Shown here: one piece after another, positions 1 to 64,000 of the stretch
Layout of the letters: the number at the start of each line of letters is the position of its first letter
Numbering within the stretch: position 1 is the stretch's first letter
NCBI GenBank assembly: GCA_943350635.1
Contig: CALRAI010000001.1
Coordinates: forward strand, 4,051 to 68,050
Origin: Candidatus Uhrbacteria bacterium
GTDB taxonomy: Bacteria > Patescibacteriota > Patescibacteriia > UBA9934
Length of the DNA stretch: 64,000 bases
Direction: 5' to 3'
Position numbers and translations under genes: made by a program
The notes under the pieces: generated by a model
What the model was told of the DNA's origin: nothing
Databases searched by the model: none
The model's input: only the letters and a program-made list of their open reading frames with translations

Positions 1-2
1 CA

Positions 3-434
3 ATTCTCGGAGACATATTAAGTTTTGCGCTTGGACGAAAGGGAATAGATCCCGCAAAACGATTTCCTCGCCTTTTTGCACAGGATACAGTGGACCGTGC
101 CGAAAAGTTTATGAAAGAGTACGGAGTGGCTGGAGTATTTTTTGGAAGATTTATTGGACCATTACGTCCATTCGTGCCGTTTATTGCTGGAGTATTTCGT
201 ATGCGTTTGCGATCGTTTATGGCGATGAACGTGTCGAGCGCGGTGGTGTGGGCAACCGCATATTTGGCGATTGGATTTTTCTTTGGACAATTTTGGACAT
301 CGATCCATCGCGGTTTGCGTTGGGTAGGCTTGGGGATTGTGATGATTGTTGTTGCATACATCGGACTGCGTATTGCGCGACGGGATCGTGAAAAGGGCAT
401 CGGCACACCAAGTGCCACAGAAAAATCAGAGTAG
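3..434 (+). CDS. DedA/SNARE-associated family membrane protein (N-terminus lies outside window)
   Basis: The frame is open from base 3. Motifs ILGDILSFALGRKGID and GVFFGRFIGPLRPFVPFIAG are typical of DedA. Hydrophobic C-terminus. Confidence 0.55.
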   Translation: MLGDILSFALGRKGIDPAKRFPRLFAQDTVDRAEKFMKEYGVAGVFFGRFIGPLRPFVPFIAGVFRMRLRSFMAMNVSSAVVWATAYLAIGFFFGQFWTSIHRGLRWVGLGIVMIVVAYIGLRIARRDREKGIGTPSATEKSE

Positions 435-475
435 CATGAAGGGCGATCCGTGAGGACCGCCCTTCCGTTATTCCG

Positions 476-1723
476 TCAGTTTTCGCCGAGGTCGTCGGTT
501 GTGGTATTACGCAGCCATTCGACGTCGTCCTGCACATCGTGATCTATGGCGCGAATCCGTTCGTGTTCCCGTTGCGTAAGATCGCGACGAACCACGGGTA
601 CCACGAGCGCGAGCAGGTCGTACATGCGCACCACGGCACGAGCTACGGATCCTGATGCAAACGGGGAATCTTCATTCCCGATAAGCCCGGATCGGCGTGC
701 GTCGATGGCGTGAGCAAGAAATCCGGTAATCCGGTCCAGTGCGCGAGCGATTGCTCGGTCGAACACCATACGAATCTTCCGTTGTTCAAGCATGTGCACC
801 ATTTCTGCGAACAGTCCGAGTTGTTGGTTACGCCAGTGCTGTAAATCCTCCCGAAGGAGAATTTCGAGCTGCCGTGCCGACATGTTCGCTTCGCCAATCG
901 CGCGATTCAGCCAGTACCGCAGCTCATCAGCGGATGCACGTTCCTTGTGATACCGCTCCAACGCCAAGGCGCTAGAATACGGAATTTTCCCTTCGCTCAC
1001 TGCGCCTTGAATGAACTCCGGAAGCCTTGTGTAGCGTAATGCCGCACGAACACGTTCCGGATTGTGTCCGATACGTTGCGCGAACGTGGCTACGGGAAGC
1101 TGAGGTTCTCGGACGCGCATGAGTTCGTAGAATACGCGGAAGCCCACCGCTTCTTCGTCCGGTTTGGGACGATGATGCGTGTTCTCCGCGAATTGGTCCG
1201 TGAGCGCATCGTAGGGCGTGAACCCTACCTTCAGATTGACGGGAACGACTGCGTGCGCGAAATGCCGCACGAAACAGATACCCGCGGGTTCCTGTTCGAT
1301 GGTCTCGCAACATGTACTACAGCCGTGTTCCCACAGCCTTTTGAGCGCACGAAATCGTCGTTCGCCGGCAATGAGCACGAAGAACATGGGCTCTCCCCGC
1401 AGTGCGCCTTCGGGGAGGTCGTTCACCGTGTGCTCGGTTCCCCACATTGCGTTCACCGCTCGCACGTAGCGCTCGGTAACCGCACGAGGGAACGCATACA
1501 CCGTTTGGGGATTCAACATGCCGCGCGCCGCGATGTCGTCGGCCAAATGCGGAATGTCCTGAAACGTTTTCCGCACCTGCGCAAGCGGGGCATACGTGCC
1601 CCACGAAATTGCCTGCACCGTGGTGTACGGACGAACCGCCTGATCAGAGAAGATGTCCTTCAGCTCACTCGGATCCAACGCATGGATCCGGCGAGCGTGT
1701 GCTATTGCCAGTTCCTGCGCCAT
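476..1723 (-). CDS. ParB/sulfiredoxin-like nuclease domain protein (415 aa)
   Basis: N-terminal ParB-N motifs (…LNPQTVYAF…FFVLIAGERRFRAL). Long C-terminal region has no recognised domain. GC is higher than neighbours. Confidence 0.55.
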   Translation of the reverse strand: MAQELAIAHARRIHALDPSELKDIFSDQAVRPYTTVQAISWGTYAPLAQVRKTFQDIPHLADDIAARGMLNPQTVYAFPRAVTERYVRAVNAMWGTEHTVNDLPEGALRGEPMFFVLIAGERRFRALKRLWEHGCSTCCETIEQEPAGICFVRHFAHAVVPVNLKVGFTPYDALTDQFAENTHHRPKPDEEAVGFRVFYELMRVREPQLPVATFAQRIGHNPERVRAALRYTRLPEFIQGAVSEGKIPYSSALALERYHKERASADELRYWLNRAIGEANMSARQLEILLREDLQHWRNQQLGLFAEMVHMLEQRKIRMVFDRAIARALDRITGFLAHAIDARRSGLIGNEDSPFASGSVARAVVRMYDLLALVVPVVRRDLTQREHERIRAIDHDVQDDVEWLRNTTTDDLGEN

Positions 1724-1850
1724 GATTCCTCCGTGGCTTTGCTGATTGTGGCACGAGGGTTCGCTGGGGGGAATTCACAGGTGTGGATGGCGGAGATGCG
1801 CGCTTCGAAAATGACATCGAGGCGCTTTTTGTGTAGGATATGCCAATCCT

Positions 1851-2861
1851 ATGGAAAATAATGTTCTCGAGCAAAACCTCCGCGATATCATCACTAAAGC
1901 ATTTCGTCTCGATCTCTCGCATCCATCGATGCTGGTTTTCGACGATCATTCTCCGCTTTCTTGTCGTCTTGCCGAGGCGTATAAAAACGTACTCACGAAC
2001 GCAATCGTCATCAATTTCGACGAAACCACACCGGAAGCCGTTCGTGCGGCAATCGACACGTTGGCTCCGGGAAATCTTGTGGTACTGGTGCAATCCGGGA
2101 GTTTTCGTTTGAACGAGTTCCGATTTCGCTTGGAACTCTTCAACCGCAATCTTGCCGTTATCGAACACCCACATCTTGGCCGCATGCCGGAGGAAGAACA
2201 CGAAATTTATCTCGATTCGCTGGCATACGACGAGGCGTATTATCACAGCGTTGGTCATTGGCTTAAGAAAAAGATTGATAGCGCCAAACAGATTATCGTG
2301 CGATGTGATGGGACGGAGTTGGTGTACGACGGCCCGTTCGAAGACGCGAAGCTGAACATTGGAGACTACACTGGCATGAAAAATATCGGAGGGATGTTTC
2401 CTATTGGGGAAGTATTTACGGAGGCGGGTGATTTTTCCCATGCCAACGGTACGGTGAAATTATTTGCGTACGCCGACGCAGATTTTCATGTGATCGTTCC
2501 GCCAGAGCCGGTAACCGTTCGTATAGAAAACGGCATTATTGTGGAGGCTATCAATCCGCCAGAATCTTTTACTGCGGTGCTGGATCAGATTCGTGCGGAC
2601 GAATTACTTTGGGTTCGCGAACTCGGGTTTGGCATGAATCGTGCCATGACGAAACATCGTCGGCTCACCGATATTGGAAGCTACGAGCGCATGTGTGGCA
2701 TTCATCTTTCCCTCGGGCAAAAGCATTCGGTCTATACCAAGGAAGGTTTCCCAAAACGCTCAAGTAAATACCACGTAGACGTCTTCGCGGACATCACCAC
2801 GGTGGAAATTGATGGGGAAGTCGTGTTTGAAAATGGGGGGTATACGAAAAATATTGCCTAA
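1851..2861 (+). CDS. hypothetical protein, possibly M29 (aminopeptidase T)-like
   Basis: Long clean ORF. The segment GGMFPIGEVFTEAG…GIHLSLG loosely resembles the aminopeptidase T family. Weak evidence. Confidence 0.35.
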   Translation: MENNVLEQNLRDIITKAFRLDLSHPSMLVFDDHSPLSCRLAEAYKNVLTNAIVINFDETTPEAVRAAIDTLAPGNLVVLVQSGSFRLNEFRFRLELFNRNLAVIEHPHLGRMPEEEHEIYLDSLAYDEAYYHSVGHWLKKKIDSAKQIIVRCDGTELVYDGPFEDAKLNIGDYTGMKNIGGMFPIGEVFTEAGDFSHANGTVKLFAYADADFHVIVPPEPVTVRIENGIIVEAINPPESFTAVLDQIRADELLWVRELGFGMNRAMTKHRRLTDIGSYERMCGIHLSLGQKHSVYTKEGFPKRSSKYHVDVFADITTVEIDGEVVFENGGYTKNIA

Positions 2862-2887
2862 TTTTAACTCTCACCCGCTGATGATTC

Positions 2888-3197
2888 GGTTCCTCCCTCC
2901 GCTTCGTGGCGACTCGGGTAAAAGTTTTTCTGCTGCGTCACAAGTCGTTACGCCACAACGGCTTGCTTCGCTCGCCTGTGGCTGGACTCCTGGAAGCCTC
3001 GCTGAAAAACTTTCACCACTCGTCCCCACTACGCTTCGGTCGATCGGTGAGCCTCATCCGATTCACTTGCGCTAGTGGCGAGGGTACATTTTTCCAACGA
3101 GCACGGGCCCTCCCAGCTGCAGGTGAGCAAAGCGAACCGTCGCAGCGTGAGGGATTCGCGCGGAGTGCAGAATAATGTACCCGAGCCACCAGCGAGT
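2888..3197. repeat. MITE-like palindromic intergenic repeat, copy A (full length)
   Basis: Terminal inverted repeats (…GTGGCGACTCGGGTAAA… / …TACCCGAGCCACCAGCG…). The internal halves are reverse complements of each other. About 85-90% identical to copies at 4262-4393 and 28645-28864. Confidence 0.6.
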
Positions 3198-3203
3198 GAT
3201 GTA

Positions 3204-3803
3204 CTACGCCTTCGATCTCCCCGTCATTGCGCTTGCGAGTGTTACCTCGTCCGCATACTCAATGTCGGCGCCCATCGGGAGTCCACGAGCTAGACGCGTC
3301 ATCGATTTCCCGAACGTCGAGAGCTGACGCTGTAGATACATAATCGTCGTTTCGCCGTGAACGTCGGGGGAGAACGCAAGAATGAATTCAGAAAGCGTTG
3401 GGGTATTTTTTACATGATCAAGTAGCGCCTTCACGTTGAGCGTTTCTGGCGTGCGGCCGTCGATAGGATTCAGCGTGCCGCCAAGCACAAAATAGCGGCC
3501 TTTATATACGCCTGTGGCTTCGATCGTAGAAATATCTCGCGCTTCGGCAACAACGCAAAGTTTTGTGGCGTCGCGATTGGGATCGCTACAAATTTCGCAC
3601 AGTTCCGTTTCTGCAAACGTAAAACACGTTTGGCAATGCGTAATATTGCCAAGCTCGACAATTGCTCTTCCAATACTCGCCAGTTCAAGTTTGCTGAAAT
3701 GTAAAAGAGAAAACGCGTAACGGAGTGCGGTTTTCGGCCCCACTCCCGGAAGGCGACCAAGTGCGGCCGCGGCATTATGAATGGGAGTGGGGAATCGTCG
3801 CAT
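3204..3803 (-). CDS. recR: recombination protein RecR
   Basis: HhH motif (LPGVGPKTALRYAF), C4 zinc finger (HCQTCFTFAETELCEIC) and Toprim region. Classic ybaB-recR pair. Confidence 0.9.
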   Translation of the reverse strand: MRRFPTPIHNAAAALGRLPGVGPKTALRYAFSLLHFSKLELASIGRAIVELGNITHCQTCFTFAETELCEICSDPNRDATKLCVVAEARDISTIEATGVYKGRYFVLGGTLNPIDGRTPETLNVKALLDHVKNTPTLSEFILAFSPDVHGETTIMYLQRQLSTFGKSMTRLARGLPMGADIEYADEVTLASAMTGRSKA

Positions 3804-3806
3804 GTG

Positions 3807-4100
3807 TTACAGTCCGAGATTTTTAAACGCATCAAGCCCACCCATCTCTTTCATTTTTTTCATGAGCTCTACTTGCAGCTTGCTGTTCACGTCATTGAGC
3901 GCTTCTTTTACGCCAGCTTCAATTTTCGATCGATCCAAGTCTTCATCGATTTTTACGCCAAGTGTTTCGTGACTGCCGTTTACGGTAATCATCACCTTTC
4001 CACCCGCACCAACACCAACAATAATTACCTCATCAAGCATTGCCTTCATTGCCTTACTCTGATCGCGCATGTCCTTGATCTGCTTTATTTTGTTGAACAT
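3807..4100 (-). CDS. ybaB: nucleoid-associated protein YbaB/EbfC
   Basis: MFNKIKQIKDMRDQ…GVGAGGKVMITVNGSHE… matches the YbaB family. Likely start at the Met at 4100 (the ORF is open further upstream). Confidence 0.8.
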   Translation of the reverse strand: MFNKIKQIKDMRDQSKAMKAMLDEVIIVGVGAGGKVMITVNGSHETLGVKIDEDLDRSKIEAGVKEALNDVNSKLQVELMKKMKEMGGLDAFKNLGL

Positions 4101-4120
4101 AGAGGGGTGAACGTCCGCAT

Positions 4121-4215
4121 TTGGTCGATTTTGGGCTTGCACCATCGAAAACTTTCTCAACGTACCAGGAGTACGTCTCAAAAGCTTTTCTCGATGCGCG
4201 CCCAAACTCGCCGCA
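4121..4215 (-). promoter_or_regulatory. conserved upstream element with ACGTAC…GTACGT hairpin (copy 1, upstream of ybaB)
   Basis: Shares TTTCGGTGCGC…TGAGACGTAC-N6-GTACGTTGA…GCAAGCC(G/C)AAAAT with the copies at 20086-20197 and 49300-49396. All three lie 60-100 nt upstream of minus-strand, highly expressed genes. Confidence 0.45.
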
Positions 4216-4261
4216 AATGTGAACGTTCAGTATTAGTAATGATTATTAATCATGGACGAGC

Positions 4262-4393
4262 GTTAGTGGCGAGGATGCATTGTTCCAACGAGCACGCGCC
4301 CCACAACTGCAGTCGAGCGTAGCGAGACGTTGCAGCGTAGGGGATTCGCGCGGAGTGCAGAACGATGTATCCAAGCCACCAGCGAGTACAGAT
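4262..4393. repeat. MITE-like repeat, copy B (partial, 3' half)
   Basis: About 130 nt, roughly 88% identical to 3064-3197 of copy A. Ends in the same …CCAAGCCACCAGCGAGT terminus. Confidence 0.55.
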
Positions 4394-4402
4394 AAAATAG
4401 TA

Positions 4403-5913
4403 TCAATATTGCTTCTTCGGCGGAAGGCCGACGCCTTTTGGAGGAATACCTGGTGGCAAGCCAACGTTATTCGGTTTTGGTTCCGTTGATCCATCGCTGG
4501 ACGACGATGCGCTGCTCGACGACATCATCGGCGCGCGTTGTCCTTCTAGGTTTTTAAACGACGCATGCGTTGCATCCCAGTACAGCGGCACCATGCCGGT
4601 TGGTCCGTTACGATGTTTAGCGATATGTACTTCCGCGCGGGTTTTTTCCTCCGGCGTGAGTTCTTCTGGTTGATAGTTTCTATCCGCAGCTTTGCGATAC
4701 AAGAACATGACGACGTCCGCATCCTGCTCAATACTTCCCGAGTCGCGAAGGTGAGCGAGCTTTGGAATAGCAGGCTTTGTCATTTCCACCGCACGAGAAA
4801 GCTGCGCCAACGCGAGCACAGGAACATTGAGCTCACGCGCAATCTGCTTTAACCCGCGAGAAATCTCCGCAACTTCCTGCACACGATTGTCCGTTTTCTT
4901 TCGCGCTTCCATAAGCTGCAAGTAGTCGATAACAATCATCGAAAGTCCGTGCTCGCTTTGGAGCCGACGAGCCTTGGTGCGAATACTCATGATGGTTGCA
5001 ATCGGCGAGTCGTCAATAAAGATCGGTGCTTCCGAAAGTTTGCCGAGCGCCTCGCCGATACGCGGAAAATCATCAGCGCTTTCGCTCAATCGACCAGTAC
5101 GCAGCTTCCACAAATCCACATTCGCTTCCGCGGAAATCATACGATCGACGAGCTGCTCCTTGCTCATTTCCAAACTGAAGAATCCCACCGGTTTTCCGGT
5201 TCGTAAGGCTACATTGCGAATAATGTCCATAGCAAACGACGTTTTTCCCACGGAAGGTCGCGCAGCCAAAATAATCAGATCGGAGTTCTGAAGCCCAGCA
5301 AGAAGATTATCGATTCCCACGAATCCCGTTGCAACACCACGAAGCTTTCCCTTTTCTTTGTGAAGCTCATCGATTCTGTCGAATGCTTCTGTGAGTAATG
5401 TATGCAACGGCGTGAACGATTGCTTAATGAAATTTTGTGACACGTTGAATAGCCGACGTTCTGCCTCGTCGAGTAACACGTCAACGTCTTGCGATTCGTC
5501 GAATCCAAGATCGGTAATGTCACTTGCGGCACGAAGTAACCGACGTAGCGCCGCTTTCTTTGCAATAATATCGGCGTGGTGAGCGACGTGTGCGGCGGTA
5601 GTCGTTACGTTCGTGAGTTCGACAAGCGCCGTTCGTCCACCAATTTGTTTGAGCACGCCTTTTTCCTCGAGTCTGTTTCCCAGCGTCAACACATCGATCG
5701 GCTCATGACGGTCGACGAGCTCGAGCATCACCTCGTACAAAATGCGATGGGAATCTTTATAGAAATCCTCCGATCGTAACGCGTCGCCAATCTTGAGTAG
5801 CACATCCTGATCCAACAAAAGCGAGCCCAGCAGCGAACGCTCGGCTTCAAGATTGTGAGGAGGAATGCGCCCAACGTCGGCCATAGATAGCGCTATGGTA
5901 ACCGACTCTGGCA
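4403..5913 (-). CDS. dnaB: replicative DNA helicase DnaB
   Basis: DnaB N-domain (NLEAERSLLGSLLLD), Walker A (ARPSVGKTSFAMD), Walker B (IVIDYLQLM) and an arginine finger region. Start chosen at MPESV (5913). Unusual ~50-aa Ser/Pro-rich C-terminal tail. Confidence 0.9.
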
Positions 5914-5998
5914 TGCGCAGAAAGTAAAAAACGGGGGTAACGTGTGAAGAAGATGTGTGCGAGTGGGGGATAAGCAAGAATGCTATAATGTTCGCACT

Positions 5999-7132
5999 AT
6001 GCAAAGCGATGGTTCTCGCGTGTGGTGTGCGGCAAGGCCGTTGATTGGCACCATGATCGGTGTGGGAATGTTGGGGTTACCGTTTGCGGTGGTTCGTGTG
6101 GGAGTATGGTTTGGTATGGTGGAACTCGTGCTTTCGGCGCTCGTTTGTTACTTGGTGCTGCGGTTATACGGCGATCTTATTGTGCTTCGTGGCGGAAAAG
6201 CGCGGTTTATCCAGGTGATCGATAAGGAACTTGGTCATTTTGGAACCGGCGTTGCATCCATTGCCTACATTGGCGCCACATTCGGCGCTTTGCTTGCATT
6301 TCTTCTTTTTGGCGGACAATTTTTGCGAACCGTAACGTTTGGAATTTTTCCAATGACGCCCACTGAATCGAGCATGGCGTTCTTTTTTCTGGCATCAATA
6401 CTCACCATTGGCGGATCGCTGTTCATTGCCCGAGTACAGCGCGTCCTTATCCCGATCTTTTTATTTTGTATCTGTTGTTTGGTGGTGGTGGCAGCTCCGA
6501 ACGCCACCGCAGCACACTTCGCTCTTCCGGCTTCGATGGATGGCCTTGGATTAACGTTTGGTGTGATGCTCTTTTCCTTTCATGGCATGTCTGCACTACC
6601 AGAGATGCGCGATATTCTTGGAAAGAAGGTTTCGTTGCTCTCCCGATCTATCGGGGTTGGTACGATGGTAGTTACTGCAGTGTATGCCGCATTCATTCTT
6701 GCAGTTATTGGTGTTACCGGCGCGCAAACCACGGAGAACGCTATTCGCGGCCTGAGCGTGCTCGGATCGTCCTTCGTTCTCTTTGCAAGCGGCATTGCGC
6801 TTCTGGTGACGTTCACGGTGTACACCAATGTCGCAAGCGCATTAACCAACACGTTTCTGTACGATTTGCGCATGCGGTTTGCTCACGCCTGGTTGCTTAC
6901 GGCGGGGATTCCACTCGTTGCATTTTTTGCTGGCGCACAAAAGATTTCCTCTGTTCTCTCAATTACCGGTGGTGTCCTTGGATCGCTCACGGGAATTATG
7001 ATGCTCATTGCGTACGAGCGTGCCCGAGTGAGCGCGGAACTTCCCAAAAACTCCCTCAATATTTCCCAGTGGGCAATTGCTCTCACATTCGTCATTTTCG
7101 TGAGCACGATGGTTTCGACGACACTGAGATGA
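5999..7132 (+). CDS. amino acid permease family transporter (about 11 TM)
   Basis: Polytopic membrane protein with an N-terminal LIGTMIGVGMLGLPFAV motif typical of amino-acid (aromatic/AAAP-like) permeases. Start taken at MQSDG. Confidence 0.6.
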   Translation: MQSDGSRVWCAARPLIGTMIGVGMLGLPFAVVRVGVWFGMVELVLSALVCYLVLRLYGDLIVLRGGKARFIQVIDKELGHFGTGVASIAYIGATFGALLAFLLFGGQFLRTVTFGIFPMTPTESSMAFFFLASILTIGGSLFIARVQRVLIPIFLFCICCLVVVAAPNATAAHFALPASMDGLGLTFGVMLFSFHGMSALPEMRDILGKKVSLLSRSIGVGTMVVTAVYAAFILAVIGVTGAQTTENAIRGLSVLGSSFVLFASGIALLVTFTVYTNVASALTNTFLYDLRMRFAHAWLLTAGIPLVAFFAGAQKISSVLSITGGVLGSLTGIMMLIAYERARVSAELPKNSLNISQWAIALTFVIFVSTMVSTTLR

Positions 7133-7312
7133 TGTACCTGGTATAACTGTCATCTCCGCGCAGAGCTTGTCCTCGACCTGATCGGGGACGGGGATCCAGA
7201 GCGCAACATCAGGGATGGATCCCCGCATACGCGGGGATGACGGAAGAGGACGTGATGGAAAAGAAGATTTCCAAAAACATCATATTTCGTTATTGTGTGT
7301 GCTGGAGGTTTT

Positions 7313-7682
7313 CATGGCTACTCGCCGTCAACAGATTCGCACCACTGCAGAAATGCTCATCGTCGATTTCTTGCGGCAGCACGTGCCGCTCAACCAACAA
7401 CGCTCCGAATGGCGTTTCACATTCGCAGACATCGACGTGGCGTTTCATCGCTATTACCACGCAAGGAAAGACGCTCACAACGCTGCATGCGCGGCATGCA
7501 AAAGCGAGCATCACTGCGTGCTCGTGGACGCGCTCCAGGCGCTGTGCCCAAATCCCGTGAGCGGAGTTTCCATGATCTTCCGTGCCCACATCCTCGCGAT
7601 TGGCGAGTTCGACACCTTCACCGACTCCGGTACGCTCTTCCCCCCGGCCTTCGGCCCCTTCCGTCCGCCAGACGACTCGTAG
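7313..7682 (+). CDS. hypothetical protein (GC-rich insert)
   Basis: Only protein-like frame in the GC-rich block. The opposite-strand ORF is Arg-rich antisense-looking. No domains recognised. Confidence 0.25.
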
Positions 7683-7880
7683 AGACTGCGCGCCAACCGT
7701 CACCTGCCACGTCTTCAACGGAAGCCGTCGCGCAAGTGACGGTTTTCTGTTTGTGTCTGATTTGAGGGAGTGATGGATTGAAAAAGCGAAACGCACCCGG
7801 AGGCGGCACGTTTGCCGCGCGGGTGCGCAAGTTATCACTCAATGAACTGGACGGTGGACTGGTCGACGCACGACTGTTGG

Positions 7881-8360
7881 CTACGGTCGCTTGCTGATGA
7901 CGATCTCATTGCCCGTGATCTCGACGATGCACGTCGCCGGCCGGCAGGTCGAGTTGTCGTCGATCTCGAACTGCGACTGCGAGTCGATGCTGTCCTGGAT
8001 ACGGCAGTCGAGCAGCTGAGCCTGCTCGATGAGTGCGACCATCTTGGGGTCGGCCTTCGGCAGGTTAAAGTCCATCACGTGATAGGTTTCCTGGTTGTCA
8101 AACATCGACCCACCACGGCCGTAGATAGTGTACTGGGTGGTGGAGTTTCTTTTCCGATCCCAGATCGTTTTGTCGCGACAGTCGTACGCCTCAAGGAAAC
8201 CCTGCTCGGCATTTCCACCGCCGACGATGTTGCACGGCTTGGCGGCGTAGCCACAGTCGAGCTCGGACACCAAGCCGATGTGGAAGAGCTCAAGGTCTTC
8301 GCCAGGGGCGATTTCGCCAGCGCAGGCGGAGAGAAGCAGGAACGGAAGGACGAAACGCAT
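7881..8360 (-). CDS. hypothetical lipoprotein
   Basis: Signal peptide with lipobox (MRFVLPFLLLSAC). Cys-containing secreted domain. GC-rich relative to backbone. Confidence 0.5.
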   Translation of the reverse strand: MRFVLPFLLLSACAGEIAPGEDLELFHIGLVSELDCGYAAKPCNIVGGGNAEQGFLEAYDCRDKTIWDRKRNSTTQYTIYGRGGSMFDNQETYHVMDFNLPKADPKMVALIEQAQLLDCRIQDSIDSQSQFEIDDNSTCRPATCIVEITGNEIVISKRP

Positions 8361-8608
8361 GGTGGACTCCAGTGCATTAGCACAGGGGGCGGAAATGCCC
8401 GTCTATTGGCACCACTGTATAGTGATGACTATGGACGGACATCGCTCTTTCAGTCTTCATCGTAACTAGTAATGATAGCGCAAAAATGGGCTTTTGTCAA
8501 CCAGAAATATGAAGAAAAGCCAATAAATACAGATATTTTACTGGAAATCGCCTGTGTACAAGTTTTGGGGAATTTTTGTAAAAGATTCGACGTTCCTGGC
8601 GGTGAGAT

Positions 8609-8932
8609 ATGTTAGAATTTAGCAAATACATTATGGAACTTCTCTTGTGGGATATTTACGAAATTCAATCTCAGTCCTCGCTTCACGGCGTGATGCTTCG
8701 AGGAAGACTGAGGAAATTTGCGAATCAACAAAGTATAAATCTCCTAACAGAAAATGAAGAAAACGGTGCGAGTGTACGCTTTGCAGTCCTTGCAGAATCT
8801 GATCCAGCTATCGTGACTACTTTTATCACGTCACTTGTTCCCGACGCTCACATCGAACGCGTTCGTGAGAAGGTATCGAATCCTGTTCTCTCTAAACTGC
8901 AAGTGAACGTCGATGACCGATATACGATTTAA
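8609..8932 (+). CDS. hypothetical protein
   Basis: Isolated AT-rich ORF just left of the island junction. No motifs recognised. Confidence 0.25.
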   Translation: MLEFSKYIMELLLWDIYEIQSQSSLHGVMLRGRLRKFANQQSINLLTENEENGASVRFAVLAESDPAIVTTFITSLVPDAHIERVREKVSNPVLSKLQVNVDDRYTI

Positions 8933-9012
8933 ATAGTAATATACAAAGCTTGGGCAACCAGTGGGCAACGAGAAAGAGAGAACAATAAAAATATCCAACA
9001 ACTGTTGGATAT

Positions 9013-9042
9013 TTTTGGTGCGCCGAGCGGGGATCGAACCCG
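9013..9042. repeat. distal att direct repeat (30 bp copy of tRNA-Lys 3' end)
   Basis: TTTTGGTGCGCCGAGCGGGGATCGAACCCG is identical to 19984-20013, which includes the 3' 27 nt of tRNA-Lys. Confidence 0.75.
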
Positions 9043-9400
9043 ATGATGGCAATTTACGAAAGATGAGCAATAACAGGCAAAAACGCAGGAAAAGCCATTG
9101 GCTGTTGCTGTTTCTCAATTCTCATAGTTACACATTGTTACTCGACAAAATACACAATCCATCACTTTATGGGCAACGGGTGGGCAACACCTCCGGGGAG
9201 TGATGGAATTTTGGCTCATCTGATTCGATGCTATCAATGACGATCAGATGCGATCTGGATTATGGAATCCGTTTGTTTATTTTAATTTCTCAATTCTCCT
9301 TATTTCAGTGGATGGAGCCTCTCCTCAAGAAAAGGGCAGCATGCATATCGGGTGATATACTTTGCAGAAGGATTGGCCCATTTAATTACTAAATACCCAT

Positions 9401-10105
9401 ATGGGCGATATAGAAGTGAAATACTCCTCCAGAGGGAAACAACCCCTAACCGCACAGAACCTTAAAACGAAGGGGTGGTGGAGATTCGCGCAAGTTATTT
9501 TTGTACTTGGATCAATTTTGCTGTTTGCCTTGACCCTCCTCTTTGCTGGTGCCGCGATTAGTGAAACCACTCCTCTCGTTCCCAGTGAAAGCTCGATTAC
9601 TTGCAACAATGGCCAGGTTTTTAACCTGAAGAGCTTTGATGAAAGTCTTAACATATACACGTACGGCTTCAGTCCTGTAGATAGTAATGGTCGATTCACA
9701 GACTATTCCGATGACGCAACAGCAAAAATGTTCTGCACAGCGTTGAACCGTGATCGCTTCGAACTCTCTCCTTTACCGGAAGGAAGCTCAATAACACCCG
9801 CGCGCAAGGCTGAACTTGATGCCATCATAATCAAGCAGCTTCAGAGTCAAACGCAAGAAGAGTGGGCTGCAAACATGACGAAAAATTCCGTCAGAAAGGC
9901 TAGTTATTCAGACCTCGAGGATATTCACTCTCGTGAGACTAGTAAGCAAGGTGAGAACATGGGCTATTCTATTGACGCAAAAAAGGATTATTCTGAGGTA
10001 TTCGTTATACTAGGCTTCTTCGTTTTAGCGTTGATCATCGAAGCAGGGCTTTTGTTTGTAGTAAGAGGAATTGTTCGGTACACACTTATTAGTAAGTTCT
10101 TTTAG
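9401..10105 (+). CDS. hypothetical membrane protein (N- and C-terminal TM)
   Basis: Two hydrophobic helices flank a Ser/Thr-rich extracellular region. Confidence 0.4.
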   Translation: MGDIEVKYSSRGKQPLTAQNLKTKGWWRFAQVIFVLGSILLFALTLLFAGAAISETTPLVPSESSITCNNGQVFNLKSFDESLNIYTYGFSPVDSNGRFTDYSDDATAKMFCTALNRDRFELSPLPEGSSITPARKAELDAIIIKQLQSQTQEEWAANMTKNSVRKASYSDLEDIHSRETSKQGENMGYSIDAKKDYSEVFVILGFFVLALIIEAGLLFVVRGIVRYTLISKFF

Positions 10106-10251
10106 CATTTTTCACGAATCGGGCCAGAAAGGAGCGTCATGAGAGCAAACTACAGCATTGCAAGAATGTATTACTCACGAATCTTTACCTTTTCCTTTTA
10201 CACGAACCATAAATTGGGCTGCGTGTGAGAAGGATTTCGTGTTTAGCGGAA

Positions 10252-10842
10252 CTATGAACTTCTGTTCTGTTCCGATTCATTGAGTACAAAACTAGCCCAT
10301 TGCGCTTTCATTTCTTGTTCTAAGAAATAATGACATGACCCAAAATAGCCGCGACAATACTTTTCGGTCAACCGAAGAAACAGAGGAGCTTTTACCTCGA
10401 TCATGAAACGACGGGCTTCTGGCGAAAGACCCTTAGATTGACGGAGGTTATCAGTCAAATCAGCCAGTTTTATACGCCAAGCATCTTCATCGTCCGCTTC
10501 GATCAATTTCGCCGTCATCAGCATCCAGCGCTCAGTGGAGTTTTCTATATCGAGCGGATGAGTGCCGAGTGCCACAAAGTGAATGGTTCGGTCAGTGAAT
10601 CCCATATCTCTAAGTTCCTGAAAGGAAACACCTCCATCTTCGACGACATCATGGAGTAATGCAGCAAGAAACAAGTCATCGTCGCAATCGTCACAATGGT
10701 GGCACGAAATAACGAGATCTCTCACTCGAAAGGAATGCAGATAGTTCGGTTCGTCTGGTAAGCTTTTACGAGTACCCTGAATACGCTCGCGAACGAGCGT
10801 CTCTGCCCTCCCTTTCAATTCTAAATACTGTGTGAGTTCCAT
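10252..10842 (-). CDS. HD-domain small alarmone hydrolase-like protein (SpoT/Mesh1-type HD)
   Basis: HSFRVRD…AALLHDVVEDGG…FG matches the (p)ppGpp hydrolase HD motifs H…HD…D of RelA/SpoT. 196 aa with no synthetase domain. Confidence 0.55.
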   Translation of the reverse strand: MELTQYLELKGRAETLVRERIQGTRKSLPDEPNYLHSFRVRDLVISCHHCDDCDDDLFLAALLHDVVEDGGVSFQELRDMGFTDRTIHFVALGTHPLDIENSTERWMLMTAKLIEADDEDAWRIKLADLTDNLRQSKGLSPEARRFMIEVKAPLFLRLTEKYCRGYFGSCHYFLEQEMKAQWASFVLNESEQNRSS

Positions 10843-11134
10843 ACAAAATACGTGAAGAATAAACGCAAAAGCGATTGAGAGATATGACCCAGATTGCTCT
10901 GGATGAAATCTCCCAACCGCTTAATGCAGTCAGTTCTCACATCGCTTGTGGCTCTCAGCAGATTTCCCTGATTGCCTACCCTCTTGGAGGGAGTGATGTG
11001 GGTGTTCGTCTTTACGACGGACGCACCTCTTTGCTCTTACTTCTTCACTATAACTGAAAAATGGGGTTTGGTCAAAGCATCCCAGTAAGCTAGAGTGATG
11101 TTTCGCTAATTTTATTCAGAGACTTTGTACTGGA

Positions 11135-12583
11135 TTATTCAATGCTTCCAGATGGTAGCTTTGTAAGATCTGTATTCGTTATACCCAAACCAAGCTCGCG
11201 CATGATTGAATACGCAGCTGAACCATCTTTCATGTAAACGCGAGTGCAAGTAGCCGGATCAACGTACCAAGCCTCTCCATGTTGCTCTACCTGAAGAAGA
11301 ATTGTTCCCCTCACTTGATTCGCGATTTTATTAGTTAGGCACACGTTTGGAGCATCTTTAATATCGGCAGCTTCCTCGACCGAGGGAATTGTTTCTAGAT
11401 CTTTATTGGTAATACCAAGGCCGAAGGATCGCATCATGTTATACGCGGTGGTTCCATCTTTCATATAATAACGTAGCGAATCTGATGGATAGATGTACCA
11501 TGCCTCGCCATGCTCTTCTACCTGGAGCAATATTGATCCTGAGAGGCGCTCAACTAAAGCCGTATCTAACTTTTCTGGGTCATAAGCTCCTGCAAGATCT
11601 ATATCTGTTGACGATGAGGAATCTATCGATTCGGTGTCAGTAGTATCTGTACTGACAGTCGCTGATGGTGTCGGAATGGAATAACTATACGTCCAGTAAT
11701 AATAACTGCTTCTATTTCCGTAGAGGTCTACTGCAGAGACATTAAGATAGTAGGTTCCTGGGCCATAAAGGGTCGCGAGACTGCCATTTGTGGTTTGATA
11801 TGTTCCGTACGTATAGGGATCTTGAGCGCTTGTTCCGAGATAAACATAATAGCCTGCAACCCCGCTCGCGTCTGATACCCCCTGCCAAGTGAAAAAGGGA
11901 GTCGAATCAGTTCCTGACTGCCAAGAACCAAGAGTTGACGCTGATGAATCTGCATAAACAGAAGCCGTGGCACTCGAAAAATCGGGTGCAGTAATGTCGG
12001 AATATGTATATGAAGAAGATGTGCTAGTCGAGATTGAATCAGAACTCCAGACCCGACATTCATCGTCCGAGTCAAAAAGATAGATTGTGTCGGAAATACC
12101 ATCAAGCGAATAACCTCCAATATCAATATAAATGTATTTATTTTCGTATCGCCACATGCTTAAACATCCAATCCCATACTCTACAAGGTAGTCATAACCT
12201 GATGTATCTTCAACTAAAATTTGATCAGATCCGATATCACTGAGTATGAAATATTTTTTTAAGTTTAGGGAATCAACCGAATTCACCGTACAGGCCTTTG
12301 TATCAAACATACCTTGAACAAGAATCGTATTTCCATATCCCGGAGAATAATAGGTATCAATCCAAAATGTCTCTCCAGTAGAGAAGTCAGAACTTGAGCA
12401 ATCCCAGGAATAGCCGATTTTATAATAAGATCCGTAACCGTCAGCGATAACTAGATCGTTGTAGGAGCTGCTCAATACTACAAAACCCTTAAGATTAGAT
12501 GCGAAAACATTCTTAATAGGCGCCAATATTGTAACCAGAATGCAGACAACGACTATCTGTAACTTAAAATTATTCATATACAT
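11135..12583 (-). CDS. secreted repeat protein with two C-terminal ~50-aa tandem repeats
   Basis: Signal peptide. Ser/Thr/Tyr-rich FN3-like middle region. C-terminal repeats SILLQVEEHGEAWYIYP…LGITNKDL and TILLQVEQHGEAWYVDP…LGITNTDL. Confidence 0.55.
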   Translation of the reverse strand: MYMNNFKLQIVVVCILVTILAPIKNVFASNLKGFVVLSSSYNDLVIADGYGSYYKIGYSWDCSSSDFSTGETFWIDTYYSPGYGNTILVQGMFDTKACTVNSVDSLNLKKYFILSDIGSDQILVEDTSGYDYLVEYGIGCLSMWRYENKYIYIDIGGYSLDGISDTIYLFDSDDECRVWSSDSISTSTSSSYTYSDITAPDFSSATASVYADSSASTLGSWQSGTDSTPFFTWQGVSDASGVAGYYVYLGTSAQDPYTYGTYQTTNGSLATLYGPGTYYLNVSAVDLYGNRSSYYYWTYSYSIPTPSATVSTDTTDTESIDSSSSTDIDLAGAYDPEKLDTALVERLSGSILLQVEEHGEAWYIYPSDSLRYYMKDGTTAYNMMRSFGLGITNKDLETIPSVEEAADIKDAPNVCLTNKIANQVRGTILLQVEQHGEAWYVDPATCTRVYMKDGSAAYSIMRELGLGITNTDLTKLPSGSIE

Positions 12584-12976
12584 AATTTAAATCTCTAGTA
12601 ACTCTTATCCAAAGTTTTTTAACCAATCATGAAAGTCTCGAATGATGGGTTTTCGCTTTCCAAGCTGTATAAACAAATGATCCTGACGAGCATCTTCTTC
12701 CTTTTGTTTTTGATCCCTTTCTTCTACAGTTTTCCGATATTCGATTTCACCGCGCAATAAAGCACGTCTCTCGGAACGGCAATGACCAGGTTTTATATAA
12801 AGAGTGCGTAAAACTTCTCAGGAAAAGAAATTTTCACACTCACGACATCCTATTTCTTTTGGGATTTTTCCCTCAGAAAACCACATCTGTGATTCATCAA
12901 TCTCATCATTACAAGCCGGACAGAGATATGTTGCGACTTGGAAAATAACCATATATAGGCTGGCGTAATTGATCGT

Positions 12977-13231
12977 TTATAAATTGTTGAAAAATCTTAC
13001 AACGATTGAGCCAAGATGGCTTGCAATAACGAATGCAATAATCATGCTTCCAAATCCAACAATCAAAACTAGCGCACTTTTTAAAACATTTGGCTTCTCT
13101 CCCTCAATAACAAGTCCTTCTATTTGTTTTTCAGAAGTCGGTTTCGCTTCTACTCCACAAGATGAACAGAATCTTGCGTTATCTATAGTTTTCTCTCCAC
13201 AATTCCTACAAAACATATATTTTACAAGCAA
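12977..13231 (-). CDS. zinc-ribbon membrane protein (small)
   Basis: CRNCGEKTIDNARFCSSCG double CxxC motif followed by a TM helix. Confidence 0.45.
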   Translation of the reverse strand: MLVKYMFCRNCGEKTIDNARFCSSCGVEAKPTSEKQIEGLVIEGEKPNVLKSALVLIVGFGSMIIAFVIASHLGSIVVRFFNNL

Positions 13232-13758
13232 TCAGCTTTACTAAATGATGCAAAATAACTTTGTCCCGTTTCACTGACCACATATGAATATTCCATATTT
13301 ATATCTCGGTTCAAAAGACTTTTTGTGTCACTATTTTGACAGAGACTTGTTCCAAGATAATTTTTCAAATATGCGTTTGAAAGACTGCTCGTATCCGCGC
13401 CAGTAAGGGTGTAATGATAACGAATAGCCCCGGGCTCTGCTGTAATGTCAGTAAGTGTTGTTAATTCATCCGTATGATACGGCAATGGCATGCTAGCCTT
13501 TGTTTGCCTAACTGTCTCGCTAATGAGTTCAGCTTTTGATGTGTTGCTTATGGAAGACGAAGAGATTCCTTGTGTTAAATAACGACCTACGCCGATTGCC
13601 AATATAGAAACGATAACAGAAATTACGCTAATAAACGTGGATTTTCTTTTTGTTCTTTCGACAGAGATGGCGGTTGATCCAGTAACAACTTTTTCTCCAC
13701 ATTTATTACAGAATTTTGCACCATCCTCAAGTTTATTGCCGCATTTTTTGCAATTCAT
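13222..13758 (-). CDS. zinc-ribbon membrane protein with extracytoplasmic domain
   Basis: MNCKKCGNKLEDGAKFCNKCGEKV, then a TM helix and a ~110-aa outside domain. Overlaps its neighbours, so operon-like. Confidence 0.5.
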   Translation of the reverse strand: MNCKKCGNKLEDGAKFCNKCGEKVVTGSTAISVERTKRKSTFISVISVIVSILAIGVGRYLTQGISSSSISNTSKAELISETVRQTKASMPLPYHTDELTTLTDITAEPGAIRYHYTLTGADTSSLSNAYLKNYLGTSLCQNSDTKSLLNRDINMEYSYVVSETGQSYFASFSKADCL

Positions 13759-13767
13759 AAAATATTG

Positions 13768-14088
13768 TTAGTAATCAAATGTTTCTTCGCAAACATACAA
13801 TCCGTTAGAACTATCGGGTACTTTACAATTCTTTCCGCACTCAAAGTCGTCGCTCGAATTATTTCGTTGCTGTTTTAGATTTGTAGCCCAGGAAAGACAT
13901 GAGGCGCGATCATCAAATTGCGGACTGTAAATGTATTGGTCTGTGCAAGCCAAGCAGCCATCAGGATAATAAAAACCGAGCCACGTTTCTTTTTGGGAAA
14001 GACAGCCTGCGCCAGACAAAAGCAAGGTGAGAATGAAGAGGGGCACGATTAGCGATCTTTTCATACTACTTCGATATATAGCTTCCAA
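13768..14088 (-). CDS. small secreted Cys-rich protein
   Basis: Signal peptide and 6 Cys residues. 106 aa. Confidence 0.4.
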   Translation of the reverse strand: MEAIYRSSMKRSLIVPLFILTLLLSGAGCLSQKETWLGFYYPDGCLACTDQYIYSPQFDDRASCLSWATNLKQQRNNSSDDFECGKNCKVPDSSNGLYVCEETFDY

Positions 14089-14992
14089 TAGCGGACTGTA
14101 GGAATGCGACGGCCTGCACGATGACGAAAATAAGCACCGGATTAATATCGACGAATAAACTTATAAACCAAGATATCACGAAAGTGAGGAGGAGGGATTT
14201 TATGATAGTTTGCATCGTCCAGCCCCCGCTGTGCTCTACTTTTGGCTTCTCCCTCTGATCGAGCAAGAATTCCAGATGCTTCAGTATTTCCGAACTGTTT
14301 CTGAATTCAAATTGGGAAATTCCGCAAAACTCTTGAGAACCCTGCTCAAAGAGCAGATCGTCAAAATTCTTTTTTACAAAATCAGCCTTTTCTTCTCGTT
14401 CACTATCTGAAAGATCTTCAGTTTTCTTGAACCAAATATTCTTTCCGTATTCGCTTTCCACGATTTGTAAGTCTGAGTCTGTGGCGTCCTTCACTTTATC
14501 CTCTATTCTATTTAAACCCATCTTTATCCTTTCGACCGTCTGCCTTAAATACTTTCTATAATCCTCTCGCGAGAGAGAATCCGAATGAAGAGAAAGGATG
14601 AAAAAGATCTCAGCATAAGACACGGCTAGATTTAACTTTTGCCATTCGATCTCCTTATTCAATCGCTCGAGAAGTTCTTTGCGATGGTACTCGGAGGGTG
14701 CCTCCAAGATGGACTCTAGCACTACGCCGTCTTTCACTTCTTCCTTTAGGGGCGGCTCGATGGATTTGTATTTTAAGCGAACGAAGACCTCAATCGGGTT
14801 TGTGTTTATTTTGTATTCGTAAATCTCGTTTATATAAAAACAGTCGTCATTTATGCTCCTGTGAGAATCGAATTCTTTCCTTTCTGGATAAAAGGTTAGG
14901 GTCAATGAGCTCCAATCATCATCAATTGAAATAGTCCTGTCTTCATCCATGACTTCAATGTTTGGAATGCTCATATTTATTTTGCAGTGCAA
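14066..14992 (-). CDS. hypothetical protein with C-terminal membrane anchor
   Basis: Charged coiled-coil-rich soluble region with a double TM at the C-terminus. Overlaps the flanking genes. Confidence 0.45.
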   Translation of the reverse strand: MHCKINMSIPNIEVMDEDRTISIDDDWSSLTLTFYPERKEFDSHRSINDDCFYINEIYEYKINTNPIEVFVRLKYKSIEPPLKEEVKDGVVLESILEAPSEYHRKELLERLNKEIEWQKLNLAVSYAEIFFILSLHSDSLSREDYRKYLRQTVERIKMGLNRIEDKVKDATDSDLQIVESEYGKNIWFKKTEDLSDSEREEKADFVKKNFDDLLFEQGSQEFCGISQFEFRNSSEILKHLEFLLDQREKPKVEHSGGWTMQTIIKSLLLTFVISWFISLFVDINPVLIFVIVQAVAFLQSAIGSYISK

Positions 14993-15873
14993 TGCTCGCT
15001 TAAGTAGTCATTGTACTTTTCAATTTGCTTATTATAAACGTCTATTTTGATCCGAAGAATATTTTCATCAGCTTGGTATAATCTCAAATCACCATTATAT
15101 TTGTCGACGAGTGAATTGTGCATTTCTATTTCAAAATCATCCGTCGAATCATAAATGTCATTTTCTATTTGTTTACGGAAAATATTCAAGTCAGCATCCT
15201 TTTGATCAAGAGACTTTCTTTCCAAAGATAACTCGGTACGCACAGTTTCTATTGGGGCCAGAATATCGGATTGTTCTGCGAAATAATTCGTACAATTATA
15301 TTCTCCTACCGTTACCATATCGTCATTCAGAATAGGATTAGAATTCACGGAATCAGTGCTGATTCCCGATAGACCGCCACCGAAAGATATCAAAGCGATT
15401 GCATAAATAGCGTCGAACCAGAAAATGCGCAATTTGTTCGCGATCCAGATCAAGACGACTAAAGGAAATGCGAGATAGTATAGGGGGCTTCCCCCGTTTT
15501 TGATCGCATTTTTACTAGAGCTATGAATATGCTCCATATCGTGATCACTTGGAAAGGAATGCATTCCCACCGAGATCGCTAGCCAAAGCAAAAAATACCA
15601 AAGGCCGCTTCCTGAAATTGCATTAGCTGCGATGAAGCTCAAGGCTACTGTACCTATTGAGTTCACCAATAACGGTCCGACAGAGATCCAGAAAGTCTGC
15701 TTGTATGTCTTTGGTTCTTCGTGTGAAACGTATCCTGCTGGATTTCCAAATTGAAAATAAACGACTTTATGGACACGAACGCCAAGATGATCGCAGAATA
15801 TTTTATGCGCCCATTCATGAACAACCACACCCGGGAACGTCAATAAAGAAATGAGCCAGCCAGGTATAAACAT
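14977..15873 (-). CDS. membrane zincin-like protein (HExxH in first TM; DUF3267/M50-like) with C-terminal coiled coil
   Basis: VVVHEWAHKIF motif inside the N-terminal hydrophobic region. At least 4 TM helices. Asp/His-rich loop. Coiled-coil tail. Confidence 0.45.
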   Translation of the reverse strand: MFIPGWLISLLTFPGVVVHEWAHKIFCDHLGVRVHKVVYFQFGNPAGYVSHEEPKTYKQTFWISVGPLLVNSIGTVALSFIAANAISGSGLWYFLLWLAISVGMHSFPSDHDMEHIHSSSKNAIKNGGSPLYYLAFPLVVLIWIANKLRIFWFDAIYAIALISFGGGLSGISTDSVNSNPILNDDMVTVGEYNCTNYFAEQSDILAPIETVRTELSLERKSLDQKDADLNIFRKQIENDIYDSTDDFEIEMHNSLVDKYNGDLRLYQADENILRIKIDVYNKQIEKYNDYLSEHCTAK

Positions 15874-15901
15874 ATTTTATTAACCTTACAATAACAGAAA
15901 A

Positions 15902-16042
15902 CACAAAGCCCGCCGCTAGCCGACACCTTGCGGTGTCCATACCCCTTTCGAGATATGACCATACAAAGGAAGCTGAACGACGGGTTCAGTACTTTGTATG
16001 GGTTTACTGCCATACCTCACGGTTGATCCGAGAGGGTTAGGC
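15902..16042. ncRNA. conserved structured element, copy 1 (nested hairpin CCATACAAAG…CTGAACGACGGGTTCAG…CTTTGTATGG)
   Basis: About 140 nt, alignable to 40373-40516 with compensatory changes in the outer stem. Lies in a divergent intergenic region of the island. Strand and function unknown. Confidence 0.4.
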
Positions 16043-16098
16043 AAATTCAATTTTCGAACGTTGTTATTATGGAATTTTTCGGCTAACGTTGTCAAAGA

Positions 16099-17010
16099 GT
16101 GAGGTTTATCGAAAGCTGTTTCGCGAACAAAGAATGCGTATTTATGAAGAATGCAAAAATAGTAATTGATGATTATTCCATTAGCCTATACACATCTCAT
16201 CTTAAGAGAGGAAATTACCGTGTCGGGGAAGTGATGCAGATATTGCTCTTGAGAAGCGACTTTAATGATTTTATATTGCGGTTAGAGTTGAGTGGACTTA
16301 CCCAGGTGGTGCCAAGTTCCGAAAATGAAGACAGTTGGATACATAACGGCATAATTACGCATAAACGTGTCGATGGCTATCTAGCGATAATATTGCAAAC
16401 TGATTTCTTTAAAAATCGTACAGAAATTTGGTTAATGAACTTTACCTCCATCGCAAAAAGAATACTCATAGAGTCCTACGCACGAGGAAGTGCTATGAAA
16501 TTGAGTCACAATGCGGAAGAAAAAATTGTTATTTCAAGCGATGATATTAACTACCCGAATATTTTATATTCATTGATTGAGATAGATGACGGCTTTCGTA
16601 AGATTCTAGATACGAATAAATTTGAGCAGGAACCGGATATGATGCCCATTTTTATAGAGAATGGTCGATTTTTTGAAATCAGCATCAATGCTCAAGTTAC
16701 GAAACCAGAGCTTATAAGTTTTATCGAAAAAAACTGGAGTGAAATAGAAAGAGATGTAAGGGGACGAAATCCTTCAGAAAAGAAAGAGAGAGCATCAAGT
16801 TCTTCAAATTTCTTACGTGATATTAAAATACTTAATAAATATAATGATTTTAAGAATGAAGGTTTTAAAAATCCGGATGTAAAAGTATTTTCCTGGTTAT
16901 TAAAAGAGGATCAGATAGAAATTGAGCCGAATACTGTGCGAAAAATAGTATCGAATCTTAATAAATCAATAAGAATGTTAAATAGCGATTCTTTAAAGGA
17001 TAAAATCTGA
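16099..17010 (+). CDS. hypothetical protein
   Basis: 303-aa ORF with a GTG start (an ATG at 16144 is an alternative). No motif recognised. Confidence 0.45.
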   Translation: MRFIESCFANKECVFMKNAKIVIDDYSISLYTSHLKRGNYRVGEVMQILLLRSDFNDFILRLELSGLTQVVPSSENEDSWIHNGIITHKRVDGYLAIILQTDFFKNRTEIWLMNFTSIAKRILIESYARGSAMKLSHNAEEKIVISSDDINYPNILYSLIEIDDGFRKILDTNKFEQEPDMMPIFIENGRFFEISINAQVTKPELISFIEKNWSEIERDVRGRNPSEKKERASSSSNFLRDIKILNKYNDFKNEGFKNPDVKVFSWLLKEDQIEIEPNTVRKIVSNLNKSIRMLNSDSLKDKI

Positions 17011-17133
17011 TACTCAACATTTTGTGCTAAATAAAATCGGCTATCTTTTCACGATTTCGTGAATTAATCTGGCTGCTTAAATTCGAACGACGTTCTATTT
17101 TTATAAAAGTACTCTCTCAAAGTACTTTTAATT

Positions 17134-17403
17134 TTGTTTATGCGTATGCAAGCAATATCGACAAATGACACGTTTCCTTCCCGCGATTGGGTACTTATCG
17201 CAACCCTCTCCTCCCTCGGCTTCCCGATTGAAGCCGTGGAGCAAGACTCACAGGCTCGGACAATCTTTCACATACAGCGCTCCGACAGCCTGGACGACGT
17301 TATACAGCGATTCTGGAGGCGTGAGCTGCGTGTTGAGCCTCAGGAGTTCAACCAGCACATGAAGCTCGTGAAGGCTCGCATGTATGACGCTAAGATTTTC
17401 TAA
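17134..17403 (+). CDS. hypothetical small protein
   Basis: 89-aa ORF preceded by the palindrome AAAAGTACT-N7-AGTACTTTT at 17096-17121. Confidence 0.35.
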   Translation: MFMRMQAISTNDTFPSRDWVLIATLSSLGFPIEAVEQDSQARTIFHIQRSDSLDDVIQRFWRRELRVEPQEFNQHMKLVKARMYDAKIF

Positions 17404-17427
17404 GACATTCAAAATTAATGCGTATAT

Positions 17428-17979
17428 ATGGCGAGAAAAAGAATGCTTCACGCAAAGATCTGGGACAGCAATCAATTCAACTCATTAAAACCACTACTTC
17501 GTTTACTTTACATAGGTTTGGTCACTATCGCGGATGACTATGGCTGTTTTCGTGCAGAGGGCACGTTTCTCAGGCGAAAGCTGTTACATTCAGACAGGAT
17601 TAGCCCGGCACAAATTGATGCAATGTTGCAGAAAATTAACGAAGTTGGATTGATTGAATATCGTCAAACAGAATTCGGTTCCATCGGCATTCATCCGAAG
17701 TGGGACACGTATCAGAAGCTCCGTAAGGACATTGCTAGGTCTAGCGACTTTCCTGACCTCGACGTATACGCCATGGATCTGCCATGGCTACGTGACGTCA
17801 ACATAAGAGAAGACAAGATAAATAAAGAAAGCTCAGAATCAGGGGAAGAAAAGAGAATTGAAATTAGTGAAAGAGAACTTGCGCCGATCTTCTCCGGAAG
17901 AGAGCAGACAGAGCGGGCTCTGGCTGCATTCAAGAAGAAACAGAAAGAGAAACTGAATCCATTCTCTGATCTTCTATGA
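17428..17979 (+). CDS. hypothetical protein (possible winged-helix DNA-binding/replication-associated)
   Basis: ORF immediately upstream of the xis/int module. The assignment is speculative. Confidence 0.4.
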   Translation: MARKRMLHAKIWDSNQFNSLKPLLRLLYIGLVTIADDYGCFRAEGTFLRRKLLHSDRISPAQIDAMLQKINEVGLIEYRQTEFGSIGIHPKWDTYQKLRKDIARSSDFPDLDVYAMDLPWLRDVNIREDKINKESSESGEEKRIEISERELAPIFSGREQTERALAAFKKKQKEKLNPFSDLL

Positions 17980-18533
17980 GTAAAAACTCTTGTGACGATT
18001 ATCAGAAATTATCAGTGTATCGGCTTCGGGATTTTGGATGCTTTTCATACTCTTCTTCGCATGATCTCTCCTGGGGGAAAGGTGAAAATCGGAGCAGTAT
18101 CGGCCTCACCACCTTCCTTGAAGACGATCCTATAAGAATGAGGCTCAGCTATATCTACTCCAGCCGATACAGTGATCGAAAGCTATCGGTGGACGATGAT
18201 GTTCTACTATCAAAAACTCAATGTCATTTCGGTGGCGTTCGTTGGTGGATGCATTGCCCGGTGCTTCGTAATAGCCTGCCATGTAATCGACGTACCGCAA
18301 TTCTTTTCATGGTTGGTGGCCGATTTGGATGCAGAGATTGCCATGATCTTACCTATGAAAGCCGAAAGATCAGGCCATCGCTACGGCCGTATCTCTCACT
18401 TCTTATACCAATGACCCTCGATCAAAAGTATGCACGTTCCCGATACTGGAAAGGGCGAAAAACCAAGCGAACTCGAAGAATAGATGCAAAGTGGGATGCG
18501 TGGGAAGAACCAACGGGATTAATGAACTTCTAA
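17976..18533 (+). CDS. hypothetical Cys-rich (zinc-binding?) protein
   Basis: CHFGGVRWWMHCP…CNRR…CRDCHD cysteine/histidine cluster. Overlaps the upstream gene by 4 nt. Confidence 0.4.
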   Translation: MSKNSCDDYQKLSVYRLRDFGCFSYSSSHDLSWGKGENRSSIGLTTFLEDDPIRMRLSYIYSSRYSDRKLSVDDDVLLSKTQCHFGGVRWWMHCPVLRNSLPCNRRTAILFMVGGRFGCRDCHDLTYESRKIRPSLRPYLSLLIPMTLDQKYARSRYWKGRKTKRTRRIDAKWDAWEEPTGLMNF

Positions 18534-18614
18534 TTATTTCGATCGTGTAGAATGGGAGCGTTGCTCATTGAGGAAGAAATTCCTCCCTGGAACGTCGCTC
18601 CTTAACAACTAAAT

Positions 18615-18863
18615 ATGACCAAAGATGAAAATCTCGCTTCTGAGAGTAGTTTTCTGAATCCACTTGAACTCGCTGAACTGCTACGACTCTCGCGTGCTAG
18701 CGTGTACCGCCTCGTGGAAAGGCGAAAGATCAGCTTCCATCGATTACCGAGAGGATTGCGGTTTAGTAGAAGAGATATTGATGGCTACTTACAGAAATGC
18801 AGGGTTGAATCTTTGGAGGATGTATATGAGCGCGAGAAAAATAAGACAAAGCTGGTGGGTTGA
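18615..18863 (+). CDS. xis: excisionase/AlpA-family HTH DNA-binding protein
   Basis: LELAELLRLSRASVYRLVERRKISFHRLPRGLRFSRRDIDGYL is a typical Xis/AlpA HTH_17. Directly precedes the integrase. Confidence 0.6.
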   Translation: MTKDENLASESSFLNPLELAELLRLSRASVYRLVERRKISFHRLPRGLRFSRRDIDGYLQKCRVESLEDVYEREKNKTKLVG

Positions 18864-19953
18864 TTTCCGCTTCGGATTTCAACGCTACCGTATACGCAGT
18901 CCAGAATGCAGTCGTGCTGGAGCGCAAGCATATGAAGCAACGCTTCGAAAGATGCTCGCCGCTGGGGAGAGTATTGATGAAGGTCAGAAAAAGTTAGTGA
19001 AGTTTCAAGACTTTGCCGCCGATTGGTTCCGGGTGTATGTGATGAACAATAACAAGTTATCAGTACAGCTAACACAACGAGGCATACTCGATATCCATCT
19101 ACTCCCACACTTCGGTAAGTACGGACTCCCGGAGATCACATCACAGGTGGTTGAACGTTATAAGGCAAAGAAGACCAACGAAGGACTTGCGCCAAAGTCG
19201 ATTAACAATCAACTTGGAGTACTCCGACGATGCTTGCAGATTGCTATGGAATGGGGCTCGCTTGATAAGCTCCCTATGATCAAGATGCTCAAAACTCCAC
19301 CACCTGTCGTTATATTCCTCAACGAGGCTGAATGTAAGGCTCTCTTAGCGGATCATATGGAACCAATGGCGAATCTGATGATTCTGACTGCGTTGCGCAC
19401 TGGGATGCGTTTGGGTGAGCTGTGTGGCCTATCGTGGGAGGATATCGACTTCAAGAGCGGGATTCTTACCGTAAGGCATTCGTTCGTTCGGGGTGAAATG
19501 AACTCCCCCAAAAGTAATAAGATCCGACATATTCCGATAACAGCCGATTTAACCGAAGCTTTGAAGAAGAGCGCAAAACCCTGTGGCCTTGTCTTCCACA
19601 TCGATAAGAAGCCGATCACGGGCTATGCAGGCTCGGAAATACTCGGTCGTGCATGTATTCGTACGGGTATAAAACACATCGGTTGGCACAAACTCCGTCA
19701 TACCTTCGCTTCACAGCTTGTGGCGCGTGGAGCGAACCTGAGGGCTGTTCAAGAGCTCCTTGGGCACTCAACGATTCAAATGACGGAACGATACGTGCAT
19801 CTCGCTCCTTCGTCGCTCCGACAGGCGATGTCAGTATTGGAAGAAACACCAAAGGGAGAAAGTTTGGGCAACCCGTGGGCAACGGCACTTATTCAACAAG
19901 TACGTTATGAAGCGTTACCAAAGCTCAAAATGACCATGAATGTTGGGAAATAA
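18826..19953 (+). CDS. int: tyrosine-type site-specific integrase
   Basis: N-terminal SAM-like domain. Catalytic R…HKLRHTFAS…LGHSTIQMTERYVHL (R-H-R-Y). Adjacent to tRNA-Lys. Start taken at MSARKIRQSWW. Confidence 0.9.
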   Translation: MSARKIRQSWWVDFRFGFQRYRIRSPECSRAGAQAYEATLRKMLAAGESIDEGQKKLVKFQDFAADWFRVYVMNNNKLSVQLTQRGILDIHLLPHFGKYGLPEITSQVVERYKAKKTNEGLAPKSINNQLGVLRRCLQIAMEWGSLDKLPMIKMLKTPPPVVIFLNEAECKALLADHMEPMANLMILTALRTGMRLGELCGLSWEDIDFKSGILTVRHSFVRGEMNSPKSNKIRHIPITADLTEALKKSAKPCGLVFHIDKKPITGYAGSEILGRACIRTGIKHIGWHKLRHTFASQLVARGANLRAVQELLGHSTIQMTERYVHLAPSSLRQAMSVLEETPKGESLGNPWATALIQQVRYEALPKLKMTMNVGK

Positions 19954-19986
19954 AAAGATTCCGATGCCATTAACATCAGAATCTTT

Positions 19987-20061
19987 TGGTGCGCCGAGCG
20001 GGGATCGAACCCGCGACCACGAGCTTAAAAGGCTCTTGCTCTACCACTGAGCTACCAGCGC
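19987..20061 (-). tRNA. tRNA-Lys (anticodon TTT)
   Basis: Folded by hand as a cloverleaf: acceptor GCGCTGG/TCGGCGC, anticodon loop CTTTTAA, T-arm GGTTCGATCC, encoded CCA. Confidence 0.85.
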
Positions 20062-20085
20062 ATGGGAGAGCTTCCTCGTTTTGTC

Positions 20086-20197
20086 TATTTTCGGCTTGCC
20101 ACGTCGTTCGCGAACGACGTGGCTTGCTGCGTCGCACATTCGTTCAACGTACTAAGAAGTACGTCTCACGAATTGTGCTCCTGGCGCACCGAAACTA
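20086..20197 (-). promoter_or_regulatory. conserved upstream element (copy upstream of tRNA-Lys) with an extra 24-bp perfect palindrome
   Basis: Same GTTTCGGTGCGC…GAGACGTAC-N6-GTACGTTGA…GCAAGCCGAAAAT as the ybaB and HU copies. CCACGTCGTTCGCGAACGACGTGG is inserted at 20098-20121. Confidence 0.45.
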
Positions 20198-20278
20198 GCC
20201 TAAAACGCGAAAGCTCTCATATAAATCTCGAACAAATAACGTGCGCAGGATATCAGATTCGGGGGAATCTGTGAAGGT

Positions 20279-22900
20279 TTGATGGGGTATACTTCTGGAA
20301 TGTCTCCTCTTTTGCCGTTTCACGCTATTGAAAAGCAGGACGCGCTTTTGTCGTTGAAGTCCTCGACGCATGGTCTTACGAGTGGTGAAGCTCGGAAGCG
20401 ACTTACTAGCGCTGACGTTTGGCGTGTGGTTCCACCAAAACCGCAGAGTGTGTTGCGATTGCTATGGAAACAGTGTGAGAGCCCGTTCACGGTGATTTTG
20501 TGTTTTGCTATTGGGGTTTCGTGGTTTACAGGGGAATTGTTGGATGCTGCCATTACAACTGTGATTGTTGTTGCGGATATTGCATTGGGATTCTTTCAGG
20601 AGTTTCACGCAGACCGCGAATTCTTTGCCTTGCAGAATTATCTTCCAAAAAAGGTAACCGTTCGGCGGGACGATACGTCAATAACGATTCCCGTTGATGA
20701 AGTTGTTCCTGGCGACATTGCAATATTTCGTGCAGGGCAAAATATTGTGTGCGATGGGCGCATTTTGGAATCTACCAATTGTTTTGTGAGCGAAGCGGCA
20801 TTATCGGGAGAATCGGTTCCGGTGGAAAAAACTACGGAGATATGCATAGCCACTATTGGTATTTTTGGAAGAACAAATATGGTGTATGCCGGGACGGCTA
20901 TACTTTCCGGGCAGGTAACGGTGCTGGTTACTGCGCTTGGCTTGCAAACAGAATTTGGAAAGATTGGAACGCTCACCACGAGCGTGGTGGATCAGCAAAC
21001 CCCACTTGAGGGAGAGATGAATCGGGTTTCACGTTTTCTTACGTATGTGATCTTAGTTCTTGCGACAGTGGTGTTTATTGCTGCGCTTTTGCGTGGAGAT
21101 TCGATTATTCTTGCGTGTTCTCTGGCTGCGGCGCTTGCGATTGCCGCAATTCCGGAAGGCTTGCCGATGACGTTAACCGTATTGCTTTCTACGGCGATGA
21201 GGAGAATGTTTAAGCGTGGCGTGCTGGTTCGTCATTTGAATGCCACAGAAACGCTTGGCTGTGTGAATGTGCTTTGCGTAGACAAGACGGGAACCATGAC
21301 CACGGGGGTGATGTCTGTGGTGGAAGTCCGAGCTCCGCTAGTGGTGGTTTCCGACGAAGAGCTTCTGCAACATGAGCTTTTTAGAGCGTTGGGGTGTTTT
21401 GCAAGCGTCCATGCCCAAACGGGAGAAGCTGCCTTTGCTGGTGCCGCAACGGCTGATGCGGTAATGCAATATGTTCGTGGAATCGAGCACAAGCATTCAT
21501 TGAAAAACTCATCCTTAGAAAAACAAAAGGGTGATGTTGTCTCTACAATTCCATTCGATCCGACGTATCGGCTGAGTGCGTGTCTGCCTTCTGGAGCAGA
21601 TCGAACAGTGTACGTGATGGGTGCCCCGAACGTGTTACTTGAACGCTGTGCTACGAGCGAAGAAGAACGTGTGTCGATTGCGAATGCCATCGATGAGATG
21701 GCGGCTCGTGGATTGCGAGTGGTGATGATTTCTGCAATGGCTCTTGGCGTTCGTCCACTTTCCGTCGATGCAATTGTGGACGGTAGAGTTCTTGGATTGC
21801 TGGGGATCGAGGATCCGCTTCGTGAAAGCGTTCCTGGTGCAATTCTTCATGCAAGCAAGGCGGGGATTCGTACAATTATGATGACGGGAGACCATCCAGA
21901 AACCGCGCGGCACATTGCCGCGGAAGCATTTGGTTCAACGGCGATATCCGTGATGCTCGGCGCAGATTTCGCGGAACAATCAGCAACGGACCGTCTTCGA
22001 TCGGTAATGTCGGTGAACGTGTTTGCTCGCATGCTTCCAGAACACAAGCTCTTGGTGGTGGCCGCGCTTCATGCAAATAATCTCCGTGTTGCTATGACGG
22101 GCGACGGTGTAAACGACGCTCCGGCATTAAAGGCGGCCGACGTGGGAATTGCCGTTGGTCATGCGACGGAAGTCGCAAAGGAGTCGTCGGACATCGTGCT
22201 CCTTGATGGAGATTTCGGAAGTATTACGGCTGCAATTGCAGAGGGGCGAACCGTGTTTACGAATGCACGAAATGTAACAATCTTTTTGCTAGCGCTTGGT
22301 TTGGGTGAGACGATGGGCGTTCTTGGTGCGTTCTTGTTTCATTTGCCACCGTTCCTGTCTCCACTTCTTATTTTGTGGTTGAATGTGATTACTGACGGAA
22401 TCCCAGGGTTATTCTTTGCCTTTGAGGGAGCAGACAAAGATGCGATGACCGAGGCGCCACGTTCGCAGCATGACGGCTTGGTTTCTCGTGAGGTGCGTAC
22501 GTTCCTTGTTCTGTCTACTTCAATTCTCGCCTTGGTTCTCTGTGGAATGTTGTATATGTATCAGCAACTTGGCGAAGACTCGTCAACGATTCTTACAACG
22601 GGGTATCTTTTTATTGGCTTGCTTGGTGTGCTATTTCTCTTTGTTACCCGATCGCTTCGAGCATCGTTCTTTACGAATATGTTCTCAAAAACCCCACTGT
22701 GGCTTGGAGTTGTTCTCGGGTTTGTCTTCTTGTCGATTCCGCTCTTTGTTCCAATATTCCGATCGTTCTTCGGCCTCGTGCCGTTGTCATTATCGATCGT
22801 AAGAGTTGTGGTAATCGCGATCTGTTGCGTGCTTATTCCCCTTGATTTCGCAAAACGAAAACTGGTTCATCGTACGCCGGTCGTTGATTTGATATCATAG
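20279..22900 (+). CDS. P-type cation-transporting ATPase (type II, Ca2+/Mg2+-like)
   Basis: DKTGTMT phosphorylation site, TGDHPETA, TGDGVNDAPALKAADVGIA hinge, and about 10 TM helices. Confidence 0.9.
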   Translation: MMGYTSGMSPLLPFHAIEKQDALLSLKSSTHGLTSGEARKRLTSADVWRVVPPKPQSVLRLLWKQCESPFTVILCFAIGVSWFTGELLDAAITTVIVVADIALGFFQEFHADREFFALQNYLPKKVTVRRDDTSITIPVDEVVPGDIAIFRAGQNIVCDGRILESTNCFVSEAALSGESVPVEKTTEICIATIGIFGRTNMVYAGTAILSGQVTVLVTALGLQTEFGKIGTLTTSVVDQQTPLEGEMNRVSRFLTYVILVLATVVFIAALLRGDSIILACSLAAALAIAAIPEGLPMTLTVLLSTAMRRMFKRGVLVRHLNATETLGCVNVLCVDKTGTMTTGVMSVVEVRAPLVVVSDEELLQHELFRALGCFASVHAQTGEAAFAGAATADAVMQYVRGIEHKHSLKNSSLEKQKGDVVSTIPFDPTYRLSACLPSGADRTVYVMGAPNVLLERCATSEEERVSIANAIDEMAARGLRVVMISAMALGVRPLSVDAIVDGRVLGLLGIEDPLRESVPGAILHASKAGIRTIMMTGDHPETARHIAAEAFGSTAISVMLGADFAEQSATDRLRSVMSVNVFARMLPEHKLLVVAALHANNLRVAMTGDGVNDAPALKAADVGIAVGHATEVAKESSDIVLLDGDFGSITAAIAEGRTVFTNARNVTIFLLALGLGETMGVLGAFLFHLPPFLSPLLILWLNVITDGIPGLFFAFEGADKDAMTEAPRSQHDGLVSREVRTFLVLSTSILALVLCGMLYMYQQLGEDSSTILTTGYLFIGLLGVLFLFVTRSLRASFFTNMFSKTPLWLGVVLGFVFLSIPLFVPIFRSFFGLVPLSLSIVRVVVIAICCVLIPLDFAKRKLVHRTPVVDLIS

Positions 22901-22906
22901 CCCTAT

Positions 22907-24367
22907 ATGGATTTATCAAGCATCCACAATTTTCAAGACGCCGTGGTAACCGTGATGGGATTAGGGCGCTACAAACGGGGGAGCGGCATGGGCGCAACCA
23001 AATGGTTGGTGCGACATGGAGCGCAGACGGTGATTACGGATTTGAAGAATGCGGAAGAACTGCATGAATCCGTCACGATGATTATGGATTGGTATCGACG
23101 ATACCGGGAACTGTACCCAGATCGTACGCTGTATCAGCCAGTATTTGTGCTGGGGGAGCATCGAAAAGATGATTTTATTGGTGTGGAATGTGTGGTGCAG
23201 AATCCTGGCGTGCCGAGTGAATCGGAATACATCGTGGCCGCCAAGGAACAACACGTGCCAATTGAATCCGACGTTAGCCTCTTCTTCCGCTTTTATCAGC
23301 ATCCCATTATTGCGGTGACGGGAACAAAGGGAAAAACCACATCAACGTTATTGCTTGGGGAAATGCTCAAGCGCAAGGACGAGAAAGCGGTAACAGCGGG
23401 AAATATTAAAGTGTCGCCACTCGAACATCTTGATGAGCTCATCGAAGAACCGAATGCAATCCCGGTGGTGCTCGAGCTTTCGTCGTGGATGTTAGAATCG
23501 TTGCCGCAAGCATTTACCGATCTGAAGCGCGGACCAGCGATCGCTATTTTGACGAATGTGTACCCGGATCACCTCGATCGATACCCATCCTTCGAAGCGT
23601 ACACGGCAAGCAAGCGCATTATCTTTGAACATCAATCACCGGATCAATTCACGCTGCTGAATGCAGATCATGATTTGGTGCGCTCGATGGAACCGTTGGT
23701 GAAAGGAAAGCTCTTCTGGTTCTCCAAAACGCCTCGCACAGAAAACGGATGTTATTACAAAGACGGCAACGTGGTGTTCCGTCGCGACGGTGTGGAAACG
23801 GTTATTCTTCCAGTTGCCGACGTTGCGCTGAAAGGCGATCACAACATCGAAAATATTTTGTCGGCTGCGTGTGGCGCAATGTTGGCAGATGTTGTGGTGG
23901 GGGACATTGCCGATGTGCTTCGGCATTTTGAGGGAGTAACGGACAGGCAAGAGATGGTACGCGAAGTAGATGAAATTACGTACATCAACGATACTGCCGC
24001 TACTGGGCCGGATGCCGTTACTGCCGCGCTCAAGCGATTTAATACGGAGGGAAAGAAGGAAATTGTGCTGCTCGCCGGTGGTGTGAATAAAAAGCTTGCA
24101 TACACAGCATTGGGGGAGGACATTGTAACGGCGTGTAAGGCGGTGTTCTTGTTCCCGGGGGACGCATCGGATTTGCTGGCAACGGCAATCCACGATCGTG
24201 TGCCAGTAACACGGGTGCAGAGCATGAAAGAAGCGGTACAGGGTGCTCGTGCAGTCGCGGTTCGCGGGGATACGGTATTGCTTTCTCCTGGCGCGGCAAG
24301 TTTCAACCTCTTCCGCAACGAATTTGAACGCGGGGAACAGTTTCGTGAGGAAGTGAGAAATTTGTAA
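22907..24367 (+). CDS. murD: UDP-N-acetylmuramoylalanine--D-glutamate ligase
   Basis: N-terminal Rossmann motif (VTVMGLGRYKRGSG), P-loop VTGTKGKTTST, GDHNIEN, and a Mur ligase C-domain. Confidence 0.8.
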   Translation: MDLSSIHNFQDAVVTVMGLGRYKRGSGMGATKWLVRHGAQTVITDLKNAEELHESVTMIMDWYRRYRELYPDRTLYQPVFVLGEHRKDDFIGVECVVQNPGVPSESEYIVAAKEQHVPIESDVSLFFRFYQHPIIAVTGTKGKTTSTLLLGEMLKRKDEKAVTAGNIKVSPLEHLDELIEEPNAIPVVLELSSWMLESLPQAFTDLKRGPAIAILTNVYPDHLDRYPSFEAYTASKRIIFEHQSPDQFTLLNADHDLVRSMEPLVKGKLFWFSKTPRTENGCYYKDGNVVFRRDGVETVILPVADVALKGDHNIENILSAACGAMLADVVVGDIADVLRHFEGVTDRQEMVREVDEITYINDTAATGPDAVTAALKRFNTEGKKEIVLLAGGVNKKLAYTALGEDIVTACKAVFLFPGDASDLLATAIHDRVPVTRVQSMKEAVQGARAVAVRGDTVLLSPGAASFNLFRNEFERGEQFREEVRNL

Positions 24368-24373
24368 TCGCCC

Positions 24374-25702
24374 ATGTCCTTCCTCTCCTCCATAAAATCT
24401 TTGGTGCCATCGTCCGTAATCACGAAGTATCATCACGTGCTTGCTTCAGTTGCAGAAATTGCCTACAGCCATCCGTCGAACGCAATGATCGTGATTGGTA
24501 TTACGGGAACCAATGGCAAGTCGTCGACGGTAAATTTTTTTGCGCAAATACTTACGAACCTTGGGTACGTTGTGGGATACACCTCAACAGCCGGGTTCAA
24601 TATTGCCGGCAAAGAAGTAGTGAACGCCATGAAGATGACGATGCCAGGGCGATTCACATTACAGCGCTTGTTGCGGAGCATGGTGAACGCCGGATGCACG
24701 GTGGCGATTGTGGAAACGTCGTCCCAGGGCCTTATTCAACACCGGCATGTTGGGGTGAATTACGACGCTGCGCTGTTCACGAATCTCACGCCGGAACATA
24801 TCGAAGCACACGGCGGATTTGAAAATTACAAACGTGCGAAGGGAATACTGTTCAAACATTTGACTGCGCGACAAAAGAAAACGATCGACGGGAAGAGGAT
24901 TCCCAAAGTAAATGTGGTGAATTCCGACGACGAACACAGTATGTACTACGGCGCATTCTCGGCAGATCGTCATGTGCGATTTGGTTTTTCTGGAGTCCCA
25001 TCGCCGGATCAGTTGGTTGCATACGTTGAGCGCGCCGATCGTGAAAAAGGCGTAACGCTTTCCGTGAACGGTACAGAAACGTCGTTACAACTTTCAGCAG
25101 ACTTTGAACACAAGAACGTGCTTGCTGCGATTGCTGGCGCGGTGGCAATTGGTATTCCGCTACATGATGTCATGAAGGCGGCATCCACGTTGCATTCGGT
25201 TGCTGGGAGATTCGAGCGTATCGACTGCGGGCAACCATTCACCGTTATTGTCGACTATGCGTATGAACCGTTTGCGCTGCTTGCGCTGTATCGATCGCTT
25301 CCGTCTGCTACGTCCGGTCGCATCATCGGTGTTCATGGATCAGCGGGTGGTGGTCGCGACGTTGCACGGCGCACGGAAATTGGGCGCGTCGCCGCAGAAC
25401 ATGAGGATATTGTTATCGTGACGAATGAGGATCCGTACGAGGAAGATCCGCGAAGCATTATTGATGCAGTAGCCGATGGTGCACGACGCGCAGGAAAAAT
25501 TGATGACGATACGTTGATTATTCGGGACGACCGACGAGAAGCAATTCAGTACGCTATGCACATTGCTCGAGCCGACGACGTTGTATTGATCACTGGAAAA
25601 GGATCGGAGCCGGTGATGGCTGTGGCGGGTGGAAAAATTCCGTGGGACGATCGTGAGGAAGCTCGTGAGGCACTAGCAAAACTTGGGTACACGAACCTAT
25701 GA
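24374..25702 (+). CDS. Mur ligase family protein lacking the N-terminal UDP-binding domain
   Basis: P-loop IGITGTNGKSST sits at residue ~44. Central TNLTPEHIEAHG motif and C-terminal KGSE motif are present. Specific substrate not assignable. Confidence 0.7.
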   Translation: MSFLSSIKSLVPSSVITKYHHVLASVAEIAYSHPSNAMIVIGITGTNGKSSTVNFFAQILTNLGYVVGYTSTAGFNIAGKEVVNAMKMTMPGRFTLQRLLRSMVNAGCTVAIVETSSQGLIQHRHVGVNYDAALFTNLTPEHIEAHGGFENYKRAKGILFKHLTARQKKTIDGKRIPKVNVVNSDDEHSMYYGAFSADRHVRFGFSGVPSPDQLVAYVERADREKGVTLSVNGTETSLQLSADFEHKNVLAAIAGAVAIGIPLHDVMKAASTLHSVAGRFERIDCGQPFTVIVDYAYEPFALLALYRSLPSATSGRIIGVHGSAGGGRDVARRTEIGRVAAEHEDIVIVTNEDPYEEDPRSIIDAVADGARRAGKIDDDTLIIRDDRREAIQYAMHIARADDVVLITGKGSEPVMAVAGGKIPWDDREEAREALAKLGYTNL

Positions 25703-26175
25703 CGCGAAAGTTTTTTACGCTCGAGCCCGAGGAGGAGTTTCTTGGTGTGTTGCGCCCAAGCTTGTGGACGTTGCTTCCACGGATTTTTGCCGCGTTGGTA
25801 TTGGTAGCGTTTCCGTTTGCCTTCTGGTCATCGTTGTTAAGCGCGGGACTGATATTTGGGGGATGTATCGCTGCAGCGTCGTTGTTCATTGGCATGCGGA
25901 GTCTTCGCGATACACGGCGATCGTATTTAGAAAATGGTGTGTACATTACGTCTCGTCGCGCCATCGATGTATTTGCGGGCCGCAGTGCATTTCGGGTAAC
26001 AGAAATACTGTGGAGCGACGTTGATCATATTCGTGTAGCACGAAAAGGGATTTCGTCCATGATCGGCTATGGCCATGTGCATATTCGTGGCACAAACGAC
26101 GATGGGTTTTCTTTAGTGGCAGGCCCCTTGTGGAAACCTGATCTCGTCGTTACAGCCTTGCCTAGAGTACAATAG
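25699..26175 (+). CDS. hypothetical membrane protein (bacterial PH-like)
   Basis: Two TM helices followed by a small soluble domain. Overlaps the upstream stop codon. Confidence 0.4.
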   Translation: MTRKFFTLEPEEEFLGVLRPSLWTLLPRIFAALVLVAFPFAFWSSLLSAGLIFGGCIAAASLFIGMRSLRDTRRSYLENGVYITSRRAIDVFAGRSAFRVTEILWSDVDHIRVARKGISSMIGYGHVHIRGTNDDGFSLVAGPLWKPDLVVTALPRVQ

Positions 26176-26183
26176 CTGCATCT

Positions 26184-26591
26184 ATGGTGAATGATCGTCC
26201 AAAACGTCGTCACTCAAAGCTTCGTATTGCTGCCGTGATTCACATCGTGCTTTTTTTGCTGATCGGTTTTGGTTTTGGGGAAGAGTATTTGCGGAACAAG
26301 GATATTGAGGATCAAATCGCTCGCATGCAGGCAGAAAACGCAGAGCTTGATGCGGATCGTCTTTCGTCGCTTAAGCTGATCGATACGCTTTCAAGCTCGT
26401 ATTACGTGGAAAGCGAAGCACGACAAAGCGGCATGGGAAAGCCTGGTGAACAGCTGATTATTGTGCAGGAGGGTGTGTTGAATGGATCAACAACAACGAC
26501 GACATCCACGCACAGCGATGTTCCAAATCCATTACGATGGTATCAATACTTTTTTGATCATGATGCGTTTGCTGAGCTTACGAACGTATGA
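26184..26591 (+). CDS. FtsB/DivIC-like septum formation protein
   Basis: Single N-terminal TM followed by a coiled coil (DIEDQIARMQAENAELDADRLS). Sits in a cell-division/cell-wall gene context. Confidence 0.45.
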   Translation: MVNDRPKRRHSKLRIAAVIHIVLFLLIGFGFGEEYLRNKDIEDQIARMQAENAELDADRLSSLKLIDTLSSSYYVESEARQSGMGKPGEQLIIVQEGVLNGSTTTTTSTHSDVPNPLRWYQYFFDHDAFAELTNV

Positions 26592-27481
26592 CCGTGGTGT
26601 GGCACCACGAACACCACGTGCATGAACGACGAGTCGCCCCACACCGCTCGCGAATGCTGTGGTGGATAGCTCTTTCGATATTGGTGTTGTGTGGAATTGG
26701 TGGAGGCAGTTGGTTTTTGTGGAAGGGTTGGCGGTGCGGAACATTACCGGTAATTGTTGAGCGCATGACATACGTGCCTATTGGGTACGAGGATGGCCAT
26801 GCGTTGTGGTTTCCGTCAATCGCGCGATTAGCACATGGCATTGCTGCGGCAGATGGACGCACCATGTTAACGGAGGCCGACTACGCACAGGCAATCGACG
26901 CGACCGTTCGGAGAAATGCATTGGAGGACATTGCGCGTGAAGAACATATTGTAGTATCCGACGCGGATGTGCGGGCAGCGGTGGAATGGTCCGACGACAT
27001 TCGCGCATTCATAACCATGGCCGGATGGAACGACAGCGAATATCTTGCGTACGTTGAACGATCGTTTGTGGTGTCGACTCGGGTAAATGCCGCAGTACTT
27101 GATGATGAGCAATACCAAGAAAAGTCTCACGAACGCATGGCGAATATTCAATCAAAGCTTGCCTTGGGCATTGCGTTTGCGGACGTCGCGCAAGAATATT
27201 CGGAGGATCCTGCCACAGCGCAGTCCAGGGGAAGTTTTGGCTACGTGCTGCCAAGGGATGTGGATCCGGCATTTGCGTCAGTATTTCTTTTGCCATCACA
27301 AACAGCTTCAGAGGTGATTACTACGGCAGATGCATACTGGATTCTTCGCACAGAGGACTCGGTAGTAGATGAAAGTGGCACGCGAGTGCTGCTCCGTGGA
27401 ATTGCGATCAAGAAACAATCACTCGCCGAAGTGCTCGACGCCAAAGCCTCGGCAATTGTGCCAAGGTTGTGGGTGAGATAA
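26588..27481 (+). CDS. parvulin-type peptidyl-prolyl cis-trans isomerase (SurA/PrsA-like)
   Basis: N-terminal TM, chaperone-like region and a PpiC rotamase domain (IAFADVAQEYSEDPATAQSRGSFGYV). Confidence 0.65.
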   Translation: MTVVWHHEHHVHERRVAPHRSRMLWWIALSILVLCGIGGGSWFLWKGWRCGTLPVIVERMTYVPIGYEDGHALWFPSIARLAHGIAAADGRTMLTEADYAQAIDATVRRNALEDIAREEHIVVSDADVRAAVEWSDDIRAFITMAGWNDSEYLAYVERSFVVSTRVNAAVLDDEQYQEKSHERMANIQSKLALGIAFADVAQEYSEDPATAQSRGSFGYVLPRDVDPAFASVFLLPSQTASEVITTADAYWILRTEDSVVDESGTRVLLRGIAIKKQSLAEVLDAKASAIVPRLWVR

Positions 27482-27512
27482 CAAAAAGTCCCCGAGAGAA
27501 TCGAGGACGTTT

Positions 27513-27588
27513 TGGAGCCATTTCCGGGAATCGAACCCGGGACCTCTGCTTTACGAAAGCATTGCTCTACCAGCTGAGCTAAAATGGC
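27513..27588 (-). tRNA. tRNA-Thr (anticodon CGT)
   Basis: Hand-folded: acceptor GCCATTT/AAATGGC, anticodon loop TTCGTAA, T-loop GGTTCGATTCC, CCA encoded. Confidence 0.8.
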
Positions 27589-27604
27589 GAAAATGGATGT
27601 TTCA

Positions 27605-27681
27605 TGGAGCAGGAAACGGGGATCGAACCCGCGACCTTCTGCTTGGGAAGCAGACGTTCTACCACTGAACTACTCCTGCCC
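27605..27681 (-). tRNA. tRNA-Gly (anticodon CCC)
   Basis: Hand-folded: acceptor GGGCAGG/CCTGCTC, anticodon stem TCTGC/GCAGA with loop TTCCCAA, T-loop GGTTCGATCC, CCA encoded. Confidence 0.8.
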
Positions 27682-27764
27682 AGTGGGCGAATGTATACCA
27701 TTCTTGAGGGAACTCGTCTAGATTCTTTTGTGAATGCTTTGAGTGTGAGATTATAGAGATAACT

Positions 27765-28616
27765 ATGAAAAAATCCTTTCGCTCACGCTTCTCAAGCCGA
27801 TACGTCGCGCTGCTTATTCCTTGCCTACTTATTGCGGTAGCCGTGACGTGGCGAGTGTATACATCGGAGGCGAACGTTACGGGACAAGTGGTGCTTTCAA
27901 GCGCCGCGCAACGTCATGTGGAGAACGTACAATGTACTGGAGCCTGCGAGAATATATTGCTGGTGAGCAACCAAGAACCAGGAGTTCGCTATTACGCGGG
28001 TGGCGATTGTCCCACATGTATCGAGGCGAATATTTGGGCAGGGCAAACGCGTGAAGGGGAAATCACCATCAACGGCTACGCGTTCTATGACGGCGTACAA
28101 GTAAACCTTGCACCACAAATTTTTGACGCAGAAGTGCTCGATGGACGACCTCTTGGGTGGGTGTTGCCATTATACCCACCAGGAACAGTATTTCCGTCGG
28201 ACGGACCGGATCCATTTATGGACCCATCATTTACTATTCGCCTGAAGGACACAGGTGATGAAAACGTGATCGACACGTTTGAATTTATTCCAACACCAGA
28301 ATCGTCGGCGGAGAATATTACCATCGTAACAGACCACGCTTCTGGGCGCGTTACAGCATTTGATACGTGCACGCAAACGAATAAGGATACGGATATTTAC
28401 GCGCTGTACCAGGCGCCAAACCTGCATGGTCCGCAAAATTCCGATTCGTACGCTGTGAACATTGAACATCGGGAATCGTTAGCTACCGGAACAATTACCG
28501 GAGGAACAAGCGTATTTCAAAAAGAATTTATCTTTGAAGAGCTTAGCGAACAAAAGCTTCATGTTACTGCAACCATCGGCGACGCAACGTTTACGTTCGA
28601 TCTTGTAAAGGATTAG
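27765..28616 (+). CDS. secreted hypothetical protein
   Basis: Signal peptide (MKKSFRSRFSSRYVALLIPCLLIAVAV). No known domain recognised. Confidence 0.5.
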   Translation: MKKSFRSRFSSRYVALLIPCLLIAVAVTWRVYTSEANVTGQVVLSSAAQRHVENVQCTGACENILLVSNQEPGVRYYAGGDCPTCIEANIWAGQTREGEITINGYAFYDGVQVNLAPQIFDAEVLDGRPLGWVLPLYPPGTVFPSDGPDPFMDPSFTIRLKDTGDENVIDTFEFIPTPESSAENITIVTDHASGRVTAFDTCTQTNKDTDIYALYQAPNLHGPQNSDSYAVNIEHRESLATGTITGGTSVFQKEFIFEELSEQKLHVTATIGDATFTFDLVKD

Positions 28617-28644
28617 TACTCCGCTCCACTCCTCAACGGGTCCT

Positions 28645-28864
28645 GTTCTTATTACTCACTCACCGGTGGCTCGGGTGAATCAGATGAGTCTCACTGATCG
28701 ACCAGAGCGGAGTGGGGACGAGCGGTGAACATTTTTCAGCGAGGCTTCGTGAATGCACAGCTGCAGTCGAGCTGAAAGCGAGACGTCGCAGCGTAGCGTT
28801 GTGTGACGCAGCAGAAAAATGTTTACCCGAGTCGCCACGAAGCGGCGGGAGGAGCCCGAGCCAT
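28645..28864. repeat. MITE-like repeat, copy C (inverted orientation)
   Basis: Its reverse complement aligns with copy A, including both terminal inverted repeats. Lies in the 5' region previously included in the ftsE ORF. Confidence 0.55.
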
Positions 28865-28879
28865 GCTATACTTCACTCT

Positions 28880-29563
28880 ATGATCACGTTCAAAAACGTG
28901 ACAAAAGAATATCCACCAAAAACACACGCGCTCGCGGGTGTAAGTTTTCGTATCAACGCGGGTGAGTTTGTTTCTATTACGGGGCAAAGCGGTTCCGGAA
29001 AATCCACGGTAGCAAAAATGATTTTTGCGGAGGAGCGACCTACGAGTGGTCAAATTCTTATTGGCGACTGGGACATTTCAAAAATTGGTCGTGCGGATAT
29101 TCCAATATTGCGGCGTCAGATTGGTGTAGTGTTTCAGGACTTTAAATTGCTACCGAAAAAAACTGCGTTCGAAAATGTTGCATTTGCGCTGCATGTGGCA
29201 GGTGAATCGGGTAAGCGCATTCGTGAGGTGGTCCCACATGTACTCAAAATTGTCGGGCTTGCTGAAAAGGGACATCGGTATCCCCGTCAGCTTTCCGGAG
29301 GTGAACAGCAGCGTGTTTCTATTGCACGAGCCCTTGTTCATCGTCCCAAAATTATTGTTGCAGACGAGCCAACGGGAAATCTTGACGCCATTACAGCGCG
29401 GGAAATTATGGAGTTGTTTACGCGTATTAACGACTTTGGAACCACGGTGCTTCTTGTTACCCACGATCGGGACATTGTGAACGGCCTGCATAAAAGAGTT
29501 ATTACATTACGCGATGGTAAGGTCTCGTCGGACGCAGAAAAGGGAAAATATCTTCTCACGTAA
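28880..29563 (+). CDS. ftsE: cell division ATP-binding protein FtsE
   Basis: Walker A (GQSGSGKST), ABC signature (LSGGEQQRVSIARAL), Walker B (IIVADEPTGNLD). Followed by ftsX. Start at MITFKNV; the upstream ORF extension overlaps the MITE. Confidence 0.9.
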   Translation: MITFKNVTKEYPPKTHALAGVSFRINAGEFVSITGQSGSGKSTVAKMIFAEERPTSGQILIGDWDISKIGRADIPILRRQIGVVFQDFKLLPKKTAFENVAFALHVAGESGKRIREVVPHVLKIVGLAEKGHRYPRQLSGGEQQRVSIARALVHRPKIIVADEPTGNLDAITAREIMELFTRINDFGTTVLLVTHDRDIVNGLHKRVITLRDGKVSSDAEKGKYLLT

Positions 29564-29565
29564 TT

Positions 29566-30477
29566 ATGCGAACATTCTTCCGCATTATTCGGTTCGCGAT
29601 GCAGAGTATGCTACGGAATTTTTGGTTGTCGTTTGTAACAGTTTCCGTGTTTGTCCTTACATTGATCACGGTGAACGCGGTGATTATTTTGAACGTGCTC
29701 GCGAATGCATCGGTGAAAAGTGTGGAAGGTCGCGTGCAAGTAACGGTATATTTCACGTCCGACGCTTCGGTAGATACAGTAAAGAGTACACAAAGCTACT
29801 TGCTCGGATTATCCCAGGTGAAAGACGTTTCGTACGTTACGGCGGAGGACGCGTTGATAGCGTTCAAGGAAACGCACAAAAGCGATCCCGTCATTCTTGG
29901 GGCGTTGGACGAAGTGGATGGGAATCCGCTCGGTCAGGCGCTCAAGATTCGTGCATACAATGCCGCAGACTTTCCGTTTATTTTAGAGGCGTTGGAAACT
30001 CCAGAGTACGCGCCGTTTATTAAGGACAAAAATTACAACAACTACGAATCGGCGCTGAAGGTGTTGGGAAATTTCTCGGAAAAGATCCGTATCGGCTTTT
30101 TGGTACTTGCGTTGTTCTTTGGATTTATTGCCATGCTCATCGTCTTCAATACCATTCGCGTAGCCATTTACGTTCATCGTGAGGAAATTGGTGTGATGAA
30201 GCTTGTGGGTGCCAACGACTGGTTTATTCGCGGGCCATTTTTGTTGGAGTCGATATTTTACGCATTCATCGCCACGGGAATCATGGCAGGAATTATTGCC
30301 ACAACGCTGCGCTTTGCGAATCCGTACATCGTAGCCTTCTTCCAGGGTGTGGACGTAGATTTGGTGGCATACTACTCCACCAACGCGTTGCCAATGTTCG
30401 GTGCTCAATTTGGCATTCTTGCGTTCCTTGGGCTTGCAACTACAGCCTTTGCCATGCGCCGGTACTTGAGAGTGTAA
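29566..30477 (+). CDS. ftsX: cell division permease FtsX
   Basis: 4 TM helices with a large periplasmic loop between TM1 and TM2. Lies 3 nt after ftsE. Confidence 0.85.
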   Translation: MRTFFRIIRFAMQSMLRNFWLSFVTVSVFVLTLITVNAVIILNVLANASVKSVEGRVQVTVYFTSDASVDTVKSTQSYLLGLSQVKDVSYVTAEDALIAFKETHKSDPVILGALDEVDGNPLGQALKIRAYNAADFPFILEALETPEYAPFIKDKNYNNYESALKVLGNFSEKIRIGFLVLALFFGFIAMLIVFNTIRVAIYVHREEIGVMKLVGANDWFIRGPFLLESIFYAFIATGIMAGIIATTLRFANPYIVAFFQGVDVDLVAYYSTNALPMFGAQFGILAFLGLATTAFAMRRYLRV

Positions 30478-30546
30478 AGAGCCTGATGCTTTGAGCGTGT
30501 TGGGCGTTACGAAGATTGATGGGTTCGGGTGTCTCGAATGTGCTCG

Positions 30547-30590
30547 TGTAAGACAATGTAAGACACTGACTTACACAAGATTGTAAGCAC
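30547..30590. promoter_or_regulatory. iteron/operator-like array of TGTAAG(A/C) half-sites
   Basis: TGTAAGACA (x2, 10-bp spacing), inverted CTTACA, then TTGTAAGCA. Immediately upstream of the GC-rich insert. Confidence 0.35.
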
Positions 30591-30668
30591 CCCCTCACTC
30601 CCGCTCAACCCTTCAAAAGAATCAGTTTCTGTGCTACCTTCGTTCCGCCAATATCGGCAGGAGTTCCC

Positions 30669-31289
30669 ATGATTCGCGACATTCAACTCATCGTTCTCGA
30701 CGGTCAACCTGGTGGCGGGAAGGACTTTTTCCTTCAAATGCTGGAGGCGGATCCGTGGTTCATGCGGAACGCCGTCATCGAAACGGAAGCCGCGGCGCTA
30801 CTGTACACCGCCCACAAGGTGCAGCCGGGGGAGTTCGGCACCGTTTCCCAGGACACGATCGACGCGTTTCAGAACGCCATTGCGAGCCTGTGCATGTTCA
30901 AGCGCTCGCTTGCCGTGGACCGTGCAGTGCGCGACGGCAAGAAGCTCGTGGTGTTCAACCGCTTCATACCGAGTGGTGCGGCGTATCTGCAGTGGGGGAT
31001 TGTGGATCTGATGGCAATCACGAATTTGTCCGAGGTCGAGATGAACAGCGGCATCGACCACGTGATCTGCCCTGGCCCGCCGCCGGAGGAGCACTACGTC
31101 ACCAACGAATATCGGTTCGAGACGTATGCAGAAGCGTGCGTGCTCGGTGCTCGGGCTCGTCAGGCGTACATCGACTTGGGCTTCGTACCAGGCACCACAC
31201 TGCACGACATCCCCGGCGGCGACGACTTCGACGCCAAGTGCGCGCTGTTCATGGCCACGATCCGCCAACTCACCGGTGCCGAGCACTAG
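30669..31289 (+). CDS. P-loop protein (nucleotide kinase-like), GC-rich foreign gene
   Basis: LIVLDGQPGGGKDF Walker-A-like motif ending in GKD, as in phage dNMP kinases. About 65% GC versus roughly 50% backbone. Confidence 0.4.
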   Translation: MIRDIQLIVLDGQPGGGKDFFLQMLEADPWFMRNAVIETEAAALLYTAHKVQPGEFGTVSQDTIDAFQNAIASLCMFKRSLAVDRAVRDGKKLVVFNRFIPSGAAYLQWGIVDLMAITNLSEVEMNSGIDHVICPGPPPEEHYVTNEYRFETYAEACVLGARARQAYIDLGFVPGTTLHDIPGGDDFDAKCALFMATIRQLTGAEH

Positions 31290-31333
31290 CCACGATCGGC
31301 AATCAGCTCAGCACAACACCCACGAAAACACGA

Positions 31334-31367
31334 CGCCCTGCCAACTCTTTCGAGCTGACAGGGCGTT
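31334..31367. terminator. GC-rich hairpin terminator (bidirectional)
   Basis: CGCCCTG-N17-CAGGGCG followed by TTT. Lies between convergent genes. Confidence 0.5.
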
Positions 31368-31403
31368 TGCGTGCGTACTGCGGTCACCGTGTCGAACAGT
31401 GAG

Positions 31404-32318
31404 CTACTTCTTGATCTTGGCCATGGCCGTCTCGCACGCGGCGATGAACGGCAGCATGTCCTCCTTCTTGAAGTAGTAGCTGTACTGGGTCGCGAGCTCG
31501 ACCATGCGGTCGACGCTCGACCAGGTCTTCCGAATGCCGACCACGTCTCGGTGGAGCCGTGTGACGACGCCGGGGCACAGGTTGCGGATGCGGGCGATGA
31601 ACGCCTGCTCTTCCGCGCGCCGTGCATCCGCCGCGATCTCCCATTCGTTCTTCGGCGCATTGCTGTGCTTCGGAACGTACTGGATCGTCTCCACCGGCTT
31701 GGGGGCCGGAACGCGCTGGATCATCGGCGGGGCGATCACGATCGGGGCCACGGCCATCGCACGGAGCTGCTCCAGGGACACGCCCTGTCCGGGCTTGCGA
31801 CGGGAGCTCGGGGCATCGATCTTGCGATCGACGACCACGGGCTTCGGAGCGGCGTAGCGTTGCAGCCACGCGAGGCGGTCGGCTTCGTTGGCCTTCCGCA
31901 CGTCCTCGAGCCAACGGAGGTTCTCTTCCACGCGAGCGGCTTCGGCAGCGGCTTCGGCACGCTCGTTCTCCAGACGCATCGCCTCGGCCCTCGCTGCGGC
32001 GGCGCGACGCTGCTCGGCGGCCTTGCGCGCGGCCTCGATGGCCACGGCAGGATCCGGCTTGACCACCACCGTCTTGGCGACGATGACGACGGGCGCGATG
32101 ATGTCGTTGGAGGGGCGGATGCGCCGCTTGGGCTGCGCGACCGGTTCGGGCCGCTTGGCCTCAACCTCGACGGCGATCTGGTCCTCGCGCCGCCAGACGG
32201 TGGGCGTGCGGCCGTTGTAGCCGGTGTCGAGGGTCGAGACGGCGCCGCGGGTGGCGCTGAGGCGGTGGCCGATGAGGTTGAGAAACTGGTCTTCGATGCG
32301 ATTGGCGGAAGCGGTCAT
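31404..32318 (-). CDS. hypothetical Ala/Arg/Glu-rich coiled-coil protein (GC-rich insert)
   Basis: The long minus ORF is the most protein-like of several overlapping GC-rich frames. Start chosen at MTASANRIEDQ. Confidence 0.35.
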   Translation of the reverse strand: MTASANRIEDQFLNLIGHRLSATRGAVSTLDTGYNGRTPTVWRREDQIAVEVEAKRPEPVAQPKRRIRPSNDIIAPVVIVAKTVVVKPDPAVAIEAARKAAEQRRAAAARAEAMRLENERAEAAAEAARVEENLRWLEDVRKANEADRLAWLQRYAAPKPVVVDRKIDAPSSRRKPGQGVSLEQLRAMAVAPIVIAPPMIQRVPAPKPVETIQYVPKHSNAPKNEWEIAADARRAEEQAFIARIRNLCPGVVTRLHRDVVGIRKTWSSVDRMVELATQYSYYFKKEDMLPFIAACETAMAKIKK

Positions 32319-32467
32319 GTGAAGATCTCCGGGGATTGGGGAAGCGAACGGGGGTGGTGAACAAAGAGCAATCAGTAACAAAATATGATAGCACAATTTG
32401 TGCCTTTTGTAAAGGGGAATGTACCGGTAAAATAGCGAATATTAGCGAAAAAAGATGAAGATTTTCC

Positions 32468-33397
32468 CTATTTAAACGTTGTTTCTTGTGCCTGTTCGGT
32501 TGTATGTTCTCGACCCTCTTGCATAAACTCTAAAATCTTCTCACTACGCATCTCCTCTTCGGTTTCGTATATTCCAGATCTGGCAATATCTGCTGCAAGT
32601 ATTGACTCGTCTATTCCGAATTCCACAGGAAACACTGTTTGTGAAAGAATAAAAGCTGCTTGTCCCATGCACCATTCGTCCTTATTCTCCATGGTAAGTA
32701 ATTCCTTGAAGAGCTTGAGCGCATCGCGTCCATCGCCTTGTTCGCGAGACTCCCTTGCTTCCGCGAGAGCATCAGCTCGCTCCTGATCCAAAGACACAAT
32801 AAGCGAGCTTGGTCCAAAGCGTAGTCCACTATCCGAATATGGAAGATCTTCGTGTTCGCGGATTGTTTGGGCAACCTTGATATTTCCGTAGTTGAGATCC
32901 TCAATTGCTAAAAGATCACTTTCTATAGTGGAATCATGAAAGGCTTTGAAATGTGTTACTTCATGTCCGAGTAGCTCGGCGCTCCAGTCTTCTTCGACGT
33001 CGCTATTTAATACAATAAAATTATCAAGACGTTGAGACGGGGTAAGGTCTTGCGGCGAATGATACCCAATAGCATTCGCGTCTCCGCCAATCATTGCAGA
33101 CGTTGGCCCAGCAAAAAAACGATCGTGTTCAATATAGAATCGCAAATCATCTCGCGATCCTTCTATTTCAGCAACCATGAGCTCCGGGTCGTTTACTGCT
33201 CCGTTTCTATCAACCCACCCACCGTCCATGGAGCGTACCATTTCAAGAACAAGAGGCGTTGCACGATCCGCAACGTCCGCTAAATATTCAACGTTTTCTC
33301 GTTGCGCATCTGTGAGTCTACTCGTGCCCGGTGGCAATGCTCCGCAACCCGTTGTGGCCGCAAGACCGGTGACGATGAGCGCTTTTGGAAAGGTCAT
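32468..33397 (-). CDS. putative secreted zinc metalloprotease lipoprotein
   Basis: Lipobox (LAATTGC) and an HExxH motif (LLGHEVTHF). Confidence 0.5.
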   Translation of the reverse strand: MTFPKALIVTGLAATTGCGALPPGTSRLTDAQRENVEYLADVADRATPLVLEMVRSMDGGWVDRNGAVNDPELMVAEIEGSRDDLRFYIEHDRFFAGPTSAMIGGDANAIGYHSPQDLTPSQRLDNFIVLNSDVEEDWSAELLGHEVTHFKAFHDSTIESDLLAIEDLNYGNIKVAQTIREHEDLPYSDSGLRFGPSSLIVSLDQERADALAEARESREQGDGRDALKLFKELLTMENKDEWCMGQAAFILSQTVFPVEFGIDESILAADIARSGIYETEEEMRSEKILEFMQEGREHTTEQAQETTFK

Positions 33398-33406
33398 ACC
33401 TCGTGA

Positions 33407-33798
33407 CTATTTAAACGATGGACACGGCGTCGTAACGAACACAGAACCAGCAAGGAGGCTGCCTTCTGGCCAAACAAGTTGAGTGCTGTCAAAAACAAGG
33501 CGCGTACCGTCCACGAGCACCACGGCGCCGTCCTCCAAAGTTCCCGGACCGGTTGATGGCGGTTCAATATCCTTACCATCGCGTCGTTCAAGAATGGTAA
33601 TAGATGCATTCGGTGAAGTGTCCTCTATAGCGACATATGTTTGTATGCCGTTCTGCTCCAATACGAAGCATCGTTGAACGACAGAGGAGCTGTGTTGCCA
33701 CAAAGGAATGATAATGAAAAGGAGAACGGTAACAAAAGATACAGCGACGACTCCATACAGAACGGGATGTGCCTTGATGCGGTTGAGAAAGGTAGTCA
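33407..33798 (-). CDS. membrane-anchored hypothetical protein
   Basis: N-terminal TM (VLYGVVAVSFVTVLLFIIIPLW) followed by a small outside domain. Start at MTTFLN. Confidence 0.4.
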
Positions 33799-33861
33799 TA
33801 TAGCGAGAATTGTGCAGAAGAGGGGATGAGTCTTTTATGGATATATGCGTACATAATAGCA

Positions 33862-33898
33862 CTATGGTCCGGGAAATGTATGGTAATTCGCGTGTGGC
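33862..33898. repeat. degenerate att-like repeat (tRNA-Gln 3'-end-like plus GGTAATTCGCGTGTGGCGA)
   Basis: TGGTCCGGGAAATGTATGGTAATTCGCGTGTGGCGA versus TGGTTCCGGGACATGGATGGTAATTCGCGTGTGGCGA at 35121. Confidence 0.4.
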
Positions 33899-33901
33899 GA
33901 A

Positions 33902-34744
33902 ATGATACGTGTGTACACAGGACAAATATGGAATAAAGATAGTATAATTATACATATGCCTATTGAATCACAAGAGAATTCGCAAAACAGTGTCGAGGTG
34001 AAGGACGATGGATATAACTACGAGCGATGGGAAGTTCGACTTGGCGGGCTTTTTACTCAACTTGGTATTGTTCGTGCGTTGGCTGAGGGAGATTTTTCTG
34101 ACGAAGAAAAAGAGCGAATTATTAGGGCAAATGCTGATGAATGGAAGGATATTGTTGCGAAGTTTGGGGAGAACGATCGAGTGGTGCTTCAGAAAGCAAT
34201 AGATGAACTCGGTACGCACACAAAAATCGCCGCACGAGAAATTTGTGACAAACTTGCTGAAGCGATTCGTTTTGCGGGGAAGATGATTCGTCAAACGGCA
34301 CCGTCCGTACAGCAACGCGATGCTATCGATGCTGAGCGAGAACTTGAGGGAGATGCTGCTCATCCTACGCATGAATGGCTGAAAGGAATGGAGGGGGCAT
34401 ACCTTGCGTCACATCTTTCAGATATTACTGCAGAAATAGAGCATAATCATGGAGAAGCGCACATGCTGTATTACGAAATCGGCTCTATTCAGCGCATTGG
34501 TGTACTTATCGAAAACCTACGAGAAAAGATTGATGAAGGAAGGATTGATATTGGAGATCGTGGAGCGGAAGATTGCGCCGATGCAATTCTTGCTGCACGG
34601 AATATGGTGGTGCGCGCAATTATCGCACCGCTTCCGTCTAAACGCTGTCCAGAAATCGATCTTACAAAAATTGATATCGCGATGTTGGATGAAGTTGCAG
34701 ACATTGGCGGCTGGCTTGGCGTGGTAAAAGGGTGGAGTGCATAG
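33902..34744 (+). CDS. hypothetical protein
   Basis: 280-aa acidic, helical protein. No motif recognised. Confidence 0.45.
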   Translation: MIRVYTGQIWNKDSIIIHMPIESQENSQNSVEVKDDGYNYERWEVRLGGLFTQLGIVRALAEGDFSDEEKERIIRANADEWKDIVAKFGENDRVVLQKAIDELGTHTKIAAREICDKLAEAIRFAGKMIRQTAPSVQQRDAIDAERELEGDAAHPTHEWLKGMEGAYLASHLSDITAEIEHNHGEAHMLYYEIGSIQRIGVLIENLREKIDEGRIDIGDRGAEDCADAILAARNMVVRAIIAPLPSKRCPEIDLTKIDIAMLDEVADIGGWLGVVKGWSA

Positions 34745-34756
34745 TGCGAGGTATTA

Positions 34757-35057
34757 TGAAAACGCTGTTTTCATTCCGGGCGAAAGTATGGCTGTATTCC
34801 GGAATGGCGGCGTGGCATTTTGTTACCTTGCCTAAGGATATTGCTCACGACATTGCGGAGCGGTTCTCTCCGCTAAAAAAAAGGGTGGGGATCGATTCGG
34901 GTTGAAATGACCCTTGGCGAAACACGGTGGAAAACATCAATTTTTCCGGACAAAAAAAGAGGAAGCTATGTGCTTCCGCTTAAAGCAAGTATACGAAAGA
35001 AAGAACACGTTTTTGCAGAGGACACAGTGGCACTCGAGTTGAAAATCATTCTATAAC
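34757..35057 (+). pseudogene. DUF1905-family gene disrupted by a frameshift at an A8 homopolymer
   Basis: MKTLFSFRAKVWLYSGMAAWHFVTLPKDIAHDI… continues in another frame after A8 (34872-34879) as …TLGETRWKTSIFPDKKRGSYVLPLKASIRKK…VALELKII. Together these match the DUF1905 pattern. Confidence 0.5.
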
Positions 35058-35120
35058 CATCCTTTCCTACATTCTTTAATAAAACCAACAAAAATCCCCA
35101 GCGTGTGCTGAGGATTTTTG

Positions 35121-35138
35121 TGGTTCCGGGACATGGAT
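35121..35138. repeat. 18-bp exact copy of the tRNA-Gln 3' end (att-like)
   Basis: TGGTTCCGGGACATGGAT is identical to 43494-43511 (tRNA-Gln 3' end). Confidence 0.6.
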
Positions 35139-35228
35139 GGTAATTCGCGTGTGGCGAGCGAGCTCGCCGCGCGAATGACATCCGTATCCCGTACGCCGCG
35201 GTGCGGCTGGCCAGCGTGCGCTGGCGAA

Positions 35229-35266
35229 CCATAAAAATACCAGCCGTGGGGCTGGTATTTTTATGG
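35229..35266. terminator. perfect 17-bp-arm palindrome (bidirectional terminator-like)
   Basis: CCATAAAAATACCAGCC-GTGG-GGCTGGTATTTTTATGG. Confidence 0.55.
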
Positions 35267-35620
35267 TTCTGCGGCCCGGTCTAGATTGAAGCCTTTAAGG
35301 GGACTTTGGGGCACCCTTCTCCCTGCTCACCAACCCTGTTCCGGTCGCATAGAACTGGAGAGTGAAACTGGCAAAAAATGGAATATAGGCCGGAGGGTAA
35401 AATGAGACAAATGAGACACTACATGGGCTGTTTCAAACGACTGTCTCACACACTAACTTTTCGGCTTATGTTCGCCTAATTCTGACGGTAAAGTGGTTTA
35501 TTTTTGACTGTCTCATCTTCCAATTGAATAAAGTCGAATTTCGCCAGTCTCTGCGTCCTGCGCCACGTTGTCGATTAGGCGCTTCATTCCGTCGAGATAG
35601 ATAGTTGGCACTCACTGATC

Positions 35621-36574
35621 CTATTTAAATGGCTTTTGAAGTTTTGATTGCACAACTTCGCTTATTTTATGGGCATCCCCGTGGCTCAACATGCCAAGAT
35701 ACGAGGATACGGATTCCTCTTTGCTCTCTGTTCCAAGATTATTCATCATTCTGCGTTTGGTGGTCGTACGAAGAACCCGATGATGCGGAAAATGCACCCA
35801 GCCTAGGAAATCAATTCCCGAGGCGATTGTGGCAATGGAGACTTTGTTTGGGTGCAACGCGAGGTGTAACCGTGACTCTAAAAATTCAGCGATCTGCGGC
35901 AGGAGATGTTCTAAATATTCTCTGCCTTCATGCAGGACGACAAAATCGTCGGCGTAGCGGATGTAATGTGCTGCCTTCAAATTGCGCTTTATGAAGTGAT
36001 CAAACACGTTCATGTAGATATTGACCAAAAGTTGGCTCGTAAGGTTACCGAGCGGAAGTCCGACGCCGGGCCTGCCGTCCGTGTGAAAACTCCCGATCAC
36101 TTCCGCGAGGAGCCAAAGAATATCTGTGTCGTTGACATGCCTTTTGATGACGTCGAGGAGAATCGCATGATCGATGTTGGCAAAGAACTTTCGTATGTCG
36201 CATTTCAACACCCAAGCGGTACGGGTGTGGTTTTTGGAAACCTTGGCGGCAAATTCTCGAAGACGATTGATTGCGCGATGCGTACCCCTCCCCTCGCGAC
36301 AGGAGTACGAATCAAAAATGAATTTACGATCGAAGAATGGATATAGGATTCGATAGATTGCGTGATGCAGGAGCCGATCACGGACGGTCGCTTTATGAAT
36401 ATCCCTTGGCTTCGGGTCGTTAATCTTAAAGGCATGGTATCCGCCGTGCCGGTAGGACCTATTGGCGAGGTCGCCGTGCAACGCGACGAGATTATCCATG
36501 AGGCTTGCCGCGAAGAGGGCAACGTCTTCCCGTTTCCTTTTTCCAGACAAAAACTCCTGCCAGGCGGCAAGCAA
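35621..36574 (-). CDS. diversity-generating retroelement reverse transcriptase
   Basis: RT motifs including YADDFVVL, and the DGR-specific LGNLTSQLLVNIY (GxxxSQ in place of group II QGxxxSP). 317 aa. TR/VR pair nearby. Confidence 0.85.
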   Translation of the reverse strand: MLAAWQEFLSGKRKREDVALFAASLMDNLVALHGDLANRSYRHGGYHAFKINDPKPRDIHKATVRDRLLHHAIYRILYPFFDRKFIFDSYSCREGRGTHRAINRLREFAAKVSKNHTRTAWVLKCDIRKFFANIDHAILLDVIKRHVNDTDILWLLAEVIGSFHTDGRPGVGLPLGNLTSQLLVNIYMNVFDHFIKRNLKAAHYIRYADDFVVLHEGREYLEHLLPQIAEFLESRLHLALHPNKVSIATIASGIDFLGWVHFPHHRVLRTTTKRRMMNNLGTESKEESVSSYLGMLSHGDAHKISEVVQSKLQKPFK

Positions 36575-36622
36575 ATTTTCAACAGAAATGATATCCTGAT
36601 ACGTACTATGGAGCCGCGCCCT

Positions 36623-36667
<45 letters not shown>

Positions 36668-36708
36668 CCGGAAGCGCGTCGATTCTCCAGCGCGTCAAAG
36701 AGGGATAT

Positions 36709-37032
36709 TTGGTTTGGATGAACATTGCGCCGCATATTGCAAAGGGTGCGCGTTTTACGATTGGCGCCAGGATTGAAAGTAAGTTTCTCGACCTGTTGGA
36801 GTTGAGTTACGCCGCCTATTTTACCGACAAAGAAAAGAAGGTTGCAAAGATTGCCGAGTGTGTCTTCGTGCTCGATACGCTCAAGTTTCTCATCACCACA
36901 GCATGGGAAGGAAGACTGATAGCCAATAAGCAGTGCGAGGACGTTGCCAAAAAGCTGGACGAGATCGGCAAGATGTTCGGGGGCTGGAAGAAGAATCTCG
37001 AAAACCCTGAACGAAAAAACCGCGCCATGTAA
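36709..37032 (+). CDS. Avd-like four-helix-bundle protein (accessory variability determinant / 23S rRNA IVS protein family)
   Basis: …KFLDLLELSYAAY…LKFLITTAWEGRLI…EDVAKKLDEIGKMFGGW resembles the C-terminal two-thirds of TIGR02436-type proteins. TTG start in the ORF track (an ATG lies at 36718). Opposite strand to RT, TR and target. Confidence 0.45.
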   Translation: MVWMNIAPHIAKGARFTIGARIESKFLDLLELSYAAYFTDKEKKVAKIAECVFVLDTLKFLITTAWEGRLIANKQCEDVAKKLDEIGKMFGGWKKNLENPERKNRAM

Positions 37033-37046
37033 GCGCGGAATCAAGC

Positions 37047-37183
37047 ACTTTCGAAGACGGAAGACGAACTCATTGTTCGCATTCCACTTGTTCGTCGGCT
37101 TCGCCCAATTGTTGTTGAGCCACGACCCATCGTCATTGCGTTCCACGTTGAAGACGTTCGGGTTGCCGTCCGAGTCGGATTGC
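37047..37183 (-). repeat. DGR template repeat (TR)
   Basis: About 135 nt that aligns to 37507-37640. Every one of the ~17 mismatches is an A in TR (coding strand) versus C/G/T/A-change in VR. AAC/AAT-rich (NNNWAKPTNKWNANNEF). Confidence 0.85.
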
Positions 37184-37482
37184 ATGGCGTGCCGCCCTTG
37201 CCACTGCCCGCCTATCTAGGAAAGAGGTCGAGCTGTATTTTATGCGTGATCGAAAATCACCAAGCGCGCCATACCAAGTACTTCATTTTTGTTTGGACAC
37301 TCTACGCATCCTCCGAAAGAAGCCGTAGCCACCTTCGTTCTCAACACGCAGGTGCCGAAAGGGTCTCGATAAGCCGTGGCCGACCGATGTAACCAATCTG
37401 CACTCCAGAATACCAAAAATTTTCCGATCCGCCTACGGCGGAAAGCATCAAAGGGTCAAAGAAACAAAGTTTCAAGAAGTAA

Positions 37483-39693
37483 CTAAGGCCTCAAGGGTTT
37501 CTTGCGAAGACGGAAGACGAACTCATAGCTCGCATCCCACACGTCCGCCGGCTTCGCCCAATCGTCGCGGAGCCACGACCCATCGTCATTGCGTCCCACG
37601 TAGAAGACGCCCGGGCTGCCGCCCGAGTCGGAAATTTGCTTCATGCCAACGTACACATATTCGTTCATTGGTTGATTTGTGTACTGCAAACGGAATTGCG
37701 GACCGACCTCTGGCGGACAAAGCTCGAGACCCAGCTCTTCAGCTCGGGCGTAAATTTGATCTGTCGTTGCACCGCTTGGGAAACCCAAATCTTCTACGCG
37801 AAGGCGGATAAGCTTCGCTTCCTCTGGAGATTTGAGTTTCCACTTTTTCCAATCTGGTTGCTTTGGGTCGGGCTCGCGAAGGGAACGCTTGAAGTCATCG
37901 TGTTCCATCATTGATTTGGCGTATCCGTAAATTTGGAATCCGCTACGTTCAAGAAGATTTTCAAGTTCCTGTTCGTCCTTGCCACCGATCTCAATGCTTT
38001 GACGGCGAATGCGGCTCTCAGGGAATTTGGTGTAAACATGCTCTACGCCTTCCGGTAGCTGATCGAAAATGCCAGGCTCAAGCTTGCCGACGTAGGCTTT
38101 AGTCGATTCGTTGATCTGATCAACCGAACGGGCAATTTGGCTTTCATCGCACTCAAAGACGACAAGCATGTCCTCATCAGGATTACGCTCACGGTGCAGT
38201 TCGACAACACGAGGATCCTTGTCGTAGCCGAAACCCTCGATAGGAGCATTGATTTCGTAGAGGAAAAGAAGGTCTTGTTTTGTGAGCGGCTTACCGGCAA
38301 CGGTCTTTTGTTCGACGAGGGTCAAGAGTCTCATGTCGCCGGCTTTCTTCTCGTAAGCCGTGCCATCTGGAAATTCTTTCATCTTTGCTCCGACAACTGG
38401 CGCGATATGCGGATCGAGGTTCTGATCGGGCGCGATACCACGAACCTCGGCAATCTTATCGCCTTCCATACGAATAGCGGCACGGGGAATGCTGCTTGCG
38501 CCGGATTCATCTTGCGAATAGTAAACATAAAAGTCGCCACGGGAGAGCTGGGACTTTGCCACCTCTTCTCCGGCGGTACACCAACCGGTCTTGTGGCGCT
38601 CGATGGATTGGACGAGCAGGGTTGGCTCGGAGCCTTGGGCATACTTCACCCATTGTCCCGTAGTGTTATGCAAGAGCGTTTCGCTGGTCGGGATGAGCTT
38701 GGCAAATTCAAGGGCATAGAGTCTGGCAAAATCCTTGGCATCCAAAGCCGATTGAACTTCCGGTTCGAGATTTCGTTCGTCGACAGGCGTTGCAATTTCA
38801 AACGTTGACGGATCAAACGGAGCCATGTCAAGTTCCGCGATGATTCGTTCGCGGTCAACGGGCGCGGCTGGGTTTTGTTTCTTGGCTTCGGCAATCTTTT
38901 GTCCGATAACAAGCTGGCGTTCCTTGTTGTGCTTTTTTTCTGCTCGTTCCAGCTCCTGCCGTGACGCTGCAAGCTGTTCCTTGTAAATACGATCATGTTC
39001 AACGTGATCGCGAACCTTTCCAAGAACTGCCTGGTCCAATTCGGGGAACGGATTCATGGTCTCTTCGTCCCTGGAGGGAAAGGTTTTGGTGTCCTTATCA
39101 AAACTCGAGAGTCCGGTGACGCTTCTCATTGCCCAGTACCTGAACCAGTCTGGGTAGGCGGCTCCGGCATCATCGGTTGCAAGATAGTCGATCCACTTGT
39201 CCAGTGATCGCTTTTGGTCTTCGATCTTGGCGACGATTTCCTCGGCCATCTGCTTTTGTTCGTTCGGAAGTTCCTGAAGCTCTTCCCCGATGTCTGATCC
39301 TTTGGCGATAGCCTGTACCGCGCGCGTAATCTGATCGTGGACATCATCGGGAATGTCCGTGTCGCCATGTCCTAGGGCACGCGCCTGTTTTTGTTGGTGC
39401 CCCAAATATTCCTCGGTGGCGACGTCAGGTTTCACGATCAGGGCTTCGTGCATGAAGCGCTTCATCATGGAGAGGTTGCGTGCCTTGCGGTCAAAGCTCT
39501 CGTGGCCCTTGATCGGCGGCGGATTGAGCACCACGTCCAGGCGGTCTAGATATGCCTGTATACGTTCCGCTGGGATATTCCGAACACGCTCGCGTGTTCG
39601 AGATTCTTTGCGCGCAACAGCCCTCTCCGCTTCCGGCGATTTCTCAAGCTGGTATTTCTGTCGAAGAAATTCGGGGTTTGATCCTTTTTCCAT
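37483..39693 (-). CDS. DGR target protein with C-terminal C-type lectin/FGE-sulfatase-like variable domain
   Basis: 737-aa soluble protein with no signal peptide. C-terminus fits the CLec VR pattern (G-x-x-x-GSW…W…FVFRL) and contains the VR. Start taken at MEKGSN. Confidence 0.75.
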   Translation of the reverse strand: MEKGSNPEFLRQKYQLEKSPEAERAVARKESRTRERVRNIPAERIQAYLDRLDVVLNPPPIKGHESFDRKARNLSMMKRFMHEALIVKPDVATEEYLGHQQKQARALGHGDTDIPDDVHDQITRAVQAIAKGSDIGEELQELPNEQKQMAEEIVAKIEDQKRSLDKWIDYLATDDAGAAYPDWFRYWAMRSVTGLSSFDKDTKTFPSRDEETMNPFPELDQAVLGKVRDHVEHDRIYKEQLAASRQELERAEKKHNKERQLVIGQKIAEAKKQNPAAPVDRERIIAELDMAPFDPSTFEIATPVDERNLEPEVQSALDAKDFARLYALEFAKLIPTSETLLHNTTGQWVKYAQGSEPTLLVQSIERHKTGWCTAGEEVAKSQLSRGDFYVYYSQDESGASSIPRAAIRMEGDKIAEVRGIAPDQNLDPHIAPVVGAKMKEFPDGTAYEKKAGDMRLLTLVEQKTVAGKPLTKQDLLFLYEINAPIEGFGYDKDPRVVELHRERNPDEDMLVVFECDESQIARSVDQINESTKAYVGKLEPGIFDQLPEGVEHVYTKFPESRIRRQSIEIGGKDEQELENLLERSGFQIYGYAKSMMEHDDFKRSLREPDPKQPDWKKWKLKSPEEAKLIRLRVEDLGFPSGATTDQIYARAEELGLELCPPEVGPQFRLQYTNQPMNEYVYVGMKQISDSGGSPGVFYVGRNDDGSWLRDDWAKPADVWDASYEFVFRLRKKPLRP
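37507..37640 (-). repeat. DGR variable repeat (VR) at the 3' end of the target gene
   Basis: Encodes …GRNDDGSWLRDDWAKPADVWDASYEFVFRLRK. Differs from TR only at TR-adenine positions. Confidence 0.85.
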
Positions 39694-39833
39694 ATGCGGG
39701 AATGGTAGCAAAAACAGCCCAGAATTGGTAGCGCACGTCCACACCTATTTAGGTGGCCTTGAGTTACTACATCTTTTTTGCCCCATTCAAAACGCCACCC
39801 CAGATGGATGGCGTTTTATCTTGTAATTTCTCC

Positions 39834-40313
39834 CTACTTCGTCACGAGCGTGCAGTCCTTCACGAGCACGTTCCCAAGAAGTCCGTTCACGCGTCCTTGC
39901 ATGGTCACCTTGGTGCCCTCTGCCAATGCGCTTGCTTCCGCGATCGCATCGTCGTCGAGCATGCATTGCACGGAGCCGATAATGTCGCCGGTCTTAAGCG
40001 AGATGTATGGCTTGTCGAGAATGTCTTTGCCGATGTTGTCGACTGTACCGCTCACTTCCACGAGCTTACCCTTGTAGGTATTATCGGCGGAAATTTCGTT
40101 CGCCTTATAGTCGGAATAAAGCTTCGTCGACGTGACGACGATCGCTTCTTCCGCCGGCGCGGTATTGGCCTGATTCGATCCTGACGAACTGGTACCCGAC
40201 GAACCACTACCACCGCCAGATGAGGCGATGACAATGACGACGATAATGGCGAGGAGCCAGAACCACCACTTTTTATAAATCGGACGCTTCACCTTGGTTG
40301 GATTGTCACTCAT
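39834..40313 (-). CDS. membrane-anchored OB-fold (tRNA_anti-like/BOF) protein
   Basis: KKWWFWLLAIIVVIVI TM helix, Gly/Ser linker, and C-terminal …YKGKLVEVSGTVDNI… fold. Start at MSDNPTK. Confidence 0.45.
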   Translation of the reverse strand: MSDNPTKVKRPIYKKWWFWLLAIIVVIVIASSGGGSGSSGTSSSGSNQANTAPAEEAIVVTSTKLYSDYKANEISADNTYKGKLVEVSGTVDNIGKDILDKPYISLKTGDIIGSVQCMLDDDAIAEASALAEGTKVTMQGRVNGLLGNVLVKDCTLVTK

Positions 40314-40372
40314 ACGAATATGAATGTTAATAATAAGCGAACTTTCGAGTGATGCTGGGTGAGGCTTTATAG

Positions 40373-40516
40373 CACAAAGCCCGCCGCCAGCATTGTGACT
40401 TTCATCACCGCACCCCTTTCGGAGTACGACCAACCAAGGCTTTGCTGAACGACGGGTTCAGTGCCTTGGTTGGGTTTAGCACCATGCCATGGTCGATGTC
40501 CGATCATGGTTTAGGC
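40373..40516. ncRNA. conserved structured element, copy 2
   Basis: Aligns with 15902-16042. Inner hairpin CTGAACGACGGGTTCAG is identical. Outer stem CCAACCAAGGC/GCCTTGGTTGG covaries with CCATACAAAG/CTTTGTATGG in copy 1. Confidence 0.4.
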
Positions 40517-40606
40517 GACTCTAAGTTGTACGCACATAGTAGCTTATTGCAGAAAACTACTCAAATTGAGTTGCCTACAGTTTGCTTTAGGGATTTTTGA
40601 GGAGAT

Positions 40607-41386
40607 TTGATAGTATTTACAGTAAATATGTCGTTTCGCTTTGATAACCAACTACCAAAAAAGGATGTTTTATCGACCAGCGCATTCCCCGCACTGGAGA
40701 AGCTTTTGGATAATAAAGTATTCTTCCAAGCGATTGAAAATATTGCTAAGGTCGCCGAGCAAATCAATGAGCCAATGAGAAAGTTGGCCGAAATCACGGA
40801 GAAACTCAACGAACCCATGAGGCACATCACTCGTGCAGTCGAGCAAATGCAAACCTCCTTTGGGTTTGATGAGATGCAAAAGTTGGCATCACGTTTTGCC
40901 GATCTTCATACGAACCTCCTTCCAAATTGGGGCGAGGTCATTCGGGCGTACGACGTCCTCAAGCCACCAGTCACGGATGAAGAGTTGGTTGACCTACCTG
41001 CCGAGTCAGAAATAGTGAAGACGGAGATGGTTCGCGATGCGATCATAGCCGTGGGCGTCGAGGCAACGCTGCGATTGGAAAAGACGCTTCCCAAACGAAA
41101 GTTGCGACTCGGTGTGAATCATCGACTGTATGATCGTCAAAATCTCGAAGTGTACGTCGATCTGTCCGATCCGATGTTTGGCCTTGCGAACACACTGAGA
41201 AAGCGTCTTACTCCAACACCAGTGCTTACGGAGGCGTCAAAGTACAAAAATGACACAACCACTCGACGAGGGATACAGCGATTTAATCAGTTGGGTTATA
41301 CTAAGTTTAATCTCGCAGGCAGTATCGTCGTCGAAGACAAAGACTCTGGCTACCGCTTTGCCAAATTCGTGAACGTCAAACTATAA
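40607..41386 (+). CDS. hypothetical protein
   Basis: 259-aa ORF with no motif recognised. Followed by a terminator hairpin. Confidence 0.45.
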   Translation: MIVFTVNMSFRFDNQLPKKDVLSTSAFPALEKLLDNKVFFQAIENIAKVAEQINEPMRKLAEITEKLNEPMRHITRAVEQMQTSFGFDEMQKLASRFADLHTNLLPNWGEVIRAYDVLKPPVTDEELVDLPAESEIVKTEMVRDAIIAVGVEATLRLEKTLPKRKLRLGVNHRLYDRQNLEVYVDLSDPMFGLANTLRKRLTPTPVLTEASKYKNDTTTRRGIQRFNQLGYTKFNLAGSIVVEDKDSGYRFAKFVNVKL

Positions 41387-41424
41387 ATTTGCCAGTGGAT
41401 AAATAAAATTGCCAGTAGGTAGTC

Positions 41425-41455
41425 AAAAACAGGGCTAAGAAAAGCCCTGTTTTTG
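41425..41455 (+). terminator. rho-independent terminator
   Basis: AAAAACAGGGCT-AAGAAA-AGCCCTGTTTTT. Confidence 0.5.
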
Positions 41456-41460
41456 TATGG

Positions 41461-42825
41461 TTGGGTGTAGCAGGGCGACTATCGGGTGTAGCGGCGTGGG
41501 TGATGCAATATCCCCATAACTCTTCACCAACACCTATGCCAAAAGACATAGAACAAACAGCAAAGATCGCCGTTCAATACGTCCCGATAGATTCACTCAA
41601 AAACACAAAATACAACCCGAGAAAACATGATGCGGCCGCAGCGGAAAAGCTGAAAGACAGCATCCGTCGTTACGGTCTCGTCGACCCTATCCTTGTAAAC
41701 AGCGCGCCGAAACGCAAAGGCGTCATCATCAACAAACATTTTCGTTGGAAGGTCGCCAAGGAACTTGGTATTGAGCAAGTACCCGTCGTGTTCCTCAACA
41801 TTCCAAATCCTGAACGCGAGAAGGAACTTAACCTTCGCCTCAATCGGAACACTGGCGAATGGGACTGGAATTTGCTGAAGGACTTTGATCTCGACCTCCT
41901 TCTTGATGTCGGGTTCGATGACGTCGATCTGAGCCATGTGTGGGATGACTCACTCGAAACCGAGGACGATGACTTCAATATCAAAAAAAAACTGGCCAAG
42001 ATTAAGAAGCCAACGACAAAACCTGGCGACATATTTCAGCTCGGCGTGCATCGGCTTATTTACAGCGACTCCACGGATGCAAATGTCGTGAAGAAGCTTG
42101 TAGGGAAAGTTGGTATCGACATGATTTATTCTGACCCTCCGTACAACATCGCCCTCGACTACTCCAAGGGCGTGAGTACTTCCGGTAAGTACGGCGGAAA
42201 AACGAACGATAAAAAAACCACCGTCGATTACCGCGCATTCCTCAGGTCGGCAATGGAGAATGGCCTCGCCGTTGCCAAGTCGGACGCACACGTCTTCTTT
42301 TGGTGCGACGAAAACTACATTGGCGTCGTGCAAAGTCTTTACCAAGAGGTTGGTGTCGCGAACAAGCGCGTGTGTTTGTGGGTGAAGAATAACTTCAACA
42401 TGACGCCGCAAGTGGCTTTCAACAAAGCCTATGAGCCCTGTGTCTACGGCACACGCGGTAAACCGTACCTTGCGCCGAAGATTCAGAACTTGAACGAGCT
42501 GATGAATAAAGAGATCGGCAACGGCAATCGCGTAGCCGATGACATCTTGGATCTTATGAGTATTTGGTTGGCGAAGCGACTGCCCGCGCAAGAATACGAA
42601 CATCCGACGGAAAAGCCGCCCACCCTGCACGAGAAAGCTCTCCGACGCTGCACGAAACCGGGCGACGCAGTTCTCGACCTGTTCGGCGGCTCGGGTTCGA
42701 CGCTCATCGCTTGCGAGCAGTTAAAACGACGCGCGTTCCTGGTTGAGATTGAACCAATATTCTGTGACTTAATCATTCGTCGATATGAAGCCCTCACCAA
42801 AACAAAAGCCAAGCGCATCAATTAA
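41461..42825 (+). CDS. ParB-like nuclease domain fused to DNA N4/N6 methyltransferase
   Basis: N-terminal ParB-N (VQYVPIDSLKNTKYNPRKHD…GLVDPILVN). MTase motifs IYSDPPYNI and EHPTEKP with a C-terminal SAM-binding region. Start may be MPKDIEQ (41536). Confidence 0.7.
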   Translation: MGVAGRLSGVAAWVMQYPHNSSPTPMPKDIEQTAKIAVQYVPIDSLKNTKYNPRKHDAAAAEKLKDSIRRYGLVDPILVNSAPKRKGVIINKHFRWKVAKELGIEQVPVVFLNIPNPEREKELNLRLNRNTGEWDWNLLKDFDLDLLLDVGFDDVDLSHVWDDSLETEDDDFNIKKKLAKIKKPTTKPGDIFQLGVHRLIYSDSTDANVVKKLVGKVGIDMIYSDPPYNIALDYSKGVSTSGKYGGKTNDKKTTVDYRAFLRSAMENGLAVAKSDAHVFFWCDENYIGVVQSLYQEVGVANKRVCLWVKNNFNMTPQVAFNKAYEPCVYGTRGKPYLAPKIQNLNELMNKEIGNGNRVADDILDLMSIWLAKRLPAQEYEHPTEKPPTLHEKALRRCTKPGDAVLDLFGGSGSTLIACEQLKRRAFLVEIEPIFCDLIIRRYEALTKTKAKRIN

Positions 42826-43393
42826 GTTAGGCGACATTTTTCTCCTCGGTGAGCATCGCCTCATGTGCGGGGACGCGCGCGACGCGGATGCAGTCGTGAA
42901 GTTCGTCGGGAAGGAGCGTGTCGCTGCCATTGTTTCCGACCCTCCATACGGTGTGGCCTATGTTGAGAGCAAAGCGGGGTTCAAGCAGAAGCTCGGTAAA
43001 GAGAAAATTATCGTCAACGATCACGAACAATCCGAGGACGAATATCGCATCTTCACCAAAGACTGGATGCTCGCCATTCGGCCATTGCTCGCGCGACACA
43101 ATAGCCTCTATGTGTTTAACGCCGACAAGATGATCTTCGCCCTACGTGAAGGCATGCGTGACGCAGGCTATGTGTTTACTCAACTCCTCATTTGGGCAAA
43201 GACGCACGCAGTTGTCGGTCGCATGGATTATCTGCCACAGCACGAACTTATTGCCTACGGCTGGTACGGACGGCACCAATTCCAGAAGGCAAAGGACAAA
43301 TCGATCTTGGTTTATCCTAAGCCTTCATCGAGCAAGATGCATCCGACCATGAAGGGAGGCAAGCTGATCGTTGAAAAGACCAAGAAAACCTAA
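42785..43393 (+). CDS. DNA N4/N6 methyltransferase (short paralogue)
   Basis: LGDIFLLGEHRLMCGD (the same N-terminal motif as the upstream MTase domain), SDPPYGVAY, and HPTMKGGK. Confidence 0.65.
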   Translation: MKPSPKQKPSASIKLGDIFLLGEHRLMCGDARDADAVVKFVGKERVAAIVSDPPYGVAYVESKAGFKQKLGKEKIIVNDHEQSEDEYRIFTKDWMLAIRPLLARHNSLYVFNADKMIFALREGMRDAGYVFTQLLIWAKTHAVVGRMDYLPQHELIAYGWYGRHQFQKAKDKSILVYPKPSSSKMHPTMKGGKLIVEKTKKT

Positions 43394-43418
43394 GGGTCGC
43401 CAAACAATCAGCCCAAAC

Positions 43419-43452
43419 GAAAACCCGCACTCAATGAAGAATGCGGGTTTTC
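43419..43452. terminator. bidirectional terminator hairpin
   Basis: AAAACCCGCA-N12-TGCGGGTTTT lies between the MTase and tRNA-Gln. Confidence 0.55.
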
Positions 43453-43493
43453 TTGGTCACCCCCTGTCCCGGTCTGTAGGAACAGGTCGTGAT

Positions 43494-43566
43494 GGTTCCG
43501 GGACATGGATTCGAACCATGGTTCACGGCTTCAAAGGCCGCTGTCCTGCCGTTAGACGATCCCGGA
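43494..43566 (-). tRNA. tRNA-Gln (anticodon TTG)
   Basis: Hand-folded: acceptor TCCGGGA/TCCCGGA, anticodon stem GCGGC/GCCGT with loop CTTTGAA, T-arm CATGG-TTCGAAT-CCATG, CCA encoded. Confidence 0.8.
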
Positions 43567-43645
43567 GCGGTTACGACGCATTGCTGATCGAGGAGAAGTG
43601 TAGCGCAAAGGACGAAGGGAATCAATAACGGTATACTCTCTGTGC

Positions 43646-44440
43646 ATGAGTAAAGTGTCTGTGATTCAAGGGGATCAGCGACGAAAGGCGGTGTACGAAT
43701 CGCTGTATGGTTTGGGTATGGAGTTTGTGGACCGAATCAAAGCGACGAAATCCATACTTGTGGTGCCGAATATTTCATCGGCGGATAGTGCTTTTGCCAT
43801 ACACGCCGACGCACTTCGGGGAACAATCGATGCCATTCGTGTGCATTCTCGGGCTCCTATCAGTATCGGTGCTGCGGGAATGTATGGAACGAAAGCGGTG
43901 TTTCAACGCTTGGGATACGATCGACTGCTCCGTGAATACGATCATCTCCGATGTGTTGATTTTTACGACGACTCGCTCATCGAAAGTTTTATCGACGACG
44001 GAGCAATGATGATTCGTCGTCCAGCAACGGCGATGTCGAGAAGTTTCGTGATCTCTATAGCGCCGATTATTCCAAGTCGCACAGAATACATTTCTTTTTG
44101 CATCGAAAACTGGATCCGTAACTCATGGATCGTGCCGCCACGCTCGAGTGCCACGGGAATGGTGTGGAATCATGAGCCGTGGCTGGAAGGAAAGCGGGAT
44201 CGAGTTATCGGAGAGTTGTACCATCAGAAGCCATGCGACCTCGCGATTATCGACGGGATCGAGACACGAAGCATTGTTCTTGCGGGATTCGATCCTGTGG
44301 CGGTGGATACGGTTGGCGCTTCGCTTACTGGAATTGATGTTGCATCGGATTCTTACCTTTCTCTGCTTTCCGAACGGGGACACGGAGAATGCGCGTTATC
44401 CAAGATTGATGTTCCCTTGGGGATTGTTTCGCCTCGATAA
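43646..44440 (+). CDS. hypothetical protein (possibly DUF362-like)
   Basis: 264-aa ORF. The family assignment is tentative. Confidence 0.4.
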   Translation: MSKVSVIQGDQRRKAVYESLYGLGMEFVDRIKATKSILVVPNISSADSAFAIHADALRGTIDAIRVHSRAPISIGAAGMYGTKAVFQRLGYDRLLREYDHLRCVDFYDDSLIESFIDDGAMMIRRPATAMSRSFVISIAPIIPSRTEYISFCIENWIRNSWIVPPRSSATGMVWNHEPWLEGKRDRVIGELYHQKPCDLAIIDGIETRSIVLAGFDPVAVDTVGASLTGIDVASDSYLSLLSERGHGECALSKIDVPLGIVSPR

Positions 44441-44470
44441 TCGGGAATCATTCGTGTATCATTTCCCCAT

Positions 44471-44959
44471 ATGCCTACCTGTATTTTTCCTGGTCGATTT
44501 CAGCCGTTTCACGAAGGTCATATGCTCGTGGTGCAGGGGATGATGAAAATTCACGGAAATGCCGTTATTGCCATTTGCGATGGAAAGTCGGAGCACGGAG
44601 CAGATACTCCGTTTACGGTGGCACAGCGTCATGAAATGATCAGTGCCGCGCTTTTGGCCGCAGATATTACCGAAGCAACGATTGTGGACGTGATCGACAA
44701 GCCGTCGGACGAGCAATGGGTGGACGCAGTTATCGATGCTGCAGGGAGTCCTCGTGAGCCTTTAGTGTGGAGTGGTCGTGAGGAGATTCGCGCAATGTTT
44801 GAGGAAAAAAAGATTGAAACAAAAAAGATTGTTCCGGTTCCCGGTATCGACGGTGCCGCAATCCGATCAGCGATCGTCGCCGGAAAAGTAGATGAATGGC
44901 GAAAGAAAATTCCTGCGGGGGCATTAGATGTGGTGATGGAGATTACCCGCCTTTCTTAA
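44471..44959 (+). CDS. nicotinamide-nucleotide adenylyltransferase (archaeal NadM-type cytidylyltransferase)
   Basis: CIFPGRFQPFHEGH (HxGH nucleotidyltransferase motif). 162 aa. Confidence 0.7.
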   Translation: MPTCIFPGRFQPFHEGHMLVVQGMMKIHGNAVIAICDGKSEHGADTPFTVAQRHEMISAALLAADITEATIVDVIDKPSDEQWVDAVIDAAGSPREPLVWSGREEIRAMFEEKKIETKKIVPVPGIDGAAIRSAIVAGKVDEWRKKIPAGALDVVMEITRLS

Positions 44960-45743
44960 ATCCATCAATCGCCTTCAGCACTTCCAATGGCACCGCAAAT
45001 ACTACAGTGTTCGACGCATCGGACGAGATGTCATTGATCGAATTCAGCGTGCGAAGATGCAAGGCTCCTGGCGCTGCAGAGAGCGTAGCTGCGGCGCGTG
45101 CAAGATTTTCTGCGGCAGCGACTTCACCTTCAGAGTTAATGATCACGGCACGTCGTTCGCGTTCTGCTTCCGCCTGTTTCGCGATAGTACGCACCATGTC
45201 TGGCGGCAAGTTAATGTCTTTCAATTCTACTGCGGTTACTTCCACGCCCCATCCGCCAGTTGCTGCTTCTACAAGTTGCTCAATGCGGCTTGAGATTTGC
45301 TGACGCTGGGAGAGGAGTTCATCCAAAGTAACTTCACCAACTACATTACGCATGGTCGTTTGCGCAAGTTGGAGTACAGCCCAGTGCACGTGTTCAACTT
45401 CTATAACGGACTTTTGCGCATCAATAATTTTGTAATAAATCACGGCGGTAATTTTTGCGGAAACGTTGTCCTTGGTAATTGCATCCTGTGGGGGAACCTC
45501 AACCGCTTTCAAGCGAAGATCCACTTTGGTCATGGATTGGAACACCGGAAGAACCAAGCGCCATCCTGGATTGATCATGCTGGTGTAGCGGCCCATGGTG
45601 AATTTTACGCCACGTTCAAACTGGTTGATCTGACGGAGGGAAACAAGACACACCACCGCAACCACGAGAAGAAGAAAATAAAACATACAGAGGAATAAAG
45701 AATCGATGCATATATCATTACGCCGAAAGGCCTCTATCCGCAA
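44943..45743 (-). CDS. SPFH/band-7 (stomatin-like) membrane protein
   Basis: N-terminal TM, then an SPFH core (…KDNVSAKITAVIYYKIID…) and a coiled-coil Ala/Glu-rich tail. Confidence 0.75.
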   Translation of the reverse strand: MRIEAFRRNDICIDSLFLCMFYFLLLVVAVVCLVSLRQINQFERGVKFTMGRYTSMINPGWRLVLPVFQSMTKVDLRLKAVEVPPQDAITKDNVSAKITAVIYYKIIDAQKSVIEVEHVHWAVLQLAQTTMRNVVGEVTLDELLSQRQQISSRIEQLVEAATGGWGVEVTAVELKDINLPPDMVRTIAKQAEAERERRAVIINSEGEVAAAENLARAAATLSAAPGALHLRTLNSINDISSDASNTVVFAVPLEVLKAIDGFKKGG

Positions 45744-46659
45744 GATGTGACTGGTGGTGTTCTAGGAAAAGCAGCACCTGGAGCATTTCCTTGTGTGGAT
45801 CATTTTTCTGTACGACGGCACGATAAATGGCTTGAAGAAACGGAAATTCTGGCAAGGAAAGATTGGGAATGTTTACAACACACGGCAGTGTATTCATTAC
45901 CTCGCTTCCTCGATGTGGGGGAAGGCCTTGGGCCAAAAGATTTCCCGTCATGTAATTCGTCGAGTTTGTACTTTGTGCCGTTGCGACCAAATCCCCAAGT
46001 CCCGCAGGTCCTAATGCGGTTTCTCGTCGTCCACCTTGCTGTTCAACAATCATCATCATTTCTTCAACGGCTTGAGAAACAAGGGATCCATGAATATTGC
46101 TTCCCATGTGTAATCCGTCGCACATTCCTAAACCAAGCGCGTAGATATTTTTGAGCGCCGCCGAAAGCACCGTTCCAGCAATATCGTCCGTTTAACGAAC
46201 CACAAGCGGTGTATGCCGAAACAGCATGGCAACCGTATTGCGTGCCGTTGTATTCAAGCTCGCAGCAACGCCGGTGGCCGGAAGCCCGTTGAGCAATTCC
46301 TCGGAGATCATTGGTCCGCCAAGAAACACAAAGGGATTGTGTTGAGGAAGGTGCTGAGGAAAGAGTGTGTCCACACGTTGGCACGTTTCCTTCTCAAATC
46401 CCTTGGACACACTGACGATGATCGTTTTCTCCTGAAGGTACGGATGGATTTCTTGCAGAACCGATCGTGTCGTCCACGTAGGAACACATGCAATAAGCAC
46501 ATCGCAGGAGGGAAGAATCGATTGCAGTGGTGATTGATGGGGGAGAATGTCGCTATTCTTATCCCAACACGTTACCGTAAGATTCGGCTGTGGTTTGAGG
46601 ACATGGTGCAATGCCTTGCCCATTTCTCCGTATCCAAGAATAACAACATGTGTGACCAT
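45718..46659 (-). pseudogene. gpsA: glycerol-3-phosphate dehydrogenase [NAD(P)+] interrupted by a single in-frame TAA
   Basis: N-terminal NAD-binding part (VVILGYGEMGKAL) in ORF 46192-46659 and C-terminal part (AGTVLSAALKNIYALGLG…) in ORF 45718-46170 are in the same frame, separated only by TAA at 46189-46191. Confidence 0.6.
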
Positions 46660-46781
46660 AGATACAGTAAGTATACTCGAGCGCCGTACGATAATGAAAA
46701 AAAAGTGAAGGAATCCGTTGAGTGTAGGCATCGACTGATTTATACTGTTGCGGTATCGCAATATTCTTTATTGGACACTCT

Positions 46782-48026
46782 ATGCAAAAGGATTTGCTCA
46801 AGCAACACTATCCTGCGTTCGTTATCGGTTTTGTCGGTGCGTTATTGTGTCAGATTGTCATTATCGGCATCGCGGCAGGATTGTATGTTGGTACGCCGCT
46901 CAAACAGGTAGTTCGTGAAAAACTTCAATCGATCGTAGAAAAAGCAGTAACCGATAAAAATCTTACAGATTCTGCTGGGCAACATTCGGATGTTATCGAC
47001 GTGGTGGACGCGGTGAACCCCGCTGTTGTTTCTATAGTGATCAGCAAAGACGTGCCAAAAATGGAACAGATTTTTAACCAAGGAAATCCATCAAGTCCAT
47101 TTGGAATGTTTGGATTAAATTTCCCGCAGTACCAACAAAATGGTACGGAAGAAAAAGAAATTGGCGGCGGAAGTGGATTTATTGTGTCTGAAGACGGATA
47201 CATCGTCACGAACGCTCACGTGGTAAGCGATAAAGACGCGAAATACACCGTACTTTTAAACGACGAAACCAAACACGACGCCACGGTGGTTGCTGCAGAT
47301 GCCACGCTCGACATTGCTGTACTCAAAATTGATTCCACGGGATTGCCGTTCCTTGAGTTTGGTGATTCGGACACGGTGAAAGTCGGTCAATCTGTGGTGG
47401 CTATTGGAAATGCGTTAGGGCAATTCCGCAACACGGTTTCGGTAGGAGTTATTTCCGGACTTGCGCGATCAATTACCGCCGGAGACAATAATGGATCGGA
47501 ATTCTTGTCCGACGTGTTGCAAACAGACGCCGCAATTAATCCTGGAAATTCCGGTGGTCCGTTACTCGATTTATCAGGGAAGGTGATTGGTGTGAACGTA
47601 GCCACGAGCAGTGGAGGGGAAAATATTTCCTTCTCGTTGCCAAGTAATTTGGTTCGCGCCACCGTAGAGTCCATTGAAAAAAATGGGAAAGTCGTTACCG
47701 CATACCTTGGTGTGCGATATGTGATGATCGATGCGGAATATGCAAAGGCGAACACCATCGCTGTTGATCATGGCGCTCTAGTGCAGCGTGGCGATGACGG
47801 AAAGACAGTTGCGGTGATTCCAGGATCCCCGGCAGACAAAGCGGGTATTGAGGAGAACGATATTATCATCACTGTCGACGACGTAACACTCGACGAAAAT
47901 CACCCGTTGCACGTGGTACTTCGTCAAAAAACCGTTGGCGATGTGATTACCATGAAGGTATTACACGACGGCGTTGAAAAAACGGTTACTGCAACGCTTG
48001 CCGAACGACCAGCAGAAACGGAATAA
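46782..48026 (+). CDS. htrA: HtrA/DegP-family serine protease with PDZ domain
   Basis: N-terminal TM. Catalytic triad context (TNAHVV…D…GNSGGPLLD). C-terminal PDZ domain. Confidence 0.85.
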   Translation: MQKDLLKQHYPAFVIGFVGALLCQIVIIGIAAGLYVGTPLKQVVREKLQSIVEKAVTDKNLTDSAGQHSDVIDVVDAVNPAVVSIVISKDVPKMEQIFNQGNPSSPFGMFGLNFPQYQQNGTEEKEIGGGSGFIVSEDGYIVTNAHVVSDKDAKYTVLLNDETKHDATVVAADATLDIAVLKIDSTGLPFLEFGDSDTVKVGQSVVAIGNALGQFRNTVSVGVISGLARSITAGDNNGSEFLSDVLQTDAAINPGNSGGPLLDLSGKVIGVNVATSSGGENISFSLPSNLVRATVESIEKNGKVVTAYLGVRYVMIDAEYAKANTIAVDHGALVQRGDDGKTVAVIPGSPADKAGIEENDIIITVDDVTLDENHPLHVVLRQKTVGDVITMKVLHDGVEKTVTATLAERPAETE

Positions 48027-48040
48027 GTAGTGTACGATGG

Positions 48041-48934
48041 GTGCATATGAAACACCCCATCTCCATTGCACTGTTCAGCTTGGCGGGCATTCTTGGCATA
48101 ATGTTGATATGTTTATTCATTTTTCGACCCTGGAATGGTGCGGTGATTCCAAAAGATTGGACAACAAATGGCGACGAGAACGTTCCCCCTATCGTTCCAG
48201 GCAACGGAGGCGATGCGGTAGTGGTACCTACGGAGATAGTGTCAACGTCTGGAAATATTGCAGTATCGAGCCCTGCCGCGAACGCAACAATTGGCTTACC
48301 ATTGGTATTTGTTGGAAAAGCTCGAGTATTTGAAAGTGTCTTCAATTATCGACTGCTCGACACAAACGGGGACGAGCTTGTTACCGGACATGCCATGAGC
48401 AATGCGCCAGATATGGGGGAGTTTGGATACTTCACCGTGACAACGAGCTACAACAAGCCAAACGGAACCACAGGAACGCTCGAAGTATTCGCATATAGCG
48501 CAAAAGATGGTTCTGTCATTGATTTGGTTTCTGTGCCGGTAGTCTTTCCTGTGGTTGAGTCGATGGTGGTGAAGACGTATTGGCTGGAAAGCGGTGAAAC
48601 GGATTGCGACACCGTTGTTGCAACAAAACGACGTGTGCCAAAAACAGTCGCCACTGCTCATGCGGCACTTACGGAATTACTTTCTGGCCCAGGTGGCACA
48701 GAATCCGCGCAGAATCTCACTACATCCATTCCTTCCGGCGTCACCATTACATCACTGTCCATTACGGACGGTGTTGCAACAGTAGTCTTCTCGAGCGGCC
48801 TTGAAACCGGCGGTTCGTGTCGTGTGACATCGATTCGTGCGCAGATCGAAGCGACATTGAAGCAATTTTCAACCGTCACGTCGGTGGTGATCTCGACGGC
48901 TGGAAAAACACCAGAGGAATCATTGCAGCCGTAA
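48041..48934 (+). CDS. secreted protein with Ig-like (Gmad2) and GerMN-like domains
   Basis: Signal anchor, Ig-like beta-rich region, and a GerMN-type C-terminal region. Domain calls are tentative. Confidence 0.4.
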   Translation: MHMKHPISIALFSLAGILGIMLICLFIFRPWNGAVIPKDWTTNGDENVPPIVPGNGGDAVVVPTEIVSTSGNIAVSSPAANATIGLPLVFVGKARVFESVFNYRLLDTNGDELVTGHAMSNAPDMGEFGYFTVTTSYNKPNGTTGTLEVFAYSAKDGSVIDLVSVPVVFPVVESMVVKTYWLESGETDCDTVVATKRRVPKTVATAHAALTELLSGPGGTESAQNLTTSIPSGVTITSLSITDGVATVVFSSGLETGGSCRVTSIRAQIEATLKQFSTVTSVVISTAGKTPEESLQP

Positions 48935-48948
48935 TAATAAATCACAAA

Positions 48949-48982
48949 CAAAAAAACTCCCCGATTGCTCGGGGAGTTTTTT
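48949..48982. terminator. bidirectional rho-independent terminator
   Basis: AAAAAA-CTCCCCGATTGCTCGGGGAG-TTTTTT lies between convergent genes. Confidence 0.6.
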
Positions 48983-48993
48983 GAATGAACTGT

Positions 48994-49284
48994 TTAGAGA
49001 AGAGCTTCCTTTGCAGCCTTGCTCACGCCGAACTTGAGAACGGTGCGTGCAGGGATCTTGATGGTTGCACCCGTTGCTGGGTTGCGACCCATACGTGCGG
49101 CACGCTGCTTCTTGACCATCTTTCCAAGGCCTGGGAATGCAACTTCACCAGCGCGCTTGATTTCTCCGTAGATGAGTGCAACGAAGCTGTCGTACATTTC
49201 ACCAGCTTGCTTCTTGCTTACTCCCCAACGTTCTGAAAGTTCTGCCATGATCTGAGACTTGGTCAAACGCTTTGCTGCTGCCAT
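48994..49284 (-). CDS. hup: DNA-binding protein HU
   Basis: MAAAKRLTKSQIMAELSERWGVSKKQAGE…GKMVKKQRAARMGRNPATGATIKIPA matches the HU/IHF family. 96 aa. Confidence 0.9.
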   Translation of the reverse strand: MAAAKRLTKSQIMAELSERWGVSKKQAGEMYDSFVALIYGEIKRAGEVAFPGLGKMVKKQRAARMGRNPATGATIKIPARTVLKFGVSKAAKEALL

Positions 49285-49299
49285 AGAATGTTGGGCTTC

Positions 49300-49396
49300 C
49301 TTATTTCGCCCATTTTCGGCTTGCACCGTCGAAAATTTTTTCAACGTACAACGAAGTACGTCTCAAACATTTTCTTGATGCGCACCGAAACTGGTC
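49300..49396 (-). promoter_or_regulatory. conserved upstream element (copy upstream of HU)
   Basis: Same motif set and hairpin (TGAGACGTAC-TTCGTT-GTACGTTGA) as the ybaB and tRNA-Lys copies. GCAAGCCGAAAAT lies about 34 nt before the ATG. Confidence 0.45.
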
Positions 49397-49545
49397 TGAA
49401 ATAAGAAACCCCAGTTAGTAAATTAAATGATTACGTCGGAAAGCTTAGCAATTTTCACACTTCACCGAAAGCAGGTTATTCACAGGGGGAAAATGGTTGC
49501 GTGAATATCTCATTTCAGATATGAAGAGAGTAAGAAAATTTTTAT

Positions 49546-50757
49546 ATGTCCTTTTGGCAATTTTGGCAACGCGAAAAACGAGGAATAACTATGCTTGTGT
49601 TTGCGTTGAGCGGCACGGCAATTGCGTGTACGTATTTCTGGTTCCGTTCAGTACCGCTTTCTGTTTCTGCGGTGACACCACGAGTGAATAGCGCAGTGGA
49701 CGCGGTGCTTGCAGCGCGAAACGCAGTAGCGCTTTCTCAAGACGATGTGCAATTTGGGAACGATCAAACGGTGAATATTCTGGTGCTCGGAATGGATTCA
49801 CGCAAAGAAGGAATTGAACAACACTGTGACGCGATCCACATGGTGTCCGTCAACACGAAAGATTGGACGGTGCTAGTGACGAGTGTGCCGCGAGGAACCT
49901 ACGCGTACATTCCTCCGGGAAATTATAACGACAACGAATATTATCTTTCGAACGCCTGTGCGTTTGCGGGGATTGATTACGGCGTGAGTCAGATTGAACG
50001 CGTTGTTGGTGTGAAAGCAGACTATGTGGCAACGGTAGGATTTTCTCAGCTCCTTGGTATTCTCCGAACCATCGAATTGCCAACCACCGAAAGTTTGCAG
50101 TGGCTTCGTACTCGTCAGGCGTACAAAATTGGGGATCCACAACGGAGCAAGAACCAAGCAGTATTTTTGAAGGATGTTGCATTGAAGCTGCTGGAGGGTG
50201 ATGGTATTCCCGACGTAGTATTCCGCATGCTGTACCGTTTCGTGGATACGGATATGAGCGAGTCAACGGCACGAGCCTTGTACGACGGATTGCTCTTACA
50301 CACGATTCGCGATCGCCCACACGACATCGCGCTTGTGATGAAGCCGCATTACGACGTAAAAGAGATTCATTTCGATCCTGAGAACGCCAGTGAGCAAATT
50401 GACGCCTTGCTTGCAAAACTTCGTGGGCGTTTAAACTCGTTCGATCTGGCGAATCGCACCATCGACGACGTGCAACACGATTTGGGAGTGTATTTGGAGA
50501 ATGTTCTGGACGGTAAGGAAGGATCCATCAGCGACGTCGTCAGTCAGCAATTGTGGTTGCAGGTGGAAGACGAAGGCCAGCGAGAGGCGTTCCAGTATCG
50601 ATATACTGAGGCGTATGCTTTGAAGCTGAACGAGTCGAATAATGCTGCTGCAGTGCAATATGTTGCGGACTACATTCTAGAGAAACACACGCTCGGATTG
50701 TTGGTGTGGGAAATGAAGGGGAGAGCGTTGTTGGAAGGATTCGTGGGTAAGAAATAA
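49546..50757 (+). CDS. LytR-CpsA-Psr (LCP) family cell-envelope phosphotransferase
   Basis: TM anchor, then the LCP core (NILVLGMDSRKEG…DAIHMVSVN…). The alternative start at 49591 is also plausible. Confidence 0.65.
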   Translation: MSFWQFWQREKRGITMLVFALSGTAIACTYFWFRSVPLSVSAVTPRVNSAVDAVLAARNAVALSQDDVQFGNDQTVNILVLGMDSRKEGIEQHCDAIHMVSVNTKDWTVLVTSVPRGTYAYIPPGNYNDNEYYLSNACAFAGIDYGVSQIERVVGVKADYVATVGFSQLLGILRTIELPTTESLQWLRTRQAYKIGDPQRSKNQAVFLKDVALKLLEGDGIPDVVFRMLYRFVDTDMSESTARALYDGLLLHTIRDRPHDIALVMKPHYDVKEIHFDPENASEQIDALLAKLRGRLNSFDLANRTIDDVQHDLGVYLENVLDGKEGSISDVVSQQLWLQVEDEGQREAFQYRYTEAYALKLNESNNAAAVQYVADYILEKHTLGLLVWEMKGRALLEGFVGKK

Positions 50758-50767
50758 GAGAAGAAAC

Positions 50768-50799
50768 AAAAAACTCCTCGATCGCTCGAGGAGTTTTTT
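50768..50799. terminator. bidirectional rho-independent terminator
   Basis: AAAAAA-CTCCTCGATCGCTCGAGGAG-TTTTTT. Near-identical to the terminator at 48949. Confidence 0.6.
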
Positions 50800-50809
50800 G
50801 ATGAATTGA

Positions 50810-51040
50810 TTATTCAATGAAGTAGCGAAGATCAAGTTTGCTTCCGGCCGCGACCCATTTTGCAAGGGTACGGATACCACGGCTGCTCACCATGAGCACA
50901 ACAGGCTTGCCCGTTGCTGGATTGATCACGGTTTTCTTTTGCAAATTTGGCATCTGGCGACGCTTCGATTTGACGTTGGAATGGCTGACGTTGTTTCCCG
51001 TCAGTGGCGTTTTGCCAGTAATCATGCAGACTTTGCTCAT
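50810..51040 (-). CDS. rpmB: 50S ribosomal protein L28
   Basis: MSKVCMITGKTPLTGNNVSHSNVKSKRRQMPNLQKK… matches L28. Confidence 0.85.
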   Translation of the reverse strand: MSKVCMITGKTPLTGNNVSHSNVKSKRRQMPNLQKKTVINPATGKPVVLMVSSRGIRTLAKWVAAGSKLDLRYFIE

Positions 51041-51105
51041 AGAAAATACTTGGTTTCGAATGCCGGAATGCTACCTGAACCCCAAGAATTTGGCAAGGAC
51101 TAGCC

Positions 51106-52479
51106 ATGCTATACTGTGAACAATGTATGGAGGAACATACGTCAAAATCCAAGGCGCTGGCGCATGTTGTCGCGGTGAATATGGGGTATGGCCACGAGCG
51201 GGCGGCGTTTGCGTTGCGACATTTGGCGCCCGGGGGAAATATTACGGTAGCGAATGATTATCCGGGGATTCCGGATCGGGAACGCAGGCTATGGAGTGCA
51301 GGGAAGGGATTCTATGAGTTTGTATCGCGATTCAAGAATGTGCCGTTGCTGGGGACTGCAGCATTTGGAATTTTAGACGGCATGCAGCGTATTCCGGAGT
51401 TTTATCCAAAGTGCGATTTATCCAAGCCAAGTTTACAGGTTCGGCAAACGTACGCGCTCATTCGATCGCAGGGCATGTGTCGGGATCTCATCAGCCGATT
51501 CGCCGAGCGACCATTACCGATAGTATCGACATTTTTTACTCCCGCATTTGCCGCGGAAGAATTTGGATATCCGGAAGACATTTACATCGTGCTTTGCGAC
51601 GCCGATGTGAGCCGAGCATGGGTTCCGCTTAATCCAAAGAAAAGTAGAATCAAATATCTTGCGCCAACAGGACGAGTGGTTGAACGATTAAAACTGTACG
51701 GTGTCAAAGAAAAAAATATTACGTTGACGGGATTTCCGTTGCCGTACGAATCGGTGGGCGGCTCGCATTCGCCGGAATATGTTCGCGCCGATTTGTGCAG
51801 ACGCATGTGTAATTTGGATCCTCACGGGAATTTTGTTGCTAAAGCACAAACACTGCTTGATGCAACATTTGGTGGAAGACATTGTGCAATGAAGCCAAGC
51901 ACGCCGAGTATCACCTTTGCCGTGGGTGGTGCAGGAACGCAGCGAGAGCTTGTTGCATTGGCACTGCGATCGTTGGCGGAAAGTATTCGCAAGAATCGAA
52001 TAACCGTAAATCTCGTTGCGGGAACCAGACCCGAAGTGAATGAATATTTTGAACGTGAAGTACGATTATGCGGTTTGGTTGCGGCGCAGCGTGCAGGAAA
52101 GGTGTCGATTCTTTTTGAAACGGATCGTCCAAAATACTTTTCGTCGTTTACCAAACTCATGCGCAAGACGGACATGTTGTGGACGAAGCCTTCCGAACTT
52201 TCATTTTACACAGGGCTTGCACTTCCGATTATTATGGCGCCAACGGTGGGAAGTCAGGAAGATTTTAATCGCGCGTGGCTTACCTATGTTGGCGGGGGAG
52301 CCGATGGCTTAGCGCCGCAATACATGAACGAGTGGTTGTTCGACTGGATAGCGAGTGGCGCATTGGCACGCATGGCATGGAGTGGATTTACGAACGCACC
52401 AACACATGGCGCGTATCGCATTGAATCGCTGCTTCGTGGTGACGAAAGCGTGTGGCGAAGTTTACCGATTGTTGTTTGA
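51106..52479 (+). CDS. putative glycosyltransferase (MGDG synthase/UgtP-like N-terminus)
   Basis: ALAHVVAVNMGYGHERAAFAL resembles the GT28 N-terminal motif (…G.GH…A). The remainder is unassigned. Confidence 0.4.
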   Translation: MLYCEQCMEEHTSKSKALAHVVAVNMGYGHERAAFALRHLAPGGNITVANDYPGIPDRERRLWSAGKGFYEFVSRFKNVPLLGTAAFGILDGMQRIPEFYPKCDLSKPSLQVRQTYALIRSQGMCRDLISRFAERPLPIVSTFFTPAFAAEEFGYPEDIYIVLCDADVSRAWVPLNPKKSRIKYLAPTGRVVERLKLYGVKEKNITLTGFPLPYESVGGSHSPEYVRADLCRRMCNLDPHGNFVAKAQTLLDATFGGRHCAMKPSTPSITFAVGGAGTQRELVALALRSLAESIRKNRITVNLVAGTRPEVNEYFEREVRLCGLVAAQRAGKVSILFETDRPKYFSSFTKLMRKTDMLWTKPSELSFYTGLALPIIMAPTVGSQEDFNRAWLTYVGGGADGLAPQYMNEWLFDWIASGALARMAWSGFTNAPTHGAYRIESLLRGDESVWRSLPIVV

Positions 52480-52480
52480 T

Positions 52481-53887
52481 ATGCCAGCAAAAAAGATTGC
52501 ACGCAAAACCGGATTTGATGTGGTGATTATCGGCGGGGGATCCGCCGGGCTTTCGGCGGCGTTCGCTGCGCGTCAAGAAGACGCGAGTGTTGCGATTGTT
52601 TCAATGGAGAAGCTTGGAGGGAGTTGTCCGAACTACGCATGCGTGCCGACGAAATCGATGTTGGCTGCCGCGGTGCGATACGACGATATTCGGAGAAATG
52701 CATCGATGTTTGGTATCGATGTGAAAGGCATACGGTTCAATCTTGCGGCGATGATGGAGCGAAAAGATGCGGTGGTGAATGCCATGACCGGACATCGTCG
52801 GTTAGAAAAGATTTTAGAAAGCGAGAAGGTGACGATTTTTCGCGGCGCAGCAAGTTTTATCGACGACGAATCGATTCGTGTGGGGACGCATATTGTGAGC
52901 GCAAAAACATTCGTGATTGCAACAGGAACCGTGCCAAGAATTCCGCCAATTGCGGGAATTGACACGGTGCCATACTGGACACCGCGTGACGCAACACAAA
53001 TCACAGAGCTTCCTGAGTCGATTGCAATTTTGGGGAGTGGCCCGATCGGGTGTGAATTTGCCACATTTTTTTCCTTGCTTGGCATTCCGGTGATTGTGTT
53101 CGATATTGCAAGCAGGCCAATGCCTCGTGAAGATGCGGAAACTGCGGCACTTGCCACAAAAGCGCTTATGCATCGCGGCGTGGTGTTTCATGAAGATACT
53201 CGCGTGCTCGGCGTCGCAAAGAGTGGAGATCATCTTCGGCTCACGTATCAGACAGGATCCGCAATGCGGAAGACGATTCGTGTGGAAAAACTTCTCGTTG
53301 CTTCTGGCTGCGCACCAAACATCGAATCATTGAATCTCGACGCTGCGGGAGTAAAACGAAAGACGATGCATGGGATAACAATCGAAACAACGATGAAGGT
53401 GAAGGGAAAGCCGATCTTTTTTGCGGGCGATGTGACGGGACTTATTGCGTATACGCACACCGCGCACCACGAAGGAGTCGTTGCTGGAAAGAATGCGGCG
53501 CTGTTGGCGCGAGGCGTAAAGAAGCTGGAAAGCGTGGATCTTCGTGTGGTGCCACGTGCGGTGTTTGTTTCGCCAGAACTGGCATCCGTTGGAGTAATGA
53601 TCGATGATCTCGTCGCACAGAAAAAACAATTCACCATTTGGAAGTTTCCGGTTGGCGCACTCGGCCGATCTGTTATTGAAGGCGAACGGACTGGTTTGCT
53701 CAAGGTGTTCGTGGAGAAGAAGTCGAATTTGGTGCTTGGGGCTTCAATGCTTGGCGATCGTGCTGGGGAAGTGATTCACGAGCTGGCGCTGGCAATGTAT
53801 GCCGGCATTCCGTTTGACGATGTGCAACGCATGATCCACGCCTATCCAACGATGAACGAAGCGATTCCTGGACTGATTCCTGCCTAG
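52481..53887 (+). CDS. FAD-dependent pyridine nucleotide-disulfide oxidoreductase (dihydrolipoamide dehydrogenase-like)
   Basis: GGGSAGLSAA FAD-binding motif, redox disulfide (GGSCPNYACVPTK), NAD-binding motif (ILGSGPIGCEFA), and a dimerisation domain. Confidence 0.75.
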   Translation: MPAKKIARKTGFDVVIIGGGSAGLSAAFAARQEDASVAIVSMEKLGGSCPNYACVPTKSMLAAAVRYDDIRRNASMFGIDVKGIRFNLAAMMERKDAVVNAMTGHRRLEKILESEKVTIFRGAASFIDDESIRVGTHIVSAKTFVIATGTVPRIPPIAGIDTVPYWTPRDATQITELPESIAILGSGPIGCEFATFFSLLGIPVIVFDIASRPMPREDAETAALATKALMHRGVVFHEDTRVLGVAKSGDHLRLTYQTGSAMRKTIRVEKLLVASGCAPNIESLNLDAAGVKRKTMHGITIETTMKVKGKPIFFAGDVTGLIAYTHTAHHEGVVAGKNAALLARGVKKLESVDLRVVPRAVFVSPELASVGVMIDDLVAQKKQFTIWKFPVGALGRSVIEGERTGLLKVFVEKKSNLVLGASMLGDRAGEVIHELALAMYAGIPFDDVQRMIHAYPTMNEAIPGLIPA

Positions 53888-53906
53888 TGGTTACGCTGGT
53901 TGGTAT

Positions 53907-54950
53907 ATGCCTTTGTGGTGGCCTGTTCCTGTTGCTGTTGCGTTTCTCCTCTCCGCGTGGCTTACGCCGGCAGCGCGATTGATTGCGTTGCGACTTGGGG
54001 TGGTGGATTCACCGGATGGCGGCAGAAAATTGCATCGTGGGCCAACGCCACTTCTTGGTGGTTTGGCGATTATTACGAGCTTTATTCTTGTGACGGTTAT
54101 TGTCCTGCTCTCATCATCCGAGCTTACAAGCGGCGCGATCACCTTCAAACATTTCATCGGATTCTTCCTTGGAATCGGTATTCTCACGATTGGTGGGGTC
54201 GTGGACGATCGATTTTCGACTTCCGCAAAATACTCCATGGCGCTATTTATTCTTGCTTCTTTTGTTGCAGTTCTTGGAGGAATCAATGTTGCGAAGCTCA
54301 CGAATCCGTTTGGCGGCGTCATTATTCTAGCGCCGATTGTTGCATCGGCTGTGGCATTCATTTGGATTCTTGCCATGACGATGACGACGAAGCTTCTCGA
54401 CGGTGTTGATGGCTTAGCATCGAGCGTTGCGCTTGTGGGTTCAGTTATGATTGCTGCGCTCGCACTGACTCCTACGTACTTTCAGTCCGACGTTGCATTA
54501 CTTTCCCTGATCTTTGCGGCGTCGATTCTTGGTTTCTTACTCTGGAATTGGTACCCGGCGCATATTTTCTTGGGGGAATCGGGGAGCACGGTGCTTGGAT
54601 TCACGGTGGGCGTGCTCTCGGTGATTGCGGGAAGCAAAATGGCAACGGCACTCCTTGTGCTTGGTATTCCAGCTATTGATGTGGGTGTTGTGGCATTTCG
54701 CAGGTGGCGCAAGGGAAAGAATCCGTTTACCACAGCAGACAGAACGCACTTCCATTTGATGCTCCGCGATGCGGGGCTGTTACCGTGGCAAGTGGCGCTG
54801 CTGTATGCGGTGATTGCCTGTGTTTTTGGAGTAACGAGTCTGGTTTTTGCTAGCTGGCAGAAGGTGATTGCGCTGGGAATTTTAGGAATATTGGCCATTT
54901 TTGGCATGATGCTGTTGGCAAAACACCTTGACGATTCGCGGGCTTCCTGA
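53907..54950 (+). CDS. glycosyltransferase family 4 (WecA/TagO/MraY-family polyprenyl-phosphate sugar-1-phosphate transferase)
   Basis: About 10 TM helices. GVVDSPDGGRKLHRGPTPLLGGLA loop typical of WecA-like enzymes. Confidence 0.65.
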   Translation: MPLWWPVPVAVAFLLSAWLTPAARLIALRLGVVDSPDGGRKLHRGPTPLLGGLAIITSFILVTVIVLLSSSELTSGAITFKHFIGFFLGIGILTIGGVVDDRFSTSAKYSMALFILASFVAVLGGINVAKLTNPFGGVIILAPIVASAVAFIWILAMTMTTKLLDGVDGLASSVALVGSVMIAALALTPTYFQSDVALLSLIFAASILGFLLWNWYPAHIFLGESGSTVLGFTVGVLSVIAGSKMATALLVLGIPAIDVGVVAFRRWRKGKNPFTTADRTHFHLMLRDAGLLPWQVALLYAVIACVFGVTSLVFASWQKVIALGILGILAIFGMMLLAKHLDDSRAS

Positions 54951-55029
54951 TAGGATTTTGGCACATTTTGGCTTGCAACAGGCAAAAAAGCGTAAGGGTT
55001 TCCTTACCGCCTTCGCAGCACAACCGCAT

Positions 55030-55341
55030 ATGTTTGCAGTAATTACCGCAGGTGGAAAACAGCACATCGTCCGCGAGGGCCAGGTGCTCAGCGTAGAAAA
55101 GATCGACATGGAAGTTGGTTCGCCACTTTCTTTCGACGTATTGCTCCTTGCTTCGGACGACGGAGCGACAGTAAAAGTTGGTACGCCAACCGTGAAGGAT
55201 GCAAAGGTAACCGCGGTTATTTCCGAGCACGGTCGTGCAGAGAAAATCTCGGTTATTAAGTACAAGCCAAAGACGCGTTATCGCCGCAACGTCGGTCATC
55301 GTCAGCCTTGGACAAAAATCACCATTCAAACCGTCGCGTAA
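55030..55341 (+). CDS. rplU: 50S ribosomal protein L21
   Basis: MFAVITAGGKQHIVREGQVLSVEKI…VIKYKPKTRYRRNVGHRQ matches L21. Confidence 0.85.
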   Translation: MFAVITAGGKQHIVREGQVLSVEKIDMEVGSPLSFDVLLLASDDGATVKVGTPTVKDAKVTAVISEHGRAEKISVIKYKPKTRYRRNVGHRQPWTKITIQTVA

Positions 55342-55349
55342 TTGCGATC

Positions 55350-55380
55350 AAAAGCTCCAGGCATTGCGCCTGGAGCTTTT
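55350..55380 (+). terminator. rho-independent terminator after rplU
   Basis: AAAAGCTCCAGGC-ATTGC-GCCTGGAGCTTTT. Confidence 0.55.
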
Positions 55381-55548
55381 GTGTTATTCCGATTCTTCCT
55401 CCTGTGGTATTTCAACCGTCACCCAGGAATCATCACGCGTGCAGCGATACGCTTCCCGAACGTATCGCTTTCGTCTATCTCCGGTGCTTGTGTCTTTCTT
55501 GGTGAGTCGCATGGATCGATGGCATTTTGGACATTCCATATGTGAAAA

Positions 55549-56172
55549 CTATAGCACAGCATTCGGCCATTCCTCGATCTCCGTCATTCTCGCTTCAATG
55601 GAGTCAGCGTTTCGCAGCCGCGCAATCTGCGATCGATTCAGAATCGGCGTATGTGCAATCGTCGTTAAATACTCGGGAATATACCAAATCGGTTCCTCGC
55701 CCGTCTCCCATTCTTCTCGATCAAACCGAGAAAGATCGACAGGTTTTGAAAAACTTCTCAACGTTTTCTTTCGATTCGATTGGAGAAAATACTCATGAAA
55801 GTAGCTCATAACGAGCTCACGAATTGACCGGTATACCGGCTCACGATACCGCAATACTCCATGATTCGTCTTCGATATTGCACCCCAGTAGCCGCCAATC
55901 TGAAATACGGCAATCACATGGTCTTGGTCCTGGTTTGTGGAAACAAGATCCACAATGAGCGGTCGATATCCATGAAATCGTAATACCGCCGCAGCAAACA
56001 CCGCTCCTTCAACACACTGTGCTTCTCGATCATGCAACACGCGTCGTGGAGAAGAACATGTCTCGTTGCTGCCAACAATCCGAAATCGCAATGCATTCAC
56101 AAAATCCTGAATCTTCGCCGGCGAATTCAGCGTCTTCAATATTCGTCGTTCTTCCGTGGTCCACGATGCCAT
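55549..56172 (-). CDS. hypothetical protein, possibly papain-like/transglutaminase-like cysteine peptidase fold
   Basis: EAQCVEGAVFAAAVL (Q…C) and a downstream His (DHVIAVFQIGGYWG) suggest a Cys-His fold. Tentative. Confidence 0.3.
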   Translation of the reverse strand: MASWTTEERRILKTLNSPAKIQDFVNALRFRIVGSNETCSSPRRVLHDREAQCVEGAVFAAAVLRFHGYRPLIVDLVSTNQDQDHVIAVFQIGGYWGAISKTNHGVLRYREPVYRSIRELVMSYFHEYFLQSNRKKTLRSFSKPVDLSRFDREEWETGEEPIWYIPEYLTTIAHTPILNRSQIARLRNADSIEARMTEIEEWPNAVL

Positions 56173-56196
56173 AGAACTACAGTGTATCGCGATTCA

Positions 56197-56232
56197 AAAC
56201 ACCCACCAATTTCTTGGTGGGTGTTCTTTGGA
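56197..56232. terminator. bidirectional terminator hairpin
   Basis: AACACCCACCAA-TTTC-TTGGTGGGTGTT. Confidence 0.5.
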
Positions 56233-56420
56233 ACTACGCTGCTGGTTCCTCTGCAGGAGCTGCAGTCTCTACTGGCTCAGCTTCCACTGGCTCTGCTGCT
56301 GGAGGAACGGTTGTGGTGGTATCGTCGGTCATACGGTTCGAGGTTTGGAGCCATAAAGCAGGCCGCCATATCTGAGTACGCACCATAGCAGCTTAGGGGA
56401 ATAATAGATAGGGCACGATG

Positions 56421-59147
56421 TCATTCCTGTGCGTCTGCGACCTCGATACCCGTCATCCATCCCGAGGAAATAGGGAGCCCGATAGTGATACTGGGATCAT
56501 GATTGTGCCACACCTTATGCTCCACTTGGCGAAATGTTTCGAGGGTGATGGGTTTTTCAGGATTGTGTTCGCTGACCGTACTCAGAAACTTGCTGTCAAC
56601 ATTTTCGACGCCACCACCAAATGCCAATGCATCGTCGTTCGCGGCAGTAATAAGAATCATTCCTGCTGTATCAACATTGCTCATGCGGAGAAAACGAAGA
56701 AGATGTTCGGCAAAATCATATCCAGAACATCCTCCAAGAAATAGTCGAAGATTCGGTGCGTTCTGAGAGCGACGAAGTGCTTCTCCAAGTTCTGCTGCGC
56801 TAATAAAGGAGTCGTCGTCAAGATAAAATTTATCGGTTGTTCCATGTCCATCAAGCACAATGGTCGCGCTTCCGGTATGCACGCGACTGATCGCGTCGAG
56901 AAGTGCGCGTTTCTGTACTGATCCCTTGCCGGAATACAAAACATTTTTTGCATCTCCTCCATGCCGAACAAGGAGCTGATCGATGATCGCTTGGGTATTG
57001 AATCGCGTTTCTTCGCCAGCGCCAACAATGAGCTTGGTGTTTGGGCCAAAGATTTCTGTATGTTTTACGGCATTCCACTGTGAGTCGATGTCCCGTATTG
57101 CTCTTGCAATATTTTCATCAGTGACGAGGAGCTGGAGGTCGATCAGTCGTCGAAACGTGGCTTGTGCCATCGAACACAGATTGACGAATGAAACGGTGCC
57201 GTCGGCATGCGAATCAATATATGTATTGAACGATGGCGATGTCACGATGGTTTCGAACGCAAGCATGGGAATCGTAATGAATTGCTCACCCGAAATTGCG
57301 GGTTTTTTGTCGGTTGCAGCCACGGCGGTTTTCAGTTGATGATGGTAATTCATCCCATGCACATCCTCAAGAATTTCCGGCGTAAATCGCATGCCCTTGT
57401 GCGCCATCGATTCAGCAGTTTTTGCATAGGTCACTGTGTCTTGTTCAATATTCGTTGCATGCACCTTGAGGGCATCCCATTGCTCCGGTGTCACTGCAGT
57501 TTTCCAAGTGGAGAGGGTGGATTCCGATGTATTTTCATTATCACGAACCCATGTTGCATACGCATACGGTTGCGCCTCTTCCAGGGTATAGAGCAGAAAA
57601 TATGCATCGACGTTATGCGTACGTCGCAAAAGATCACCAAGACTCAGTGCATCGGCAAAATTGTCCTTGGCGAGTGTGGAAAGAACGAGTCGGTTATCGT
57701 CTTGTGTAAAATGCTCTAATGGAAAATCCTTGTACGGCAGTATCTTTCCGTTGTGTGCTTGCGCAAACATCAACGCTTGCTTTTTGAGGGGTATAGACCG
57801 ATCGAAGGAGGAACTGCGTTTTTCAAAAATGAGCGAGAGTGCAGCCGAAGAATAGGAAGGATCGGTAACGGTGCCCAATATCCATTGGAGCTTAAGCTCA
57901 TCTTCATCGGGCAATCCTTTAAATAAAGAATGGGTGAACCGCGCATCCTGCCAGGAATTGTTGGCAGTTACTGGTCGGGTCCACATTCTTCTTGCAATGA
58001 TATTGCGTGCGGCAGTCTCGCGGTACGGCAGAAGTTCTGGGGAAGAATACTCATTAAAAACTTCTAAAAAAACGAGCGGATTATATTCGGAGGAATAGGC
58101 AAGTCCTCGACGAATGCCAGAAAATTGCTGAATATTTTCTGGTGTAAGAATTCGAGGATTGATTTCGGTAAGATTATTGGTAAGTATTTCAAAATACGCA
58201 TCATTCACGAGTATCTTGAGCTCGGTACGTTCGGCGCTGGTGAAGGGAATCTCCAGTTCGTCCGACTGTTTCCAATAGCCAATAGTCCAGAGTGGGGCTT
58301 TTATGGAAGCATGTCGAAGAAGCTCCATACGCTTCTTTCCAGAAGTGAAGGATGAAAAAATGGTTGTTTCCGATTGTATACTTCGTAAAGCATATTCAGG
58401 AATTTCCGCGGCACAGGTATCAAGGAAACGATCCCATCCGTATGCCTGCGCGATGACTTTTTGCATGGTCGACGAGGTATGAGCAATATCCGCGACGCCT
58501 TGTAGCGATTCTGGGGATTCGGTGATTGCATGAACGGTGGCATCGATAAGAATGCGTTCACGTTCTTTTGGGTTGGAGATAGCAAGGCTGAATGATTCTT
58601 GCGTGCGCCACCATGCTTCCAGGAATTTGAGAGGATGCTCGGTGGATTCAAGAAGAATTGCTTGTCGAAGCAGTGTTTCCGTTTCAGGCATGAGCGCACC
58701 TTGATACCAATAGTGTTCAAATACATTGTGATGCATCGTATCCATCGATGCTTCGATTGCGGAAAAAACATACGGATCAGTAACGTCGAGGTCAACAAAA
58801 ATATCGCGAGACGTAGAATTGGGATCCATGGACTGTATCGCGCTGGAGAGCGCGGGTTGCCCCCAAAAAATATCGGCACGCAAGAAATCGGACGTGTGAT
58901 GAATGAAATCGTGGGGAAATTTTTTCGCAAGAAACTGTGCAATCTTTTCTGCTTCGGGATCCATTGCCCATTCCGGTATATGTTCAAGAAGCTGTTGCGT
59001 GGCGTATGCGTCGTGCTTCTGTGCCTCCTGAAAATACAATGCCGTGGGAAACGTGCTTGCTTCAGCGGGGTGCGACGCTATGCCAACATTGATTCCTAAG
59101 CCAACGGCGGCGCCCATTATAGTGTTGCGAAGCTTCATATTGGCCAA
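56421..59147 (-). CDS. large secreted protein (908 aa) with C-terminal clan CD (C11/caspase-like) cysteine peptidase-like domain
   Basis: Signal peptide. C-terminal IVLDGHG…FLGGCSGYDF resembles the His-Gly / Cys dyad of clostripain/gingipain-type peptidases. Confidence 0.5.
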   Translation of the reverse strand: MANMKLRNTIMGAAVGLGINVGIASHPAEASTFPTALYFQEAQKHDAYATQQLLEHIPEWAMDPEAEKIAQFLAKKFPHDFIHHTSDFLRADIFWGQPALSSAIQSMDPNSTSRDIFVDLDVTDPYVFSAIEASMDTMHHNVFEHYWYQGALMPETETLLRQAILLESTEHPLKFLEAWWRTQESFSLAISNPKERERILIDATVHAITESPESLQGVADIAHTSSTMQKVIAQAYGWDRFLDTCAAEIPEYALRSIQSETTIFSSFTSGKKRMELLRHASIKAPLWTIGYWKQSDELEIPFTSAERTELKILVNDAYFEILTNNLTEINPRILTPENIQQFSGIRRGLAYSSEYNPLVFLEVFNEYSSPELLPYRETAARNIIARRMWTRPVTANNSWQDARFTHSLFKGLPDEDELKLQWILGTVTDPSYSSAALSLIFEKRSSSFDRSIPLKKQALMFAQAHNGKILPYKDFPLEHFTQDDNRLVLSTLAKDNFADALSLGDLLRRTHNVDAYFLLYTLEEAQPYAYATWVRDNENTSESTLSTWKTAVTPEQWDALKVHATNIEQDTVTYAKTAESMAHKGMRFTPEILEDVHGMNYHHQLKTAVAATDKKPAISGEQFITIPMLAFETIVTSPSFNTYIDSHADGTVSFVNLCSMAQATFRRLIDLQLLVTDENIARAIRDIDSQWNAVKHTEIFGPNTKLIVGAGEETRFNTQAIIDQLLVRHGGDAKNVLYSGKGSVQKRALLDAISRVHTGSATIVLDGHGTTDKFYLDDDSFISAAELGEALRRSQNAPNLRLFLGGCSGYDFAEHLLRFLRMSNVDTAGMILITAANDDALAFGGGVENVDSKFLSTVSEHNPEKPITLETFRQVEHKVWHNHDPSITIGLPISSGWMTGIEVADAQE

Positions 59148-59155
59148 AATTCTCC

Positions 59156-59884
59156 TTACAGTGTTTTACTCACTAACGTTCCAACACTTTCTCCATTCAC
59201 AATCCGTTGAATATTTCCCTTGGTGAGCAAGTCGAACACGCGAATCGGCAATCCGTTATCCATTGCAAGGGAAACGGCGGCGTTGTCCATAACGCAAATA
59301 TTTTCGTCGCGAATGGCGTCGAGATGCGAGATGGATTCGAGCTTTACAGCATCGGTATGTTTGTTGGGATCTTTGGAATACACGCCATCGACTTTCGTGG
59401 CTTTTAACACGATGCCGCATCCCAGCTCCAGCGCCGTCGATACTGCAGCAGTGTCGGTTGTTACGTATGGATTCCCTGTGCCACCACCAACAATAACAAT
59501 GCGACCTTTCTCCAAATGACGAATTGCACGACGACGGATAAACGGTTCGGCAACCACATCAATCTTGATTCGTGTCTGCAGACGCGCCGGTTGGCCAAAA
59601 TGCTCAAGAATGTCCACGAGCGCCATACCATTCATGACTGTGGCGAGCATTCCCATGTAATCTGCAGTTGCACGTTCAATCATCACTTCATTTTTCGACA
59701 GCGTTGCACCACGAAGAAAGTTTCCTCCACCAACAACGATCACAATCTGTGCGCCAGTGGTTTTGACCACGGTGTGAAGCTCCTCGGCAAGTCCAAGAAG
59801 AAAATCCGTATCTATGCCAAATTTTTGTGCGCCCGCGAACTGCTCACCGGAAAGTTTGAGGAGAATACGTTGGGGGGATTTCAT
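59156..59884 (-). CDS. pyrH: uridylate kinase
   Basis: RILLKLSGEQFAG…VIVVGGGNFLRG…ATKVDGVYSKDP match the UMP kinase motifs. Confidence 0.85.
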   Translation of the reverse strand: MKSPQRILLKLSGEQFAGAQKFGIDTDFLLGLAEELHTVVKTTGAQIVIVVGGGNFLRGATLSKNEVMIERATADYMGMLATVMNGMALVDILEHFGQPARLQTRIKIDVVAEPFIRRRAIRHLEKGRIVIVGGGTGNPYVTTDTAAVSTALELGCGIVLKATKVDGVYSKDPNKHTDAVKLESISHLDAIRDENICVMDNAAVSLAMDNGLPIRVFDLLTKGNIQRIVNGESVGTLVSKTL

Positions 59885-59951
59885 AGCAAAAGTGTAGCAT
59901 AAAAACCGAATCGGCTGCGCTTTTGGCGCAGCCGTCGTGTAGCCCGTATGG

Positions 59952-60605
59952 CTAGTTCGCAAGGAGGATTACGATGGTGTCGTCCGGAATGACGGCGCCA
60001 AGCGTTGGTTTCCCAACCGGCAGCTCTGCCAAAGGCGGGCTTCCCATACGTTCATGCGTTTCTGCGGTAACCCGTACAAAGCACATTTCTCCCTGCATTC
60101 TGCAACCACCCACGTTGCGCTCGCGAGGTACCCCCGTTTTCTGTATGGGGCAGCAACACGTTGCCTCCCACACGTGTTGGGGGAGCTGGTTGTACCGAAC
60201 GGGTTTCATGTTCGCTCGCCAGCCCACAGTCATTGCTGCGCCGTTGATGGTGGTGGCGAGAATATTCTTTTCGCGGTGGTGCCCGAGAATCGCGCGGTAC
60301 AGACGGAGTCCCACATGAGGATGGCTTCCGTTTCCCGCCTGGGCCGATCCTCGAACGCTGGGGTGCACCCATACCGCTCCGAACTCGTACCAGTTGTCGG
60401 CAGTGAGTGGCTCGATTGCGCCGTGACCGACGATCTCATCGCCACGAAGCGCGATGGCAGAGAGTCCCTGTTCCCAGAAGCTGAAGAGCTCGTCCACGGT
60501 TTTGGGGAGAAGCGGCTGCATCGTCGTTCCGTTCACGACGATGTGTGACGACGATGTGGCTGCAGCAACCACAGAGAGAAGTTCGCGAATGTGAATGCTG
60601 TTCAT
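59952..60605 (-). CDS. possible GNAT-family acetyltransferase
   Basis: Weak GNAT-like core (…GHGAIEP…VHPSVRGSAQAG…). The region is GC-rich with competing frames. Confidence 0.3.
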   Translation of the reverse strand: MNSIHIRELLSVVAAATSSSHIVVNGTTMQPLLPKTVDELFSFWEQGLSAIALRGDEIVGHGAIEPLTADNWYEFGAVWVHPSVRGSAQAGNGSHPHVGLRLYRAILGHHREKNILATTINGAAMTVGWRANMKPVRYNQLPQHVWEATCCCPIQKTGVPRERNVGGCRMQGEMCFVRVTAETHERMGSPPLAELPVGKPTLGAVIPDDTIVILLAN

Positions 60606-60793
60606 TGTGCCTCGTAAGGAGAAATGGGGGTTATGAATCTTTGCACAAACAAAAAAGCGACCAAGGTTTCCCGTAGTCGCTCTGCTGCAATACGCAACGT
60701 TAAGCGCTAAGGGAAATTCCCTTGCACTTCTTTCCGTCGAAACGTATTACGCTATTGTTCATACGCATCAAATAAACCATATCAAGAATTCTT

Positions 60794-61705
60794 GTGTCAA
60801 GTGTTTCTGTGCGTTATGGTTGTTCATATATGATCTCGAACGAGGAACGTATTCTCAAAATTCATGGAGTGCTCCCGGCGCCATCGGTGACGATTATTGG
60901 TGGCACGCATGGGAATGAACGAACGGGAATTGAGGTTGTGCGCAAGCTTCAGGATGAAATTTCTTCTGGCAAACGGGTCGTTGCTGGTGGAACACTTACG
61001 CTTATTCTTGGAAATCCGCTTGCGATTGAAAAAAATGTTCGCGCAATTGATGGACGTGATTTGAATCGATATTTTTCTGCAACGATGCTCGCTGCGGACG
61101 ACGGAAGCGAAGAATTTCGTCGCGCAGGAATTCTCGCAAGCCACATTCGAACTTCCGATATTGTTATTGATATTCATGCAACGAACAAACCATCTGTTCC
61201 ATTCGTGGCATCAAAGAACGACGAAGCACATCGCAACGTATTTCGATGGTTCCATCCGCAATGCGTGCTCACGGACCCGCACTATATTTTTGGCGGGGGA
61301 GTGCCGGTAACAATTGACGAGTACGCCGACAGTCTTGGAAAGATTGGCTTGTGTTTTGAAACGGGTTGGGTGGGAGACGAAACAATGATTCCAGCGGTAT
61401 ACGATTCTGTGGTTCGGTATTGCACTTCGATTGGAATCTTTGCTCCTGCTGAAGACGCTGCTCCAACAATAGACTCAGTGATCTACGAAATTACTGCAGC
61501 AGTTCTGCGTAACGATCTTCCATTTGTGTTCGCTGAAGGTCGTGGGTTGCGGTCATTTGAAAAAATTAGTGCAACTGAAGTTGTGGGATATCACGGAAAC
61601 GATCCGGTGTATGCGGAGAGCGACGGTGTGATTATTTTTCCAAAACTTCCTGAGCATCAACACGTTGGGAAGCCGGTGTGTTACGTGGCAAAAAAAATCA
61701 CTTAG
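60794..61705 (+). CDS. succinylglutamate desuccinylase/aspartoacylase (AstE/AspA) family zinc hydrolase
   Basis: VTIIGGTHGNERTG zinc-binding motif and overall family architecture. Confidence 0.6.
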   Translation: MSSVSVRYGCSYMISNEERILKIHGVLPAPSVTIIGGTHGNERTGIEVVRKLQDEISSGKRVVAGGTLTLILGNPLAIEKNVRAIDGRDLNRYFSATMLAADDGSEEFRRAGILASHIRTSDIVIDIHATNKPSVPFVASKNDEAHRNVFRWFHPQCVLTDPHYIFGGGVPVTIDEYADSLGKIGLCFETGWVGDETMIPAVYDSVVRYCTSIGIFAPAEDAAPTIDSVIYEITAAVLRNDLPFVFAEGRGLRSFEKISATEVVGYHGNDPVYAESDGVIIFPKLPEHQHVGKPVCYVAKKIT

Positions 61706-62661
61706 GACAAAACGCGCATGGACGGCACTGCCCAGCCGTAGCGAGATTCCAATACTTCGAGTTCACGGATTGGAGTGTGTGTTCCATGTGGTCCGGAGGA
61801 AACCCAGCCCTCGTCCTCAAGCGCGCGCATACGCTTCCATGGTTTGCGCAAATCAGCATTGGAAGCAAGAAGGGGAACATCAAAATCATGACAGCCAAGC
61901 TCTTCCGGAACATCGGCGTCATAAATATTCCCAGCAGTCAGGCAACGCCACTTTGCGGATGCGCAGAGCTGCTCGTAGAGCCGACCTTCGTTGGAATGTT
62001 TTTTGAAATACGGTTCGTCTTTCCAGCCAGCATCGGCGGAGGTTGTACGACCAACTCCGTATGAAAGCCGAACGGTGATAGGAAGAAATGGTTCGTGAAG
62101 CTTTGCCTTTTCTTGTAAGAATGCGCGGGTGGCAGTGGCATCTTTTTCCGACGGCGCAACACCGAACGAAATGCTTTTCCCTTTTTTGGTCATGCCGTGC
62201 AAATGCCAATGTGGTGGAAGCTGGGAAGCGCGCGCATAGCCAGCGCCATTTCCCATAACCACAACGGGAAATTCCTTAGTGACACGGAAACCAATCCAGG
62301 TACTGATTGGGAATCGCTGATATATCCATGGAAAACGTACGCCCCAAGAAATAGAAATATCTCCAGTAGTTTGATCAAGGCGAATAACACGTGGGCGGTA
62401 GGCAATACCAAATGAGAGGGCGGCGATAACTGCACACCATAGGGTAGGTAGTAGCACGAATCGTTCTTGCGCGAGAAGAAAAATAACAGGAAGACCGAGC
62501 GCCATGAGTCCAATAGCCAAGAACGGCATGAAGACGGGGACGATAATTCGCGTGCTCAGAATACGGGTATTTTTCACAGCGACGTTGTATGATGTTGTAA
62601 TTTTTTTATTGTGCGCACCGTTTGCACAATGAACACCACCGCATACCCGATCCACACGCAA
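61702..62661 (-). CDS. hypothetical membrane protein
   Basis: N-terminal TM helices and a soluble C-terminal domain with no confident assignment. Confidence 0.35.
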   Translation of the reverse strand: MRVDRVCGGVHCANGAHNKKITTSYNVAVKNTRILSTRIIVPVFMPFLAIGLMALGLPVIFLLAQERFVLLPTLWCAVIAALSFGIAYRPRVIRLDQTTGDISISWGVRFPWIYQRFPISTWIGFRVTKEFPVVVMGNGAGYARASQLPPHWHLHGMTKKGKSISFGVAPSEKDATATRAFLQEKAKLHEPFLPITVRLSYGVGRTTSADAGWKDEPYFKKHSNEGRLYEQLCASAKWRCLTAGNIYDADVPEELGCHDFDVPLLASNADLRKPWKRMRALEDEGWVSSGPHGTHTPIRELEVLESRYGWAVPSMRVLS

Positions 62662-62843
62662 TAGCGAATATCCAAACTGACAGGAATACTCGTTCCCTCC
62701 GCGAATGCCCGAACGCCTTCATACAGCAAAAGTATGCCGATAAAAACCGGAAGGGAATAGAATATTCCATACACATAGGACCTGACGAGAGCGGTGACGA
62801 CATGCCTGAACGTCTTCATAGGTCATTCTCCGGGAAAAATCGC

Positions 62844-63308
62844 CTAGGATGATGCGAGCGCATTGTTCAGCGCATCAGCGAATGGTTGTCCATAAAGCAC
62901 TTTTCCATTGTCGCCGCGATATCCAAAGCCAACGCCCATACCTTGCGGGCTCTTCCCAATGTGATAATCGATGATGCAGTTACTGGTTCGGTGCCCAACC
63001 ACGATTCTGGCGCGTTCATTGCCATTGCGAGTTATGAACACTGGTGTTCCGTGGTTGGACGCAATGCCGATCTTTTCGGTGGTAATGGTGATGCGTGTGA
63101 CAATGGGAATCGTAAGTCCCAATACGCCAAAGCCAATGAACACGAGACCGAGAACAGTCAAACAGAGCATAACGATGATGGAGCCGAGCTCGTTGGTAAC
63201 TGAGGTAATAGTGAGAACGATACCTCCGATTCCAGCGGGAATGAGAAAAATTGCCGGCAGAAGCCGATGGCTCCAATATTCCCGTGGCGAGCGAGTGAAT
63301 GTCGTCAT
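62844..63308 (-). CDS. hypothetical membrane protein (2 TM)
   Basis: Two hydrophobic helices with a soluble domain between and after them. Confidence 0.35.
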   Translation of the reverse strand: MTTFTRSPREYWSHRLLPAIFLIPAGIGGIVLTITSVTNELGSIIVMLCLTVLGLVFIGFGVLGLTIPIVTRITITTEKIGIASNHGTPVFITRNGNERARIVVGHRTSNCIIDYHIGKSPQGMGVGFGYRGDNGKVLYGQPFADALNNALASS

Positions 63309-63314
63309 ACGCGA

Positions 63315-64000
63315 TTATTTCGCATAGCCAGAAACATAGACCATAAGATATGTTCCGTCTGCGAGTTTTGCTACGGTAGAGTCTTGAAGATATCCGCTTC
63401 CGTCTGTTGCAGTCGGCGATGCATCGAGCGCAACGTCCGATGCGGTCCACGTTGATCCATCAACGCTCGTGAAAGACCGAATATTCTTTTCGCTCATGAG
63501 GGAAAAGCCGAACATACGCCAAATGGAATTTTCGATGAGTGGATTGGAGAGGAAATAGCCTGAGCGATTGAGTGATATTGGTGTTGATGCGGAAAGGGTA
63601 AATGTTGCCCCATCAAGCGACGTGGCATGGTATTGGGAAGGTTTACTTGGATCAGCATTAATCACGATCATGTGCCAGACGCCATCAACAAGCATGGTTG
63701 TAGAGTCGATGACGCTGATTGCGCTGGCGAGCGCATGACCCTTGTAGGTGAATGTGATTCCATCGGTGCTGTCTGCATATGAAATGCCAAGAGTCTGAGA
63801 CTTCTGAGGAACGTTATCGGTAAAATACATTCGAATCGTTCCGTCGTCGCGGATCACTACATCCGGATCGCTTGGAGGACGAGTAGATGGCCAGTTTTTG
63901 TAGGTAAGGAATTGATAGGTCCATGTGGCACCATTGTCCTGAGACACGGCCACCGCGGTGGTTTCTTTTCCGGTTTCTATTCCTTGCCCGATGTAATACA
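63315..64000 (-). CDS. beta-propeller glycoside-hydrolase/sialidase-like protein (partial; N-terminus outside window)
   Basis: Repeated D-x-(S/T)-x-W-like and DGTIRMYF… beta-propeller-like segments. The ORF remains open at the window edge. Confidence 0.35.
   Translation of the reverse strand, partial: YYIGQGIETGKETTAVAVSQDNGATWTYQFLTYKNWPSTRPPSDPDVVIRDDGTIRMYFTDNVPQKSQTLGISYADSTDGITFTYKGHALASAISVIDSTTMLVDGVWHMIVINADPSKPSQYHATSLDGATFTLSASTPISLNRSGYFLSNPLIENSIWRMFGFSLMSEKNIRSFTSVDGSTWTASDVALDASPTATDGSGYLQDSTVAKLADGTYLMVYVSGYAK

Follow-up and report, generated by a model that had tools for sequence, protein, structure and literature searches.

A GC3-rich kinase-like gene and a convergent orphan gene at the ftsX, tRNA-Gln and NMNAT locus of Uhrbacteria-like Patescibacteria

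Operators composed of short phased repeats are known from the metbox arrays of MetJ, the ParR/parC iterons and the omega heptads. Among the NAD boxes, the NadR box has the form TGTTTA-N6-TAAACA and the NiaR box the form TGT-N4/5-ACA (PMC2330245). The locus described here contains a repeat array of comparable design upstream of a gene, designated A, whose product resembles the ribosylnicotinamide kinase (RNK) domain of NadR and the AAA_28 family (PF13521), with homology at the profile level, equal size and the same order of secondary-structure elements. The other enzymatic activity of NadR is that of a nicotinamide-nucleotide adenylyltransferase (NMNAT), and an NMNAT-type gene is a conserved neighbor of A. 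However, A is a stand-alone protein to which neither an NMNAT nor an HTH domain is fused. It also departs from AAA_28 in having GKD for GK[S/T] and Asn for the Walker B Asp, in evolving fast, in its extreme GC3 and in scoring below the Pfam gathering threshold. Genomic islands linked to tRNA genes offer a further comparison. As in such islands, the interval studied holds a tRNA-Gln gene, lineage-specific cargo and inversions, whereas A and its convergent neighbor, designated B, are conserved residents rather than cargo, and no integrase is adjacent to them.

Both genes lie in a 64,000-nt stretch of a Candidatus Uhrbacteria contig; this whole stretch is called the window below (Table 1). An atypical GC content is routinely taken as a sign of recent horizontal transfer, and the initial annotation had suspected a horizontally acquired two-gene insert; at the A/B locus this shortcut misleads. 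On balance, we favor the reading that the region is a resident, clade-specific locus consisting of a kinase gene, A, with a phased operator, an orphan gene, B, and a locus-specific force that favors GC. The ftsE-ftsX, tRNA-Gln and DUF362-NMNAT locus of Uhrbacteria-like Patescibacteria would then harbor A and B as residents and would have received no recent insertion. It also links an AAA_28 gene to ftsEX and an NMNAT gene in Patescibacteria, where NAD salvage is poorly charted. The comparison set consisted of a few metagenomic lineages of Uhrbacteria/Patescibacteria.

Table 1. Features of the A/B locus, with coordinates as positions in the window
Feature	Coordinates	Strand	Evidence or remarks
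ftsX, conserved left anchor	29566..30477	+	Pfam FtsX_ECD and FtsX; ftsE just upstream, ending at 29563
Conserved intergenic element around the array	30499..30609	+	Outer complementary octamers GTTGGGCG (30499-30506) and CGCTCAAC (30602-30609)
Repeat array	30547..30589		TGTAAGACA direct at 30547 and 30557; TGTAAGTCA inverted at 30567-30575; degenerate TGTAAGCA at 30582
C-rich block and leader of A	30590..30668	+	Conserved; ribosome-binding site GGAG at 30660-30663
Gene A, 206 aa, P-loop kinase, AAA_28/NadR-RNK fold	30669..31289	+	GC3 0.79
Terminator hairpin common to convergent A and B	31333..31366		Fold energy
Gene B, 304 aa, orphan	31404..32318	-	GC3 0.88; frame from homologues, GC1/2/3 pattern, ribosome-binding site, promoter and terminator
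Promoter and 5' leader of B	32319..32467	-	TTTACA-17-TATCAT (32413-32385); palindrome GCACAATTTGTGC (32391-32403) in spacer
tRNA-Gln(ttg), landmark of the variable segment	43493..43566	-	About 11 kb of cargo separates B from the tRNA gene
DUF362 gene	43646-44440		Precedes the NMNAT-like gene
NadM-type NMNAT-like gene, right anchor	44471..44959	+	Pfam CTP_transf_like

The P-loop GQPGGGKD noted at first inspection was indeed present as the Walker A motif at residues 12-19 of A, and the Walker B motif carried NR instead of DR, so that A has neither the canonical GxxxxGK[S/T] nor the Walker B Asp. Against Pfam AAA_28, A scored 21.1 bits (E 4e-4), under the gathering threshold of 27; its relatives P0014, P0016 and P0017 exceeded that threshold, and a profile of the A family retrieved CYTH-AAA_28 proteins and, down to E 1e-13, canonical AAA_28 proteins. 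The AlphaFold2 model of A (pLDDT 84.7) had the P-loop fold of nucleoside and nucleotide kinases. No match for A was returned by NCBIfam, PHROGs or PADLOC, and the sequence search of solved structures gave nothing significant. The label "dNMP-kinase-like" was abandoned, as A differed from thymidylate and deoxynucleoside kinases in lacking a sequence-family match in NCBIfam (e.g., TIGR00041) and in giving lower structural scores than with the NadR RNK domain.

Among the 14 sequences compared, the combinations GK[D/N] with NR (eight sequences) and GK[T/S] with DR (six sequences) were perfectly correlated, and the syntenic gene of lineage L025, 10 bp after ftsX, was a canonical AAA_28 gene with GKT and DR. 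A represents an AAA_28/NadR-RNK-like kinase subfamily with a correlated swap of Walker A and Walker B ligands, in which Walker A would have gained the metal-ligand carboxylate (T/S to D) that Walker B lost (D to N). The ancestral neighbor behind ftsX would have been an AAA_28 P-loop kinase gene, which A either descends from or has replaced, and A keeps the fold of NadR ribosylnicotinamide kinase and of nucleoside(-tide) kinases. We infer that A has remained an ATP-dependent kinase of small molecules, although the noncanonical Walker motifs could mean that catalysis was lost. The most likely substrate would be a nucleoside or nucleotide. Nicotinamide riboside is a specific candidate, because the NadM-type NMNAT gene is a fixed neighbor of A; this gene was syntenic in L001, L005, L021 and L025, and its best NCBIfam match in the window was NMNAT (E 5e-24, below the curated cut-off). 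However, A was missing from L021 and is thus dispensable, which fits poorly with an essential step of NAD salvage.

Upstream of A, the motif search found TGTAAGAC at 30547 and 30557 and TGTAAGCA at 30582 on the plus strand, with TGTAAGTCA read on the minus strand and start spacings of 10, 10 and 15. The repeats of the initial annotation are therefore real, but rather than standing four in a row at a constant 10 bp in direct orientation, they comprise a direct pair, an inverted copy and a degenerate one. The units follow the pattern TGT-N3-ACA, the second and third together make up a 19-bp imperfect palindrome, and three copies with at most one mismatch fall inside 29 bp. Across the 64-kb window, the motif had 12 matches at up to one mismatch against 10.5 expected; since there was no overall enrichment, the clustering is local. 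An orthologous array in L013/L016/L017, consisting of four direct copies of TGTATGACA and the inverted TGTCATACA, had the same position and architecture as that of the window, which rules out chance. Between the two arrays, unit position 5 differs by the same base change in all full copies, the inverted copy among them.

Like known phased operators, the array has short pseudo-palindromic units about one helical turn apart, both direct and inverted, upstream of a gene; unlike them, it is separated from the start codon of A, further downstream, by about 80-120 bp and occurs in one sub-clade only. It was absent from the second A clade (L001, L005, L015, L018, L019 and L024). The TGT...ACA symmetry of the units is shared with the NAD boxes, and the 19-bp TGTAAG-N7-CTTACA resembles the 18-bp layout of the NadR box, a resemblance that we take as a lead rather than a test. 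The suggestion that the module has its own regulator site is plausible, the array being conserved and its full copies covarying. Only one of the two A clades has it, no candidate regulator was found, and the window ORFs included no member of the NiaR, NrtR or NadR-HTH families. In the favored reading, the 19-bp palindrome and the direct copies one helical turn apart would form a cooperative site for a putative dimeric DNA-binding protein controlling A, and this control would be limited to the sub-clade of the window.

The array could instead form the tip of a hairpin in structured RNA or DNA (a 3' element in the transcript of ftsX, a leader of A or a palindromic MITE-like remnant), with the direct copies as slippage products, which we regard as possible but rather unlikely. 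The complementary outer octamers enclose the array in both lineages, the L016 orthologue reading GTTGGGCG...CGCCCAAC, with a G-U to G-C change between them. Within the apex hairpin, the lineages differ by a compensatory A/T to T/A change; the direct copies number two in one lineage and four in the other, as slippage predicts, and L016 carries a further nested palindromic insertion nearby. While the fold z-scores of the intergenic element reached -6.2 in L016 and -3.2 on the minus strand of the window, the plus strand, which is that of ftsX and A, folded no more stably than its shuffled versions (z = -0.9 and -1.4). Moreover, identical units phased at exactly 10 bp typify protein binding along one face of the DNA helix, the 1-nt center of the palindrome cannot form an RNA loop, an Rfam search of 30300-32600 gave no match, and with only two independent sequences covariation statistics are impossible.

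Downstream of the array, CTCAACCCTTCAAAAGAATCAG of the A leader was common to the window, L016 and L012, and (C)GGCAGGAG preceding the start codon of A was kept in most loci, L001, L015, L018 and L024 having variant forms. The 11-mer TAACGGCAGGA was common to the A leader of L005 and L019 and to the D-arm of tRNA-Gln, and the window leader shared part of it; the overall similarity of leader and tRNA, about 17/29 in L005, was treated as possibly due to chance. A minus-strand promoter, TTGAGC-17-TACAAT, was predicted to overlap the fourth repeat of the window, and its L016 equivalent did not pass the promoter scan. In viral contigs, the array motif had 36 matches, many of them redundant, including one upstream of a terminase large-subunit (gpA) gene (L029) and one upstream of a weak small-subunit match (L041; Terminase_2, E 2.4e-4, below the cut-off). 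This terminase context is probably unrelated to the locus and was dropped.

The strong terminator proposed between the two genes was confirmed, with a fold of -34.8 kcal/mol followed by UUUU on the B strand and of -23.6 kcal/mol on the A strand. Hairpins of different sequence occupied the same position in L013, L016, L001, L018 and L005. Transcription of A would stop at this hairpin, common to the convergent B, and B would be expressed from its own near-consensus promoter bearing a palindromic operator. The promoter and leader region of B was 98% identical to that of L020, with flanking coding sequences at 88-91%, and the L013 promoter of B read TTTACA-17-TATAAT with GCAC...GTGC.

The composition step described earlier was reproduced, with GC values of 0.56, 0.60, 0.68 and 0.60 in successive 500-nt segments from 30501 to 32500 against 0.45-0.50 in the flanks; the total GC of A (0.605) and B (0.68) makes the stated figure of about 65% a fair one, and the overlapping long ORFs are GC artifacts, as had been suspected. 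A comparison of GC3 with the other 62 ORFs of the window (mean 0.486, sd 0.077, maximum 0.66) identified both genes as outliers (A, z = 3.9; B, z = 5.1). Among relatives, GC3 was 0.66-0.90 for A (nine loci) and 0.85-0.92 for B (six loci), with 0.36-0.68 in the neighboring genes. Third positions at conserved four-fold sites were randomized between lineages, that is, synonymous sites were saturated, and the high GC3 of A and B is therefore maintained and not a relic. Since both genes are GC3-rich at one syntenic locus across saturated lineages, a gene-specific force must act, which holds A and B at a GC3 of about 0.8-0.9 although the genomes have about 50% GC. In the favored reading, this locus-specific force would be either selection or a GC bias of gene conversion that accompanies frequent exchange of alleles.

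A more radical version, in which we place limited credence, is that A and B form a self-maintaining compositional island on the scale of genes, with a GC-favoring process confined to the two coding sequences and no foreign DNA involved. Such a process might be GC-biased conversion with frequent allele replacement between the conserved leader and terminator, or targeted AT-to-GC mutation, and it would outlast synonymous saturation at GC3 0.8-0.9 while the proteins diversify.

The coding sequences diverged far more than their surroundings. Between L005 and L024, FtsX had 93% amino-acid identity and A only 36%, with the A leader 89% and the terminator 82% conserved; between L005 and L021, B was about 50% identical and FtsX 95%. 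The tree of A was discordant with that of FtsX. This much faster divergence resembles a replacement of alleles as cassettes. A horizontal component, older or within the clade, is still plausible, since the syntenic canonical L025 homologue of A has a normal GC3, the A tree disagrees with that of FtsX and the coding sequence of A behaves like a cassette swapped between conserved flanks.

Hypervariable coding sequences between conserved flanks, with deep alleles kept in close relatives, would also be expected of a conflict module (toxin/immunity or antiphage defense) under diversifying selection. In B, 61 codons differed nonsynonymously and 30 synonymously between the window and L020; A is absent in L021, and the neighborhood gathers a PemK toxin-antitoxin pair, methylases and DGR-like parts. 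We nevertheless consider this unlikely. PADLOC, PHROGs and Zeta_toxin searches gave no match, A has no adjacent antitoxin partner, and the early proposal of a toxin is without support; the ancestor of A was an ordinary gene of the operon, 10 bp behind ftsX, and in some lineages A and B lie apart or do not occur together.

The idea that a two-gene module from a GC-rich donor was recently inserted with ftsX on one side and the HExxH lipoprotein gene on the other has in its favor the sharp composition step with its GC3 z-scores, and the L025 canonical homologue of normal GC3 (0.48) implies that a GC-rich replacement occurred at some point. The locus is, in addition, a variable hotspot by a tRNA-Gln gene: the cargo between ftsX and the NMNAT gene comprises, depending on the lineage, the PemK pair, a BNR protein, ParB-methylases or DGR-like RT/Avd, and inversions occur too. 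Nevertheless, recent insertion is very improbable. Homologues of equally high GC sat at this locus in no fewer than eight other lineages, the very finding that the initial annotation had named as fatal to its proposal, and synonymous sites between lineages are saturated. Homologues of A directly followed ftsE-ftsX in L001/L002, L005, L013/L016, L018, L024, L025 and the P0003 contig, and in L015 and L019 a partial 3' end of ftsX preceded them; homologues of B lay within the same ftsX, tRNA-Gln and NMNAT locus in L001, L005, L013, L020 and L021. All A/B homologues with recoverable upstream context adjoined ftsX or shared the locus. A search of 5.8 billion proteins yielded only eight homologues of A and five of B, scans of genomes and metagenomes with the A profile added only one and two loci, and neither tblastn against phages and plasmids nor the protein scan of viral contigs found a homologue of A or B. 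No integrase, transposase or flanking direct repeat was present within about 30.4-32.5 kb. Of the usual marks of a genomic island, atypical composition was found, and absence from the locus of relatives and mobility genes or repeats at the borders were not. As to the genes said to flank the insert, ftsX was supported by Pfam, but the "metalloprotease" showed only an HExxH motif and a lipoprotein-like N-terminus and had no Pfam, NCBIfam or PADLOC match. Literature searches on horizontal transfer and GC content in Uhrbacteria, and on FtsEX with AAA_28, yielded nothing relevant.

Codon optimization of highly expressed genes, or amino-acid composition, is a hardly credible cause of the high GC3. 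The promoter of B is near consensus, the B protein contains much Ala, Arg and Pro, and further GC3-rich genes turn up here and there in relatives (in L025 two secreted paralogues, in L001 the gene for asparaginase). However, GC2 of A was 0.40-0.44, equal to that of its neighbors, the excess lying at synonymous positions; the genes for ribosomal protein L21 and HU in the window had GC3 values of only 0.51 and 0.50, and the canonical L025 orthologue of A is as ordinary in GC3 as noted above.

Gene B was confirmed as the convergent Ala/Arg/Glu-rich coiled-coil gene first described, with 50 Ala, 34 Arg, 29 Val and 25 Glu among its residues. A short N-terminal helix is followed by a disordered basic, Pro-rich stretch, a long helix (residues 90-156) predicted as coiled coil and a conserved C-terminal four-helix domain (225-303). 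We give almost no weight to the idea that B serves FtsEX as a coiled-coil partner in the manner of EnvC, PcsB or CwlO, as its position by ftsEX and its long coiled coil might suggest, for it lacks a signal peptide, transmembrane segment, hydrophobic N-terminus and LytM, CHAP or NlpC/P60 domain, and its varying orientation and distance relative to ftsX speak against it as well. PHROGs, NCBIfam and PADLOC gave no match for B, Pfam no domain in B and nothing significant for its isolated terminal domains, the sequence search of solved structures nothing significant (best E 1.5), and Foldseek of the full-length model against the PDB nothing with E <3. Three proteins of L025 (hyp112, hyp155 and hyp135) that were tested as relatives of B proved unrelated. 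The segment SPATVARLHRD in B appears HTH-like by inspection. A practical point concerns the public record, since for this contig both ENA and NCBI annotate an antisense ORF, 31371-32360(+), in place of B.

The GC content of the window, about 48-50% in the background, rises to 0.56-0.68 across the four successive 500-nt windows that span 30501-32500, confirming the composition shift noticed in the initial annotation. The peak is due to two genes, A and B, which converge on a stem-loop of -34.8 kcal/mol followed by UUUU on the strand of B and of -23.6 kcal/mol on that of A. The genes ftsE and ftsX (Pfam) lie 5′ of A, and 3′ of the pair is a lipoprotein-like gene that has an HExxH motif but matches no family. 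Synonymous sites carry the surplus: GC at codon positions 1/2/3 is 0.63/0.40/0.79 in A and 0.69/0.47/0.88 in B, and GC3 is 0.36-0.59 in the adjoining genes. Against the remaining 62 ORFs of the window (mean GC3 0.486, sd 0.077, maximum 0.66), A and B are outliers by 3.9 and 5.1 sd.

Positions of the genes, repeats and neighboring features in the window
Feature	Position	Strand	Description
Low-GC block	8500-17500		GC 0.31-0.47
LOOT match	15922-16043	-	91.5 bits; inside low-GC block
Array, direct copies	30547 and 30557		TGTAAGACA
Array, inverted copy	30567-30575	-	TGTAAGTCA
Array, degenerate copy	30582		TGTAAGCA
A leader	30645-30663		ATATCGGCAGGAG
Gene A	30669-31289	+	206 aa; N-terminus MIRDIQLIVLDGQPGGGKD
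Stem-loop	31333-31366		Point where A and B converge
Antisense ORF	31371-32360	+	Overlaps B
Gene B	31404-32318	-	304 aa; Ala/Arg/Val/Glu-rich
B promoter/leader	32319-32467
Reverse transcriptase ORF	35621-36574	-	RVT_1, E 1.5e-25; DGR-like part
bAvd-like ORF	36709-37032	+	E 1.4e-13; DGR-like part
753-aa ORF	37483-39744	-	No family match
tRNA_anti-like OB-fold protein	39834-40433	-	Cargo adjoining tRNA-Gln
LOOT match	40395-40517	-	77.7 bits; within B-to-tRNA-Gln cargo
ParB_N + N6/N4 DNA methylase fusion	41461-42825	+	Cargo adjoining tRNA-Gln
Second methylase ORF	42785-43393	+	Cargo adjoining tRNA-Gln
tRNA-Gln	43493-43566

The further long ORFs around A and B are by-products of the high GC, as had been proposed. 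Four observations favor the B frame: better homologue matches (tblastn E 9e-19, versus 5e-10 for the antisense frame), a GC3 > GC1 > GC2 pattern, a preceding GGAG ribosome-binding site, and its own promoter and terminator. The antisense ORF is annotated in place of B by ENA and NCBI (records L007-L009), and the same miscall keeps the B homologues of the related loci L001 and L005 out of the protein database.

A search of 5.8 billion proteins returned just eight homologues of A, at 48-57% identity. One relative bears the title Candidatus Uhrbacteria. All homologues with recoverable upstream context lie directly 3′ of ftsE-ftsX, with the ftsX 3′ end still present ahead of the homologue in L019, and an exhaustive profile search placed the distant relatives P0015 (locus L024) and P0017 (L025) likewise. 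Homologues of B occur in L001, L005, L013, L020, and L021, all within the interval from ftsX to a conserved DUF362 and NMNAT-like gene pair, which includes tRNA-Gln(ttg). The gene order after ftsX differs among lineages: tRNA-Gln and B in L021; A, tRNA-Gln, two genes, and B in L001; a BNR-like gene, A, the HExxH gene, a PemK toxin-antitoxin pair, tRNA-Gln, and B in L005; and a repeat array, A, and an adjacent inverted B in L013 and the window. In the window, about 11 kb of cargo separates B from tRNA-Gln. The initial annotation had named similar GC and homologues at this locus in close relatives as what would refute acquisition; by that test a recent insertion is refuted, and A and B are a conserved yet unusually dynamic clade-specific gene pair. 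The interpretation given there is partly supported: the kinase-like assignment of A stands, and the suggestion of a toxin found no support.

Both genes diverge rapidly. In the closely related L005, L021, and L024, FtsX is 92-95% and FtsE 97-99% identical, whereas the identity of A falls to 36% for L005 against L024. A is missing from L021, which argues against an essential role. Between L005 and L024, the 57 bp 5′ of the A start are 89% identical and the 80 bp 3′ of the stop 82%, with no BLAST similarity between the A coding sequences; in segment-wise alignments the A coding sequence is 60-71% and the flanks are 80-93% identical. B shows about 50% identity across 244 residues between L005 and L021. 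The window and L020, its closest relative, differ at 61 B codons non-synonymously and at 30 synonymously; the B promoter/leader of the two is 98% identical, and the coding sequences on either side 88-91%. The FtsX and A trees are discordant. These patterns suggest either that alleles have been replaced repeatedly inside the clade while their flanks were conserved, or that divergent alleles are long-lived.

Regardless of host background, GC3 is 0.66-0.90 in A across nine loci and 0.85-0.92 in B across six. At conserved four-fold-degenerate codons, third positions agree between lineages at about chance level in A, B, and housekeeping neighbors, so that synonymous sites are saturated and a composition inherited from a foreign source would be expected to have decayed by now; the excess is thus maintained. 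High expression does not account for it, given the ribosomal protein L21 (GC3 0.51) and HU (0.50) genes of the window, nor, for A, does amino-acid composition, given its normal GC2. At the position of A, 10 bp past ftsX, L025 carries a canonical AAA_28 gene with a GC3 of 0.48, which indicates that the GC-rich state arose inside the clade; either a GC-rich homologue displaced the resident gene or the gene changed in place, and the state has persisted since. Although A and B change fast, their GC3 stays at 0.8-0.9 in genomes of about 50% GC. GC3-rich genes are sporadic in the group, since L025, a relative of about 50% GC, also encodes two paralogous small secreted proteins unrelated to B (6534-7575, minus strand; 155 and 135 aa, GC3 0.87 and 0.83), and the L001 asparaginase gene has a GC3 of 0.74.

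The window A protein matches Pfam AAA_28 below threshold, and its family profile retrieved 215 proteins, canonical AAA_28 members and CYTH-AAA_28 fusions among them. A Walker A GK(D/N) is paired with NR at the canonical DR site in all eight aligned members of the GC-rich clade, and GK(T/S) with DR in all six aligned canonical members; the perfect correlation of the two changes suggests relocation, not loss, of the carboxylate that serves as metal ligand. The right-hand conserved neighbor best matches a NadM-type nicotinamide-nucleotide adenylyltransferase (E 5e-24, under the curated cut-off). Both NadR-type activities would then be encoded at the locus as separate genes, making nicotinamide riboside a concrete candidate substrate of A.

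Sequence, profile, and structure comparisons gave no family or fold match for B. Its model (pLDDT 62) has a long helix (90-156) and a four-helix C-terminal domain (225-303), the best-conserved part. B lacks the features that an EnvC- or PcsB-type FtsEX partner would need. Its near-consensus promoter, TTTACA-17-TATCAT, has a spacer that contains the palindrome GCACAATTTGTGC between the -35 and -10 boxes, an arrangement recurring in L013 and L020.

The array upstream of A consists of TGT-N3-ACA units, copies 2 and 3 forming an imperfect 19-bp palindrome. The earlier description as four half-sites at 10-bp phasing was nearly right, except for the inverted orientation of one copy and the 15-bp step to the last. 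The motif is not enriched over the rest of the window. At the equivalent position, L013, L016, and L017 carry four direct TGTATGACA copies phased at 10 bp, plus one inverted TGTCATACA and one degenerate copy, followed by the conserved block CCCCTC(A/G)CTCCCGC(T/C)CAACCCTT(C/T)AAAAGAATCAG and the A leader; this unit departs from that of the window at position 5 in all full copies, the inverted one included. L012 retains the downstream block but is truncated by the end of its contig. In the other A clade the intergenic region is short and contains no array. We favor a putative site of cooperative protein binding, with a layout like that of metbox and iteron arrays, which are phased short-repeat operators. 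The layout likewise recalls the NadR box TGTTTA-N6-TAAACA and the NiaR motif TGT-N4/5-ACA (PMC2330245); no NAD-type regulator is encoded among the window ORFs, and no array-binding protein was identified. The main alternative, a long hairpin, draws on complementary octamers flanking the array in both lineages and on the L016 fold (z = -6.2), but the coding-strand fold of the window is no better than that of shuffled sequence.

Between ftsX and the array, L016 carries a nested palindromic MITE-like insertion (1670-1745; GTCATCCCCGCGAAGGCGGGGATCC ... GGATCCCCGCCTTCGCGGGGATGAC), identical in L013 and L014 and absent from the window. Direct and inverted repeats resembling TGTATGACA form an array 5′ of the gene for a terminase large subunit (gpA) in viral contig L029 (8100-8200). 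In viral contig L041 (4590-4620), similar repeats lie 5′ of a small-subunit match that is weak and below threshold (Terminase_2, E 2.4e-4). These may be packaging sites, their likeness to the window array being probably coincidental.

An 11-mer, TAACGGCAGGA, is common to the A leaders of L005 (5975-5995) and L019 and the D-arm of the locus tRNA-Gln, with an overall match of about 17/29 in L005; the window leader shares only CGGCAGGA. The likeness may be fortuitous, or it may have been left by a tRNA-associated rearrangement. Both matches to the LOOT RNA family RF03000 exceed its gathering score of 46.4. Phage_integrase is matched by one ORF of the window, which could be part of an integrated element at the low-GC block, which stands out from the window's GC of about 50%.

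Follow-up and report, generated by a model that had tools for sequence, protein, structure and literature searches.

Classical tRNA islands are recognised by a tyrosine integrase and a displaced tDNA fragment, the Islander signature, and DGRs are frequent in the genomes of Patescibacteria (CPR). Another system of comparison is formed by the elements and prophages of large serine recombinases (LSRs; serine integrases, S-Int), e.g., phiC31, Bxb1, A118 and the SCCmec type; in the TIGER survey, t(m)RNA genes were the site of only 14 of 297 S-Int elements, and experimental proof was called for (PMC7192596). In the 64,000-nt stretch of a Candidatus Uhrbacteria genome analysed here (the window), we find an 8.2-kb island at the tip of a tRNA-Gln gene. 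A serine recombinase probably inserted it, and the gene for this enzyme would since have been lost by deletion.

The inserted genomic island (35270–43492, 8,223 bp) adjoins an intact tRNA-Gln(UUG) gene on the minus strand at 43493–43566, as seen from ARAGORN (ttg), the sequence and the junction table; the initial annotation had located this gene correctly apart from its left boundary, which ARAGORN places at 43493 and not at 43494. Insert-free tRNA-Gln loci, which that annotation had proposed to look for in relatives, exist in the syntenic loci L004, L013 and L019, where the island is absent and a 20-bp terminator hairpin abuts tRNA-Gln (...TTTTTGT/TGGTTC/CGGGAC...). The window has this hairpin too, but there it runs into TGGTTC/TGCGGCCC..., with tRNA-Gln 8.2 kb off. 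L004 shares long synteny with the window (DUF362 77% identical), and L019 is a distant relative (DUF362 38% identical to that of the window). Copies of TGGTTC bracket the island at 35264–35269 and 43493–43498 (ATGGTTC if the preceding A is counted), the right-hand core copy being the final six bases of tRNA-Gln, GAACCA, read on the plus strand. As in LSR elements, a short identical core marks the junctions and there is no long tRNA-derived repeat; unlike in those elements, the six terminal bases of a tRNA gene serve as target, and the copy in the window is without a recombinase. Like classical tRNA islands, the DGR island is inserted 3′ of a tRNA gene that stays intact; it differs from them by its duplication of only ~6–7 bp and by the lack of a tyrosine integrase. 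Both junctions are identical or nearly so (99.85–100%) in five other assemblies, and the layout is unchanged across all same-species assemblies, the comparison sequences being metagenome contigs or MAGs throughout. These observations support a foreign, recombinase-less insertion at tRNA-Gln that carries a DGR, an OB-fold protein and methyltransferases, as the initial annotation had proposed for an inner element at 35139–43493. The left border has to be moved: the segment 35121–35269 lies beside tRNA-Gln in the island-free relatives, and the border is therefore at 35269/35270 and not at 35138/35139.

Both ends of the block recur beside LSR genes in unrelated genomic contexts (L012 and L014–L018) with differing cargo. 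Conserved ends around variable cargo are a likeness to LSR elements, as is the Resolvase, Recombinase and Zn-ribbon protein that relatives of the island carry at the element edge. The left 250 nt, a putative P′ arm starting with TGCGGCCCGGTCTAGATTGAAGCC (35270–35519, plus strand), align in local alignment and blastn to positions 4539–4771 of L012, i.e., to the stretch between its TGGTTC junction and its LSR gene. L012 is a Candidatus Uhrbacteria genome (contig CALRGY010000001.1) and the sole other genome with this left arm; an exact 19-mer of the left end is found only there and in same-species contigs. Its junction reads TGGTTC/TGCGGCCCGGTCTAGATTGAAGCC as in the window, and the 451-aa protein encoded after it carries the domains Resolvase, Recombinase and Zn_ribbon_recom. 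The right 145 nt of the island match the 3′ ends of LSR genes and the region downstream of them, and those genes abut tRNA-Gln in other Patescibacteria (for 43350–43517, blastn gives 79% to L014–L017 and 74% to L018). Blastn, alignment and the sequences themselves identify 43350–43393 (plus strand) as the last ~14 codons of an LSR gene, fused in frame to a truncated methyltransferase gene: the ORF ends in KGGKLIVEKTKKT and a stop, against KGGKLSIEKKRKT and a stop for the LSR of L014. The remaining right end, a putative P arm (43394–43492, plus strand), consists of a terminator and then TTGGTCAC..CCGGTC..AGGAACAGGTCGTGA, which is conserved 3′ of the LSR genes in L014–L018. In the intact relatives, the LSR is the last gene of the island, convergent with the tRNA and with its stop ~100 nt away; L018 has 100 nt between the LSR stop and a tRNA-Gln(CUG), with the junction ...CCGTGA/TGGTTCCGAGAC. 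More distant LSR relatives (44–55% identity) in IMG/VR contigs likewise converge on a tRNA, the LSR stop and the tRNA 3′ end being 95–187 nt apart; the partner is tRNA-Gln in two distinct contigs, and tRNA-Ser, tRNA-Asp and tRNA-Glu in one case each.

The shared left end, the shared right end and the ~14-codon LSR tail together mark the block as an LSR-type tRNA-Gln island whose recombinase was deleted. Pfam detects no integrase domain anywhere in the block, as the initial annotation had noted, and its description of the element as decayed is borne out by the tail of the serine recombinase gene. The ~75-nt leader conserved ahead of LSR start codons is missing in the window, and tblastn across the 64 kb found no LSR remnant besides the tail at 43350–43393. 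In view of this tail, the missing recombinase was taken to be an LSR, and the classical alternative, a tyrosine integrase acting on a long core of tRNA origin, was rejected. With no recombinase in the window, LSR catalysis is suggested by the relatives only, and since the LSR gene adjoins the left end in L012 but the right end in L014–L018, the ancestral layout of the island is not certain. In the reconstructed attP, dyad symmetry is only weak, and CCGGTC..TAG.AAC motifs are directly repeated near both ends (z about 3), a pattern that fits tyrosine integrase arm sites better and counts against the LSR reading. A search of IMG/VR for the circular attP junction found none. A second, unoccupied attB-like site of terminator hairpin and 18-mer lies at 35083–35138 on the plus strand (ATTTTTGTGGTTCCGGGACATGGAT, compared with ATTTTTATGGTTCCGGGACATGGAT in the reconstructed attB); its homologues are, in L004, the junction between terminator and tRNA and, in L019, the terminator-GGTTCCGGGA arrangement.

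The gene content given in the initial annotation (a DGR, an OB-fold membrane protein, a ParB-methyltransferase fusion and a second methyltransferase) was confirmed by Pfam. The DGR comprises a reverse transcriptase (RT) on the minus strand (35621–36574; Pfam RVT_1 1.5e-25, PADLOC RT 5.5e-52), the accessory protein Avd on the plus strand, opposite to RT, TR and VR (36709–37032; Pfam bAvd 1.4e-13, NCBIfam DivGenRetAVD 1.3e-16), a 132-nt template repeat (TR) on the minus strand (37048–37179; 86% identity with the VR), and a 753-aa target protein without family match, also on the minus strand (37483–39744), whose C-terminus holds the VR (37501–37632). All 18 of the 18 TR/VR mismatches fall at TR adenines, indicating a bona fide DGR. 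RT, Avd, TR, VR, adenine-only mismatches and a VR at the target C-terminus are as in the DGRs of Patescibacteria, from which this one differs in three respects: avd is placed between TR and RT but encoded on the other strand, a microsatellite of polymorphic length separates the divergent RT and avd genes (36625–36664; (TC)20 in the window, L024 and L025, and (TC)21 in L023), and the DGR is cargo of an LSR-type tRNA island. Next to it, a membrane-anchored OB-fold (tRNA_anti-like) protein is encoded on the minus strand (39834–40433; Pfam PF12869 2.5e-27, phrog_8545 5e-28), which resembles phage superinfection-exclusion (Sie-like) proteins. The remaining cargo is on the plus strand. A 259-aa protein (40607–41386) has no family in Pfam, PHROGs, NCBIfam or PADLOC. 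It is followed by a fusion of ParB_N and an N6/N4 DNA methyltransferase (N6_N4_Mtase) at 41461–42825 (Pfam; phrog_498 2.6e-97; start at 41536 and 429 aa in the L001 gene call), for which the LSR islands of L014–L017 hold a 34%-identical counterpart. The second N6/N4 methyltransferase (N6_N4_Mtase in Pfam, also PADLOC; 42785–43349, ORF to 43393) is truncated: it keeps DPPY and has lost the C-terminal SAM-binding part, covering positions 1–117 of 221 of the Pfam model and 162–349 of 436 of the PADLOC model. Like "grounded" or decayed prophages and islands, the locus combines intact junctions, a recombinase gene lost by internal deletion and cargo fixed in the chromosome; compared with other grounded elements, the breakpoint is unusually clear, as half a methyltransferase reads on in frame into the ~14 terminal codons of the recombinase.

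To the left of the island lies a non-coding element (NCE) of four conserved hairpins (35121–35269, plus strand), with homologous copies in L004, L012, L013 and L019. At the base of hairpin H1 (35123–35194), two copies of the tRNA-Gln 3′ end pair with each other, one antisense and one sense, H2 and H3 span 35195–35207 and 35210–35225, and H4 (35226–35269) is the 20-bp terminator-like hairpin with TGGTTC at its end. The fold is alike in all five copies (z-scores -7.2 to -11.0) and has 15 compensatory pairs; no Rfam family matches at its gathering score. The antisense arm of H1 is the 18-mer TGGTTCCGGGACATGGAT, for which the initial annotation had rightly reported an exact copy of the tRNA-Gln 3′ end at 35121–35138. 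It has exactly two copies in the window, the other at 43493–43510, and allowing up to 3 mismatches adds no match there (0.03 expected by chance). The NCE adjoins tRNA-Gln in the island-free L004, L013 and L019, between terminator and tRNA, and the sequences indicate that it is older than the island and ancestral at the locus. A degenerate copy, previously given as 33862–33879, also exists and is best placed at 33865–33881 (TGGT-CCGGGAAATGTAT; 15/18 positions match, with one gap). The ~20-nt sequence said to follow each copy is an exact 21-mer, ATGGTAATTCGCGTGTGGCGA, at 33880–33900 and 35137–35157 (0 expected by chance), and a repeat search gives 94% identity between 33868–33900 and 35125–35157; AATGA continues both copies, in the outer one after a 16-nt deletion of the hairpin tip. 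This shared sequence is the 5′ part of the NCE, present in island-free loci, and not the arm of a mobile element. The outer copy (33862–33905, plus strand), with its degenerate tRNA-end-like arm, 21-mer and AATGA, is a truncated duplicate of the NCE 5′ arm, bordered on the left by sequence orthologous to that flanking the single NCE of L004. Several tRNA-end fragments in a row at a hot spot recall classical tRNA islands, unlike which the 18-bp fragment here delimits sequence found in empty sites too. A genuine classical tRNA island occurs in the same window at tRNA-Lys.

The initial annotation had read these repeats as att-like copies left by two tandem integrations of related elements at tRNA-Gln, with an inner element at 35139–43493 and an outer 1.2-kb remnant. 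Spelled out, this model would have integration in the classical style of a tyrosine integrase, with 18 bp of tRNA origin as core, the outer remnant at 33880–35120 and the shared 20 nt as common arm. The exact 18-mer is indeed correctly oriented, and the terminator that lies downstream of the tRNA has a copy just before it, which is what a displaced tDNA fragment would show; both copies are trailed by the 21-mer. Yet the supposed arm and everything up to 35269 stand directly beside tRNA-Gln in L004, L013 and L019, which already largely refutes the tandem arrangement; the left arm of L012 begins at TGCGGCCC after TGGTTC, behind a different, non-NCE module, and the sole recombinase remnant is that of a serine recombinase. 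The block between the repeats also speaks against it. This block holds two plus-strand genes that are chromosomal and not island cargo, a 280-aa gene (33902–34744; 262 aa as called in other assemblies) and a DUF1905 gene (34756–35056; Pfam 3.9e-26 on the frame-corrected sequence), which is frameshifted as reported, in an A8 run (34875–34882) that is the same in four independent assemblies. A homologue search recovered P0154 (44% identity to the 280-aa protein) in the island-free, distant L019, where the gene order is as in the window: 280-aa-gene homologue, terminator, pseudo tRNA end, hairpin element, tRNA-Gln, DUF362. This synteny with tRNA-Gln and DUF362 makes the outer 1.2-kb block ancestral rather than an integration, and we regard two tandem elements as very improbable.

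That the whole gene block is ancestral and was lost from the relatives, without any mobile element and with the repeats as local duplications, would fit the missing recombinase gene, the lack of compositional contrast (GC 46–54% vs 49% for the window) and the layout shared by all same-species assemblies; but three independent relatives would need deletions with identical end points at TGGTTC, both ends recur by LSR genes in unrelated contexts with different cargo, and the LSR gene tail is present, so that this reading, already contradicted, is scarcely credible. A further proposal, compatible with an LSR origin of the DGR island, concerns where the NCE came from: it might be what is left of a far older island at tRNA-Gln, beside which the LSR island landed later; the 18-mer would then be the displaced tDNA fragment, the terminator on its left the original one, and H4 a terminator supplied by the older island. 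The order terminator, tRNA 3′ fragment, 130 nt, tRNA is an Islander signature (PMC4383910), and in L012 a right-end remnant abuts the NCE pseudo tRNA end and a second displaced 16-nt fragment is found, which marks the site as a repeated target. Such a stump would, however, predate the split of the window and L019 and still have all four hairpins perfect, with compensatory changes in them; in each genome its arms follow the sequence of the adjacent tRNA, which calls for gene conversion or selection rather than plain decay, and the sense-orientation tRNA-end copy within H1 is not predicted. We therefore consider this origin of the NCE possible, though rather unlikely.

The reading we prefer, and hold with some confidence, is that 35270–43492 belongs to a Patescibacteria island family inserted by an LSR at the extreme 3′ terminus of tRNA-Gln, next to an older NCE, and has lost its recombinase. 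Strand exchange would have occurred inside TGGTTC (GAACCA in the tRNA), so that the tRNA stayed intact and the two junctions share a repeat of just ~6 bp. One internal deletion may then have taken the 3′ half of the second methyltransferase, the conserved leader of the LSR gene and the LSR gene itself up to its ~14 terminal codons, while sparing both att junctions. Serine integrases aimed at tRNA genes have rarely been reported. The island would now be fixed in the chromosome, or at best movable by a cognate LSR given in trans.

Comparison of the tRNA-Gln region with related loci places an island of 8,223 bp at 35270–43492, between two copies of TGGTTC, the right one of which forms the last six bases of tRNA-Gln(UUG) (43493–43566, minus strand; ARAGORN). 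Pfam searches recovered the gene content listed in the initial annotation (RT, Avd, an OB-fold membrane protein, a ParB-methyltransferase and a shorter second methyltransferase) and, as stated there, no integrase domain in this block. The repeats reported at tRNA-Gln are likewise present: the 18-mer TGGTTCCGGGACATGGAT has two exact copies in the window, at 35121–35138 and at the tRNA-Gln 3′ end, with no further match at ≤3 mismatches (0.03 expected by chance), a degenerate, gapped copy lies at 33865–33881, and the 21-mer ATGGTAATTCGCGTGTGGCGA occurs exactly at 33880 and at 35137. An exact search for this 21-mer in viral and metagenome collections gave no match. Five further assemblies of this organism match both junction regions, including an A8 run, at 99.85–100% identity, so that neither region is an assembly artefact. 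The repeats had been interpreted as two tandem integrations; our analysis supports an insertion that is real and decayed, and revises its borders, the class of its recombinase and the reading of the outer block as an integration.

Homologues of the DUF362 protein encoded beside tRNA-Gln were found only in Patescibacteria-type metagenome contigs, and a scan of genome contigs with this protein gave no match. The closest homologue (77% identity) lies in the island-free locus L004, which shares ∼15 kb of synteny with the window in the order Mur ligase, DivIC, rotamase, FtsE/X, 309-aa protein, small membrane protein, tRNA-Gln, DUF362, NMNAT and Band-7. Here, only about 230 bp separate the membrane-protein gene from tRNA-Gln. 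This interval is homologous to window 35128–35269, starts with GGGGACGTGTATGGCAATTCGCGTGTGGCAAGCGAGC and ends in a 20-bp hairpin running directly into tRNA-Gln. Use of a degenerate pattern from a four-hairpin non-coding element (NCE; 35121–35269) as query yielded three additional loci: L011, which reads the same as L004 across the region compared, and two Candidatus Uhrbacteria MAGs, namely L012, on contig CALRGY010000001.1, and L013. In L013 the NCE again adjoins tRNA-Gln, here with anticodon CUG, and no insertion is present. The distant relative L019, whose DUF362 protein is just 38% identical to that of the window, also lacks an island and shows the order 280-aa homologue (P0154, 44% identity), terminator, GGTTCCGGGA, hairpin element, 20-bp hairpin, tRNA-Gln(UUG) and DUF362. 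An unoccupied attB, with the terminator joined directly to tRNA-Gln, is found in L004, L005 and L011 as well as in L019 and L013. Exact-protein look-ups of the 280-aa and 309-aa ORFs gave no match, probably owing to differing start codons.

The layouts of L004, L013 and L019 indicate that only 35270–43492 is additional in the window; judged from these comparisons, the order 280-aa gene, terminator (35083–35120), 18-mer and hairpin element up to 35269 is ancestral. The 18-mer, taken initially as the island border, is a correctly oriented tRNA fragment, but the 149 nt starting with it (35121–35269) occur in empty sites, so that the fragment would not delimit the DGR island. The adjacent sequence that had been described as not tRNA-derived adjoins tRNA-Gln in the island-free L004 (GGGGACGTGTATGGCAATTCGCGTGTGGCAAGCGAGC), and the outer block no longer qualifies as a second integration, since the homologue of its 280-aa protein is syntenic with tRNA-Gln and DUF362 in the island-free L019. 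The single NCE of L004 has a left flank orthologous to the outer partial copy in the window and a right part orthologous to the inner copy; on the simplest reading, L004 would have lost 1.26 kb between the two repeats. The DUF1905 gene of the outer block is frameshifted, as annotated: the frameshift lies in the A8 homopolymer at 34875–34882, which is identical in four other assemblies, and the gene is intact only once this is corrected by one added A. Either the gene is a true pseudogene, or the run is a site prone to slippage or is systematically misread in sequencing.

Further features were observed in these comparisons. A tRNA-Thr/tRNA-Gly pair (window 27513–27679, L004 2660–2817) is inverted in the window relative to L004, amounting to a ∼200-bp inversion between conserved flanking genes in an otherwise collinear region. 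A patch of 56–68% GC at 30500–32500, in a genome of 49% GC, holds a 206-aa AAA-like ORF and a 330-aa ORF; it was considered as part of a larger composite island, which was ruled out because the patch is conserved in L004 and is therefore not recent foreign DNA. Glycerol-3-phosphate dehydrogenase is split into 150-aa and 189-aa ORFs (45718–46761), and the same split is called in L001, another assembly of this organism. As it is one gene of 300–329 aa in L004 and L007, the split is probably a frameshift or pseudogene. Lastly, a dispersed palindromic repeat, GTCATCCCCGCG.AGGCGGGGATCCA...TGGATCCCCGCCT.CGCGGGGATGAC, REP- or MITE-like in appearance, occurs at unrelated positions in three genomes (window 7189–7245, L004 6095–6152, L013 1089–1156).

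At the left island junction (35264 onward), the 20-bp hairpin is followed by TGGTTC and TGCGGCCCGGTCTAGATTGAAGCC, and at the right junction (43478 onward) AGGAACAGGTCGTGA is followed by TGGTTC and CGGGAC. The left arm (35270–35519, ∼250 nt) matches L012 4539–4771, and L012 shares the left junction. There, the arm is followed by a conserved leader and then by a large serine recombinase (LSR) of 451 aa, in which Resolvase, Recombinase and Zn_ribbon_recom domains were identified. Patescibacteria hold very numerous homologues of this LSR, among them those of L014–L017 (81–82% identity) and L018 (76%), where it is the last gene of an island with restriction-modification genes; the L014–L017 islands also carry a ParB-methyltransferase. 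The right arm (43350–43492) matches these five loci: window 43350–43517 is 74–79% identical to the last ∼45 nt of their LSR genes, the downstream terminator and the GTGA-TGGTTC junction. In L018, this junction is formed with an intact tRNA-Gln(CUG) 100 nt past the LSR stop, the same spacing as between the ORF stop at 43393 and the tRNA at 43493 in the window. The core TGGTTC is common to the window, L012 and L014–L018, and the junction arms are shared with recombinase-bearing elements.

A gene with Resolvase and Recombinase (and Zn ribbon) domains, present in L012 and L014–L018, was found neither in the island nor elsewhere in the 64-kb window, and tblastn of the L012 LSR against the window returned no match and thus no other LSR gene or remnant. 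The sole trace of an LSR, detected only via DNA comparison with L014–L018, is a ∼14-codon 3′ remnant at 43350–43393. The ORF at 42785–43393 is a methyltransferase without its C-terminal half that ends in KGGKLIVEKTKKT and a stop, corresponding to the LSR C-terminus (KGGKLSIEKKRKT and a stop in L014). Given this truncated methyltransferase with an LSR tail, one deletion, with one end point within the second methyltransferase gene and the other close to the LSR 3′ end, would account for the missing recombinase. The 259-aa and 280-aa proteins were rejected as recombinases: neither has family matches in four libraries, and the 280-aa gene is chromosomal in relatives. Searches of IMG/VR found neither the predicted attP junction CGTGATGGTTCTGCGGCCCGG nor the P′ arm, and the ParB-methyltransferase relatives there are merely 31–36% identical and uninformative. 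A CCCTGTYCCGGTC motif is repeated near both island ends (z about 3), which is suggestive only.

Two observations concern the recombinase-bearing islands themselves. Directly upstream of the LSR start codon, a ∼75-nt leader (GGCACCCCGGACAGATGTGGCAT.A.TGTCC.TGCCACATAACGGC) is highly conserved in three of them (L012 4779–4852, L014 ∼9905–9985, L018 9919–10003); it is absent from the window and probably represents a regulatory structure. In L014–L017, the right GTGA-TGGTTC junction (L014 11391–11425) is followed by a tRNA-like fragment, TGGAGCAAGAGATTCGAACC, where ARAGORN calls no tRNA; in these loci the target appears to be either a tRNA gene that has degraded or another tRNA gene.

We propose that an LSR would recombine an attP of the form GTCGTGA TGGTTC TGCGGCCC with an attB of the form TTTTTR TGGTTC CGRGAC, the latter composed of the tRNA-Gln terminator and the last bases of tRNA-Gln. 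The predicted empty attB junction reads GGTATTTTTA TGGTTC CGGGACATGG, and the predicted attP junction AGGAACAGGTCGTGA TGGTTC TGCGGCCCGGTC. With strand exchange falling inside TGGTTC, the tRNA would stay uninterrupted without need for a restoring fragment, and the junction repeat would measure just 6–7 bp. The deletion would have deprived the island of autonomous movement. Preservation is good in both junction arms: the left arm differs from L012 at one position in the first 45 nt (TGCGGCCC...GGGGCACC), and GGAACAGGTCGTGA is identical to L014. This would make mobilisation by a cognate LSR in trans possible.

The window island shares the ends and working mode of LSR integrative elements, but does not encode a recombinase and is thus best called a decayed derivative. 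Nor is it a classical tDNA island with Islander signature, as it has no tyrosine integrase: none of the ORFs at 33.4–43.5 kb matches Phage_integrase, and the only match in the window (18664–19953) belongs to the tRNA-Lys island. The latter (9013–20061) is a true and apparently intact tDNA island at tRNA-Lys(UUU) (19987–20061, minus strand), with an exact 27–30-bp direct repeat of the tRNA 3′ end (9013/9016–9042 and 19987), the tyrosine integrase directly beside the tRNA and a phage-type replication-initiation protein (17428–17979).

For LSR relatives in IMG/VR (44–55% identity; L028/L056, L076, L031, L034 and L069), the distance between the stop and the 3′ end of a convergent tRNA is 95–187 nt; this tRNA is tRNA-Gln in two distinct contigs and tRNA-Ser(CGA), tRNA-Asp and tRNA-Glu in one each. 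Their positions suggest that a whole serine-integrase clade may be specialised on tRNA 3′ tips; in most other IMG/VR contigs with LSR relatives, no tRNA lies at ≤400 nt from the LSR stop. The earlier view has been that serine integrases do not use tRNA genes as targets (PMC4383910). A later survey assigned 14 S-Int elements, of 297 in all, to t(m)RNA genes, described as “not reported previously” and requiring experimental proof (PMC7192596), and a study of horizontal transfer in Patescibacteria reported genomic islands, including a type I R-M island, and left recombinases and tRNA targets unanalysed (PMC12455944). Against this literature, the LSR/tRNA-tip family appears little described, and the window island is one decayed member of it.

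The cargo of the island includes a genuine DGR: RT and Avd are present (RVT_1 and bAvd/DivGenRetAVD matches), and the 132-nt TR (37048–37179) and VR (37501–37632) differ at 18 positions, 18/18 of which are TR adenines. The VR lies inside the target ORF, and the DGR diversifies the C-terminal ∼45 residues of a 753-aa protein. A (TC)20 tract (36625–36664) occupies part of the 134-bp gap between the divergent RT and avd genes; it is (TC)21 in L023, a further assembly of the organism, and thus length-polymorphic, and could switch DGR expression on or off. The OB-fold membrane protein is similar to superinfection-exclusion proteins of phages (phrog_8545), and matches of the ParB-methyltransferase are to phage and orphan type II methylases.

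The NCE shows the same four-hairpin fold (H1–H4) in all five copies (window, L004, L012, L013 and L019), with z-scores of −7.2 to −11.0 and 15 pairs with compensatory double changes (RNAalifold). H2, H3 and H4 vary in sequence among genomes, yet retain perfect Watson-Crick palindromes, and H4 always contains GAACCA/TGGTTC, the last six bases of the tRNA. At the base of H1, the 18-mer, which is antisense to the T-stem/acceptor 3′ strand at the tRNA-Gln 3′ end, pairs with a sense copy (ATCCATGTCTCG in L013, 12/12 against its tRNA). Both H1 arms track the neighbouring tRNA, with TCCCG in the window, L004 and L019 and TCTCG in L013 and L012; the arm is a perfect 18/18 copy of the tRNA end in the window and is degenerate in all other genomes.

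Such an element may be what is left of a very old island, a duplicate of tRNA-Gln that has decayed, or an RNA or DNA element with a function. H1 as a tRNA or tRNA-like gene was rejected, as ARAGORN calls none, the structure is rod-shaped and only the window and L019 retain the ACCA end. No Rfam covariance model matched the NCE at or near its gathering score, and the best matches, RNAI with 28.8 bits against a gathering score of 47 and asX1 with 31.2 bits against one of 70, reflect merely a generic hairpin-plus-terminator shape. An unoccupied attB-like site lies at window 35105–35138, and in L012 the pseudo tRNA end of the NCE is directly joined to what remains of an island right end (CTGTAGGAACAAATCGTGA), indicating that the NCE may serve, or have served, as a second target. 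That it is a functional, lineage-specific partner of tRNA-Gln and not a scar strikes us as conceivable, though on balance unlikely; as such it could be a duplicate landing pad (second attB) that captures or diverts LSR islands or, alternatively, a structured RNA imitating the tRNA-Gln 3′ end or pairing with it. In L012 (4350–4538), the NCE is followed by a 16-nt displaced tRNA-Gln fragment (TGGTTCCGAGACATGG), an unrelated ∼125-nt module, another terminator-TGGTTC and then the LSR element, a layout indicating that this tRNA end has been the target of several different insertions and that their crossover points were at least two.

The main points of interest are the pairing of serine integrases with tRNA tips, the DGR as island cargo and an NCE that co-varies with tRNA-Gln. 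For island finders, the locus is a warning that an 18-bp repeat of a tRNA end, even when perfect, can form part of a conserved resident element and lead to wrong island borders. The DGR island of an ultra-small patescibacterial genome now has defined borders and a plausible history, and indicates that DGRs travel in Patescibacteria as cargo of site-specific islands. The integrase-target pairing is rarely reported: the LSR clade is abundant in Patescibacteria and is found repeatedly beside convergent tRNA genes, at ∼100 nt from their 3′ tips, with attB and attP sequences concrete enough for direct testing and possibly for new integrase tools. Should the NCE prove functional, it would, in combination with an LSR clade specialised on tRNA 3′ tips, constitute a previously uncharacterised integration system in Patescibacteria.
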